Translations under genes and position numbers: made by a program | Notes under the pieces: model-generated | What the model saw: only the letters and a program-made list of their open reading frames with translations | What the model was told of the DNA's origin: nothing | The model's database searches: none | Shown: positions 1 to 64,000 of the stretch, in pieces | Layout: each line of letters opens with the position of its first letter | Numbering within the stretch: position 1 is the first letter of the stretch | Assembly: GCA_030390025.1 (NCBI GenBank) | Contig: CM059432.1 | Location: forward strand, 49,664,001 to 49,728,000 | Source: Squalus acanthias | Lineage: Eukaryota | Length of the DNA stretch: 64,000 bases | Direction: 5' to 3'

Positions 1-689
1 AGTTTCTGTTAATGTGGTGTCAAACATTGAAATCTTTATTTTCAACACTTTGCGTTCTTGGACAGATTTGTGTGCACCTTTGGAAGTGGCTTAGTGAGTT
101 GCAGTGAATGGTGAGACATAACGGTACCCCCCGCAATAGCGATGAGTGTGGAAGGAATAGCTTGGGCATTGTAGGGATGCTTTATGGCTGGTGCCAACCT
201 GGCGCATCATGTGGCAGTCAGGGTGTGCAGCACCAAGTGAAGTAAATCTGGCCATGGTGAGGCCATCCCTGGTCTCCCGGGCAGCAATGTGGTCGGGTGC
301 TGATTCCCTGCGTCCTGTGCAGCATCAGTTGATTGCAGAGAAGGTTGGTGTTGTTGGTACTGCTGGTGTGCCTGGTGCTGCTGGTGTTCGGGCTGATCGT
401 GGTGGGATTCTGAGGACCAAGGTGAGATAGTTTCAAGGGCACCGATGCTGATGTGATAGATGGCAGGTGCAGTTGAGATGACAGAAGCGATCTGTCAATG
501 GTGAGAGAGGTTGTTCCAATGAGGTGACACTGGATACAGAGTTTACTCCAAACACTTGCAACCTGCATAAATCTGTCTTCCAAATGCAGTAAGCAACAGC
601 TTCTGAGCTTGGAAAGTGAACAGCTGTGAGATGGGAGCTTTTATATCACATTTGCAACTGTCAAGTAAAGAGATGATTTCATGGTAACA

Positions 690-748
690 CAATGGACCGA
701 AGGGTCTCTTTCTGTGCTGTATAACTCTATGACTCTATGAATCTATAA
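690..748 (+). mobile_element. Short CR1 3'-tail fragment
   Basis: atggaccgaagggtctctttctgtgctgtataactctatgactctatg resembles the CR1 3' end at 58690-58747. It is absent from the sister element near 43200. Confidence 0.6.
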
Positions 749-1616
749 CTCCCGACCTGCTTACCTGACATGATCCCCAGGCAGCGTAGACCCCATGCGC
801 GACCTCGTAAAATGGTAAGGTGAGCTCAAAATACTTTTTAAGTGGCTCTTAACAAGGTCATAATGACCTAAATTGCCTCCCCCGCCGCTGCATGTCGGGT
901 CTGTTGTACATTGACAGACATGACATCTGGGAAAGTCACATGGTGGCGAGTTGACAGCGGGTTCCCGTGTGAAGGAATAAGCCATATTCAGAAAAATACA
1001 CCATTCTATGAAATAATTCTGGCCTTTGTAACATGACAAACTGGGCTTGAAAATCTAAAAACCTAACAATGGAAAAGCTGTAAACAGCATGCAGGCTATT
1101 GAGATAAGATAAGTTGTTGACACTGAATCAATAGCCTTATTGAAACAGGAGGTTGGAGGTTCCTGAAAGTCTGCAGCATTGGAAAAAACACAATGGTACA
1201 CCTAGTTAAGGTGTTTTAAAGTACATTTCATAAATAGGCATATAAAAGAAGAAACATATGCCTTCGTAAAAATGACATCAAGTAAAAGAAACACCTGCCG
1301 TCAAATCGTTTTTATGTTAAACTTGGAACACCTACGGAGGGGAGACACGAGTCTGTGTTACAACCAACTGAGGTGATTAAGAATTGCATAGATCATCCTA
1401 GTTAAGGTGTTCTAAATGCAAAAGATACAAACAGAAGACCTTGGTAAGAATGACATCAAATAGATGCACCTGCTCCACACCATTTTTTATGATAAGCTTC
1501 GAACACCTAAAGGTAGAGACACGATTCTTAATGCTACCAGCTGAACTGACTGTAAGAATAGCAGGGGTCAACAGAAAAATGACTAGAGATAATTAGCTTA
1601 CATCAGCAGAAAACTT

Positions 1617-4560
1617 CATAAGAACATAAGAAATAGGAGCAGGAGTAGGCCAATTGGCCCCTCGAGCCTGCTCCGCCATTCAATAAGATCATGGCTGATC
1701 TGATCCTAACCACCAATCTACTATCACAGAACCATCTCCTGAACCTAACAGAATTAGACACACGAAATAGGAGCAGGATCAGGCTACATGGCCCCTGGGC
1801 CCGCTGCACTACCCACAGGGCCATGACCAATCCAAACCTAGACTCATGTCCAAATTCCTGCCCATTCCCCGTAACCCTTAATTCCCTTTAATTCTAGGAA
1901 ACAGTCTATTTATGTTTTAAATTTATGTAATGATGTAGCTTCTACAGCTTTTTGGGGCAGCATATTCCATGGACCTACCACCCTCTGAGTGAAGTAGTTT
2001 CTTCTCATCTCAGTTTTGAAAGAGCAGCCCCTTATTCTAAGACTATGCCCCATAGTTCTAGTTTCACCCATCATCGGGAACATCCTCCCCGCATCCACCC
2101 AATCCAACCCCTTCACAATCTTATATGTTTCAATAAGATCGCCTCTCATTCTTCTGAACTCCAATGAGTAGAGTCCCAATCTACCCAACCTCTCCTCATA
2201 TGTCCATCCTCTCATCCCCAGGATTAACCGAGTAAACCTTCTCTGTACTGACTCGAGAGCAAGTATGTCTTTTCTTAAGCATGGACACCAAAACTGTATG
2301 TAGTATTCCAGGTGCGGTCTCACCAATACCTTGTACAACTGAAGCAATACCTCCCTATTTTTATATTCTATCCCCCTAGCAATGAAAGCCAACATTCCAT
2401 TGGCCTTCTTAATCACTTGCTGCACCTACATACTAACCTTTTGAGTTTCGTGCACCAGGACCCCCAGATCCCTTTGTACTTCAGTACTTTCCAGTTTCTT
2501 GCCATTTAGATAATAACTTGGTCTACTATTTTTCCTGCCAAAGTGCATAACCTCACACTTTCCAGTATTGTATTCCATCTGCCAAATCTCTGCCCACTTA
2601 CTTAGCCTGTCTATGTCCCCTTGCAGATTTTTTATGTCCTCCTCACTCACTACTTTCCCTCCCATCTTAGTATCATCTGCAAACTTTGATATGTTACACT
2701 CGGTCCCCTCCTCCAAATCGTTAATATAGATTGTAAAGAGTTGGGGACCCAGAACTGACCCCTGCGGAACACCACTAGTTACTGATTGCCAGTCTGAGAA
2801 TGAACCATTTATCCCAACTCTCTGCCTTCTGTTAGATAGCCAATCCTCTATCCATGCCAGAATATTACCCCCAATCCCGTGATTTTTTATTTTAAGCAAT
2901 AATCTTTTGTGTGGCACCTTGTCAAATGCCTTTTGGAAGTCTAAATACACCACATCCACTGGTTCCCCTTTATCCACCCTGTATGTTACTTCCTCAAAGA
3001 ACTCCAGCAAATTTGTCAAACATGACTTCCCCTTCATAAAACCATGCTGACTTTGTCCTATTAAATTATGATTATCCAAATGTCCCGTTACTGTCTCCTT
3101 AATAATGGACTCCAAAATTTTACCTACCACAGATGTTAGGCTAACCGGTCTATAGTTTCCAGCCTTCTGTCTACTGCCCTTTTTAAATAAGGGTGTTACA
3201 TTAGCAGTTTTCCAGTCTGCCGGGATCTTTGCTGATTCCAGGGAGTTTTGGAAAATTATTACCAATGCATCCACAATCCCTACCGCCACTTCCCTCAAGA
3301 CCCTAGGATGTAAGCCAGCAGGTCCAGGTGATTTATCCGCCTTGAGTCCCATTATTTTACCGAGTACCACTTCTTTAGTGATTTTGATCGTGTTTAGCTC
3401 CTCCCCCCCTATAGCCCCCTGTTTGTCCAGTGTTGGGATATTCTTAGTGTCCTCTACTGTAAAGACTAATACAAAATATCCATTCAGTGTATTTGCCATC
3501 TCCATATTTCCCACCATTAATTTCCCGGTCTCATCCTCTAAGGGACCAACATTTACTTTAGCCACCCTTTTTCTTTTTATATAGCTATAAAAACACTTAC
3601 TATTTGTTTTTATATTTTTTGCCAATTTACTTTCATAATCTATCTTCCCTTTCTTAATCAATCTTTTTGTTATTTTTTGCTGTCTTTTAAAGTTTTCCCA
3701 ATCCTCTATCCTCCCACTAGATTTGGCTACCTTAAAAGCCCTTGTTTTTAGTCGAATACTATCCTTAATTTCTTTACTTAGCCACGGATGACTGTCTTTT
3801 CTTTTACACCCTTTTCTTCTCAGTGGAATATATTTTTTTTGGAAGTTGTAAAATAACTCCTTAAATGTACACAACTGATCATGTATCATCTTACCCTTTA
3901 ATCTATTTTCCCAATCCTCTCTACTCAATTCCGCTCGCATACCTTCATAGTCTCCTTTATTCAAGCTTAGCACGCTTGTTTGAGATCCAACCTTCTCACC
4001 CTCTAATTGAATATGGAATTCAACCATGTTATGGTCACTCATTCCAAGGGGATCCTTTACTAGGACATTTTTAATTAATCCTGTCTCATTACACAGGACC
4101 AGATCTAAGGTTGCTTGCCCCCTGGTCGGTTCAGTTACATACTGCTCAAGAAACCCATCCCTAATACACTCAATGAACTCATCCTCAAGGCAGCCCTGCC
4201 CAATTTGATTTGTCCAATTAATATGATAGTTAAAATCCCCCATAATTATAGATGTTCCCTTATTACAAGCCTCAACTATTTCCCGATTGATACTCTGTCC
4301 AACAGAGTTGCAACTATTCGGAGGCCTATAGACTACGCCCACTAGTGTTTTTTTCCCCTTATTATTCCTTATCTCCACCCAAACTGTTTCATTATCCTGA
4401 TCTTTTGACCCAATATCATTTCTCTGTATTACAGTGATTCCTTCCTTTATTAACATAGCCACCCCACCTCCCCTTCCTTCCTGCCTGTCCTTCCTGATCA
4501 TTAAATAACCTGGTATGTTTAATTCCCAGGCATTGTCACCCTGCAGCCATGTTTCTGTAA
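1617..4560 (-). mobile_element. CR1 LINE, 5'-truncated within the endonuclease, young
   Basis: ORF2 carries APE motifs (TETW, GDFN, SDH) and RT motifs (GVPQGSVLGP, FADD). The 3' stem-loop and microsatellite tail (+ strand cataagaacataagaa) start at ~1617. Confidence 0.95.
1845..4560 (-). pseudogene. CR1 ORF2 (APE endonuclease-reverse transcriptase) with two nonsense changes
   Basis: The 716-aa and 171-aa ORFs are in the same frame, separated by one TAG at 2426-2428. A second stop at 1910 reads GAA in the sister copy at ~23596. Confidence 0.9.
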
Positions 4561-5283
4561 GGAAATACCACTGCAAAAGGGTATAAAAATTGAACTTTCA
4601 AATGGGATGATAGATTCGCTGTAAAGGGGCAAAGCGATTCTCAGCTTCAGAGGCAAGCTCTGTAAGTCTACAACTTTTTGTATCTCGGGGATCAAGGTAC
4701 TTGTATTTGATTTTGGTGGATATCCTGGAATAAGACTAAGAAATGTAAAAATGTAACGAAGTTAAGATTTGAGAATAAGGATCTCTGATAATAGAATTGT
4801 AAGATTTCTGTTTTTGGAACTGTTAATGTTGCGATTGAATCACCAACTGTAAATTACATGTTGGATCTTTAATAAATCTATATATTTTTAGAATTGTCTC
4901 ACATAATACTTCTGTATCAAACTCGCGAACTCAATCTCTGTACACTCTTTGGTGAGGAGTTGCAGAATTCTGAGGGAGTTTTCTGGACCCTCATAATATC
5001 CGGAATGTTACAGTCTAGCTAAACTTATTAAAAGTGCTATCTGGAGGACGGTAACATCTTCAGGTTGTTCCTTTCCTTTAGGGAGAGATAGTCTGGACCT
5101 TTAGACCCAATTAAGCATCTTTTGGATTCGGCTACCTCAAACTTTAGTTGAAAGTGAATGTCTGGGGTAGCCCTAAAGGGGCTGGGACTAGTAATTATCC
5201 CTTCACCCGAACTGCTGTCAAAAAAAAAATCCCATCTGACCCACCACCAAACGCGCCTGCTGTCTCCCTGAAAAATTCTCCCC

Positions 5284-5850
5284 AATAAGGAAGAGGAAGT
5301 AGTGATTAAACTTTATAGTGCTCTAGCCCTTGAATACTGTCCCCAGTTCTGGTTGCCAAGAAACAATGGAGACGTTGAAGAACTGATGGCTGTGCAGAGA
5401 AGAGCCACAAGGTTGATCCCCAGTGTCCAATGTGTAAGATTTAAGGAAAGACTGGAGAAACTTGGACATTTCATCTTGCAAGGTCAATAACTGAGATGTG
5501 ATCTTCTAGAGCAATTTAAGATTAAAGGTATAAACAAAGCTAACCCAGAATATTACTTTAAATTAAACTGCAGGAGTAGAACAAGTGGACATAGCTTCAG
5601 ACTAGTTTTGGGTATTTTAATGACAGATGTCAGGAAATTCTTTTTCACACAAGGAGTGATCAACATGTGGAAGGAGTGATCAACATGTGGAATGAATACC
5701 CAGGTAGAGTAGTGGAGGCACAAACTTTGGAATTAATTATGAAAGAATTGGCTGCTACAATGGAAGGATGTACTTCGGACCTCTCTGGATGAATGAATTA
5801 AGATGGGTTAAATGGCCTTTCTCATCAATAATTATTTTGTGATCTTGTGA
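5284..5850 (+). mobile_element. Old CR1 3' fragment
   Basis: Degenerate LEYCPQFW...QRRATRLIP...ERLEKLG, ending in a tgtgatct tail like that at ~24000. Confidence 0.8.
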
Positions 5851-6352
5851 AATAAGCCTTGTCACAAAAGGGAGGGGTATTTGGTGACACAGTACTGAAC
5901 AACTCCTCCATCACTCAGAGACTAGCCCCATTCCACAACTTCTGAACCAGCAAAACCAGCAAAAAAGCCAGAAAAAGGTCCTTTTGTGACACTATCAGTC
6001 TGTCACTTTAAGATGGATAGCACCTAAATAGCACATCAGGAAGCAGCAGTCCCAGGTTTTAATGGGGGGCAGTTTGCCTCTGATTAGAGGAAATCTGGGG
6101 GCAGATTTATTTGCCATCCATTTGCGTATAATTCCTATGCCCTCTTAGAAGCAGACACCGGAAAAGCCACACAGAGTTTCAGTGGCAGTGCAATTTAGTT
6201 GCAAAACTGGGGTAAGGATTAGCTCTCACTTTTTCCTCTGTATTGTGCCTATAATTTGGGTGCTATTTGGTCACAAAGCAGAGGAAAATCTACCCTTTGG
6301 AGTTTGCGGGAGAGGAAGAGGAGAAACGTAAAATGCTTCTTCAAAAGAAAAT

Positions 6353-6506
6353 GGGGATAATTTTGACTTTGGGTGATAAAGTAAAATGGCCAATATCGGA
6401 TCAGCCGCCAGTTGTATGAAGTCAATTGAAATGAAAATCGGGAGAGTTGTATAACGGGCTGCTGATTTGATACTGGCTGTTTTACACCCAAGTCAAAATT
6501 AACCCC
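6353..6506. mobile_element. MITE (Harbinger-type TIRs), largely self-complementary
   Basis: Left end GGGGATAATTTTGACTTTGGGTG matches the reverse complement of the right end, GGGGTTAATTTTGACTTGGGTG. Imperfect complementarity continues inward. Confidence 0.65.
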
Positions 6507-9345
6507 CCGCCCCCCGCAATCCCCCACCCCTCGCCTCTCAATTTAGAATGAATTGAACGTGTAAGAGTTTTAAAATTACACAGGGAAGGTTGTTAGTTGT
6601 ATAGGAGATCTTAAAGATGGTTACCCTCCCCAGCATGTAAAAACATCTGTGGAGGGAAATCGCTTCTAATTATACAATAATACACATTGATGCACAATGA
6701 TTCTATTAGTACTGTCAAACAAGTCACAATGCAAGCACTTCCTACAGTTTGAGAAATTGATTTTCTATTTCTAACTGTAGTACAAAGAACATGTGGATGG
6801 ATATTCTGAACACATATGTTGATGTGCATGCATCAAACTACAATGAGAAACACAATAAGCAGAATAAGACTATATCTGTGTGTGTGAATGATTTATTTAT
6901 GATATTTCTGTTAATATGTTGGAGTTTGACAGCTCTGATTCGAGTCTTGGCAGCTGAGCTTGAGATCAAGAAATGCCCAGTGAACCATTAGCCCTAACCA
7001 CTTTCCCATCCATCACCCATCAGTGCAAAAGCTATTTTTTTCTTTTTTCTGTGCGCTATAATCAGTTTACTCAGAAAAGTAGAACTTGAAACAATCCATT
7101 GATAAAATATGCGGTGTTCCTCATTTTAATCTGAATACTTTAGAATGTTATGGGGTTCATTTTCAACTAAGCTGGCACCCTTTATAGAACATGTCCAATT
7201 TTTGTTCCGCTCCGTCAGGTTCACGCGAAGTTGAAAATTATCTCCATGTTTCTTAAGCTTGGTTCCTTTTTCCCCTTCCTACCCCTTTTTTCCTCGTCTT
7301 TCCAAGCTTCACACCAATAGCGTCCAAGACAGTGGCCAGTTACTAGCGCCTAGGCCTCCACTAATGTTAAACTTTGGCTCAAGTAAATAATGTATGGGTG
7401 AAACATTTCAACTGCAACACTTCGGTAGAAACAAAATTACCCTATTTATCAAAGTATTCCCATTGAAGGAGCATTATCACCTCAATGGAGACGTTCAGAT
7501 GGGCTCAGCTCAAGGATATTCTGAAAGGGTCCACGCGTTCTTCCCAATGTGATGGTCCGAGGTCCGAACCACTTGCACTCTCGGGCCTCATTGACACTTC
7601 CTCGGTGAGCTGCGAGTGCCAATGGGCGGCCTGCAGCAGCTCACCAGCTTTGTCAGGAGGAAAATCTACTTCACATAGCTGGTCGGCAGGTAACGCCTGT
7701 TGGGGGGCGAGAACGGGTCGGCAGCGGGTCGGAAGATTTTTGGGGAGCCTGGAAGTGCATTCCTGCTTCTCCTGGTCTCACAAAAATCTTCCAAAAAAAG
7801 CAAAGAGCTTGCCTTTTCAGAGCGGTCTTTAGGCATCCCTTTGAGGACTGTCGGTTTGGCCTCTCAATGCCCGGAGAAATGGGACTGGCAGGCGCCATGG
7901 ATGCTTTGTCCATTTCTCCTTGTAAATTGCAATCAGGGTCCTCCAATAGGCGTATGACCCCGATTTGCCTATTTAACTAGGCTCCCGCCTGTTTTGGGTG
8001 GAAGTGTTGGGTGCCCGTTTAAAGGCCTGCGTGAAAGTTGAGTCAGGTGGGCAAATGGGTCCACAAGGACCACACCAGACTTTCAGCTGCTGGTCGCCCG
8101 ATTTTCAGATGAGAAACAGATAGCCAGCAATTGAAAATCTTCCCCAGGATCTCCATTAAAACAATATTTAGCGTACCTTTTGGGTTTGGGGCTGAAGAAC
8201 AGCTAGAAATGCCAAGCACCATTTTTTTCATGATAAGAATGATGTGTTTTGACACAAATGTAGTAACTACTTGGTGTATTTTTAAAACAAATGAAATATG
8301 GATTTGCCAGGCAATTATTTGTGAAAATGGCTGACTTTTAAAGGTACTGTACAGTGTCTCTTGCACCAGTTTCTGCAACTATGAATCATTGATTGTTCCT
8401 CATTTAGTTGGTATTTTGTTAACACTATCTATTCATTTCCTCCTTAAATTCTTCCAGATGGATTGTTAACAGAATTCCGGGTTATCAAATTGCATTGAAA
8501 TCATCAAAATCGCTTTATTGTAATTGGAACCTTTAATAGTGGCTTGAAATTGAAATTCATACAGATAATATTTTAAAAGATAAAAAGTATACTACACGTG
8601 GCCACCAAAATTACTCGGGAATGCAATTCTGGCAGTTACACCGGAATCGTGCCTGTTGGTACCCGGAGCTGCCAGAGTATGCGGAATTGGAGGAGGGCAG
8701 CCAATCAGCATGGGCCCAGAGGGCATGGGCACCTGCACCACTATGGATGCACCTTGGGCATCCACCAACCCATACAGTTGGTAACTCTGGGGCCTGTTGT
8801 TGTCTGGGGAGGAGGGGGGTAGCCAGTGCCCACACCCCAAGGGGAGGATTTACAAGCCCCATTAAATAAAACTTAAATCTACTTTCTCTTTAGGATTTCC
8901 AGCTGCTTCCCTGGCCTGGAACCACCCTCCCGCACACAGTGAACCTTGTGCCCTTCAGGAGGCTGGTATGCCTTATGCCTCCACACTTATGCCAAGTCCC
9001 ACTGAGGCTGGGAAAGTAGAAACTCTCAGAGTAGGAAGTCCCCGCCCTCGGCCTCACCCATTCTGATTACCAGCGAAGTCTCAAACCGGGCATATCCGGG
9101 TCCTGGCCTATTTCCTGGGCCTTCCACTGCACTCCCGCTGAAGTTACATATTTTACGGTCCATTATCTTTTATAACATTAATGGCATCTATTGATTAAGC
9201 GACAGCACAAAATTGGCACCACTTTTGCATTTTGTACTAGAGCACTATTATGCAATGACAGTGGAAGAATGCCAATTCCACCCATCATGTCCCTCAGTTG
9301 ACAATTTCAACTGTTCTGCCATGAAGAGCTGAAATCGGAGAGAAG

Positions 9346-10191
9346 GGGCTGGATTTTCCAAGCCCCGAGGAGGCGGGCATGGAGGCGGGACAGCCGGTAA
9401 ACTTGGAGAAAGTGGGGGCGCATGGCAAAGCCGCCCCCATCCCGCCTCCGTGCCCTTTTGCCAGGAGGCGGGAAGATGTGCAGCTTCGGGTCCCATCTCC
9501 TGGAAGCGGGAAAGGCATTTAATCCTTTTAACTGCCTGTTAACAGGTAGTTAACAGGCAGAAAAAAGGATTAGTGCCATTTTACCTTCACAGGTGAAGGC
9601 TTCACGACCTCGGAGAACCCCGTTGGGTTGGAGGAGACATGGAGGAGGTCTGCGGTGGTCGGAGGCACCTGGAAGTAAGGTGTAGAGGTGGGTGATGGGT
9701 GCAAGTGTGGAGTGGTAAGTATGCAAGGTGAGTGATAAGTTTAAAAAAGTGTTCACTTACCTTGTTTTCTTCATACAGCCTTTAGCCGTGGTGGATCGGG
9801 AGAGCCAACATCCTGCTTGTCAATTTCACAGAATGGCTGTTGGAACCTCCGTTCCAATAGCCATGTGAAATTTAAAAATTTGAAAGGTTTGATGAGTCCT
9901 GAACACAAGGGCTCATCAAACTAAAGAGAATGTCAGTGTTTGACAGCTTCACAGAGCTGTCAAACACTGACATTTCTTCTTTCAAGAAGTCTTGACAGAT
10001 AGCACGTCTGACGTTGACGTGATCTGTCAGTGACTTCCTCCCTAATTGGCCTGCTGAGCCCGCAGGGCGGGCTTAACAAGCTCAATCAGGAGAAAATCCC
10101 TCTGGTTGGTCAGGCGAGGATGGAGGCGGGACATTGACACGACAAGTAGCAGTCCCACCTCCAACTTGCCTCCATTCACAAAATCCAGCCC
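9346..10191. mobile_element. Non-autonomous Harbinger-type element, multi-hairpin family (copy 1)
   Basis: TIRs GGGCTGGATTTT...AAAATCCAGCCC with a 3-bp TSD AAG/AAG. Collinear with 27166-28001. Confidence 0.9.
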
Positions 10192-10857
10192 AAGGTCTTA
10201 CACAGATGAGTATCAAAGATCTCACAGGAGCTGGCTTACAGCAGCATTGATGACATCCTGGAACCTGGATATACTCCCCAGGGAGGGCTGGGTGAAAATA
10301 AATCAATTTGATCCCTTCAAAAAGAACATAAACTTATTCTGTAAATTCTGTGTGTCCATTTGACATTTGCCATCACACAAAACAACATTCATTGAAAGGT
10401 ACAAATGTAATTGCAATAAAGCTCTTTATAGGGGTAATTTTTACTTAATGGATGAAAATTGTGGGGAGTGTGGGCTCAAACACCTGATATATGCTCAGCA
10501 AGTGAAGCTCTGTGCCAGGAGAGTAAATTTCGTAAATCCTTATTACATATTTAGCTAACTTGTCATTATGGTCTAGTCATTGTGATTCTTTTAGATTTAA
10601 TTGGGTAGCTCTACAACTTGTTTAACAGTCAAATCTTCTAGTCTGTGATGGCGACCGGTCATATCTACTAAAACCCCTCAGTACAGCTCAATTCTCTGTG
10701 CTTTTAAACCTGGCAGGATGAACTGATATTACAGAATGAGAATTAGTGCTCATAAACTGTTTTTTTTGTATGATTTCAGTTTCGTTACTCTCTTCATCTG
10801 TTACTACTTGAATTTTATATTAGCATCTATACACTATTACTTTGAGAATAAACATTC

Positions 10858-11731
10858 GGGGGGAATTTTAACCTAAAAAAACGAGTGGGTTAGGAGCAGG
10901 TTGGGTAGTTAAATTGTTAAAAATCGGAATCCCGGCCTGAACCTGCCTCCAATCAGCCCATTTCCGGTATTAACGGAGGCAGGACAGGAGGCGGGTCGGG
11001 AGGCAGGCAGCCAACCTGCTGCCAGGAGGTGAGACGTCAATTTAAATATTATAATGATGCCGGAAGCCTCTTCTTTAACCTACATTTTGTGTTTAACTTT
11101 AGCTGGTCGGGTTTTACACACCACGTAAAACCGTAAAACCCGACAGTTACAGCAAGGCGAGGACTGCTGCATCCAGGAGCTAAGTGCCTTTACACTTACC
11201 TCCTGGAACCAGGATCCATGTCTAAAGCACCCCCCGCGATCAGCGACCACCCCCCCAGGCCTCCGATCAGCTCCCCACCCCGACCGATGATCCTGAGGCC
11301 GGCCTCGATGTTCTCTCCCCCCCCACTGATGATCCTGAGCAGCCCCGATCTTCTCTCACTCCTCCCCCCAATCATCCGGAGGCTGGCCCCGATCCTCCAG
11401 AGGCCGGCCACGATCTTCCTTTCCTCCACCACCCCCGATCCTCCGGCCCCGATCTCCCCCCTCCACCCCCTATCCTCCGGAGGCCGACCCTGGCCCCCAC
11501 ACAATCCCTCCCTCCCTCCCTCCTCTATGCGACCTAGCGCCGCAGGCCTACCCACCCGGAACCAGCGAGCTTTTCAATCTGGCTGGCTGTAGGTGGGAAA
11601 CGGAGGCCTCGCATGTAAATTAGGCCCTGGCGTTAAAGTCGGCAGGGCCTGCGGGAAACCCTTTCTCCCGGGTTTCCCGATTGTCTTGGAGCCCCTTCCC
11701 CCAAATCGCCTTCCCTATTAAAATTCAGCCC
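10858..11731. mobile_element. Non-autonomous Harbinger-type element with a C-rich CGATC repeat core
   Basis: Ends GGGGGGAATTTTAA and TTAAAATTCAGCCC. The left end resembles 39079-39250. Confidence 0.65.
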
Positions 11732-11843
11732 AACTACTGTATAAAATGATTACTTTTTGAAAGTATTCAAATTCTGCAGTGAATCTCCTTACATTATGCT
11801 CTCTTTGGTTTCTAACTCACTTTTAATTTTTCTTAAATGTGTT

Positions 11844-14214
11844 GGCCTTGATACTTACTCAGGTCCGTGAAGAGAGCGGGGGGAAGGATTTCTGGACGGA
11901 AAATCTGGAAATACGGGGAGTGGATGCCAAGTAAATAGGAGAGGGCGGTGTGGGTGGTGGGGGGGAGGGGTTGGAGGGTCGGAGGTCGCGGTGGGGGGAG
12001 TCGGAGATCAGGGGGGTGGGGGGAGTCAGAGATCGCGGTGGGGAGTTGGAGATGGGAGGTTGGTCGGAGATCACGGGGGGAGTCGGAGATCGTGGGATGG
12101 AGTTGGAGATGTGTGATGCGGGAGGTGTGGGGTGTCAGAGATCGGTGGGGTGGGGCAGTCGGAGGTCGGTGGTGGGGGGAGTTAGAGATTGGGGTTGGGG
12201 GTCGTCAGAGATCGGAGGGTGGGGGGAGTCAGGGATCGGTGCTGGGGGAGTCAGAGATCGGAGGGTGAGGGGAGTCGGAGATAGGAGGGTGGGGGGAGTC
12301 GGAAATAGGAGGGTGGGGGGAGTCGGAGATAGGACGGTGGGGGGAGTCAGAGATAGGAGGGTGGGGAAGTTGGAGATAAGTGGGTGGGGGAGTCGGAGAT
12401 AGGAGGGTGGGGAAGTTGGAGATAGGTGGGTGGGGGAGTTGGAGATAGGAGGGTGGGGGGAGTCGGAGATACGAGGGTGGGGGGAGTCAGAGATAGGAGG
12501 GTGGGGGAGTCGGAGATAGGAGGGTGGAGGGAGTCGGAGATTGGGGGCTGGGGAGTCAGAGATCGGGGGCTGGGGGGAGTCAGAGATTGGGGGCGGGGGG
12601 AGTCAGAGATCAGGGGCTGAGGGGAGTCAGAGATTGGGGGCTGGGGAATCAAAGATTGGGGGCTGGGGAATCAAAGATTGGGGGCTGGGGGAGTCAGAGA
12701 TTGGGCTGTGGGAGTCAGGGATCGGGGGCTGGGGGAGTCAGAGATTGGGGTGGGGAGTCAGAGATCGGGGTGGGGAGTCAGAGATCGGGGTGGGGAGTCA
12801 GATATAGGAGGGTGGGGGGAGTCAGATATAGGAGGGTGGGGGGAGTCGGAGATAGGAGGGTGGGGGGAGTCAGATATAGGAGGGTGGGGGGAGTCGGAGA
12901 TAGGAGGGTGGGGGGAGTCGGAGATAGGAGGGTGGGGGGAGTCGGAGATAGGAGGGTGAGGGGAGTCGGAGATAGGAGGGTGGGGGGAGTCGGAGATAGG
13001 AGGGTGGGGGGAGTTGGAGATAGGAGGGTGGGGGGAGTCGGAGATCAGGGGCTGGGGAGTCAGAGATTGGGCTGGGGGAGTCAGAGATCTGGGGCTGGGG
13101 GAGTCAGCGATTGGGGGCAGGGGGAGTCAGGTATCGGGGGCTGGGGAGTCAGAGATCGGGGGCTGGGAGGAGTCAGAGATTGGGGGCTGGGGGGGAGTCA
13201 GAGATCAGGGCCTGGGGGAGTCAGAGATTGGGGGCTGGGGGAGTCAGAGATCGGGGGCTGGGGGGAGTCAGAGAATGGGCTGGGGGGAGTCAGAGATTGG
13301 GGCGGGGGAGTCAGGGATCGGGGCTGGGGGGAGTCAGAGAATGGGCTGGGGGGAGTCAGAGATCGGGGTGGGGGAGTCAGAGATCGGGGGCTGGGGGAGT
13401 CAGAGATCGGGGGCTGGGGGAGTCAGAGAATGGGCTGGGGGGAGTCAGAGATTGGGGGCGGGGGGAGTCAGGGATCGGGGCTGGGGGGAGTCAGAGAATG
13501 GGCTGGGGGGAGTCAGAGATCGGGGTGGGGGGAGTCAGAGATCGGGGGCTGGGGGAGTCAGAGATCGGGGTGGGGGAGTCAGAGATTGGGGGCGGGCGGA
13601 GTCAGGCATCGGGGGCTGGGGGAGTCAGAGATTGGGGTGGGGGAGTCAGAGATCGGGGTGGGGGAGTCAGAGATTGGGGCGGGGGGAGTCAGGGATCGGG
13701 GACTGGGGGAGTCAGAGATTGGGGTGGGGGAGTCAGAGATCGGGGGCTGGGGGGTCAGAGATTGGGGTGGGTGGAGTTGAAGATCATGGTGGGTGTTGGG
13801 GGGGTGTCGACCGTCTGCGCGGTGTGTAAAGAGGTGTGCTTGTTGGGCCTGGGGGAAACTCTCCCACTCCTTCTGGCCCACAAGCAGTGCTGTAAATGTA
13901 CTTACCTCATGGATCGGCCCTTCTCACCTCCTTTTACCTGCTGGGACACCAAAGCCTTGGGAAACCCGGCCTCCATGGGTTAAACATTAAAATCCTGTTA
14001 AAATGGAGGCACTCAGCCACCTTAAAAGATTTTAGTAACTGACTCGGCTCTTGAGAGCAGATTGATCTCTCGCCACCGCCCCACCCCCACCCCCCACGAC
14101 CCGCCTCCATTAAAACCGGAAACCGGGTGGGTTGAGGTCGGGTTTGAGATTTTTAAACTTTTTGCCTCCCACGCATCCCTAACCCACCCATCCTTGGGGG
14201 TTAAAACTCCTCCC
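11844..14214. mobile_element. Non-autonomous Harbinger-type element carrying an expanded minisatellite
   Basis: Flanks are homologous to 48511-49080 plus 58748-58959, and in inverted orientation to 39079-41580. Termini GGCCTTGATACTTAC and GTTAAAACTCCTCCC. Confidence 0.7.
11940..13790 (+). repeat. G-rich minisatellite, 21-24-bp units (GGGGGAGTCRGAGAT core)
   Basis: Dozens of tandem units, with sub-arrays of gggagtcggagataggagggtggg and ggggctgggggagtcagagaty. Confidence 0.95.
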
Positions 14215-15011
14215 AGAATAGTTCAGAATTTTTATTTCTATTTTCCATTTTGAAAATGTCAATTATTAAGTAGAAATTGAATAAAATACTTAACCACGAC
14301 ATGCTTTACAGTTGGGCGGTAATGTCTCGGCACTTATACTGAATCAGGCAATTGAGACAGGCAGGTCTATTGAAAAGCATGACTTCGGAGCAATCATTTT
14401 TATTCAGCCAAACAAAAATCTTGAAGAAACTGAAGCTACCGTCTGTATTTTTCTGATTTACAAATTCAGGCTGGAAATAGCGAGGTGCAAGCTATCCACG
14501 TATGGGTGTATTCAATCGTGTAGTATTTTCAGTCAAGTATGAAAGGATACTAAGGGAATGGGGTTGTCCACTGGCATTATCACAGTTTCAGTATTCTTTG
14601 AATAAATTTAAATTTGATTATGTTATAGTTGATATTTTAGCACAAAAGATCCTAGGTTACTTCTGGAAGTGTTAAATACAGCTATGTATAGAAATCACAG
14701 ACTGAAATAAGTTTATTAGTGAAGTAGTGAAAGTATAAAAGGTCTTAAATGAATATAATTTTTTGAGGGTGAGAATCCCTCCTTTGAAGGTAATTTATTT
14801 TTCTTTGCCTTTCTTGGTCTCCCTGTATCATGCACCATCTGTAATCAAGAGGTTGTATAGCCAAGCAAGCTACTCCCAAGCCTCCAGCAATACAAATCTG
14901 AAACTAGCCTCTCGGAAGCAGGCCAAGGTGCTCCATGGCTGGCTCTTTCTCTGATCTTTTCTTCTGCCCTGTAGAGAAGCTCCTGACCTCTGCTCAGCAC
15001 CCCATCTATAG

Positions 15012-15262
15012 CATATGAACATACGAACATACAAACAATGACAGACAGTAAAAGAGCTTCTGGTCCATCCAGCCTGTTCCACACAACTGCAATTTTTTGT
15101 GCATCACAATACAATCCTCCCCCCCCCCCCTCAGCCCACCCAAAAGCCATGTAATCTCCTGGGAGAGGCGAAGAATCAGATAAAAACCCAGGCCAATTAG
15201 GGAAATACAAAATCTGGAAAATTCCTCTCCGGCCCTTATAGGCGCTCGAAACTAGTCCAGGA
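15012..15262 (-). mobile_element. Probable CR1 3'-UTR fragment
   Basis: An 8-mer tail (catatgaa/catacgaa/catacaaa) next to a CR1-like terminal stem-loop region. Confidence 0.5.
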
Positions 15263-15459
15263 AAACTGAGCGCATGATCTCACTTTATGGAGATCTCTGG
15301 CCTAACTCAAACACCACAGCTCTGTGGCATCGTATTTTGGAGTTCCAACATTATGAGGTAATGTTGAAAAGAAAGCATAAAATAGCAAAACTTGGTACAG
15401 TTTAATTGCTTAACAATACAATTGCTTAATATCACAATGTGAGTTTAAGGTACATACAA

Positions 15460-15850
15460 GAATTTGAACTTATCATCTAGATAGACACTCCAGTGCAACA
15501 CTGAAGGAATGTTGCATTGTTAGAGGGGCTGCCCTTCAGTTGAAACATTAGACCAAGGCCCTGTTTGTTTGTTCTGGTGGCTGAAGTAGACGTTAAAGAT
15601 CTCATGGCATTAGTCAAAGAAGAGTAGGGAGCTCTGCCAGTGTCCTGGTCAACATGCCTACCTCAACCAAATATCTTCAAAAATAGATCAATTGGGTCAT
15701 TCATCACATTGACGATTTGTAGGATGTTGTTGGCACAAAATAGCTGTTGTATTTGCCTACGTAAATCCGGTCATTGCATTTCAAAAAGTTATTTATTCTT
15801 TGAAGCTTAAGAAGTTTCACTACGATATAGTATTATATCTAAATGTAAGT
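15460..15850 (+). mobile_element. Degenerate Deu-domain SINE (SacSINE1/AmnSINE1-like)
   Basis: gacgttaaagatctcatggcattagtcaaagaagagtagggagctctgccagtgtcctggtcaacat resembles the Deu core as I recall it, with an L2-like 3' end. Confidence 0.65.
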
Positions 15851-16539
15851 ATTATGCTACATACCACAAAATTTATAAGTTTTCTCCACCAATCTGGTGC
15901 AATAGAAATGGATAAAAATAATAGTCACGTATCACTTTAGATCACAGTTTATCTTGTCCTGATGATCTGATTTTATAGCTCTTCACTGTGATTCATCATA
16001 GCATAATGGATATCTGGATGTGATTTCAAGGAGGCAATCTAACAGAGGCACTCCAATCACAGCATAACCCACAAGAGAAAAGCTGAAATGGCTTATAGCC
16101 TCACCTGAATCCAGTGTGGCCATATCATGATCATATGTTTCCTGCATACCGCACTTTCTTTTCCATATGATTGAAATGTTTTTTTTCTGTAAGTGTTACA
16201 GAACACAGACGCAAGTACAAACATGTATGTACACAGGAAAAATATCATTCCAGAGTTATGATAACATCTGTAGTTCTGAATTTGCGCTCCCTTGAGTCTG
16301 TGGTGCAGAAGGAAGGCATATTGGGATTTTGATCCCTGCACTGGTTCTGCATCAGTACTGAAATCGATGCTGGGTCTATACCAGGGGAAAAAGAAGCTTA
16401 CACTGCTCCATGACATGGACCTCATGGGTCTCACATGTCTTTTGAGGCAGTCTAGGGGCGTGTCCGCGATGCCCTGGAAATTGGTCCCTTCAGTGCACAG
16501 GTAGCACATACTGCACTACACAAAGTCACCTGCACCTGC

Positions 16540-16775
16540 ACCAAGAAAGTTCCACTCCCCCATCAACCTATCCTCATTGACCAACATTGGCTCCTGATCC
16601 CTCAGTGCCTCAAATTTAAAATTCTTTTCCCTGTGTTTAAAACCTTACAAGCCTCGTCCTTCCTCTCTCTGTAAACTCCTCCAGCCATAAAAGCTCCTCG
16701 CTCCCCCACCACACCCCCCTCCCCCTCCGCACCCCTGAATTCTTCATTCCTCTGAATCTGGCTTCTTGAGCATCC
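16540..16775 (+). mobile_element. L2 LINE C-terminal fragment
   Basis: Degenerate translation PILIDQHWLLIPQCLKFKILFPVFK resembles the L2 ORF2 motif P.L..LHWLP...RI.FKIL. Confidence 0.6.
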
Positions 16776-17456
16776 CTAATTGCCCTTGAGAAGGTGGTGG
16801 TGAGCCGCCTTCTTGAACCGCTGCAGTCCGTGTGGTGATGGTACTCCCACAGTGCTGTTCGGGAGGGAGTTCCAGGATTTTGACCCAGCGACGATGAAGG
16901 ATCGGCAATATATTTCCAAGTCAGGATGGTGTGTGACTTGGAGGGGAACTTGGAGGTTGTGGTGTTCCCATGCGCCTGCTGCCCTTGTCCTTCTAGGGGG
17001 TAGAGGTCGCAGGTTTGGGAGCTACTGTCAAAGAAGCCTTGGCGAGGTACTGCAGTGCATCTTGTAGATGGTACACACTGCAGCCACGGTACGCCGGTGG
17101 TGGAGGCAGTGAATGTTTAAGGTGGTGGATGGGGTGCCAATCAAGCGGGCTGCTTTGTCCTGGATGGTGTCGAGCTTCTTGAGTGTTGTTGGAGCTGCAC
17201 TCATCCAGGCAAGTGGAGACTATTCCATCACACTCCTGACTTGTGCCTTGTAGATGGTGGAAAGGCTTTGGGGAGTCAGGAGGTGAGTCACTCGCTGCAG
17301 AATACCCAGCCTCTGACCTGCCCTTGTTGCCACACTATTTATGTGGCTGGTCCAGTTAGGTTTCTGGTCAATGGTGACCCCCAGGATGTTGATGGTGGGG
17401 GATTCGGCGATGGTAATGCCATTGAATGTCAAAGGGTGGTGGTTAGACACTCTCTT

Positions 17457-17880
17457 TTTTTAATTTATTCGTTCATGGGATGTGGGCATCGCTGGCAAGG
17501 CCAGCATTTATTGCCCATCCCTAATTGCCCTTGAGAAGGTGGTGGAGAGCCGCCTTCTTGAACCGCTGCAGTCCTTGTGGTGAAGGTACTCCCAAAGTGC
17601 TGACTTTGTCGTAGCGGTTGTGTACAACTGAATGGCTTGCTAGGCCATTTCAGAAGGCAGTTAAGAGCCAACCACATTGCTGTGGGTCTGGATATAGGAA
17701 GATTTCCTTCCCTAAAGGACATTAGTGAACCAGTTGGGTTTTTCCGACAATCCGGTAGTTTCATGGTCACCATTACTGATACTAGCTTTTTAATTCTAAA
17801 TTTATTTAATTAACTGAATTTAAATTCCCTCAGCTGCCGTGATGGGAATTGAACTCACATCTCTGGATTATTAGTCCAGG
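17457..17880 (-). mobile_element. SINE derived from the tRNA-headed LINE (5'-truncated)
   Basis: Head and body are homologous to 30960-31230, fused to the LINE 3' tail with an A-rich end. TSD tctctt at 17451 and 17881. Confidence 0.88.
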
Positions 17881-18207
17881 TCTCTTGTTGGAGATGGTCA
17901 TTGCCTGTCACTTGTGTGGCGCAAATGTTACTTGCCACTTATCAGCCCAAGCCTGAATGTCGTCCAGGCATTTCTGCATGCCGGCATGGAATGCTTCATT
18001 ATCTGAGGAGCTGCAAATGGAACTGAACACTGTGCAATCATCAGTGAAAATCCCGACTTCTGACCTTAGGATGGAGGGAAGGTCATTGATGAAGCAGCTG
18101 AAGATGGTTGGGCCTAGAACACTGCCCTGAGGAACTCCTGCAGCAATGTCCTAGTGCTGAGATGATTGGCCTCCAACAACCACAACCATCTTCCTTTGTG
18201 CTAGGTA

Positions 18208-19092
18208 TAAGAACATAAGAAATAGGAGCAGGAGTAAGCCATTAGGTCCTTCGAGCCTGCTCCGCCATTCAATAAGATCATGGCTGATCTTCTTACTCAT
18301 CTCCACTTTCCTGCACTATCCCCATATCCCTTGATTCCCTTAATATTCAAAAATCTATCGATTCCTGTCTTGAATATACTCAACGACTGAGCCTCCACAG
18401 CTCTCTGGGGTAGAGAATTCCAAAGATTCACCACCCTCTGAGTGAAGAAATTTCTCCTCATCTCAGTCCTAAATGGCCGACCCCTTATTCTGAGACTGTG
18501 ACCCTGGTTCTAGACTCCCCAGCCAGAGGAAACATCCTCCCTGCATCTACCCTGTCAAGCCCTGTAAACATTTTGTATGTTTCAATGAGATCACCTCTCA
18601 TTCTTCTAAACTCTAGAGAATATAGGCCTAGTCTACTCAATCTGACCTCAAAGGACAAAGCCCCCATCCCAGGAAGCAGTCTGGTGAACCTTCGTTGGAC
18701 TCCCTCTGTGGCAAGTATATCCTTCCTTAGGTAAGGAGACCAAAACTGTACACAATACTCCAGGTGTGGTCTCACCAGGGCCCGCTATAATTGCAGTAAG
18801 ATGTCTTTACTCTTATACTCAAATCCTCTTGTAATAAAGGCCAACATACCATTTGCTTTCCTAATTGCTTGCTGTACCTGCATGTTAACTTGCAGTGATT
18901 TGTGTACAAGGACACCCAGGTCCTTCTGAACACCAACATTTCCCAATCTCTCACCATTTAAAAAATACTCTGCTTTTCTATTTATCCTACCAAAGTGGAT
19001 AACTTCACATTTCTCCACATTATATTCCATTTGCCATGTTCTTGCCCACTCACTTAGCCTGTCTGTATCCCCTTGAAGCCTCCTTGCATCCT
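18208..19092 (-). mobile_element. CR1 3' fragment inserted in the tRNA-headed LINE
   Basis: MEYNVEKCEVIHFG...[13 protein letters not shown], with the tail aagaacataagaaatagg at 18209. Confidence 0.93.
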
Positions 19093-22000
19093 AACTCTAG
19101 CCAGTGAAGAGTTTTCCCCCGATTCCCATTGACTTCAATTTTGCGGGGGCTCCTTGATCTCACACTCGGTCAAATGCGGCCTTGATGTCAAGAGCAGTCA
19201 CTCTCACCTCACCTCTGGAATTCAGCTCCTTTGTCCATGTTTGGACCAAGGCTGTAATGAGGTCTGGAGCCGAGTGGTCCTGGCGGAACCCAAAATGAGC
19301 ATAAGTGAACAGGTTATTGGTGATTAAATGCCGCTTGATGGCACTGTCGACGACAGCTTCCATCACTTTGCTGATGATTGAGAGTAGACTGATGGGGCGG
19401 TAATTGGCCGGATTGGATTTGTCCTGCTTTTTGTGAACAGGACATACCTGGGCAGTTTTCCACATTGTCGGATAGATGCCAGTGTTGTAGCTGTACTGGA
19501 ACAGCTTGGCTAGAGGTGTGGCTAGTTCTGGAGCACAAATCTTCAGCACGACAGTCAGGATGTTGTCGGGGCCCATAGCCTTTGACGTATCCAGCACACA
19601 CAGCCATTTCTTGATATCACCCGGAATGTATTGATTTGGCTGAAGACTGGCTTCTGTGCTGGTGGGGACCGCAGGAGGAGGCTGAGATGGATCATCCACT
19701 CGGCACTTCTGGCTGAAGATGGTTGCGAACGCTTCAGCCTTGGCTTTTGTTTGCACTCACGTGCTGGGCTCCGCTGTCATTGAGGATGGAGATGGTCATG
19801 GAGCCTCCTCCTCCTGTTAGTTGTTTAACTGTCCACCACCATTCATGGCTGGATGTGGCAGGACTGCAGAGCTTAGATCTGATCCGTTGTTTGTGGGATC
19901 ACTTAGCTCTGTCAATAGCATGCTGTTTCCGCTGTTTAGCATGTATGTAGTCCTGTGTTGTAGCTTCACCAGGTTGGCACTTCATTTTTAGGTACGCCAG
20001 GTGCTGCTGCCGACATGCTCTTTGATACTCCTCATTGAACCAGGGTTGGTCCCCTGGCTTGATGGTAATGGTAGAATGACAGATATGCCGGGCCATGAGG
20101 TTACAGATTGTGGTGGAATACAATTCTGCTGCTGCTGATGTCCCACAGCGCCTCATGGATGCACAGTTTTGAACTGCTAGATCTGTTCTGATTTGTTCCC
20201 ATTTAGCACGGTGGTAGTGCCACACAACACAATGGACTTCGTCTCCACTAGGACTGTGTGGTGGTCACTCCTACCAATACTATTGTGGACAGTTGTATCT
20301 GCGCCAGGTGGATTGGTGAGAATGAGCTCAAGTAGGCTTTTCCCTCATGTTGGTTCTCTCACCACCTGTCGCAGGCCCAGTCTGCCAGCTATGTCCTTCA
20401 GGACTCAGCCAGCTCGGTCAGTCGTGGTGCTAGTGAGTCACTCTTGGTGATGGACATTGAAGTCCCCCACCCAGAGTGCATTCTGTGCCCTTGCTACTCT
20501 CAGTGCTGCTTCCAAGTGGTGTTCAACATGGAGGAGTACTGTTTGATAGTTGAGGGATGGCGGTAGGTGGTAATCAGCAGGAGGTTTCCTTGTCCATGTT
20601 TGACCTGATGCTATGAGACTTCATGGGGTCCGGAGTCAATGTTGAGGACTCCCGGGGCCACTGTATACCACTGTGCCACCACCCCTGGTGGGTTTGTCCT
20701 GCCAGTGGGACAGGACATACCCAGGGATGGTGATGGAGGAGTCTGGGATGTTGGCTGAAAGATATGATTCTTACAGGCTGTTGCATGACTAGTCTGTGGG
20801 ACAGCTCTCCCAATTTTGGCACAAGTCCCCGAATGTTAGTGAGGAGGACTTTGCAGGGTCGACTGGGATGGGTGTGCCTTTGTCGTGTCGGTGCCTAGTT
20901 CGATGATGGGTGGTTCATCCGGTTTTTTTTTGTATACTTCTTTGTAGCAGTTTGGTACAACTGAGTGGCTTGCTAGACCATTTCAGAGAACAGTGCTGTG
21001 GGTCTGGATTCACTTATAGGCCAGACCAGGTAAGGACAGCAGATTTCCTTCCCTAATGTCTCTGGATCATTAGCTCAGGCCTCTAAATTACTAGTCCAGT
21101 AACATAATCACTATGCTACTGTACCCACATACAACTAATGACACTATAGAAGTATAAAATATAAAATGGAAAATGGTGAATATAAACTAAGTACTGCAAC
21201 CAACTGGTTAATTTAAAGGAGCAGTATGCTTTTTAAAATCATCAGCATGTATTGTATTCTCTCCTTCTACCTTCCTCAGCTTGAACCCCTCCATCACGAG
21301 CCCACCATATATGTCACAATTTTATGGCAGCCTGTGAAATGGGGTCAAGATGTAAGTGGACAGAAACATCTGCCTGTTATCAGCTCAACCTCCTCACACA
21401 TAAAATGTCAGCCTTGGAGAAATGAGAGGAAAATATTTCCTCATAATCTAGGCTAACACATCAATCTGAAGGAGTACTACATTTTTAGACCAGTTTTAGG
21501 TCCTGTGTGAGTGGTTCAGGTGGACACCCAACGGCAGTATTCAATGTATGCCCCTGAGGTCCTCCAGGGTCCACTGAGCCAAAGAAATAGATGTTTCCAG
21601 CTCTGAAGGGAGCCATGTTTCCTCTTCAGAAAGATCATTTATCCCCTCTGGGATAGATTAACTTTCCCTACTAAAGATTTGAGGTCTTTCAAAAGACCTC
21701 AGTAGAACTCACGACTGCTGTGATCTTTTTGAGGCACACTGGGCAGAATTCCCAGGGTAGCCAGAGAAAAAAAACCCTACCCTCCCCAAACACAAGTTCA
21801 AAGCTATGAGGATTCAGGGCTAAACTTGAGAATGGATACAAAATCAGCGATAAGGTAAAAACAAACATTGGATACTAGTTATAGGAGTATGGTCAGGGTG
21901 GGTACTGAATGAGATGCCCCAGGGCTCAGTGATGGGACCATTATTGTTTCCAGTTTACATTCATGACTTCAATTTAGACACTCAATGCAAATTGGTCAAA

Positions 22001-22499
22001 TTTGCAGACTGTACCAAACCACAAGGGGCAGTGGTAATGAAGGAAGAAGGCTGAGAATTAGAGAACGACTCAAATAAGTTATGTGGCAGATGAAACTTAA
22101 TGCAGACAAGTGTAAAGTACTGAACATGGGAAGAAAAAATACTCCATGAATGGTGCTGAAATAGCTACGAATGAGGTTGAAAAAGACCTTGGAGTCTTAG
22201 TAAGCACTATGTCCAACCAATGCAGAGCAGCAATAAACAAAGCCAATAAAATGTTAATCTTCATAGTCAAAACAGTAGAGTGCAATGAAATTAAACTGTA
22301 CAGTGCTCTCTCAGACCATAGCTTGAGTACTGTGTCCAGTTCTGATCACCAAGGAACAAGGGAGACATTCAAGTGTTGTAAGCAGTGCAGAGAAGAGCCA
22401 CCAGGTTGATCGCTGGTCTCAGGGGTCTCAGCTATGAGGAAAAACTCAAGAGACTTGAGCTTTTCATTCTGGAAAGGAGACATCTGAAAGGTGATCTTG

Positions 22500-23050
22500 C
22501 AGATTAAACGACTTGACTATTTCCACTTGCACTGTCTACGACATATCGCTGGCTTCAAGTGGCAGAACAGGGTGCATAACACTGAGGCCCTCAAGTGCTG
22601 CAGTGCAACTGGAAAGGAGGCTATGAATAAAAAGGTCCAGCTGCGTTGGTCTGGACACGTCATTCTCATGCCCAATTGTAGAAGTCCCCAAGTCGTTTTC
22701 TAAGGCGATCTTCAATCAAAACAGCGGTGGGCAGATGCAATGTTATAAAGGCACGCTAACGGCCACCTTGAAAACTTGCAATATTAACCCCAACACCTGG
22801 GAAGACACAGCCACCAACAGACCACAATTGCAGACTGTCTACTGGGTTGGTTTGAATGAATTTGAGGCTGCAAGGTTGCACAATCTGGCATCCAAGTGCC
22901 TGGCACACAAGGCTACTCATCTATTCGCTTCATCCGGCTTTCAATACAATATTTGTAGCCATATATGTGCATCCAGGATCAGGCTCTTTCCCCATCAGCG
23001 CACTGGAACACCTGAGATTCATCCATCGATTCGACAGGAGACTCCATCAT
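22500..23050 (+). mobile_element. RTE-clade LINE 3' fragment
   Basis: FHLHCLRHI..KWQNRV.NTE.L, QLRWSGHV..MP and a degenerate C-terminal C..RI.L..H.R finger. Confidence 0.85.
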
Positions 23051-23237
23051 TATAGAGGTATACAAGACAGTAAGTAGTATGGAAAAAGTTAAGCTGAATA
23101 CTACTTTAAATTAAATGGGACTAGAAAAAGCGGACACAGGCGCAAAGTGGTAAATAATAATTTTAGGACTGATATCGGGAACTTCTTCATGCTAAGAGCA
23201 CTTGGAACTGACTTTCAGACAGAGTGGTAGAGGCAAA

Positions 23238-23895
23238 AGACATACTTGCTCTCGAGTCAGTACAAAGAAGGTTCACTCGGTTAATCCCGGGGATGAGGGG
23301 ATGGATATATGAGAAGAGGTTGGGTAGATTGGGACTCTACTCATTGGAGTTCAGAAGAATGAGAGGCGATCTTATTGAAACATATAAGATTGTGAAGGGG
23401 TTGGATCGGGTGGATGTGGGGAGGATGTTCCCGATGATGGGTGAAACTAGAACTAGGGGGCATAGTCTTAGAATAAGGGGCTGCTCTTTCAAAACTGAGA
23501 TGAGAAGGAACTACTTCACTCAGAGGGTGGTAGGTCCATGGAATATGCTGCCCCAAAAAGCTGTAGAAGCTACATCATTACATAAATTTAAAACAGAAAT
23601 AGACAGTTTCCTAGAAGTAAAGGGAATTAAGGGTTACGGGGAGTGGGCAGGAATTTGGACATGAGTCTAGGTTCGGATCGGTCATGGCCCTGTGGGTAGC
23701 GTAGCGGGCCCAGGGGCCGTGTAGCCTGATCCTGCTCCTATTTCGTGTGTCCAATTCTGTTAGGTTCAGGAGATGGTTCTGTGATAGTAGATTGGCGGTT
23801 AGGATCAGATCAGCCATGATCTTATTGAATGGCGGAGCAGGCTCGAGGGGCCAATTGGCCTACTCCTGCTCCTATTTCTTATGTTCTTATGTTCT
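23238..23895 (+). mobile_element. Young CR1 3' fragment, same subfamily as 1617-4560
   Basis: Nearly identical to the reverse complement of 1617-2270. caaaa occurs on both flanks. Confidence 0.95.
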
Positions 23896-24309
23896 CAAAA
23901 ACCCTGGAATCATTTTACAAATATTAGATACAGCAGTGTAGAGTCATTTTGAATGGATGAATTATGATGGCCTGAATGTCTTTTCTCATCTGACGTATTT
24001 TGTGATCTTATGACATGCTCCCTTAACATGGTAAGGGTAGGCAAAAGATCGGCTCAGGGATTCCCCCTGCTGGAAAATGGCCACATACAAAATACGGTGT
24101 GGTCAATTTCTGGCTGCCACCGGCCGACCTGTCACTCTCTGTCATTGGTCTGGGCTGGAATTTTGGCCCCACAGGTGCCTTTAAATGGAAAGTTTCAACT
24201 CCCACTGTTAACGTACTTCTCATTGTCCACAAATTCCACCTCAAAATATTGTTTTAAAAATTAAACCAAATATATTTAAAAATCTGTTCCCAATGAACCT
24301 TTTCATATT

Positions 24310-24880
24310 TACATAGAGTTTACAGCACAGAAACAGGCCATTTGGTCCAACTGGTCTATGCTGGCGCATATGCTCCACACGAGCCTCCTCCCACCCCTCT
24401 TCATCTAACCCTATCAGCATATCCTTCTATTCCTTTCTTCCTCATGTGCTTATCTAGCTTTCCCTTAAATGCATCTATGCTATTCACCTTAACTACTCCT
24501 TGTGGTAGTGAGTTCCACATTCTAACCACACTCTGGGTAAAGAAGTTTCTCCTGAATTCCCTATTGGATTTATTAGTGACTATCTTATATTTATAGTCCC
24601 TAGTTTTGGTTTCCCTCACAAGTGGAAACGTTTTTTCTATGACTGCCCTATGAAACGCCTTCATAATTTTAAAGACCTCTATTAGGTCACCCCTCAGTCT
24701 TCTGTTTGCGAGTGAAAAGAGCCCCAGCCTATTCTGCCTTCCTGATAAGTATAATCTCTCAATTCTGGTATCGTCCTTGTAAATCTTTATTGCACCTTCT
24801 CCAGTGCCCTTGTATCATTTTTATAATATGGAGACCAGAACTGTGCACAGTACTCTGTGTGTTCTAACCAAGATCCTGTA
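24310..24880 (-). mobile_element. CR1 3' fragment
   Basis: RRNFFTQSVVRMWNSLP...FKGKLD followed by a CR1-like 3' end. Confidence 0.88.
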
Positions 24881-26020
24881 CAAGCTTATACTAACCACTC
24901 TTATTTTAGTTATTGCTGTGCAGTTTTCTTTAATAATTTGATGAATCATGCATTTTTACAGAGTAAGCATCTGTACAAGGGCTTTCTTCATAAAATGCTT
25001 AGAAAAACAAAGTGGCATTTTGGTGATGCTATTGCAGTCTTACATTGGATTTCATTGACAGGTCTAGGACACAGTATATGTGCCAATGCAGCTAAAATAC
25101 TTTAAAAAAATCTATATAATAGAGTACAATCGCTGATACATTTAATTTCATATTACTGATCTGAAAACCCCCCTGAAATTTAAGCTTAAAATTATAAATG
25201 TGATATTTTAGCCCCAGAGGTAAAACTGAACAAACACAACCAAACTCCTCCATGATGGGATAGTGACTTGGCTATTTTTTTGTAACAATACACAAGAATC
25301 AATAAATGATTTGTTTTAGAGTTAAATATTTGATGTATTTATAGAATTGAATCTTTTTTCAAACTGATTACATTCCAATTACAACCTCATTGACTGTTTT
25401 GTTCACCAATGTTCAGTTTACAGATCATTTCAGGAGCTCCAGAGTAAACACTCAATACCAACTGCAAGGACTGAGAATTGAAATGTTAATGCATTTTCAA
25501 ATGGCTTCCCTGCATATATAACACCACTTAAAGAAGAAAAATTACTTTGAGCCATAAGCCAGTCCCAGGTTAACCAAGAACACCCTGGAGTCATTGCAGA
25601 GTCATTGTTTATTCACTGTTAACACAAATAAATTTTGATTCAGCCCACAGGACAGGAGCCAAAAAAAAACCTTGCCTAAAATAACATAAAAAATGAGAGG
25701 CTCTGTACTGGTTTGGAATACTTAAGTACTGTTTGTGTTTGTTCAGAGTATAAGCTGCTCCTGTGCTAATTAAATGCCAATGCCTAAGTTTGAGTACGCT
25801 GTTTAATCACAGCATAGAAGCTGTTGAAATTCTAGATAGGTGTTTATCTATATAATGCTATATGAAATGGGAAAATAACTTGCTTTCAAATATTTTTAAA
25901 ATGTTAATACATTTAAGTACTTTATTTCCTGTATTTTCAAAAAAAAAGGGCCTGTTAATCTGCATTGATTTAACATCCAGCTGACATCTAGCAAGATGAT
26001 GCACAGTTTGCATTTTCCCA

Positions 26021-26039
26021 GCATCCGCAGTATTTTGCT
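26021..26039 (+). mobile_element. Penelope tail-only micro-insertion
   Basis: gcatccgcagtattttgct is identical to the pLTR tail at 29295-29313 and is flanked by a 14-bp direct repeat tttgcattttccca. Confidence 0.75.
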
Positions 26040-26445
26040 TTTGCATTTTCCCACGTGGGTTTATCAAATTGGTAAAATCTTAATGGCAGTCAGTCAACAG
26101 CAGTAATTAGACCAAGTTACTGGGGAGGAAAGAGTGGATGGGGGAGAAATTGGCTAACCCTTGAAAATGGGTGTGAGGATCGCAGTATGCGATTAACCCG
26201 CAACAGCGCATTGCATTACAGGCAGCACGTTAAATTCATGCTGTCTGCTGCTTTACATGATGGCTGCGTGCAGCCAGCGTTACAAGCGCTGTTGATTGGC
26301 TGCATGCATCAGCAGCAGGTCCGATATCCCGAGTGGCTAGCGCTACTTAAAGGAAGCCTGCACCCCTTAAAGGGGAGGTGCATTGTGGCTGCAAGGAGTG
26401 GTGAGAGTATTTTGAAAACTGAATCTGTGCTGTGATACTTTGAGC

Positions 26446-26684
26446 AATGGCTGAACATGCGAGGGAGCGAGCACCAAGGTTTTCAGACACTAAACTGGAG
26501 GTCTTGGTGGAAGAAGTGGAACGAAGGAGAGTCGCCTGTTTCTGCAGGGGGTAGGAGGCCCTCCAGACAGATGCTCAGGAGGCAGTGGGAAGAAGTAGCA
26601 GCGGAAGTCAATGCCAGGAGTGTTGCTCCAAGAAAATGGATGCAGTGCAGGAAGAAGTTTAACAATGTCACACGAGTTATCAAG
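26446..26684 (+). pseudogene. Harbinger Myb/SANT-like DNA-binding exon
   Basis: MAEHARERAPRFSDTKLEVLVEEV, then a frameshift, then WEEVAAEVNA...WMQCRKKFNN and the donor AAG|GTGAGT. Confidence 0.85.
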
Positions 26685-26858
26685 GTGAGTGAGTTCACCC
26701 TCAAATGGCATATCCTACCAACTGCACCACCAGCCTCATTCGCTGCTCAATTCACTACACTCCCATCACCCATCTACCAACAATCTCTATGAATCAGTAC
26801 TCAATCCTACAATTCATACACTTTACCTCACCCTCACACACTTAGCACTGTTGCAAGC

Positions 26859-28387
26859 TGTAAGATTATCATGGATTAGTTGATTTTTAGAATACTTGCT
26901 TTACTATCTTATAATCATCAGTATCTTATAATCATCAGTAATGGATTTATAATCGTGTGTAAGAATTAAATGTAAAACTCTGTAATCATTAATTGTATGC
27001 AATGATAACCTGAATTATATATGACATGTAACCCTTTTGCTTATAATTAAAATCTGTGAGTAAGCTGTAACCAGGCAGCCTGGGGTGAGAAAGAGGATTG
27101 CTATGGTTGAATAGGGAGGCTGTGTAAGCAAGTTGAATATTAGCCAACAGTAAGGATGAGACAATGGGCTGGATTTTGCCAGCCCCGAGGAGGCGGGTAT
27201 GGAGGCGGGACTGCTGGTAAAGTTGCAGAAAGTGGGGGCGGCTGGCAAACCCGCCCCCAACCCGCCTCCGTGCCCTTTTGCCAGGAGGCGGGAAGCTGTC
27301 CTGACCCGGGTCCCGTCTCCTCGAGGCGGGAAAGGGATTAAATCCTTTTAACTGCCTGTTAACAGGTAGTTAACAAGTAGAAAAAAGGATTAGTCCCATT
27401 TTACCTTTTCAAGTGCAGGCTTCCCGAACTCAGAGAACCCTGCCGGGGTGGAAGAGATGAGTAGGAGGTCTGCGGGGGTCAGAGGGGTCTGAAAGTGAGA
27501 TGTAGAGGTGCGTGATGGGTGCAAGTGTGGAGTGGTAAGTATGTGAGGTGAGTGTAAAGTGTTAGAAATTGTTCACTTACCTTTGTTTCTGCCTACAGCC
27601 TTCAGCCGCTCTGGATCCGGAGTCCCGACATCTTCATTGTAGATTTCACAGACTGGCTGTGAACCAACAGTCATCTGATTTCTACGAAGTAGAAAGGTTT
27701 GATGAGTCCTGAACACAAGTGCTCATGAAACGACACAGAATGTCAGTGTTTGACAGCTTCACAGAGCTGTCAAACGCTGACATTTCTTCTTTCAAGAAAT
27801 CTTGACAGATGGCACGTCAGACGTTGACGTGCTCTGTCACTGACTTCCCCCTAATTGGCCTTGCTGAGCCCACTGGACGGGCTTAACAAGGTCAATCAGG
27901 GGAAAATCCCGCTGGTTGGCCAGAAGATGATGGAGGCGGGACTGAGACCCAGCAAGCAGCAGTCCCACCTCCAACACATCTCCATTCAGAAAATCCAGCC
28001 CATAGAGTGCAGCTAGCCTGGGAAGCAAGATCAGGTGTAGCTGCCACTGTGTTGGAATGTTATGATGTCTGCAGTGAATTAAAAACATAGGCCTTCACAG
28101 AAACAGTGAACAGCAAGGACACCATCTCTACACTATGGAGACATGTACCTTTTGTGTTGCCATAACTACCCCAGATATGAGTCTTGATTGTCAAAAACAG
28201 ATGATGTAAGGGTGTCATAAGACTAGAACCTGTGCAAGCCAAGGTGCTGCAGATGTGCCATCTTTATGATTGGATTTTGGGTTTGGGGTGTAAGCTAGTG
28301 ATTGGTTCAAGAGGACTCTGTAGGTTTTGAATGAGAGTAAGGGTATAGGAAGGGGGTCTTAACAGCCAAAAAGTGTAAAAGATTTCA
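26859..28387 (+). mobile_element. Possible LTR fragment interrupted by the multi-hairpin element
   Basis: Starts abruptly with TGTAAG inside the Harbinger intron and is AT-rich, U3-like. No 3' terminus seen. Confidence 0.3.
27166..28001. mobile_element. Non-autonomous Harbinger-type element, multi-hairpin family (copy 2)
   Basis: Same TIRs and internal sequence as 9346-10191. Confidence 0.9.
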
Positions 28388-28776
28388 TGGGGTGCCAATC
28401 ACTGCTTTGTCCTGGATGGTGTCGAGCTCCTTGAGTGTTGTTGGAGCTGCACTCACCAGGCAAGTGGAGAGTATTCCATCACACTCCTGACTTGTGCTTT
28501 GTAGATGGTGGAAAGGCTTTGGGGAGTCAGGAGGTGAGACACTCGCCAAAGAACAGGCAGCCTCTGACTTGTTTTGTAGCCACAGTATTTATTAGGCTGG
28601 TTCAGTTAAGTTTCTGGTCAATTGTGACACCCAGGATGTTGATGGTGGGGGATTCAGTGATGGTAATGTCATTGAATGTCAAGGGGAGATCGCTAGACTT
28701 TATCTTGTTGGAAATAACAACAGAAAACGCTGGAAAAACTCAGCAGGCCAGGCAGCATCCGTGGAGAGAGAAAGAG

Positions 28777-28813
28777 AGTTAACGTTTCAGGTCGATGACC
28801 TTTCGTCAGAACT
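28777..28813 (-). ncRNA. Minimal type I hammerhead ribozyme
   Basis: Reverse complement reads AGTT-CTGACGA-A-AGGTC atc GACCT-GAA-ACGT-T-AACT. Confidence 0.8.
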
Positions 28814-29182
28814 GTGAAGAGCCGGAAATCAAATAGATTTAAGGCCAGAGTAAAGCTGGGAAAAGGGGGAGGGGATAAAAGAACAAAGGGGGAGATGAAG
28901 AGACATTAAGAGACATTAAGAGATATGCAAGGCTAGAGGTGGTGTTAATGTGACAGATTAAGGCTGAAAGAAGTGTGAAATCCACTGGCAGAATGAAGGA
29001 CAGCTGCCAGCTTCTAGGACGAAAAAAAAGGTGGGGGGGCAAATAAAAGGATGGAAAAAATAAAATATAAATGTGATTGGAGCTAAGGTTATGATCTGAA
29101 ATTGTTGAACTCGATATTGAGTCCAGAGGGCTGTAGCGTGCTTTACTCTGGCCTTAAATCTATTTGATTTCCGGCTCTTCAC

Positions 29183-29219
29183 AGTTCTGACGAAAGGTCA
29201 TCGACCTGAAACGTTAACT
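29183..29219 (+). ncRNA. Minimal type I hammerhead ribozyme
   Basis: AGTT-CTGACGA-A-AGGTC atc GACCT-GAA-ACGT-T-AACT, with a palindromic stem III. Confidence 0.8.
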
Positions 29220-32200
29220 CTCTTTCTCTCTCCACGGATGCTGCCTGGCCTGCTGAGTTTTTCCAGCGTTTTCTGTTGTTATTTCAGATTTCCAGCATCC
29301 GCAGTATTTTGCTATCGTATTTATCTTGTTGGAGATGGCCATTACCTGACACTTGTGTAGCGCAAATGTTATTTGCCACTTATCAGCCCAAGTCTGAATG
29401 TCATCCAGGTCTTGCTGCAGGCGGGCATGGACTCCTTCATTATCTAAGGAGTTGTGAATGGAACTGAACACTGTGCAATCATCAGCGAACATCCCCACTT
29501 CTGACCTTATGTTGGAGGGAAGGTCATTGATGAAGCAGCTGAAGCTGGATGGGACTAGGACACTGCCCTGAGGAACTCTTGCAGTGATGACCTGGGGCTG
29601 AGATGCTTGACCTCCACCAACCACAACCATTTCCGTTGTGCGAGGTATGACTCCAGCCAGTGGAGAGATTTCCCCCTGATTCCCATTGACTTCAGTTTTA
29701 CTTGGGCTCCTTGATGCCACACTTGGTCAAATGCTGCCTTGATGTCAAGGGCGGTCACTCTCACCTCACCTCTGGAATTCAGCTCTTTTGTCCATGTTTT
29801 GATCAACGCTGTAATGAGGTCTGGAGCTGAGTAGTCCTGGCGGAACCCAAACTGAGCGTCGGTGAGCAGGTTATTGGTGCGCAAGTGCCGCTTGATAGCA
29901 CTGTCGACGACATCTTCCATCACTTTTTTGATGATTGAGAGTAGGCTGCTGGGGCAGTAATTGGCCAGATTGGATTTGTCCTGCGTTTGGTGAACAGGAC
30001 ATACCTGAGCAATTTTCCACATTGTCAGTTAGATGCCAGTGTTGTAGCTGTACTGGAACAGCTTGGCTAGAAGCGCTGCTAGTTCTGGAGCACAAGTCTT
30101 CAGCATGATAGCCGGGTTGTTGTCGGGGTCCATAGCCTTTGCTGCATCAGCCGTTTCTTGATATCACGTGGAATGAATCGATTTGACTGAAGACTGGCTT
30201 CTGTGATGTTGGGGACCTCAGGAGGAGGCCGAGATGGATCATCCACTCTGCACTTCTGGCTGAAGATAGTTGCAAATGCTTCAGCCTTGTCTTTTGCACT
30301 CATGTGCTGGGCTTCGCCATCGAGGATGGGGATGTTCATGGACCCTCCTCCACCTGTTAGTTGTTTAATTGTTCACCACAATTCACAACTGGATGTGGCA
30401 GGACTTCCATCGTGTTAGTTCTCTCACCACCTGCCGCAGGCCTAGTCTGGCAGCTATGTCTTTCAAGACTCGGCCAGCTCGGTCAGTAGTGGTGCTACTG
30501 AGCCACTCTTGTTGATGGACATTGAAGTCCTCCACCCAGAGTACATTCTGTGCCTTGCTACCCTCAGTGCTTCTTCCAAATGGTGTTCAACTGAGGGAGG
30601 GTAGTAGGTTTCAGCAAGAGGTTACCTTGCCCATGTTTGACGTAAAGCCGTGAGACTTCATGGGATCCGGAGTCAATGTTGAGAACTCCAACGGCCACTC
30701 CCTCCTGTCTGTATACCACTGTGCTGCCACATCTGCCTGCGGGACAGGACATACCCAGGGATGGTAATGGAGTAGTCTGGGACATTGGCTGAAAGGTAAG
30801 ATTCTGTGAGTATGACAATGTCAGGCTGTTGCTTAACTAGTCTGAGAGACAGCTCTCCCAATTTTGCCACAATACCCCATATTTTAGTGAGGAGGACATT
30901 GCAGGGTCGAGTGGGCTGGGTATGCTTTTGTCGTGTCCGGTTTTATTCTTAGTATTCTTCTTTGTAACGGTTTGGTACAACTGAGTGGCTTGCCAGGCCA
31001 TTTCAGAGGGCAGTTAAGAGTCAACCGCATTGTTGTGGGTCTGGAGCCACATATAAAGCCAGACCAATTAAGGATGGCAGATTAGTGAACAAGATAGGTT
31101 TTTACGACAATCATGGTCACCATTACTGATACTAGCTTTTTATTCCAGATTTATTTAATTCACTGAATTTAAATTCCCCAGCTTCCGTGGTGGAATTTGA
31201 ATTCACGTATCCATATCATTAGTCCAGGCCTCTGGATGACAAGTCCAGTAACATAACCACTATGCTACCATACCCTTTTTTGGAGGCTAAGTTAGAGGCA
31301 GAATCTGCATGTGGTGAGATACCGGGCACAAGTGTGCAGGAGCCAGGGCAGGGGGAAAGGATAGCGCATGTGGCATCTCGCTGCAGGGTGAGGTCGCACA
31401 CTAGTTTTGCTGCAGAAGAGTCAGATGAGGACCTCGATGGGCCAGGCTACAGAAGAAGGCTGATGGGTGTACATAACCAAATGCTTGGTGCACTGGAAAG
31501 CCTGCCAGAAAGCCTATGCTCAATGTCAAGGAGCATGGCTAAGTCCAGAAGCAACTTTGCACAGGGCTTTGTGCAGAGCTTGGAGCCCATCCTTTCTAAC
31601 CTCCATCAGCACACTGATGGAACCCACCATGATGCAGCATCTGATGGCCGATGTTACAGCTTCCATTGCAGCACAGGCAGCTTCCATCAAATGTCTGAGT
31701 GCTGTAGTGGAAGCTCAGACTGCTGCCTTGCAAGCTCAGACTGCTGCCAATCATGCCTCTGGATACCACTGTTCAAAGGGGCTTCTAGGGCATCATAGCA
31801 GTCCATCAATCTGTTCTCCAACAGATCAATAGGATTGCTGAAGCACCACCCCAGGAGAGTGGCAGTGGCTCCATGGAGCATGAACCTGCTGTCCTCTCTC
31901 AGGATGGCAGCATTCCTGTTCTCACCGCTGCCATTCTGCCAGTGCCCTTGCTGTTGCTTGTCAGCCAGCCAGCCCAGACTGCTGCAGCCCAGACTGAAAT
32001 GGTGCAGTCTGAAGCCGGGTCTTCTAGGCCCAGAGGTTCTCAAGGTCAGCCTCCAAGACCATCTGCAATCTCCTCAATTGGAAGTCAGCAACCTTCCACC
32101 ACCCATGCTGCAGCACCTCATAGGAGCACTAGGAGAGGCAAAGGCATACAGAAGACAGGCACTAAGGGAAAGTTTATTTTTGTATGATTATGCCATGATT

Positions 32201-32980
32201 GAATTGATAAAATTGGATTGGAATGTGCATTTTCTGGTGGTTTTTATTTTTTTATTGGAAAGAAGACAATGTGATGGTCAGTGATAGAGCAAAGGTAGGA
32301 GCATGAGACTGTTGGTGAATGTGGAGGTGTGGTTGAGGTTAATGGTATCGCTCACTAATTATTTTATCATGTAGAGCCCGGGCAGAAAGTGGCTGGCTAT
32401 GGTGTAACCTCCCTTCCTCTTTCTGTTGTTCCACTTCCTGTTGCATTTCCTCCTCCTCCACTTCCTCCTCCTCCTCCTCATGCTCCTACTCCTCAGCTTC
32501 TCGCCTGATAAGTGGTGACAAGAACTGTTCTGTCATAATGGCCAGGTTGTGCAGCATGCAGCACACTACCACAAATCTTGATACCCACTCAGCTTTTGTA
32601 AGCTTTTTATTTCGACTGGCATTAAATTGACAGCAAGACCAATTCTTTTGAAACAATTTGGAATAAGTTTATTAAACACACACACTCATGCACATCAAAA
32701 CAATAGCCTACTGGTATCCTAATGACTCTACTCGATTACAACAGGTAAGGTAATGGGTTAGATTTAAACAGACACGTACTTCCCTGAGTCAAGCAATGCA
32801 CTCAGCCTTTTTCCTTGCTTCTTGGTCTGGTCTGTAGTGGGAGGGTTTCTTGTTTTCCTTGTTTTTCTGCATGGTTATCCAGAGAGAGAGCGAGAGCCTT
32901 TGGGTTCCTTATTTTATTTTATTTTAAATCCATTGTCTCTAGTCTAAATTGCTAAAACCCCAGGATTGGGTCTTAGTTTC

Positions 32981-33061
32981 ATGATGTGGAGATGCCGGTG
33001 TTGGACTGGGGTGGACAAATGTGAGAAGTCGCACAACACCAGGTTATAGTCCAACAGTTTT
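32981..33061 (-). mobile_element. Penelope pLTR fragment (family B)
   Basis: Matches 54044-54124 and the reverse complement of 46796-46875. Confidence 0.85.
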
Positions 33062-33153
33062 CCAGCGTTTTCTGTTGTTATTTCGGATTTCCAGCATCTG
33101 CAGTATTTTGCTATCGTATTAGTGTTTGGTCCACTGCCACCTCTCTTCTAGGA

Positions 33154-35901
33154 ATGCCTACCTTGAAGAAGTTCTGCTCTTCTCTTCGACGGGACCTCCG
33201 TTTGTCTCTTCAACCTTGTTCATCTTCACTACTTTTAGTTTCCCTTCTCGTGTTTGATCAGGTATCTGCCAAGACTCGGTTTCACAGCCACATTACTTTC
33301 CTCAGCAACTGTCTCCGGTTCCGTCTTATTCCACGTGGATTCCAACTCAACTTCCACCCTTCATGTTTCGGATCCACCCAGGATTACAAATATCTCCAAG
33401 ATATTCATCGTTCCTCGAACTACTGCTCTCGCCGCATCTTGAGATCCACGCTCAATGCCATGCGGCGCCACATGAACACTCTCGACCGCTCTCTTCAGCA
33501 GCACCGACGCACTCTATCTCAAAGCTGTCCGGGTCCACAGTTCCATTTCATCCTTCGACTCATCCGACGCTTCAACAAAAAACTTTTTTTCTTCCTTTCT
33601 GATGTCAAGGATCGCAAGCTTCATCAACACTTGAACACCAACGCCCCTCCGGAACCTTCTTCCCCTTCACTTTCCTCTGACCCCCCTTCTCTCAATCTCA
33701 CCCCCTGCCGCGTTTTCACTATCCCTTCTGACCTTCCCCTTTCTGACCCCGAACGATCAGTCCTCAGCAAAGGCCTGAGCTTCATCCCCTTACGCCCCCA
33801 CCTCAATGAATTTCGAGCTCGGCACGATGCTGAGCTCTTTTTCCGCCGCCTCCGTCTCCGTGCCCACTTCTCTGGCCAGGAGTCATCCCCCCATACGGCT
33901 GACCCTTTCTCCCGCTTTCAGAATTCCCGTTCTACCTGGACCCCTCCCTCTGGCCTCTTACCCTCTCTAGATCTTTTCATTGCCAACTGCCGGCGTGACA
34001 TCGGCCGTCTCAATTTCTCTGCTCCCCTCTCTCACTTCAACCTACCTCCCTCTGAACTTGCAGCACTCTATTCTCTCAGATCCAACCCCGACATTGTCAT
34101 TAAACCTGCTGACAAGGGTGGTGCTGTTGTTGTTTGGTGTACCGACCTCTACCTAGCGGAAGCTGAACGCCAACTCTCCGACACCTCCTCCTACCTCCAC
34201 CTGGACCATGACCCCACTACCGAACATCAAACCACCATTTCCAAGACCGTCACTGACCTCATCTCCTCTGGAGATCTTCCCCCACGGCCGCCAACCTCAT
34301 AGTTCCCCAACCCCGCACAGCCCGCTTCTACCTCCTTCCCAAGATCCACAAACAGGACTGCCCCGGTAGACCCATCGTTTCAGCCTGTTCTTGCCCCACG
34401 GAACTTATCTCTTCCTATCTCGACTCTTTTTTCTCCCCTTGTCCAGTCTCTTCCCACCTACATCCGCGACTCTTCCGACGCCCTCCGCCATTTTAACAGT
34501 TTCCAGTTTCCCGGCCCCAACCGCCTCCTCTTCACTATGGACGTACAATCCCTCTACACCTCCATTCCCCACCAGGATGGCCTGAGGGCACTCCGCTTCT
34601 TCCTTGAACAGAGGCCCAACCAGTCCCCATCCATCACCACCCTCCTCCGCCTGGCTGAACTTGTTCTCACATTGAACAACTTCTCCTTTGACTCCACCCA
34701 TTTCCTCCAAATTAAAGGTGTTGCTATGGGTACCCGCATGGGTCCTAGCTATGCCTGCCTTTTCGTGGGATATGTGGAACACTCTTTGTTCCAGTCTTAC
34801 TCGGGTCCCCTCCCTCACCTCTTTTTCCGGTACATTGATGACTGTATCGGTGCTGTTTCCTGCTCTCACCCTGAACTAGAACATTTCATTCAATATGCTT
34901 CCAATTTCCACCCTTCCCTCACCTTCACATGGTCCATCTCCGACTCTTCCCTTCCCTTCCTCGACTTCTCCGTCTCCATCTCTGGGGATAGGTTATTGAC
35001 TAACATTCACTACAAGCCCACTGACTCCCACAGCTACCTGGACTACACTTCCTCCCACCCCGCCTCCTGTAAGGACTCTATTCCATTCTCCCAGTTTCTC
35101 TGTCTCCGCCGCATCTGCTCTGATGATGCCACCTTCCATACCAGTGCTTCCGACATGTCTTCCTTTTTCCTCAACCGAGGATTCCCCTCTACCTTGGTCG
35201 ACACGGCCCTCGACCGTGTCCGTTCTATCTCCTGCACTTCTGCCCTCACCCCTGCCCCTCCCTCCCGGAACCACGATAGAGTTCCCCTTGTCCTCACCTT
35301 TCACCCCACCAGCCTCCACATTCAACGGATCATCCTCCGCCATTTCCGCCACCTCCAGCGTGATCCCACCACCAAACGCATCTTCCCCTCACCTCCCCTT
35401 TCAGCATTCCGCAGGGACCGCTCCCTCCGCGACACCCTAGTCCACTCCTCTACCACCCCCAGCACCCCTTCCCCTTCACCCGGCACCTTCCCGTGCAAGC
35501 GCAGGTGATGCAACACATGCCCTTATACCTCCCCTCTTCCCACTGTCCAGGGCCCCAAACACCCCTTCCAGGTGAAACAGCGATTTACTTGTACTTCCTG
35601 CAATTTATTATACTGTATTCGCTGCTCACGATGTGGTCTCCTCTACATTGGGGAGACCAAACGCAGATTGGGTGACCGCTTTGCGGAACACCTCCGTTCA
35701 GTCCGTAAGGGGGACCCCGAGCTCCCGGTCGCCTGTCACTTTAATTCACCGCTTCACTCCCACTCTGACCTCACCGTCCTCGGCCTATTACACTGTTCCA
35801 CGGAAGCGCAGCGTAAGCTCGAGGAACAGCACCTCATCTTTCGTTTATACACGCTACAGCCCTCTGGACTCAATATCAAGTTCAACAATTTTAGATCATA
35901 A
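33154..35901 (+). pseudogene. Penelope reverse transcriptase-GIY-YIG endonuclease ORF (2 frameshifts, 1 stop)
   Basis: [36 protein letters not shown] (34831-34842) and LLYCIRC..CGLLYIGETKR...RFAEH. Frameshifts at ~34285 and ~34430, TGA at 35506. Confidence 0.95.
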
Positions 35902-36179
35902 CCTTAGCCCCAATCACATTTATATTTTATTTTTTCATCCACCCTTTTATTTGCCCCCCCCCCCTTTTTTTCCCTCCTAGAAGCTGGCAGCTGTCCTTCA
36001 TTCTGCCAGTGCATTTCACACTTCTTTCAGCCTTAACCTGTCACATTAACACCACCTCTTGCCTTGAATATCTCTTAATGTCTCTTAATGTCTCTTAATC
36101 TCTCCTTTTGTTCTTTCATCCCCATCCCTTTACCCAGCTTTATCCTTGCCTTAAATCTCTTTGATTTCCTGCTGTTTCC

Positions 36180-36215
36180 AGTTCTGATGAAAGGTCTCGA
36201 CCTGAAACGTTAACT
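36180..36215 (+). ncRNA. Minimal type I hammerhead ribozyme in the Penelope pLTR
   Basis: AGTT-CTGATGA-A-AGGTC tc GACCT-GAA-ACGT-T-AACT. Confidence 0.82.
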
Positions 36216-36618
36216 CTGTTTCTCTCTCCACGGATGCTGCCTCGCCTGCTGAGTTTTTCCAGCGTTTTCTGTTGTTATTTCGGATTTCCAGCATCTGCAG
36301 TATTTTGCTATCGTATAGTCCAACAGTTTTTGATTGACTTTCCTTTGAACATGTGTCTGTCTGCAGTGGCTGGTGCCAGCTCTTGATTAAGTTAATTGTT
36401 TGTTAACACCTTTTAGTGGCTCTTGAGTTTCGATGGTGAGTTTCGATGGTGAGTCTCTGTGGGGGGTTATCCTGTTATGCAGGTTTCCTTTGTTAAGTTT
36501 CACACCATTGCCTTGAGCAGGTAGATCCATACACATAAAATTCATCTTTCTTACATACATCTTATATTAATAGTCTCGAGTCCATCACACATACAAAACA
36601 TATATTTTTATTCCTACA

Positions 36619-37520
36619 CTGAGTACTGCAGTCTCCTCCAGAGCGGTCCAGGTACCTGGAAGCGTTGCTTGAGGATGCTGTTGGTGTGCTCTATAATGTT
36701 CCTTCTGGCAGCACCTGCTCTCATTGTAGGCCTGCTGTGCACATGTGCGTGGGTTTCGGACCAGAGTCATGAACAATGTCATGAGTGGATAACCCTTGTT
36801 GCCCAGTAGCCAGCCTTTGACTTGCCATGGTGGGTCAAATACAGGTGGCACAGAGGACTGCCGCAGAATCAAGAATAACGGGCATTCACCTGCATGATGC
36901 GTTGCCTGTGGTTACACACAAGCTGCACATTGAGGGAGTGGAATCCCTTTCGGTTCATGAAAATGGGCGAGTTCAGCATGACTGTGGGTGCATGCAAGGC
37001 AATGTGCCTGCAGTCAATAACACCGTGAACCATGGGGAACCCTCCAGTTCATGCAAACCCTTGTGCTCGCTCCGCTTGCTTGTCTCTGGCAAGAAGGTAA
37101 GAGATGAAGCTGTGTCTCTGTGTATAGAGAGTCTCAGTGCAGCGGTGTACTGCGAGATGTTGCTTATATCTCCAGCAGCAGCCCGGAAGGAGCCAGAAAA
37201 GTTAAGAGCCACGGTCACCTTGACAGCCACAGGCAATGGTGTCCTTGCCCTGCTTTGAGGTTGCAGTTGTGGCTGCAGCAGTTGGCAGGTTTCAGTCACA
37301 ACCTCTTTAGTGAAATGAAAACGTCTCAAGCATTAGTCGTTGCTGAAATTGAGGTAAGAGAATTGTTCCCTAAAGACCCTCGGCGGATATGGCCTCCTGC
37401 TGAGAGCCCTTCTCCCCTCCTCCTCCTCCCTCTTCTAGCAGCTTGTCCTGCTCTGAGTGGCCTCTCTTCATTCTCTCAGTCATGCTCAATTCCAAGAGGA
37501 AGGCCTACCAACTGCTAGAT
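36619..37520 (-). pseudogene. Harbinger DDE transposase remnant
   Basis: LRRFHFTKE...[16 protein letters not shown]...GDISNISQ, and GWLLGNKGYPL. Confidence 0.88.
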
Positions 37521-39464
37521 GGGAAGGGAACGTATGTCAATACACGGACTACCAACCATCTACTTGAGCAGTATTTTACATGCTATAAGCTCACTGCGTG
37601 TCCCACTGCAGCTGTGCATTATTCTTAACACGCAATTGTTGAACGGATATACGCGCAACATATACGTGAGTGAGGCAGTTGTATTTTCTCAGCTGGAATC
37701 AGGCAAAACATCTTCCCCTATGAGTAATATCATTTTGTTAAGAAACCAGGAGAAAAGAGCTCAGAAGCAGTACCGTGCCACCCAGGAAGCTGAACTGCCA
37801 TCGTCGTGAAAGTCCCATTTTACATAGGAATTATGTTTTTTTTTATGGGAAAACCTGCCTGCTAAAATATACTGGCTATGATTACAAAAAGTATATAGAG
37901 CACAAAGTTTGAATTGACAGAAGCCTACGACCACAGAAACCCAGACTTTTCTGCTCCTCTTCACCCCACATAAATAAGTCTAAAGCTTATCTTTTAGGGC
38001 CTTCGCTTCTTCCCGACAGATTCTGCTGAGCTGCGTGGCCATTGTTGAAATGGGCGGGAAACTTGGTGAAAAGATTTAAAAGGAGTCTTGCTGTTAATTT
38101 CAGCAGAACGTCGGGGAAACTCGGAATTCTAGGTTTTCCGTCCGGACCTCTTCCCCACGCTCCCTCCCCGCCTTCCCGTAAATATTGGGGCCAATACATC
38201 CAATCTTTGTTCTGATGTTCATGCATGTCATAGAACCCCAATTAGCATTTTTAATGAGTCAGCCTTACCCACTGGAAAAATGGCAGTGTTACACCTGCTG
38301 TGGAGTGGCAAATAGACCCACTCGATTTTACCTCTCGCCCGGTTTCTGCCAGGTGAAAGGAGTTCAAATCCCCCCCCCTTACATTGTTTTGTTTCTCTGT
38401 GGGTTGTTTCTAAGCAATACTTTTAGGACTCATTAGACCCATCGAGCCATGTTAAAAGGCATTCAGTAAGGTATTATAGAGTTATGTGGGTCCTGAGGGG
38501 GCTCTCACCGCTGGAGGCAACAACCATGTGTACACAATTGAGGAAATGATGCTCTTTGCTTCCTTTCAATGAAACTAGATGGTGTAATGATATGAATTAC
38601 AATATCAGCACTTAAACTGAAATAAAAATGTTGGCAAAAGCAACTGAGCTTTGCATTATAAATGAAGCATGGTTTATACAACATTTGGTCTGATGTTTTT
38701 ATATGATAAACCTTTGTTATCATACTCCAGAGTGATATCAATTTATCATACACCTGTGGCAATATTGTGACCATAACTGCTTATCCTCCACCCTACCCTA
38801 TTACAGCTGTAAATGTGAAGCCCTATTTACTTTACAGCTACAGCACAGCCAATAATGTCAAAATGAAGTAGCATTGGCTGCCTCTAGAGCTGTTAAGACC
38901 CACCTGAGGGGATGATTTTTGCCAGCACCAGCAGAAGCAGAATATAGATACTGCTCCCAGAGGCAGGATGGGCAATTCGGTTTTCCGCTTGCTGGTCAAT
39001 GCAGAAATTCTCAGTCTTGGGTGAAGGTACAGTGGCCAGAAAACAAAATAAAGCAACTGCACAGAAGCAGGCTTCAATGGGGGTAATTTTAACCCCTAAG
39101 AATGGGTGGGTTGGGTAGCGGGGGGGGAAGTTAAAATTTTAAAAATTTCAAACCTGACCCCAACCCACTCACTTCCGGTTTAAACGAAGGCAGGCCGGGG
39201 GGGCGGGCGACCAATCCGTTCTCAGGAGGCAGATCAGTCGGTAAAATCTTCCATTTTTACAGACTTTTTATTTTTTGCCCATTTGGGACTTGGGAAACCC
39301 TGCAGGGAAAAGGAGACAAGAAGGGCCGGATCCATGAGGTAAGTGCATTTACAGCACTGTTTCAGTCCAGGAGTGTTTTCTTCAGGCCCAAGTAGATCAC
39401 CCCTGAATTCCCCCCACCTCCACGTTCTCCCGCCCAACCACGATCTCTCCACCCCCCCCACCCC

Positions 39465-41302
39465 TGTAAGGGATGGTGTGGTAGGGTCAGCTTCACCTCT
39501 GACTTCAGTGAGCGGTTCGAATCGCTCGCATGGCCCTGGTTCTAGACCTTGGACTTATTTGGGGGTCGTGAACAAAAGGTGCAGTAGACAACAGGTTTTG
39601 AAGAAAGAACTTTAACTTTTATTCAAGAAAAAGGTAAATACAACACAAACAATCTTAAAACATACTTAATATTTAAAACACAGGTTGGAGAACATACGGT
39701 ACAGGTGAGGGAGAATTACAGTATACTAAAACCCCTTATCCCTCCCGATCCCACTGCCTAGCTAGGTTTGATTCCAGAGGACCAGGGATAATGCTCACCA
39801 CTCCTTGACAGTTCTCGACAGTTGAGGTATTTCGCGATTTCGGGGTTCACTGGGGTTTTTGGTTGTTGGGGCCTGCTGTACCCCGGACGTGGTGGAAGAC
39901 TTAAGCTGCACTCCAGGTCAGTTTGTGTCTGTCCGCTGATGCGGTAAGGTGCGTATGTGGATCTATCAGGTGAGTACCCAATTTTTCTTCGTTAGAGGTA
40001 GGGTTTAGAGTTTTTTAAGGAAAAATTTTACCCAGGGGTAAGTCAGGAATAGTTTGTAGTTTGGAAACTTGCGTGTCTTCGGTTTTTCCTGGTGTTGTTC
40101 TTTCGGTGGTCGCGCCGGCCTGGTTCGCACCTGGTTGGTCGGTGGCGTGGTGTTGGTTGGTTCGTGGGGCCTTGGTTGCTGCGAGGCGTTGGGAACCTTT
40201 TTCCCAGTCGGGTCCGTCGATGACCCCCCTTACTGTGGCGTGTTGTCCTTGCGTGCCTCGGTACTGTTACTAACTTTAAACTGCCTCTCTGGACAGCCTT
40301 GAACTAACTTTAAGTATAGTGTTGTAACAAACCGCACGGCTTGAACAGACACCACCACAGTGTCTCTCGGGTTCCTCGTGTCTTCTTGCCCGTGGCTTTA
40401 GGCCAGCCTGCCTTCAGAAATTCCTTGTTGCTTGGCTCTTGTGTCGAACCTGTGTGGCTCTCTTTCTTCGCTTTTTTCTTCGCTTGAATAGGCCCCCAAT
40501 TATACTGTTCAGGTCTATTGTATTTTTCGCGCCAAAACTGCTTTACTAATCGATTTCGCGTTAAAGTGATTTAGGTTTCAGTCGAGGCCTGTTTATCTTA
40601 GCGCCAAATCTCGTTTCTTCTGTCTTAGGTTTTGGCGGGCTCGTTAAGTCTGATGACTTTAACTTAGTGTTAACTTGTCCTGATGGCTACCGATGTCTTC
40701 CATTGAGACAGGGCCTCTATCTACCCGCCAAATCTCGCTTCTTTGTCTTAGGTTTTTGGCGGGCTTGTTAAACTGTTCCTGTCGATATTGCCTAATCGGT
40801 TTTTGATGGGATGATGGGCTATGAAACTGTATACTGGCAGTTTTATTTGTTAGGAATTGTTTTCCGACTTCCAATTTCCTGTCTGGACCTGGGGATTTCA
40901 AAAGGGTCTTGGTTTATTCATTTTTGAATGTGTTTGTGAGGTTTTGGATGAGGCTCTTCCTCCTTGGTTGGATTGCAGTGCAAACATCTCCCAGACAGCT
41001 TGACTTGGTCCCAAAACCAAAAGCTGTCCACTGCCTCACCACACCCCTTCCCGCAGCCTGTGTTTCTGTGACTGCAGGTTTTCCCAATGGCCCTTTTAAA
41101 AAGGTATCTTATCATCCAAAGTCATTTTCCTCAGGTTTTATCCTTCCTTGATTCTTGTCAAAATGTCTTCAAAACTGAGGCCTTGAACTCAAATTCCTTC
41201 ATTTCAGTCCCACCATTCCAAATTCGTGTTAAGATCCAAAACTCACCCCCTTGAGGGTTCTATTCGAGTTTCTGGGGGATTTTGCGAAGCCTATTCCCCG
41301 CA
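39465..41302 (-). mobile_element. Long (~1.84 kb) solo-LTR-like insertion
   Basis: TG...CA ends with flanks acccc and accac. Minus-strand AATAAA at 39618-39623 and internal direct repeats. No coding remnant recognised. Confidence 0.55.
40525..40762. promoter_or_regulatory. Cluster of E2F-like motifs
   Basis: TTTCGCGCCAAA at 40525-40536, TTTCGCG at 40554, GCGCCAAA at 40601, TTTGGCGG at 40631 and 40755, CCGCCAAA at 40725. Confidence 0.5.
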
Positions 41303-41650
41303 ACCACGATCTCTCTCCCCCACCGACTGCAAGCCCACCCTCCCTGTGATCTCTCTGTCCCTCCCTCCCTTTTCTCTGCTCCCCGGCTGCAGCCTTGTGC
41401 CGCAGGCTTTCCTGCCCGACAGGTAGGCAACGTATCAATCAGGGAAACCTGATGAAAAAATTTAAAAGGAGTCATGCTGTTAATTTCAGCAAGACATCTG
41501 GGAAACCCGTACTTCTGAGTTTTCCATCTGGAACTCCTCACCTCCCGCTCCCTCCCTGTTTCCCTGTAATTATCGAGACCAACATGTCCAATTCTTTTTT
41601 TTGACGTTCCTATACTTTCAGAACCATATTAGAATGTAAACGACAACACT

Positions 41651-43494
41651 GGGGGGAATTTTAAAGTGGAGGAGTGCGGGGGTTTAGGTGGAGGTGGGTG
41701 GGGGGGGGATTAAAGTCATTGAAAATGTCAGAGGCCGCGATTTCGCCTGCCAAGGCGGGTCCGGTGCGGCCGGGGTTGGTGGTGGGGTGTGACCCCGCTG
41801 CTGACTCCAGCCCGCTCTGTGAAATGATTTTATGCTAACTGGGCTTGTTAAGCCCGCCCAGCGCGTTTCCCGGCCAATTGAAGGAAGCGGGTCTGATGAC
41901 ATCACTTGATGACACGTCATCAGCCAGTTTCCTTAAAGGGGCCATGTGCAAATTGATTTTGACAGTTGTGCTGTCAGTGTTCTACAGCATTGAGGTGCTG
42001 CAAACACTGACAAGCACTGCACAGAAGTGCACGGCTGCACCCAGGCTCTCCCATGACTCCCTCCATATGCTTATGGAGGGAGTCACAGCACGCAGGGAGG
42101 TCCTCTTCCCTTCCAATGGGTGGAAAAGACCTCCCCAGGAGATCAACGCAGCCTGATTGCACATTGCACAGGAGGACCCAAGCAGGGATGTCGTCAGGAG
42201 GACCAGGCTGCAGTGGCGCAAACCTTTCAATGATCTTAGTAGATCATGAAACGTTACTGCAAAGCCACACTCAACCTCATCCTGCTGTGCCACTCATCAC
42301 ACCCTCATCACTCTGCCTTCTCTACCCTACTCCTGCACATCCTTACTCACACCAACTTACCTTACACCTCCACCCATCCCTCTCTCTCTATCTCCATTAT
42401 CACTTCCCCATCGCACTAGCCACCCCTCACACTCACTCTCATCCTAGTCCAATCATACCAACTAACAACACACAAGGGTAGGTACTTGGGTGTTTTACCT
42501 AATGTTCATGTGAAGTTTCTGTTAATGTACTGTCAAACATTGAAATCTTTGCATTCTTGGACAGATTTGTGTCACCTTTGGAAGTGGCTTAGTGAGTTGC
42601 AGTGAATGGTGAGACATAATGGTAACCCCCGCAATGGTGATGAGTTTGAAAGGAATGGCTTGGGCATTGTAGGGATGCTTTATTGTGTTGGTGTGGGGTG
42701 GTGCCAACCTGGCACATCATGTTGCAGCCAGGGTGTACAGCGTCCAGTGAAATAAATCTGTCTATGGTGAGGCCATCTCTGGCATCCCGGGCAGCAATGT
42801 GATCGGGTGCTGATGCCCTGTGTCCTGTGCAGTATCAGTTGATTGCGGAGAAGGTTGGCATTGTTGTTGGTACTGCTGGTGTGCCTGGTGATGCTGGTGT
42901 TGGGGCTGATCATGTTGGGATTCTGAGGACCAAGGTGAGATTTTTTCAAGGGCACCGATGCTGATGGAATAGATGGCAGGTGAAGTTGAGATGACAGAAG
43001 CGATCTGTCAGTGGTGAGAGAGGTTGTTCCAATGAGGTGACACTGGATACAGAGTTTGCTCCAAACACTTGCAAGTTGCATAAAACTCAATCTGTCTTCC
43101 AAATGCAGTGAGCAACAGCTTCTAACCTTGGAAAGTGAACAGCTCTGAAATGGGAGCTTTTATAGACCATTTGCAGCTGACAAGTTATGAAATGATCCCA
43201 CGGTGACACAACTCGCGACCTCCTTACCTTGACGTGATCCCCGAGCAGCGGGGAAGCCATGGGCAAAGTCTTAAAATCTAAAGTGAGCTTAAAATAGTTT
43301 TTAAGTGCCTGTTAACAAGCTCTTAATGATCTAAATTGCCTCCCTCGCAGCTTGGTGTCGGGTCTGTTCAGCGATGACAGACCCGACATCTGGGAGACTA
43401 GTGTGGAGGCGGGTTGACAGCGGGTAGGAAAAAAAAAATTATCCACCTGACCCGCCACCAAATGCGCCTGCTGACCCCCCGAAAAATTCCCCCC
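41651..43494. mobile_element. Non-autonomous Harbinger deletion derivative (1.84 kb)
   Basis: Perfect TIRs GGGGGGAATTTT with flanks ACT and AGT. Myb exon remnant at ~42030-42250 (+) and fused transposase N- and C-termini at ~42760-42950 (-). Confidence 0.85.
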
Positions 43495-43499
43495 AGTGT

Positions 43500-46400
43500 G
43501 TCTGGAATCCGGCTCCAACGTGCCGACTTCCAGGGTAACTCGGGCGTGTTCGCCTGCGTGCATGTAACCCCCTCCGCAGAGTCGGGTTAGCGATTTGAAT
43601 ATTTAAATCACTGAATTGCAACAATATTTCAACCGGCATTTAACTTTAACAGAGCATGCATGGGTTTCCCGGGCTTCCTGAAACTCGCCATTAAAGCCGA
43701 GACGAGAAGAGAACGGCAATTCATGGGGCTCATTAAAAGTCAGGCACATACTGCAATAAATACTCAGTGCTCACAGTTGCTTTCTTACCTCACACTGGGA
43801 AAGGGTTTGTTGAGAGTACACTTTGGAGGGATTGAGACTCAGATCAGGATGGGTGGCGCCGTGGCTGCCTTAGATTGGACCTTGGACGAGGAGCAATATG
43901 ACCATCAGCAGCAGCAGCAGCCTGCTGTAGAGACCTACAGCTGGTCAGCAGAGAGGGGATCAGCCGCAGAGGAACTACCCATTTATCAGGGTGTTGCTTG
44001 ACCTCTCGGAAAAGCAGTGCTTCCGGAGACTCAGGTTGTCGCACCAGGTGGTGACAGGCATTTAAAAAAAATTAATTCATGGGATGTGAGCATCGCTGGC
44101 AATTATTGCCAATCCCTAATTGCCCTTGAGAACGTGGTGGTGAACCGCCACCCTCCCCACCTTCTTGAACCACTGCAGTCTATGATACTTCTTTGTAGCG
44201 GTTTGGTACAACTGAGTAGCTTGTTGGGCCATTTCAGAGGGCAGTTAAGAGTCAACCACAGTGCTGTGGGTCTGGAGTCACATATAGGCCAGACCAGGTA
44301 AGGACAGCAGATTTCCTGAGTGAACCAGATGGGTTTTTACAACAATCCAGTAGTTGCACATTCACCATTACTGATACTAGCTTTTTAATTCCAGATTTAA
44401 TTTGCTGAATTTAAATTCCCCAGCTGTTAGTGGTGAGATTTGAACTTCACATCTCAGGATCATTAGTCCAGACCTCTGGATTATTAGTCCAGTAACATAA
44501 CCACTAGGCTACCGTAACGGTACTGCAGCTTCCTAGAAGAAGACCTGCTCCCTGCTGGATCTGGTGGTCATGTATTACCAATGGCTATGAAAGTGACCAC
44601 CACCCTCAACTTTTTTGCCTCCAGATCCTTCCAGGGCACATAACATTTTCTCATACCATGTACATACCCTTGTGCAACTAAAATCTTTAATCTTCCTTTT
44701 AATAGCGCTCCTACGTAGTGTAACCCCAATGGCTTCAGCAGAGGTAGAGGCAGGCTGCTCAGATCCAAGCTCTGACTGTTGAGATACTCTTGGCCGAGAT
44801 CCTCTGGGTTTTAGAGTCCCTGAGGGCCCCGTCAAAGAGTGCTCCACCTGCACCTGTGCAGGGGCCGTCGGGAGAGGAAGCAACATGTCAGGTACTGGCT
44901 GAGGGAGCGGGCGGGCAACAGGTGAGAAGTGGAAGTGCTTTGAGCGGAGTTCACACTTCCATGCCCCCTTTCGCCATCATCCCACTCATGGGCCAGCCAC
45001 CCTTCACTCCTATCACTCTGCTGGAGAGCAGCTTGGTGCAGATCAGTATCGCTGTCATCCTAATTAAGGTGCCAGGAATGTTGGCAGCCAGAGCCTGCAC
45101 AGCTGTGGTCAAGGCCTGCATGGCCGCCTTTGATTGCCGCGATTGATGTTCCAGGTGTTGGCCATTCTATCCATGGACGAAGACATTGTCACAATGCCCT
45201 GCGACATCAACCCACTCACGCTTGAGCTGGACTCCTCCATTCTCTCTGCAATCATAGACAGTGTGCGTGGAAGGCCTGTCAGTACGTCGCAGATTTTCTG
45301 CTGCCCCTCAATGATTATCCTTTTCATCGACGGCCCCCAGCGTCATTTGTGTCCACCTGAGCAGAGCTTGGAGAGGGATGCGTCTTCTGATGCGAACTCT
45401 CCACAGCTGTCCCTGCCACCACTGTCTGCTCTTGCTCACTTGTGAAGTGTGAGTCACCAGATGACAACCCAACTATCTGTCTAACTGGACCCATCTGAGC
45501 TAGTGCATGTTAAGCATGACTGAGTGCCGTATGATGTGTGGGTTGCTGATATTTAATTCCGTCACCAGGTAGCTGGGAGGTCCCAATCTCCCCATCTCTG
45601 ATGGTCAGCGATGCCGAAATGCCGCTGATCTCCAGCGCTTCCTCCTCTGCAGTTGTCAACTGGGAAATCTGTGGAGGACCACCTCCGGTTCGCTCCCTCT
45701 TCCTAGTGTTCTGTGCTCTCTTCTCCTGCAACGGGGGGAGAACAGACCTCTGAGTGAATGTAATGGCATGTTTTCACCCAATGGATGCAGTGCATTTGGT
45801 GAGGGTGACTATCAGTGAGAGACAACAAATTGCATGAGGATCAGGGTGAGTGACAGTGTGGATGGATAGATGTGAATGTGGGGAAGTGCATAGAAAGAGA
45901 ATGATGGGGGCGCTTGCAAGTTAATTGGGTGTGAGGAGTGATGTGATGGAGTAGGCTTGACAAGGCAGAGTGAGGAGGGGATGATGTACACAACAGGGTG
46001 TAGGTGAATGTGCAACTGTACTTGCCTTTCCTGACTTGGTTAGGTCACTAAAGCGATTTGTGCACTGAATCCAGGAGCGTGGCACAGTGCTCCTGCTGCT
46101 GACCTCTTCTGCCACCTCCAGCCAGACATTCATTGTAGCAGCAGCAGGTTTCTTCTCCTATTGCCAGGGAAGAGTATCTCTCTCCAACTCCTCACTGCAC
46201 CCAGCAGTGCATACAGTGATGCATCGTTAAATCAAGGCACAGCCCTTGACAATCCTGAATCCATGCTGAGACTTCACCCCTCTTGGTTCAAACTCATAAC
46301 TCCCCCAAATTCCATCTTTGAGTTGGCCCTTTAAATACTCCAGTTGAGATCGCATCATGCGGGTCCGCACCACACCCGCTGCCGCACATTCATTGCCAAA

Positions 46401-46600
46401 CCTTAAAGTTCTATTCTAATTCGGTTACTGCGTTTAAATGCCAACGACTGACGTACTGAAAGTTCTTCCAGGTTTCCCACCCGATATCGCATCCCTCTAC
46501 TCTGAACACACCTCCGAGTTATTAACGAGGTCAATGAGAGTCCAAGGCTATACTGTCGAACCTTTTCTGCACTATAAATAAGTTCTAAGATATTCAGGTG
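43500..46600. mobile_element. Decayed two-gene Harbinger (transposase + 43849-44640; Myb gene - 46264-44690)
   Basis: CFRRLRLS and VLPMAMKVTTTLNFFASRSFQ on +. WLEVAEEV...WIQCTNRFSDL and EKRAQN...RTGGGPP on -. Termini uncertain. Confidence 0.75.
44063..44518 (-). mobile_element. Full-length SINE derived from the tRNA-headed LINE
   Basis: A box GGTAGCCTAGTGG and B-box-like GTTCAAATC. The body equals the LINE 5' region and the tail equals the LINE 3' end. Confidence 0.88.
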
Positions 46601-46711
46601 CTTTACAACAATAACTCTGCAAGGGGCTTGGAATGCCATTAAAGGTGATGAGATTAATTATTGTGAGAAGTCGCACAACACCAGGTTATAGTCCAACAGT
46701 TTTATTTGAAA

Positions 46712-46748
46712 TCACAAGCTTTCGGAGCGCTGCTCCTTCATCAGGTGA
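46712..46748 (-). ncRNA. Minimal type I hammerhead ribozyme
   Basis: Reverse complement reads TCAC-CTGATGA-A-GGAGC agc GCTCC-GAA-AGCT-T-GTGA. Confidence 0.82.
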
Positions 46749-46750
46749 CT

Positions 46751-46787
46751 TCACCTGATGAAGGAGCAGTGCTCCGAAAGCTTGTGA
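46751..46787 (+). ncRNA. Minimal type I hammerhead ribozyme
   Basis: TCAC-CTGATGA-A-GGAGC agt GCTCC-GAA-AGCT-T-GTGA. Confidence 0.82.
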
Positions 46788-49457
46788 TTTCAAATAAAAC
46801 TGTTGGACTATAACCTGGTGTTGTGCAACTTCTCACTTTTGTCCACCCCAGTCCAACACCGGCATCTCCGCATCAAGATTAATTATTGACCTAGAAGATC
46901 AAATCCTCTGTGAAAAACAATGAGGTAGAGTTTTATCTCTGCCACTTGGGCACTAGGCATTGTCTGGGTAGAGCACAGAAGGGAAAATCTGACAGGGAGG
47001 ATCATGCCTGGTAACAGGACTAGACTCATTTTGGAAGGAAAACCTGGCAAGTTCTGTGAGGCAGCACAAGCCTCCTGGCCAGATTTTCCCTTTTCCACTC
47101 CGCCCAGGCGCTGCTTAGCACCTGGGCCGTGAAGACGAAAAGCTACCCCATGGTTCTAGCCCTTCTAAAACTGTGGATGTGTTTGTAAAATCTAGTCGAT
47201 CAGGTCTGAACGCTAGACTGAGATCCTGCGGCTTTTCTCCATTACCATTTGGTGCCAGGGAACAATTTCAAAGCGATTTATCATCTTGGAAGTTTTACTT
47301 GTCTGCCTAGAAGTGAAATAAATTTGGGAGAGTCCCTAACGATACAAATTGTATGTGACGAATGGAAGGAGCAGGGTTAATCACATCATTGCCAACACTT
47401 GTGATTTTGTGAATGATTTATTGATTTAGAAAGAGAGACAAATTTTCTCCCTCCCTCATTTCTAACCTGGTTAGTCACACGCAGAAAACAATAGTGCAAA
47501 AATGCAATAAGCTGGATGAACTTTTTTCACTCAGTCTTTACTTATGTATTAGATGGAATTAAAACAAGGTTAACTTCTGCACAACAGCTGATACTGTGGT
47601 TGAAAATATATTTTCTTTATTTATTAGTTATATTTGATTTTAGACTCACTGAAAAGTAATATTTAAGCCAATGTCAATGAATTTAATACTTAATCTTTGC
47701 TATTGGGATTTTCAAAATGGTGGTCTATGGATAGAGGTAGAAAGTAGCTTGTACGATATAGAGGGGAGAATTAGCACTTGTAATATTCCTCGTGAAAAGA
47801 GAGTTATAGCTTTAAATCTACAACGCTGTTTAAAATTATTTTAGCACAGTGGCACAATGGAGAACTGTGGGATACCAAGTTTGTTACATTGTACATCATT
47901 TATATCCCTGTTATACAGTCCCAAATTGTGCAAGACATGCTATTACATGAATACGTAATACAGTAAGGAATTGAAGATGAATTGTTTATGCCACAAAAAT
48001 CTCATCCGTTGTTACATCTGTAATATATCTGACGCCTCCCCTCATGCATGTTTATCAGTTTTACAGATTTAGAATGCCTTTATTCTAAAACATCCCATTG
48101 CATGCGCAGTTTCTGAGAACTGGTGAATAATTCTGAGGAAGGAGTTTCACTCCCATAACAACAGTGGGTGTTGCAGTTAAAGGAGAACATTTATTTACTT
48201 GAACACTGTTGCTTGGTGCTGTACTTATGAATAAAAATGTAGTCATACATATACCTAGTCAGTGAAGGAGTCGGTTCATTCAATCATAATTTCAAGAATC
48301 ACATTCCTCCAACTCTCTCTCATGCCAGGAACACTTCAAGAGCTGACAGGGTTGAAATAATTTGACATTTGGTTAATGGGGCAAATTTGCAATCTTTTTT
48401 TGTTCTGTCAGGTTGTGTTCAATAACTCAGAACAACTAAGTAAGAAGACAGCTTAAAATGATTGAGCTTTCAGGCATGACATACACAGATTCAAATCTCT
48501 GACACACATTGGCCCCGATATTTACTTGGAGCGGGAAGAGAGCTGGGGTGGGGGCAGAAAGGAGTTTTAGACGGGAAAACCGGGAATATGGGTTTCCCAC
48601 ACAGCCTGCCGAATTTAACGGCAGGACGTCTTTCAAATGTTTTCAACGGGTTTCCTGCCTGACAGCCAGCTTGAGAGGCTGACTGCCTGTCGGGCTGGAA
48701 AGCAGCCAGGGAGTTGATGTCAAGTAAGTCTGACATCGCTGGTTGGGAGGATTCGGACATCATGGGGGGAGAATCTGACATGGTGGAGGCGGGTATTGGG
48801 GGAGATTCGGACATCGCACGGGGGGTTGGGGTGTATCGGACATCACGGGGGAGTTGGCCGATTGCAGGGGCTGGGGGCTGCCCCTTTGCGTGGGTCCGAT
48901 TGCGTGCAGGTTAGCTTGTTGGGCCTGGGGGAAACACTCATGCTCCTCCTGGCCCACAAGCAGTGCAATAAAGGCACTTAACTTATGGATCAGGCCCTTC
49001 TCACCTCCTTTTACCAGTTGGGATTCCCGAGGCCCAGGAATCCTGGCCTCTAAGTGGTAAAAATAAAATTAGTGGTAAAAACAGAGCTTGGAGACAGTGC
49101 TGGGAGAACGCAAATGGAGTGGATCGCAAACAGAGTGGAGGAATTTGGTGAGCGCAGGAATTCAGTGGAGAGGAGGAAGACGGTGGCGACGTCTGACTGA
49201 AAATGAGGAGTGGAGCCACAGAACCCAAGGTCTCTAAGTTAATAGGCTCAAGAGCGGCCCTGCGGTAGAGTGAGAGGAGCAGCCGCAGAGAAAGAGCCCA
49301 AGAGCCCAGAGCCCGGAGGGAGCGCGAGCGTCAGGTGAGTGAGGTAAGTGACGTCAGCACAAGGGAAGGAGCTGATTGGTGAGTAGCTGGTGATTGTTTT
49401 TTTTTAAGTCTTAGGTTTATTTATGTTAAGTTACTTAATAGTCTATTAAGTAGAGGC

Positions 49458-50404
49458 ATGGCAGGGCACCTCAGTCTTGTGTCATGTGGGAACTCCAGGA
49501 CGCTTCCCGTGTCCTGGACAAGCACATGTGCAGGAAGTGTCGTCAGCTGGAGGAGCTCGAGCTCCAGGTTTTGGAGCTTGAGCGGCAGCAGGCATCACTG
49601 CGGTGCATCCGTGAGGCTGAGAGCTTCGTGGATAGCACGTCTCAGGAGGTGGTCACCCCGCAGATAAAGAGTGTGCAGGCAGAGAGGGAATGGATGATTG
49701 TCAGACACACAAGGAGGACCAGGCAGGTAGTGCAGGAGTCCCTTGAGTGCATCTCGCTCTCCAACCAGTATTCTGTTCTGAGTCCTGGTGAGGGCGATGG
49801 TTCCTCTGGGGAGTATAGCCAGAGCCAAGTCTGCGGCACCACGGGTGGCTCAGCTGTACAGGGGGAGAGGAGGCAGATCAGGAAAGTAATAGTGGTAGGA
49901 GATTCGATAGTTAGGGGAACAGACAGGAGTTTCTGCAGCCGCAGACGTGATTCCAGGATGATATGTTGCCTCCCTGGTGCCAGGGTCAAGGATGTCACTG
50001 AGTGGCTGCAGAACATTCTGAGGGGGGAGGGTGAACAGACAGCGGTTGTGGTCCATATCGGTATCAACGACATAGGTAGAAAGAGGGATGAGGTCCTGCA
50101 GGCAGATTTTAGGGAGCTAAGAAAGAGATTAAAAAGCAGGAACTCAAAGGTAGTAATCTCTGGATTACATCCGGTGCCATGAGCGAGTGAGTATAGAAAT
50201 AGAAGAATAGAGCAGAAGAATGTGTGGTTGGAGAGATGGTGCAGGAGGGAGGGATTTAGATTCCTGGGACATTGGGACCAGTTCTCGGAGAGATGGGACC
50301 TGTACAGGCCGGATGGGTTGCACCTCAACAGAGCCGGGACCAATGTCCTCACTGGGGGGGGGGGGGGGGGGGGGGATTTGCTAGTGCTGTTGGGGAGGGT
50401 TTAA
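49458..50404 (+). pseudogene. CR1 ORF1 (Cys motif, coiled coil, SGNH-esterase-like domain)
   Basis: CRKC..LEELELQVLELE, VIVVGDSIVRG, CCLPGA, VVHIGIND and DGLHLN. Early frameshift and TGA at 50180. Confidence 0.9.
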
Positions 50405-50714
50405 CCTAATTTGGCAGGGGGATGGGCACCAGGATGTAGCATTAGAAAGGAGAAACAAGGTATACAAAGGATTGGGAGAGACAGGTAGCACTAGAGTAAG
50501 AAATAGTATGGTATTAAGTGGGGTCAGACTAAGAGAGAATACAAGAAGGTCTAAGATAGGTTTACAGTGCATGTGTGTGAATGCACGAAGTGTGGTAAAT
50601 AAGGTTGGTGAGCTGCAGACTTAAATAGACACATGGAAATATAATGTTGTGGTGATAACGGAGACCTAGCTCAAAAAAGGGCAGGATTGGGTACTAAATA
50701 TTCTTGGATATAAG

Positions 50715-51357
50715 GGGGGAAAAATTGGGTTCATTTGCAGCTTTCGTTAGTGCCCGGGCATGGCGTCGCTAACGCCTCCTGTGAAATTCAACGGGAGGTT
50801 AGCGGCGGCGGTAGCCGGTAGTGCCCTGTAGTGCTGTGCAGCTGGCGATGACATCATCGCCGTGCGCAGCGCCCTGCTTGCGCCCCGGCCATAAACTTCC
50901 CTTGCACCCCGACCTATCGCCGGACGATATGTCCGACGGGATCACGGGGCGTTTTTGCAGCGGCGGCGGCGCTACTTAAAGGGCAGGTGTCGGGCGGCCA
51001 TTTTTATTTTGGCTGACTGCCAGCACCTGCCCCCTTTCCCTTTTTTATGCGGGGTGCCGGCCTCGATTTGCTCAGCCTGGCACTCCTCTTGAGTGCCGGG
51101 CTGTTTTCACGACACCTGCTCCCTGGTGGTCCAGAAGGGCCCCGGTGCGCACAATGCTAGGCCCTTCCCCTTTAATCAGGGGAGGAGGCCTGCAATGATG
51201 TGGCGCTATGTGCCACCACGTGTGGCGCTGTTGCATGTAGCACCGCGAACTTCAGTAGTAGTGCCCCAACCAGGAGGTGGAGAGCTACAGGAAGTACGAC
51301 CACTGAATTTATGGCGGAGGGGCGCAAACTTTTTCGGGGCGCTAAAATTTTTCCCCC
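50715..51357. mobile_element. GC-rich non-autonomous Harbinger-type element
   Basis: TIRs GGGGGAAAAATT and TSD AAG/AAG. Removing it restores CR1 LNILGYKVFRKDR. Confidence 0.9.
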
Positions 51358-54044
51358 AAGGTGTTCAGGAAAGATAGGGAAGGAAAGAAAGGAGGTGGGG
51401 TGGCAATATTGATTAAGGAGAATGTTACAGTGCTGGAGAGAAAGGATGTCCTGGAGGGGTCAAAGACAGAATCTATTTGGTTAGGGTTGAGAAACAATAG
51501 AGGTGCCATTACACTACTAGGTATATTCTATAGGCCTCCAACTTGTGGGAATGATATAGAGGAGCAAATTTGCAGGGAAATTACAGAGAGGTGCAAGAAC
51601 TATAGAGTAGTGATAATGGGGAACTTCAACTATCCTAATATAGACTGGGATAGTAATAGTGTAAAGGGCAGAGAGGGGGAAGAATTTCTGAAGTGTGTTG
51701 AGGAGAACTTTCTTGATCAGTATGTTTCCAGCCCAACGAGGAAGGAGGCATTGCTGGATCTGGTTCTGGGGAATGAGGTGGGCCAAGTGGAGCAAGTGTC
51801 AGCAGGGGAACATTTAGGAAACAGTGATCACAGTATCATAAGGTTTAGATTAGCTATGGAAAAGGACAGGGAGCAATCTAGAGTAAAATTACTTAATTGG
51901 AGGAAGGCCATTTTCAGTGGGTTGAGAGTGGATCTGGCACGGGTAAATTGGAATCAAAGATTGGCAGGCAAAACTGCAAAGAAAAAATGGGCTGCCTTTA
52001 AAAAGGAGATGGTTCGGGTACAGTCGAGGTACATTCCCATGAGGGGAAAGGTAGGGCAACCAAAGTCAGAGCTCCCTGGATGATGAAAGAGATAGAGTGT
52101 AAGATGAAGCAGAAAAAGGGGGCGCATGACAAATGTCAGGTTGAGAATACAAGTGAGAACCAGGCTGAATATAGAAAGGTCAGAGGGGAAGTGAAAAAGG
52201 AAATAAGAGGGGCAAAGAGAGAGTATGAGAATAGATAGGCAGCTAACATAAAAGGGAATCCAAAAGTTTTCTATAGGCATATAAATAGTAAACGGGTAGT
52301 AAGAGGAGGGGTGGGGCTGATTAGGGGCCAAAATGGAGACCTACGCATGGAGGCAGAGGGTATGGCTGAGGTACTAAATTAATACTTTGCATCTGTCTTT
52401 AACAAGGAAGAAGATGCTGCCAAAGTCATAGTGAAAGAGAAGATAGTTGAGATACTGGATGGGATAAAAAATTGATAAAGAGGAGGTACTAGAAATGCTG
52501 GCTGTACTTAAAGTAGATAAGTCACCAGGATGCATCCTAGGATGCTGAGGGAAGTAAAGGTGAAAATTGTGGATGTACTGGCCATAATCTTCCAATCCTT
52601 TTTGGATACGGGGGTGGTGCCAGAGGACTGGAGAATTGCAAGTGTTACACTCTTGTTCAAAAAAGGGTGTAAGGATAAACCCAGCAACTACAGGCCAGTC
52701 AGTTTAACCTCGGTAGTGGGGAAGCTTTTAGAAATGATAATCCAGGACAAAATTAACAGTCACTTGGACAAGTGTGGATTAAGCCAGCATAGATTTGTTA
52801 AAGGCAAATCGTGTTTAACTAACTTGATCGAGTTTTTTGATGAGGTAACAGAGAGCATTGATGAGGGCAATGCAGTTGATGTGGTGTACATGGACTTCCA
52901 AAAGGCGTTTGATAAAGTGCCACATAATAGGCTTGCCAGCAAAGTTGAAGCCCATGGAATAAAAGGGACAGTGGTAGCATGGATACAAACTTGGCTAAGT
53001 GACATGAAACAGAGAGTAGTGGTGAACGGTTATTTTTCGGACTGGAGGAAGGTATACAGTGGTGTTCCCCAGGGGTCGGTACTAGGACCACTGCTTTTCT
53101 TGACATATTTTAATGACTTAGACTTGGGTGTACAAGGCACAATTTCAAAATTTGCAGATGACACAAATCTTGGAAGTATTTTGAACAGTGAGGAGGATAG
53201 TGATAGACTTCAAGAAGACATAGACAGGCTGGTGAAATCGGCGGACACGTGGCAGATGAAATTTAACGCAGAAAAGTGCGAAGTGCTACGTTTTTGTAGG
53301 AAGAATGAGGAGAGGCAATACAAACTAAAGGGTACAATCCTGAAAGAGGTGCATGACCTGGGGGTATATGTGTGCACAAATCGTTGAAGGTGGCAGGTCC
53401 GGTTGAGAAATCGATTAAAAAACCTGAGCTTCATAAATAGAGGCTACAAAAGCAAGGAAGTTATGATGAAAATTTATAAAACACTGGTTCGGCCTCAACT
53501 GGAGGATTGGCCCTGATTTTGCCGGTGCTCCAAGGGTGGGTTCGGAGGCGGGTCAGCTGTTAAATTCGAAATGATTGACGGCGCGTTGGGACCCTCTGTG
53601 AACCCCCTCCAGGTACGTTTCCAAAGTGTCGGTTCTGCGATTTCAGAACAGACCCGACACCAAGCGGCGGGTGAGGGATTTAAGATAGTTAACTGCTTGT
53701 CAAGTGCTTGTCAACTACTATTTTGCCAGCTTTTTCTATTTTCCCACATTTTCAATGGGTTTCACGTCGTTCAGAGATCACGTCAGGTAAGTATGTCGGG
53801 AGTTCCAACGAGCTGAATACTTTACAGCTGCAACTGCAGTATAAACGCTAACCTCTCACATCTGTTCACTTTCAAATGTCAGAAGTTGCTAATGTCAGGA
53901 TTTGGAAGACACATTTGATCTGTATTGAGGCTGTAAGTGTGTGGAGTAAACCCTATATGCACTGTCACCTCCTTGGAATAACCTCTCTCCCCATTGACTG
54001 ACTGCTTGTAACATCTCATCCTCAACTGCCATATATAACAGCCA

Positions 54045-54218
54045 TGATGCGGAGATGCCGGTGTTGGACTGGGGTGGACAAAAGTGAGAAGTCGCACAAC
54101 ACCAGGTTATAGTCCAACAGTTTTATTTGAAATCACAAGCTTTCGGAGCGGCTGCTCCTTCGTCAGGTGAAGTAAAGGAATACAAATCGACAAAGCATAT
54201 ATAGATAGAGAACAATGC
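54045..54218 (-). mobile_element. Penelope pLTR fragment (family B) with a hammerhead at 54133-54170
   Basis: Reverse complement contains TCAC-CTGACGA-A-GGAGC agcc GCTCC-GAA-AGCT-T-GTGA. Confidence 0.88.
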
Positions 54219-54317
54219 ATGTGTAGCGTACAATGGCAGACGACTACATTTAATCCTCCTGACTGCCTTTTGTCACACCTCGGCAGATAAACAATCAGGT
54301 CAGCCAGGAAGGCACCA

Positions 54318-54593
54318 CATCAAAGACATAGCAAGATACAACTGAGACAATGAGGTGGGGTTACAGGGGGTCTAATGTGTCAAAAGCTGCAGTCGGTATG
54401 GAAAACGATAAACTTTAAAAAATTTTACTTATTTTTACTGGAAATCACATCTGAACAAGCCAAGATTTTCCAGTAAAAATAAGTAAAAATTTTTAAAGTT
54501 TATCGTTTTCCATACCGACTGCAGCTTTTGACACATTAGACCCCCTGTAACCCCACCTCATTGTCTCAGTTGTATCTTGCTATGTCTTTGATG
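54318..54593. repeat. Long near-perfect inverted repeat (fold-back insertion)
   Basis: Arms at 54318-54446 and 54464-54593 with one mismatch and one 1-nt indel, and a 17-nt spacer. Confidence 0.95.
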
Positions 54594-55748
54594 CCGCAGG
54601 AGATACAGGGTTTACAGGCAGAGGATCAGCTTCCTTAACATGACTGAGCAGCTGTGCCGAAGGAGACTGAGACTTCCGCGAGAGGTAGTCGCAGACATTT
54701 GCACAATGCTCGATCAAGACCTGCAGCCCAGAGGAGCAGGTGGACATTCCTTACCAGTGGCTGTCAAAGTCACTACCGCCCTCAACTTCTTTGTGTCAGG
54801 ATCAGCAGCAGACATTAGTGGCATCTCCCAGTCGGCCGCCCACAGATTCATCATGCAGATTACCGATGCCCTCTTTGCCAAGTCCGCCAATTGCATCCAC
54901 TTTTCCACTGCTGAAGCAAGTGTTACCGAGCGGGTGCTAGGCTTTGTCAATCTGGCTGGCTTTCCACGGGTGCAGGACGTCATCGACTACACACATGTGG
55001 CCATCAGGGCACCCCCATCATAACCCAGCAGTATCTATCAACCGCAAGGGCTTCCACTTCCTTAACGTGCAGCTGGTGTGCAACCATAGCAAGAACAGCA
55101 TGCATGTGTGTGCCAGGTTCCCTGGCAGCTGCCATGACTCTTACATCCTGCGCCAGTCCACTGTCCCTCAGCTCTTCGCACTGCCAAACAAACATTCCAG
55201 CTGGCTCCTTGGGGACAGGGGCTATCCCCTGAAGACGTGGCTAATGACACGGTGGAGGAGGCCATCAAACGAGTCTGAGGAGCGTTACAATCAAAGCCAC
55301 ATTCCCACCAGAAGTGTCATAGAGCAAACAATAGGGTTGCTCAAAATGCGCTTCAGATGCTGGACAGATCTGGTGGAACCCTTCAGTACGCACCAGCCAG
55401 GGTCTCGAGAATCATCAATAATAAAAACAGAAAATGCTGGAAATACTCAGCAGGTCAGGCAGCATCTGTGGAGAGAGAAACAGAGTTAACGTTTCAGGTC
55501 GATGACCCTTCGTCGTTGTCTTCTGTGCCCTGCACAACATTGCACTGCAGCGAGGATTATCGCTGGATGAGGAACAATGGGCAGTGCGCACAGCCTCTTC
55601 TGAGCAGGAGGAGGGGGAGGAGGAGAAGCAGAATAAGGCTCCAGATGAGGGAGACCTGGAGGAGGTGGCTGACCCAGTGCGACCAGCACGCGAGCACATT
55701 GCTGCCCGTGATGCCAGGGATGGCCTAATCAATGTCAGATTCACCTAA
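54594..55748 (+). pseudogene. Harbinger (HARBI1-like) DDE transposase
   Basis: [64 protein letters not shown] and CALHN. Stop at 55021 and a frameshift at ~55360. Confidence 0.93.
55417..55514 (-). mobile_element. Penelope pLTR fragment (family A-like), truncated inside the hammerhead core
   Basis: Homologous to 28712-28807. It splits the transposase between SRII and VVFCALHN. Confidence 0.85.
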
Positions 55749-56034
55749 CTTTATGCAGCAATGACATGTGGCTGCCACATGCACATGAAGGTTGGCATGA
55801 CCCCACTGCAACACCATAGAGCATCTCTACATTGAACTGTGCATTCCTTGCACTGTCACCACCATTGCTGGACATAATAGGTGCACTTACCCTTCATTGT
55901 GCTACTTCAATTTGTGAGCACACATACGGCAACAAATTCAAACATTCACAAAACATTACTTTATTACAACAACATAAAAGAACAGAAACTTAACATTCAT
56001 TTAGAGCAAAACACCCAAGTGACTACCCTTGTGA

Positions 56035-57950
56035 CTATTTATGTGGGAGCTTTCTTTTACGCATGCTTCTACGTGGTGCTACCCCTGTGGCTTCAGCAGA
56101 TGTAGAGGCAGCCTGCTCACTTCCATGCTGCGCCTGCTTAGATGCCTTTGGTGGTTGTCCTCTGGGTTTTGGAGCCTGTGAGGGCCCCTCCAAAGTCTGC
56201 TCCTCCTGCGGCTGTGCAGGGGCAGACTCAGCCATCACTGTTCGGGGAGGCATCTGGTGCTCTGACCGATGTTTTGGCAAGGGGGTGGTAGTTTGAGCGC
56301 TTGGAGAGGAGCCCCCACTTCCATGTCCCCTCCCACCATCATCCTTCACACGGGCCACCCGCACTTCTCTGCTAGCAAGAAGTTGGAGAGCACCTTGCTG
56401 CACATCAGTGGGGCCATGAGGGCCCATGTCTGTACTGACATTCCTCATAACAAGAACGTCCATGAACCTTTAGTTTCTCTCCTTGATAGATGCCCATCTA
56501 TCCTCCATAGTTGACCATCTATTTAGAAGTGTTTACCATGTTCTCCTGAGTCTGGCGATTTATGTCCTCCATGGAGGTTGCTATCCTTTCCATGTCAGTA
56601 CCTACAGTTGCCAGTGCGTGCGACATGGCGTTGCTCATATTTGAGATGGACTCCTCTATTCTCTGCACATTTGATGTCACCATGGTTGCTAACCCAGTCA
56701 TAGCCTCCTGCACTTGCTCCTGAAGCTCCAGCACCGCCCTCTTTCTGGATGGCCCCCGAGGCTCAGCGTCTACATACAGCTGAGCCGATCTAGGAGCATC
56801 CTGCGGCCTCCGACGAGGACTCTCCACTGCTGTCCCTGTCTCCACCATCTGCTCTTGCTTACTTGTGACTTGTGATACACCAGGTAACAACACTACTCTA
56901 TCTCGCATAGGACCCACCGAGGTGTGCGTCTCTGCGCTGGTGCTGGGTGCGCTCATTTCTGCTGACGCTGCTCCCTCAGAGGCTGGAAGATCCTCTGAGG
57001 AGTCCTCCTGCTCTTCCTCCTGAACAGTAGAGAGGGTGGCTCTGGATGGGAGAGTAAAGCCATGAGTTAGACATGTGATATGTAGATTGCAGACACATCC
57101 CATTATGCACATGATGAGCATTCAATTTCTATTGACATCAGATCCCATATGAGTCAATCATGAATGCCAAATAAGATGAATGGAAAATAATTCTGTCAGC
57201 AGGTTGTTCTACTGAGCCCCTCACTCTGTCCCCCTCTTCAAGCTGGTCAACTGCTCCTGCAATGTCGAGAGCTGCCTGCTCAGCGTGGGTCAGCTGAGCC
57301 AACGATGGTGGTCCTCCTCCTGTCCTCTCCCTCTCCCTCTTATTGTGGGCTCTCTTTTCCTGCAATGTGGGAAAGAAGTGCAGTTTTAGTGAGAGTGATG
57401 GAATGAGTGTAAAGAATGGATAGGATAGATGTTTAGAGGGAGACTATGATGGAGTGGGGTGCCAATGCCTCCTTTTGAGTTCTTAGTTGTTGTCATTGCA
57501 TAACATTGAGGGTGAGTGTGAGGGATGCATAGTAAGATGGGGATGTGATTCTGTACATAGGGAGAGAGGGATGGGTGATGGTGCAAGGGATGTTGGGGTG
57601 AGTTAGGATGTGCAGGAGTAGGGATGGCAATGCAGAGTGCTGGGGATGTACAGCAGAATGAAGGTAAGTGTGCTTTTATTCTCACTTTTCCTGAATGCAG
57701 GAGATCATTGAACCTCTTCCTACATTGCACCCAGGTGCGAGCAACCACAGACCTTGCATTCACCTCCTCAGCTATTTGCAGCCAGGCTGCCTTTGTCTTC
57801 TGAGGAGGTTTCCTCCTTCCATTCCCAGGGAATAGAACCTCCCTGCATCCTCTGACTCCCTCCACAAGAACATGGAAGGAGTCATCGTTGAAGCGTGGAG
57901 TAGCCTTTGTCTCCCTGCAGTCATTTCTCAAAGAAGCAGCATTCAGGAGC
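56035..57950 (-). pseudogene. Harbinger Myb/SANT-like protein gene, three exons (~57950-57686, 57359-57200, ~57041-56035)
   Basis: PRFND...AWLQIAEEVNA...WVQCRKRFNDL, donor AAA|GTGAGA, acceptor TTGCAG|GAA, EKRAHN..ERERTGGGPP and a basic C-terminus RRSMRKRK. Confidence 0.88.
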
Positions 57951-60275
57951 ATCAAATCAGAATGGAGAGCAAATGGGGACACGGCCCCTTTAAGTAGTCT
58001 GGCAACGAACACGTCATCAGAGGACCTCACCAGACCCGCACCCTGTAATTGGGCTGGGTAACGTGCACGGCAAGCTTAACAAGCCCAATCAGCGCAAAAT
58101 TGTTTACAAAGAGCGGCTGGAGCCGAGAGCGGGACCGGAACCCACCAACTAGCTCTTCCGCTGCAAACCCGCCTCCACTGGGAAAATCCAGCCCATTGTG
58201 TTCAATTCTGGGCACTGCACTTTAGGAAGGATGTGAAAGCCTTAGAGAGGGTGCAGAAAAGATTTTCAAGAATGGTTCCAGGGATGAGGGACTTCAGTTA
58301 CGTGGATGGACTGGAGAAGCTGGGGTTGTTCTCCTTAGAGCAGAGAAGGTTGAGAAGATTTTTGATAGAGGTGTTCAAAATCATGAGGGGTCTAGACAGA
58401 GTAGATAGAGAGAAACTGTTCCCATTGGTGGAAGGGTCAATAACCAGCGGACACAGATTTAAGGTAATTGGCAAAAGAACCAAAGGCGACATGAGGAAAA
58501 CCTTTTTTACGCAGCGAGTGGTTAGGATCTGGAATGCACTGCCTGAAAGGATGGTGGAAGCAGATTCAATCGTGACTTTCAAAAGGGAATTGGATAAGTA
58601 CCTGAAGGAAAAAAATTTGCAGGGCTACGGGGAAAGGGTGGGGGAGTGGGACTAGCTGAAGTGCCCTAGCAGAGAGCCGGCATGGGCTCGACAGGCCGAA
58701 TGGCCTCCTTCTGTGCTGTAACTATTCTATGATTCTATGATTCTATGAAATGGAGGCACATAGCCTCCTTAAAAGATTTTAGTGACTGACCCATCTCCTG
58801 AGAGTGGATTCATCGCCTGCCCCCCGACACACCTCCATTTAAACCAGAAGTGTGCGGGTTGTAGGCTGGTTGGCGTCGAGTTTGAGAAATAACATTTTTT
58901 ACCTTCCCACCCTCCCCCAACCCACCCATCCTTGCGTCCTTTGGGTTAAAATTGCCCCCGAGGGTGATTTTAACTGTACCCACCTACCTCGTGATTTCCC
59001 GCCAGCTTCACGCTATTCCTAATTTTAATCAGTTCTTCTAAACATACAAAGTCATAAATATGCAAATTGCACTCTGAAGAAGTCATCAGGTCGCGACTGC
59101 AATTTTAACTCTGGCCTGAGCGGGGAAGCCACTGCTGCCTTCCTGCCAGATGAGGACAGCGAGAAGAGGATCCAGGACCAGAAGAGGCCATTTAGGGTAA
59201 GTTTTTAAACTTATTACTTTACCCTTGGGGTTAGGAGGAGCAGGAATGCCTCGAGCTGCCCCCCCCCATTCCCTTTCGCGAGACCCTCCCGAAATCCACA
59301 ACCCGCGACTTTGGTGCTGACCAGCAGCTTCCCTCCGCCCGAAGGTCCGCTAACGCTCGCCAGCCAGCTGCCGCTTTTCACTCATTTTGTGCGGCCAGTG
59401 TCACACAGATGCGACCCGGGTGTTAAAATGGCCCAGGCCTCACTCATAGTGCCAGCGTCGGGCACATTTTGCACTCGCCCGCCACTCTGCTTCCAGTTAA
59501 AATTCCTCTTGAAGATTTACAGCCTGCTCAATGGCCCAAGTACATGTTTCTTTTATCCTCTTTATGTGCCTTTTATCAGTGTTTACCAATCCTTTCAAGT
59601 AAAAATAACTTAAGCTATAATGACACTTCACTACAGGACTTGCTTTTGAGCTGTATATTTGATGAAAATTAGCAGGATGATGTAAGTGTTTTTGTCAAGA
59701 AAAGACGCAAGGGGTACATAATTTTATATACAAATTATTCAACAATACTATAAAATCAGCTTGAATACGATAACTTGTCATGGTAATTGCTCAATGATGA
59801 GTTATTAAAGTGCCAATGCAAGTGGTGATTCAGACTAGAGAAGACTTTAGCAAGATTTCGAAAGCACTTCAACACAATGATAACAAATTGTAATTAATGG
59901 AATTAATCTACAGGTTTTTTTTTTACCTTGACATCACTCCTTGCTGCACGTAGATATATTCGTTAAGAGCTATTGGCCAAAGAGTGATACACTTTGTGAT
60001 CCATCAGCAGTAATGGAGCAAAGACTCTCTTTAAATCATTTGGATTTGGACTATCAATTAAAGCTAACAGAGTACCCTAACCCAAACAACAAAACCAATC
60101 AGTCGGTTACTAAGCAACTAAAAATAATGGGAGTTCCTGGAAGCTATGGGGGGATAGGACGGTTACACAATGCATGTGATGGCATTCTTCACTTCTCATT
60201 GGAACTTCATTCCAGAGATATAGATGTGTGAGGGATACACACTTACCAATACAATCACCAATCTTTCTCTTCCAG

Positions 60276-61650
60276 GACAAGGCAGGACATAACAGGCACC
60301 AGCAGGACCTGACTGGGGGAGGGGGAGCACACTATATGATATCACTCCCCTTGAGGAGGCCATGCTGGCGGTGATCGGGAGGGGAGTGGCAGACACCGTG
60401 ACCACAGGCAGAACAAGGGGCAGATTGCCTAGAGGTATGTGGCCACTCCAGCTTCCTTACAGATCTACAACTATTCCTGATCCCTAATCCCCCAAACCTT
60501 TCCTCATTCCCAAGCTTCATGTGGTCTCATCACACACATCCTCCTATAGTGGCCACACAAGCTGCACCCTAACCCTTATAGCTTTATAATTGCAGGTTCC
60601 CAGGAGCAAGATCCACCTCGACCCCCGGAGGAACTGGAAGAGGAGAAAGAGCCACCTCGCCCTTTGGAGGAAGAGGTGGAGGAGGAGAGCGAGGAAGATT
60701 GCACTGCATCATCACTCAGGCACCAACTCAGAGACCGGCACTCCGCGTAATGTAAAGGCTACGGTAGAATATGGATCATCACAGTGGGATACACCGAGCA
60801 CTAGTGGACAGCAGCCATGCTGGGTGGAAGGTCACATATTAGTTCTGCTACAGACGAGGCAGATGAGGACCTCGAAGGGCCAAGCTTCAGAAGGCTGATG
60901 GGTTTGACAAACCAAATTCTTAGTGCAATGGACAGCCTGCCTGAAAGCTTAGGGGTCGTGGCTAGGGGGATGGAAGAGTCCACCTCCAGCTTGGCCCGTG
61001 GCTTGATGCTGAGCCTGGAACCCATCCTCTTCAGTGTGGAGAGGCTGGCCGATTCCATCCAGCGACTTGTGAAGCCCAACATCATGCAGCATCTGATGAC
61101 TGAGGTCACAGTTTCCATTGTAGTCAATGCAGTTTCCATGGAATGCCAAACAGCTTGCATGGAATGACAAAGTACTGAATGGAAGCCCAACTAGCTTCCA
61201 TTGCATGGTTTGCATCTTCCATGGGATGGCAAAGTGCTGCAATGGAAGCTCAGACAGCTAGTCTAGACTCCTCGGTTGAAAGGGGCTTGCAGAGTGTCTC
61301 TGATGCCCAGAGATCTGTCCTCCAGCAGATCACTGGGCTGGCTGAACAGACGCCCCAAGGTAGAGGCGTAGGAATCATGGAGCAGGAACCTACTGGCCTC
61401 TCTCCTGCTCCCTCCCCCACCACTCCAGCATTGCACTTGCAGTTGCCTGGCAGCCCGGTGGCCCAGACTGCTCAAGCCCATGCTGAGGTGGGGCTATCAC
61501 AGTCCACAACCCCTCGAGTGCGTCGCAGGAAGGCACCTGAACTGCGCTTTTCAGATTCTCAGCAGCCATCCAACTCACATGCTGCTGCCACTCGGGTTGC
61601 ACTTCATAGAAGCACCAGTGTAGGCAAGAGCACTTGTAGATAGCCACTAA
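60276..61650 (+). pseudogene. Harbinger Myb-protein gene remnant (exons 2-3)
   Basis: CCAG|DKAGHN...LTGGG with donor GAG|GTATGT. Exon 3 (DEDLEGPSFRRLM...LESLPESL-like...LEPIL) is homologous to 31276-32170. Confidence 0.75.
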
Positions 61651-61859
61651 GGGTAAGTATCAGGGTTAATAATTTAAGATTTATTGTTGATTGTGCCATG
61701 TGTTCATTGTTTGTTTTTGCTGTAGATATAGAGTGATGATGGTAATTGGGTAGTAATGGAATTGGTAGTCTTTTTTTATTGTGATCTTCATGGCGAAGGG
61801 GTTGAAAGGATTGAGTGCAGATGGTTGACTTCCTGATGGATCCTCAGTTGTGGAAGGTA

Positions 61860-62192
61860 AGGCATGTGGCAAGAGTGAGGGGTAGCCCTGATAACAAAGG
61901 ATGACATAAGGACAGTAGTGAAAAAGGATCTTGGCTCGGAAGATCAGGAAGTATGGGTAGAGATAAGAAATAACAAGTGGCAGAAAACACTGGTAGGAGT
62001 CGTTTATAGGCCCCCTAACAGTAGCTATACCGTTGGACAGAGTATTAATCAACAAATAATAGTAGCTTGTAACAAAGGTAATACAATAATCGTGGGGGAC
62101 TTTAATCTTCATATAGACTGGAAAAATCAAATTGGCAAAGGTAGTCTGGAGCACGAGTTCATGGAATGCATTTGAGACAGTTTCCTAGAACA
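61860..62192 (+). mobile_element. CR1 endonuclease fragment
   Basis: VWVEIRN...VGVVYRPPNS...IVGDFN. Confidence 0.88.
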
Positions 62193-64000
62193 ATACATAG
62201 ATACATAGATACATAGAAGATAGGAGCAGGAGTAGGCCATCCGGCCCTTCGAGCCTGCTCCGCCATTCAATGAGATCATGGCTGATCCTCCAATTCAGTA
62301 TCCCGTCCCCGCCTTCTCTCCGTAACCCTTAACCCCTTTTGCCTGTAGAAATATATCTAATTCCCTCTTAAATATATTTAATGAGCTGGCGTACACTGCC
62401 CTCTGTGGCAATGAGTTCCACAGGTTCACCACCCTCTGAGTGAAGAAATTCCCCCTCATTTCTGTCCTAAATGGTTTAGCCCTTATCCTTAAATTATGTC
62501 CTCTAGTTCTGTTCTCACCCGCCAAGGGAAACATTCCTTCTGCATCTAGTCTGTCTAGACCTGTCAGAATTTTATACACTTCTATGAGGTCCCCTCTCAA
62601 TCTTCTAAACTCCAGTGTGTACATCCCTAAACTACATAGTCTCTCCTCATAGGTCAATCCCGCCATTCCTGGTATCAGCCTGGTGAATCGCCGCTGCACC
62701 CCCTCCATGGCAAGAACATCTTTCCTCAGATGAGGCGACCAAAACTGTACACAGTACTCGAGGTGTGGTCTCACCAGTGCCCTGTACAGCTGCAGCAAGG
62801 TATCCCTGTTCCTGTATTCCAACCCTTTTGCTATGAAGGCCAGCATACCGTTTGCCTTCTTGACCGCCTGTTGCACCTGCATGCTCGCCTTCAGTGACTG
62901 GTGTACAAGAACACCCAGGTCTCTCTGTACTTCCCCCTCTCCCAATTTATTGCCATTTAAATAATAATTTGCCCTCCCGTTCCTGCACCCAAGGTGGATA
63001 ACTTCGCACTTGTCCACATTATAGTGCATCTGCCATTTATCCGCCCAATCACCCAGTCTGTCCAAATCGCTCTGGAGCTTCCTGGTCTCCTCCTCTGAGC
63101 CCACCCCCCCTCCTAGTTTAGTGTCGTCTGCAAATTTGGAAATGCTGCATCCGACTCCCTGATCCAGGTCATTAATGTAAATTGTGAACAGCTGGGGACC
63201 CAGGACAGATCCCTGTGGTACCCCACTTGTTACTGCCTGCCATTCAGAAAATGAGCCGTTTATTCCAACTCTCTGTTTTCTATCTGACAGCCAGTTCTCT
63301 ATCCACGTCAATACTTTCCCCTTTATCCCATGAGCTTCAATTTTCCATGCTAATCTTTTATGTGGGACCTTATCGAAGGCCTTTTGGAAGTCCAGGTACA
63401 CCACATCTACTGGCTCTCCCCCATCTATTTTACCAGTTACTCCCTCAAAAAATTCCAATAGATTAGTCAAGCACGATTTACCCCTTGTAAATCCATGTTG
63501 ACTCTGTCCTATCCTGTCCCCATTTGCTAAGTGCTCCGCTATTTCATCCTTAATGATGGACTCCAGCATTTTGCCCACAACTGATGTAAGGCTTACAGGT
63601 CTGTAATTACCTGCTTTTTCCCTACCCCCCTTTTTGAATAGTGGGGTAACGTTAGCTACCCTCCAATCCATGGGCACTGTTCCCGAGTCTAATGAATTCT
63701 GAAAAATCATACTTAGTGCATCCGCTATCTCTAGGGCCACCTCCTTCAGTACCCTAGGATGCATGTTATCAGGCCCTGGGGATTTGTCCGCCTTCAATCC
63801 CTTTAGCTTCCTTAACACCATATCCTTAGAGATATTGATTTGCGTCAGTTCCTCCTTTGCCAATGTCCCTATTTTTCCCGATATCCCAGGGAGGTTTTTT
63901 GTGTCTTCCTTCGTAAAGACTGACCCAAAGTATGCATTTAGTTGGTCTGCCATTTCCTTATTTCCCGTTATATATTCCCCCGTATCTGACTGCAATGGAC
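62193..64000 (-). mobile_element. Young CR1 LINE running off the window edge
   Basis: (atacatag)3 tail at 62193-62216, the 3' stem-loop and an open RT frame. Confidence 0.95.
62295..63995 (-). CDS. CR1 ORF2 reverse transcriptase, uninterrupted partial frame (566 aa visible)
   Basis: KSPGPD, NYRPVSLTS, YLDFQKAFDKV, GVPQGSVLGP and FADD, with no stops up to the natural end. Confidence 0.9.
   Translation of the reverse strand: MQSDTGEYITGNKEMADQLNAYFGSVFTKEDTKNLPGISGKIGTLAKEELTQINISKDMVLRKLKGLKADKSPGPDNMHPRVLKEVALEIADALSMIFQNSLDSGTVPMDWRVANVTPLFKKGGREKAGNYRPVSLTSVVGKMLESIIKDEIAEHLANGDRIGQSQHGFTRGKSCLTNLLEFFEGVTGKIDGGEPVDVVYLDFQKAFDKVPHKRLAWKIEAHGIKGKVLTWIENWLSDRKQRVGINGSFSEWQAVTSGVPQGSVLGPQLFTIYINDLDQGVGCSISKFADDTKLGGGVGSEEETRKLQSDLDRLGDWADKWQMHYNVDKCEVIHLGCRNGRANYYLNGNKLGEGEVQRDLGVLVHQSLKASMQVQQAVKKANGMLAFIAKGLEYRNRDTLLQLYRALVRPHLEYCVQFWSPHLRKDVLAMEGVQRRFTRLIPGMAGLTYEERLCSLGMYTLEFRRLRGDLIEVYKILTGLDRLDAEGMFPLAGENRTRGHNLRIRAKPFRTEMRGNFFTQRVVNLWNSLPQRAVYASSLNIFKRELDIFLQAKGVKGYGEKAGTGY

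Follow-up and report, generated by a model that had tools for sequence, protein, structure and literature searches.

Two LINE copies on the minus strand of the 64,000-nucleotide stretch of Squalus acanthias DNA analysed here (the window) represent a family in which a tRNA-Ser-like head is joined to a single EN-RT frame without an AUG at its start. On balance, we lean towards the explanation that this Zenon-type LINE would be transcribed end to end by Pol III and that a folded leader would cause translation to begin at a non-AUG codon at or near a conserved GCU. The shared 5' arrangement had been noticed in a preliminary description of the two copies, and we confirmed that it holds across the whole family. 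Both copies have the orientation and extent given there and begin with the common GGGTAYRGTAGCATAG sequence. The nested insertions, and the deletion and 3' truncation of copy 2, were absent from that description. The features of the window are as follows.

16771..21126, minus strand: Zenon-type LINE copy 1, decayed, without the last ~60 nt and with two nested insertions
21054..21126, minus strand: tRNA-Ser-like head of copy 1, 5' part with the A box (21118-21108)
20961..20986, minus strand: hairpin of copy 1 with a 7-nt anticodon-like loop, CUAGCAA (sequence; the structure is predicted only)
20946..20948, minus strand: conserved GCU of copy 1, putative ORF start region, 12 nt 3' of the hairpin
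16776..20948, minus strand: remains of the single ORF of copy 1, with basic extension, APE motif from 20852, RT and stop codon (16778-16776)
18209..19093, minus strand: unrelated CR1-type LINE, 3' fragment nested in copy 1, matching other CR1-like copies of the window at 71-73%
17460..17885, minus strand: short derivative nested in copy 1, with 5'-truncated head, a few codons and the LINE 3' tail
28387..31275, minus strand: Zenon-type LINE copy 2, with a 475-nt deletion at ~30405, 3'-truncated
31190..31275, minus strand: tRNA-Ser-like head of copy 2, with A box (31267-31257) and degraded B box (31204-31192)
30966..31189, minus strand: 5' leader body of copy 2, ending in the hairpin (31006-30981), a 12-nt spacer and a mutated GCU (30968-30966)
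28710..29323, no strand assigned: Penelope-like insertion with inverted arms in copy 2, 92% to 35850-36316, beside RT ORFs at 33025-35901
44070..44516, minus strand: free-standing short derivative, with the whole head, the first 5 codons and a ~110-nt LINE tail

The short distance between the head and the APE motif described for both copies was found again (~274 nt in copy 1 and 375 nt in copy 2), but private deletions have shortened both, and the intact distance is 440 nt. In copy 1, an internal deletion took the B box and ~140 nt. Similarly, an in-frame stop does precede VLLTN by 15-16 codons in each copy, without an intervening Met, where about 14 codons had been reported; however, these stops are copy-specific decay, sit at different places in the APE frame and result from frameshifting deletions private to each copy. 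Where copies are intact, 35 open codons lead upstream from KVLLTN as far as GCU, and the nearest stop, a TAA, lies three codons further upstream.

A first look at the start of the APE domain gave 65,161 candidates, indicating a high-copy family. When 89 copies were picked by ORF similarity alone (one pair being a duplication), 65 reached the same head in register, so that the proposed linkage of head and ORF is constant. The 5' end lay at nt 1 in 21 copies and within nt 1-5 in 25, and the copies that did not reach the head stopped in the N-terminal extension (17 copies) or inside the APE domain (7 copies); no alternative common 5' region was seen by eye among the 89. Short head-plus-tail elements are abundant, as would be expected if the arrangement arose from chance SINE insertions or if another LINE had amplified a dead chimera in trans. 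The preliminary description had argued against chance insertion, and a junction shared by 65 copies and found in five species disfavours it; together with the selected ORF described below, these observations largely refute both versions already, leaving them barely credible. Target-site duplications enclosing head and ORF, to which the preliminary description had looked for support, were not found adjoining the ends of 13 full-length copies (8 + 5), in which the only matches, one of 12 nt and one of 18 nt, were offset. Truncated 5' ends accumulate at nt 341-355, in 9 copies of which 3 seem to be transposon insertions, and are missing from 278-340, but neither pattern was significant (scan-corrected P of 0.67, for 6, and 0.08) and were therefore not used as evidence.

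The suggested tRNA origin of the head was borne out by its alignment to host tRNA-Ser and by its A and B boxes. Of 38 head-bearing copies, 26 match a strict pattern for the A box, TAGCATAGTGG at +9, and 21 for the B box, GAGTTCAAATC at +72. The alignment score against host tRNA-Ser(AGA) was 45, compared with 35.5 for the best of 1000 shuffles and with 34.5 and 33.5 for tRNA-Leu and tRNA-Asp, the comparison being limited to Ser, Leu and Asp. ARAGORN called no tRNA in the head, and the Rfam tRNA model gave 22.7 bits, below its threshold. All full copies begin 8 nt upstream of the A box, which is a tRNA-like spacing. tRNA-derived SINEs (SINE2) such as the shark SacSINE1 (PMC5499810) likewise start with a tRNA-related head that carries A and B boxes, and have a LINE-type tail. 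SINE2 elements are non-coding and shorter than ~700 nt, as is the ~460-nt derivative of the present family, which has exactly the SINE2 layout and whose tail is the Zenon element's own; the LINE itself, at 3312 nt and 971 codons, differs in carrying a 2.9-kb ORF under selection, whereas SINEs were described as unable to encode protein (Kojima 2018, PMC5786205). SacSINE1 also differs in its L2 tail and Deu domain. We take it to be a different element from the shark Zenon head.

The family majority was rebuilt from 139 aligned segments and describes a 3.3-kb single-ORF (APE-RT) LINE of 3312 nt. From the conserved GCU, its ORF runs through 971 codons without a stop, and the first Met is codon 285, in agreement with the AUG-less start proposed earlier; the proposed lack of ORF1 also stood, since a single APE and RT ORF is present in the majority and no ORF1 was found in the 89 copies. 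An in-frame AUG358 and a stop in an initial majority sequence reflected a 5-nt alignment artefact and CpG decay, and neither is present in the majority of the 139 segments. Shared variants in the ORF comprised 106 synonymous, 105 nonsynonymous and 5 stop changes, compared with 23% synonymous among singletons. In the 69 copies with the in-frame TAA three codons upstream of GCU, the corresponding numbers were 26, 24 and 0 (P = 4e-5). These results show that the ORF is under purifying selection, also in the TAA-bearing copies. Synonymous change was not enriched in the N-terminal extension alone (7/18 versus 37% expected), and an AAT repeat in the extension favours 3-nt slips regardless of selection. 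The ORF of the family is thus selected and, in the majority, complete, as in an autonomous LINE; no fully intact copy was found, every frame among those listed having at least one stop. Full-length copies end in a poly-A tail of A5-A8 after GAAT.

Full-length transcription by Pol III requires a sense strand without T4 runs, and depletion of such runs had been predicted. The sense strand of the 3312-nt family majority has no run of T>=4 but 15 of A>=4. Five runs of T>=3 were observed against 11.3 expected after synonymous shuffling (P = 0.003), while the absence of T>=4 runs against 1.8 expected, with codon use held, gave P = 0.12 and is not significant alone. In 20 near-intact copies (62.5 kb), we counted 9 T4 versus 271 A4 runs. 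Other retroelements of the window provided five control ORFs, which carry 2-10 T4 runs in 0.7-2.2 kb with no significant depletion. Unlike the shark family, the lepidopteran Zenon-1_Hmel has an ATG, no tRNA head and, by eye in the portion available, at least six T4+ runs. It could be argued that the head is a captured SINE acting as a mere leader or Pol II promoter, that Pol II or host read-through supplies a capped mRNA and that T-poverty reflects codon or composition bias, since the shuffling result for T4 is compatible with it and LINEs are regarded as Pol II-transcribed and Pol III as weakly processive, according to the available text of PMC10886601. However, the tRNA-like start of all full copies, the depletion of T3 and the T-runs kept by other retroelements and by the headless Zenon speak against it, and scanning of a capped mRNA would hit eight AUGs with no in-frame start; we consider it unlikely. 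Instead, TFIIIC and Pol III would probably initiate at nt 1 and read through to T-runs in the flanking DNA. Separately, contigs assembled from presumed RNA runs span head and ORF in several organisms; no start, strand or level is readable from them.

We then considered the start of translation. The spacer between the hairpin and GCU is 12 nt in 67 of 70 copies, and the distance from GCU to the next anchor is divisible by 3 in 62 of 64. By eye, the accessible consensuses of four other species keep the head, the hairpin and the in-frame GCU; the codon after GCU is ACA or AAA in them, and there is therefore no shared near-cognate start. The published SquAca_Zenon-1 consensus, in the part available, has a 17-nt spacing absent from the 64 copies here. 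The leader carries eight upstream AUGs, all of which scanning would meet, still with no in-frame start. We suggest that an uncapped RNA of this kind would quite probably escape scanning and that ribosomes would enter internally, beginning within about five codons around GCU.

Two other starts were weighed. First, the protein of a Pol III RNA might begin at AUG303, which lies in the hairpin and in the ORF frame, by read-through of UAG or from stop-free minority masters serving the rest in trans. This AUG is open into the ORF, with no stop before GCU, in 9 of 103 copies, and three other species' consensuses, by eye and as far as available, have a single UAG-CAA between it and GCU. On the other hand, 69 of the 103 copies carry TAA, in most cases together with TAG, and selection is nevertheless visible in the ORF variants of these copies; an 11-nt spacer in the available whale shark consensus (unverified) puts AUG303 out of frame, and internal ribosome entry would still be needed. 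We regard this start as rather improbable. Second, translation might begin at an out-of-frame AUG (nt 274 or 358) with a programmed frameshift, or reinitiate after an AUG-GCC-UAG mini-ORF. From nt 274, the +1 frame of the majority runs open through the junction, and AUG358 is conserved in the available consensuses of four other species; however, it is AUA in 29 of 64 copies, no more than 32 of the 64 have the +1-frame AUG, variants in this frame are 3 synonymous and 15 nonsynonymous, and no shared slippery site was seen. In addition, the stingray consensus has a stop in the +1 frame and that of the whale shark would need a shift of opposite sign (both by eye, in the parts available), which makes this second start very improbable.

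In CrPV, Ala/GCU is the first codon. Entry on the shark leader would resemble that of a dicistrovirus intergenic IRES if an anticodon-codon mimic set Ala as the first residue; the candidate pairings are the loop AGC (nt 310-312) with GCU, and GGUUG (278-282) with (C/U/A)AACC just 5' of GCU. Such entry by either mimic is possible but rather doubtful. Covariation was found for neither candidate pairing (AGC and GCU are invariant, and position 331 is mismatched in 55/77) nor in the 3' leader domain, the fold stability was not significant (z-scores -0.8 to +0.5), and the minimum-energy fold places GCU in a plain helix. Rfam gave no IRES or ribozyme match at E<=1 or E<=5, and no PKII/PKIII ribosome-binding domain was identified in the leader fold. 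A dicistrovirus-type IRES has a codon-anticodon pseudoknot (PKI) of 4-5 pairs directly before its non-AUG start, and four such pairs are required in IAPV (PMC4132737); the two pairings here span 3-5 pairs, with 3-4 in the AGC:GCU model. The likeness to the dicistrovirus element (PMC4132737) lies in a non-AUG start directly 3' of a possible mimic and an A-rich spacer, whereas the shark leader differs in having no identified PKII/PKIII, SLIV/SLV, Rfam match or covariation, so that this is a resemblance only. IGR-type IRESs were raised as a possibility for LINEs (PMC3894237), and a 2013 review noted that finding them there would force a rethink.

A marine sister lineage, which is ~39-41% identical and has no shared Met, may also start without an AUG. 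Two of its members start with MATK or have ATK in the corresponding position, these starts being gene-called and maybe alternative codons or cut contigs. A search for DNA of this lineage gave 5 distant loci in a metagenome scan, 7 distant ones in genome contigs, none or unrelated ones in viral contigs and unrelated ones in phages.

By eye, both window copies are decayed members of the elasmobranch Zenon family, Zenon being part of the CR1 group. The first ~380 nt match the available part of SquAca_Zenon-1, which is stronger evidence of identity than the RT tree; the latter, which contained no named Repbase reference, separates the element from the CR1s of the window and groups it, at 87/80 (not starred), with P0004, P0041/43 and the Zenon-like P0044/45/15. 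Consensuses for SquAca_Zenon-1, CarCar, HypSab, RhiTyp and ScyCan, including the head in their sequence, were published in 2026 as LINEs of ~3.3 kb with APE and RT, a poly-A tail and no ORF1 (Stuart et al., PMC13343379, in the parts available). Since the family was already catalogued as Zenon, its lack of ORF1 was already known. The main text of PMC13343379, as far as available, mentions neither tRNA, polymerase III, start codon nor methionine, and the head, promoter type and missing AUG are thus undiscussed there; none of the papers found describes the head. Lepidopteran Zenon is similar in its single ORF, length (3.1-3.7 kb) and basic N-terminal extension, and Persaeus, its deletion derivative, retains the 5' leader (the Zenon 5' UTR), ORF start and 3' end, reported without tRNA homology or a Pol III promoter in the available text of PMC6740152. 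R2 and L1Tc share a single ORF, non-Pol II or processed RNA and proposed cap-free translation (review PMC6765202, in part); they differ in using Pol I co-transcripts or self-cleaving ribozymes, while the shark family matches no ribozyme and has a tRNA-type promoter inside the element. For the tRNA-Ser-headed, AUG-less Zenon of sharks and rays, we infer Pol III use and the start site from the sequence.

In current accounts, LINEs are Pol II-transcribed, capped and coding, and SINEs are Pol III-transcribed, short and non-coding; to our knowledge, Pol III copying with cap-free translation has been thought closed to LINE-like elements. Binding of the 3' tail for target-primed reverse transcription is established for LINEs, and the shark ORF protein would bind its own tail in this way and would also mobilise the deletion derivatives made of head and tail, which differ from tRNA-headed SINEs in nothing but their origin. 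In its most far-reaching form, which we put forward tentatively, the element would be an autonomous vertebrate Pol III gene, with an uncapped 3.3-kb RNA, a 970-residue protein and an anticodon-mimic start at Ala, and the first cellular-genome counterpart of the dicistrovirus intergenic IRES. The family makes it testable how ORF1-less LINEs initiate translation and how matched SINE heads and tails originate, here by deletion of a headed LINE, and a compact Pol III promoter with a cap-free start could serve as an expression part. If the explanation is true, this high-copy shark family would be a natural Pol III-made mRNA, and the boundary between SINEs and LINEs would be erased, with SINEs arising by simple internal deletion.

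Re-reading of the sequence recovered both LINE copies of the preliminary description, and the window contains the following features.

16771-21126, minus strand: Zenon-type LINE copy 1, with about 140 nt of its head gone, B box included; a CR1 fragment and a short derivative are nested in it
28387-31275, minus strand: Zenon-type LINE copy 2, shortened by a 475-nt deletion and 3' truncation and interrupted by a Penelope-like insert
33025-35901: Penelope-like element, almost complete, with RT followed by a C-terminus we take to be GIY-YIG-like; 92% similar arms at 28711-29285
54592-57121 and 57386-58075: ORFs, from their translations presumably Harbinger-like transposase and Myb/SANT-like; similar Myb-partner remains near 31223-32284, 44575-45146 and 60801-61643
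11800-13830: G-rich minisatellite of about 2 kb with strong GC skew

In copy 1 the nested short derivative (17885/17460), and in copy 2 the Penelope-like insert (29323/28710), occupy one and the same LINE position, after CCAACAAG in the RT region; this may reflect chance or a preferred target. The in-frame stops reported upstream of the APE (endonuclease) motif VLLTN do exist, 15-16 codons before it, but they result from private frameshifting deletions.

In the 3.7 Gb genome, the first 100 APE residues gave 65,161 first-look candidates, of which 150 were scored. Family copies were collected on ORF similarity alone (n=89, one pair duplicated), comprising 29 from an APE-internal DNA query, 40 of the 150 scored APE-start candidates and 20 of the 47 hits of a protein query taken from the sister lineage. 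The supposed constant linkage of head and ORF was borne out, with 65/89 copies running into the head in register; the 5' end lies at nt 1 in 21/89 and within nt 1-5 in 25/89, inside the N-terminal extension in 17/89 and inside APE in 7/89, and no alternative common 5' region was seen by eye among the 89. The majority sequence (139 aligned segments, 3312 nt) consists of a tRNA-like head of ~86 nt, a 250-nt leader, one ORF in which Pfam recognises the endonuclease, a short tail and poly-A. The suggested target site duplications were not found adjoining the ends of 13 full-length copies; CR1-group elements often have none. One copy recurs about 20 times at identical score in the APE-start search (genome contigs C29, C53, C1494, C3586 and others), pointing to segmental or tandem amplification. 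In four copies (L088, L107, L119, L039), sequences with GGCCC/GGGCC at their ends, presumably DNA-transposon ends of Harbinger-like type, interrupt the extension or head at TAA. Short elements in which the head and a handful of codons are joined to a tail of ~115 nt are common; among 30 loci inspected out of 11,425 candidates, the position of the junction varies over a few tens of nt. In contigs of other organisms, a similar join lies directly before the conserved codon GCU.

The head aligned with host tRNA-Ser(AGA) at a score of 45 (shuffle maximum 35.5), compared with 34.5 for tRNA-Leu and 33.5 for tRNA-Asp, the comparison covering these three. An A box was matched in 26/38 copies and a B box in 21/38. 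As predicted, T-runs are depleted: the sense strand of the majority has no run of T>=4 against 15 A-runs. In the ORF of the first majority, T>=3 runs number 5 versus 11.3 after synonymous shuffling (P=0.003), and T>=4 runs 0 versus 1.8 (P=0.12), or 3.9 after base shuffling (P=0.018); none of five other retroelement ORFs of the window shows significant depletion. Twenty near-intact, non-independent copies (62.5 kb) hold 9 T4 and 271 A4 runs. From the tRNA-Ser-like head, its boxes and the T-run scarcity, we infer that the family is transcribed by Pol III. Head nt 28-65 (e.g. window 31248-31211) form two similar hairpins; by eye, stem pairs of the second are swapped in the available parts of other sharks' consensuses (CCCAG/CTGGG versus CTGGA/TCCAG), which suggests a maintained long variable arm. 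A tRNA-Ser(AGA) array with at least 47 matches, many ~1.7 kb apart, lies at 337854-866516 of genome contig C889 (set G000), accompanied by tRNA-Leu and tRNA-Asp.

Starting at GCU (nt 336), the ORF continues without a stop over 971 codons and, as proposed, has no in-frame AUG at its start, the first Met of the majority being codon 285, past the endonuclease; of eight AUGs in the majority head, six are in frame but followed by stops. Shared ORF variants comprise 106 synonymous, 105 nonsynonymous and 5 stops, and singletons are 23% synonymous. TAA stands in frame three codons upstream of GCU in 69/103 copies, and the variants common among these are 26 synonymous, 24 nonsynonymous and no stops, an excess that older polymorphism or recombination could feed. 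The GCU-to-anchor spacing is divisible by three in 62/64 copies (12, 15, 18 nt), though the AAT repeat of the extension favours 3-nt slips, and a +1-frame AUG is replaced by AUA in 29/64. Taken together, the variants, the periodicity and the AUA would place the start of translation within some five codons around GCU. Two observations speak against this: AUG303, an in-frame AUG inside the leader hairpin, is open into the ORF in 9/103 copies, and no synonymous excess was found in the N-terminal extension alone.

The hairpin 5' of GCU has the loop CUAGCAA in 47/75 copies, with AGC kept in 67/75, and its spacer to GCU is 12 nt in 67/70. In models, the loop AGC could pair with GCU, or alternatively GGUUG with the five bases preceding it, while the minimum-energy fold instead closes a plain helix over GC. 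Since the aligned copies gave no covariation for either pairing and an Rfam search returned no match, the IRES-like step is offered as a hypothesis, and initiation by an IGR-IRES-like mechanism seems to us rather unlikely.

The RT domain PF00078 is present in relatives, and the RT tree groups the element, with moderate support, with P0004 and Zenon-like proteins, apart from vertebrate CR1. The sister lineage, on contigs of 2.8-4.3 kb, has no Met in common; among protein relatives, P0069 begins MATKKN and P0066 has ATKNS where the shark has ATK. Fragments of the element occur within gene models of Heptranchias, Heterodontus, Pristiophorus and Rhincodon. ORF pieces in annotated shark models (P0002, P0007, P0008, P0013, P0024; aldo-keto reductase, CWC25, SVEP1, GPR139, B4GALT1) may be annotation artefacts or exonisation.

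According to the available parts of PMC13343379, elasmobranch Zenon lacks ORF1 and has poly-A. Its consensuses labelled great white, whale shark, catshark, stingray and dogfish open with the same head and, by eye, keep the hairpin and in-frame GCU, the whale shark spacer being 11 nt; SquAca-2 and SquAca-3, which carry deletions, were left out of this comparison. The hagfish and coelacanth rows show no shark-type head within the 5' parts compared, and the main text, as far as available, mentions neither tRNA, Pol III nor start codons. In the accessible part of PMC6740152, derivatives of lepidopteran Zenon show no homology to tRNA; an ATG is present in Zenon-1_Hmel. Related literature, likewise in part, comprises PMC5786205, PMC10886601, PMC3894237, PMC11481361, PMC6685494, PMC4132737, PMC6765202, PMC5499810 and bioRxiv 443036. 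In the openly accessible literature, judged mostly on titles and the opening of abstracts, we found no description of a tRNA-headed autonomous LINE or of an IGR-type IRES in one. The promoter type and translation start of the named Zenon family are apparently so far undescribed. The tRNA-headed architecture is real and family-wide, within an already named family, and we lean slightly towards Pol III transcription combined with a structure-set, non-AUG start.
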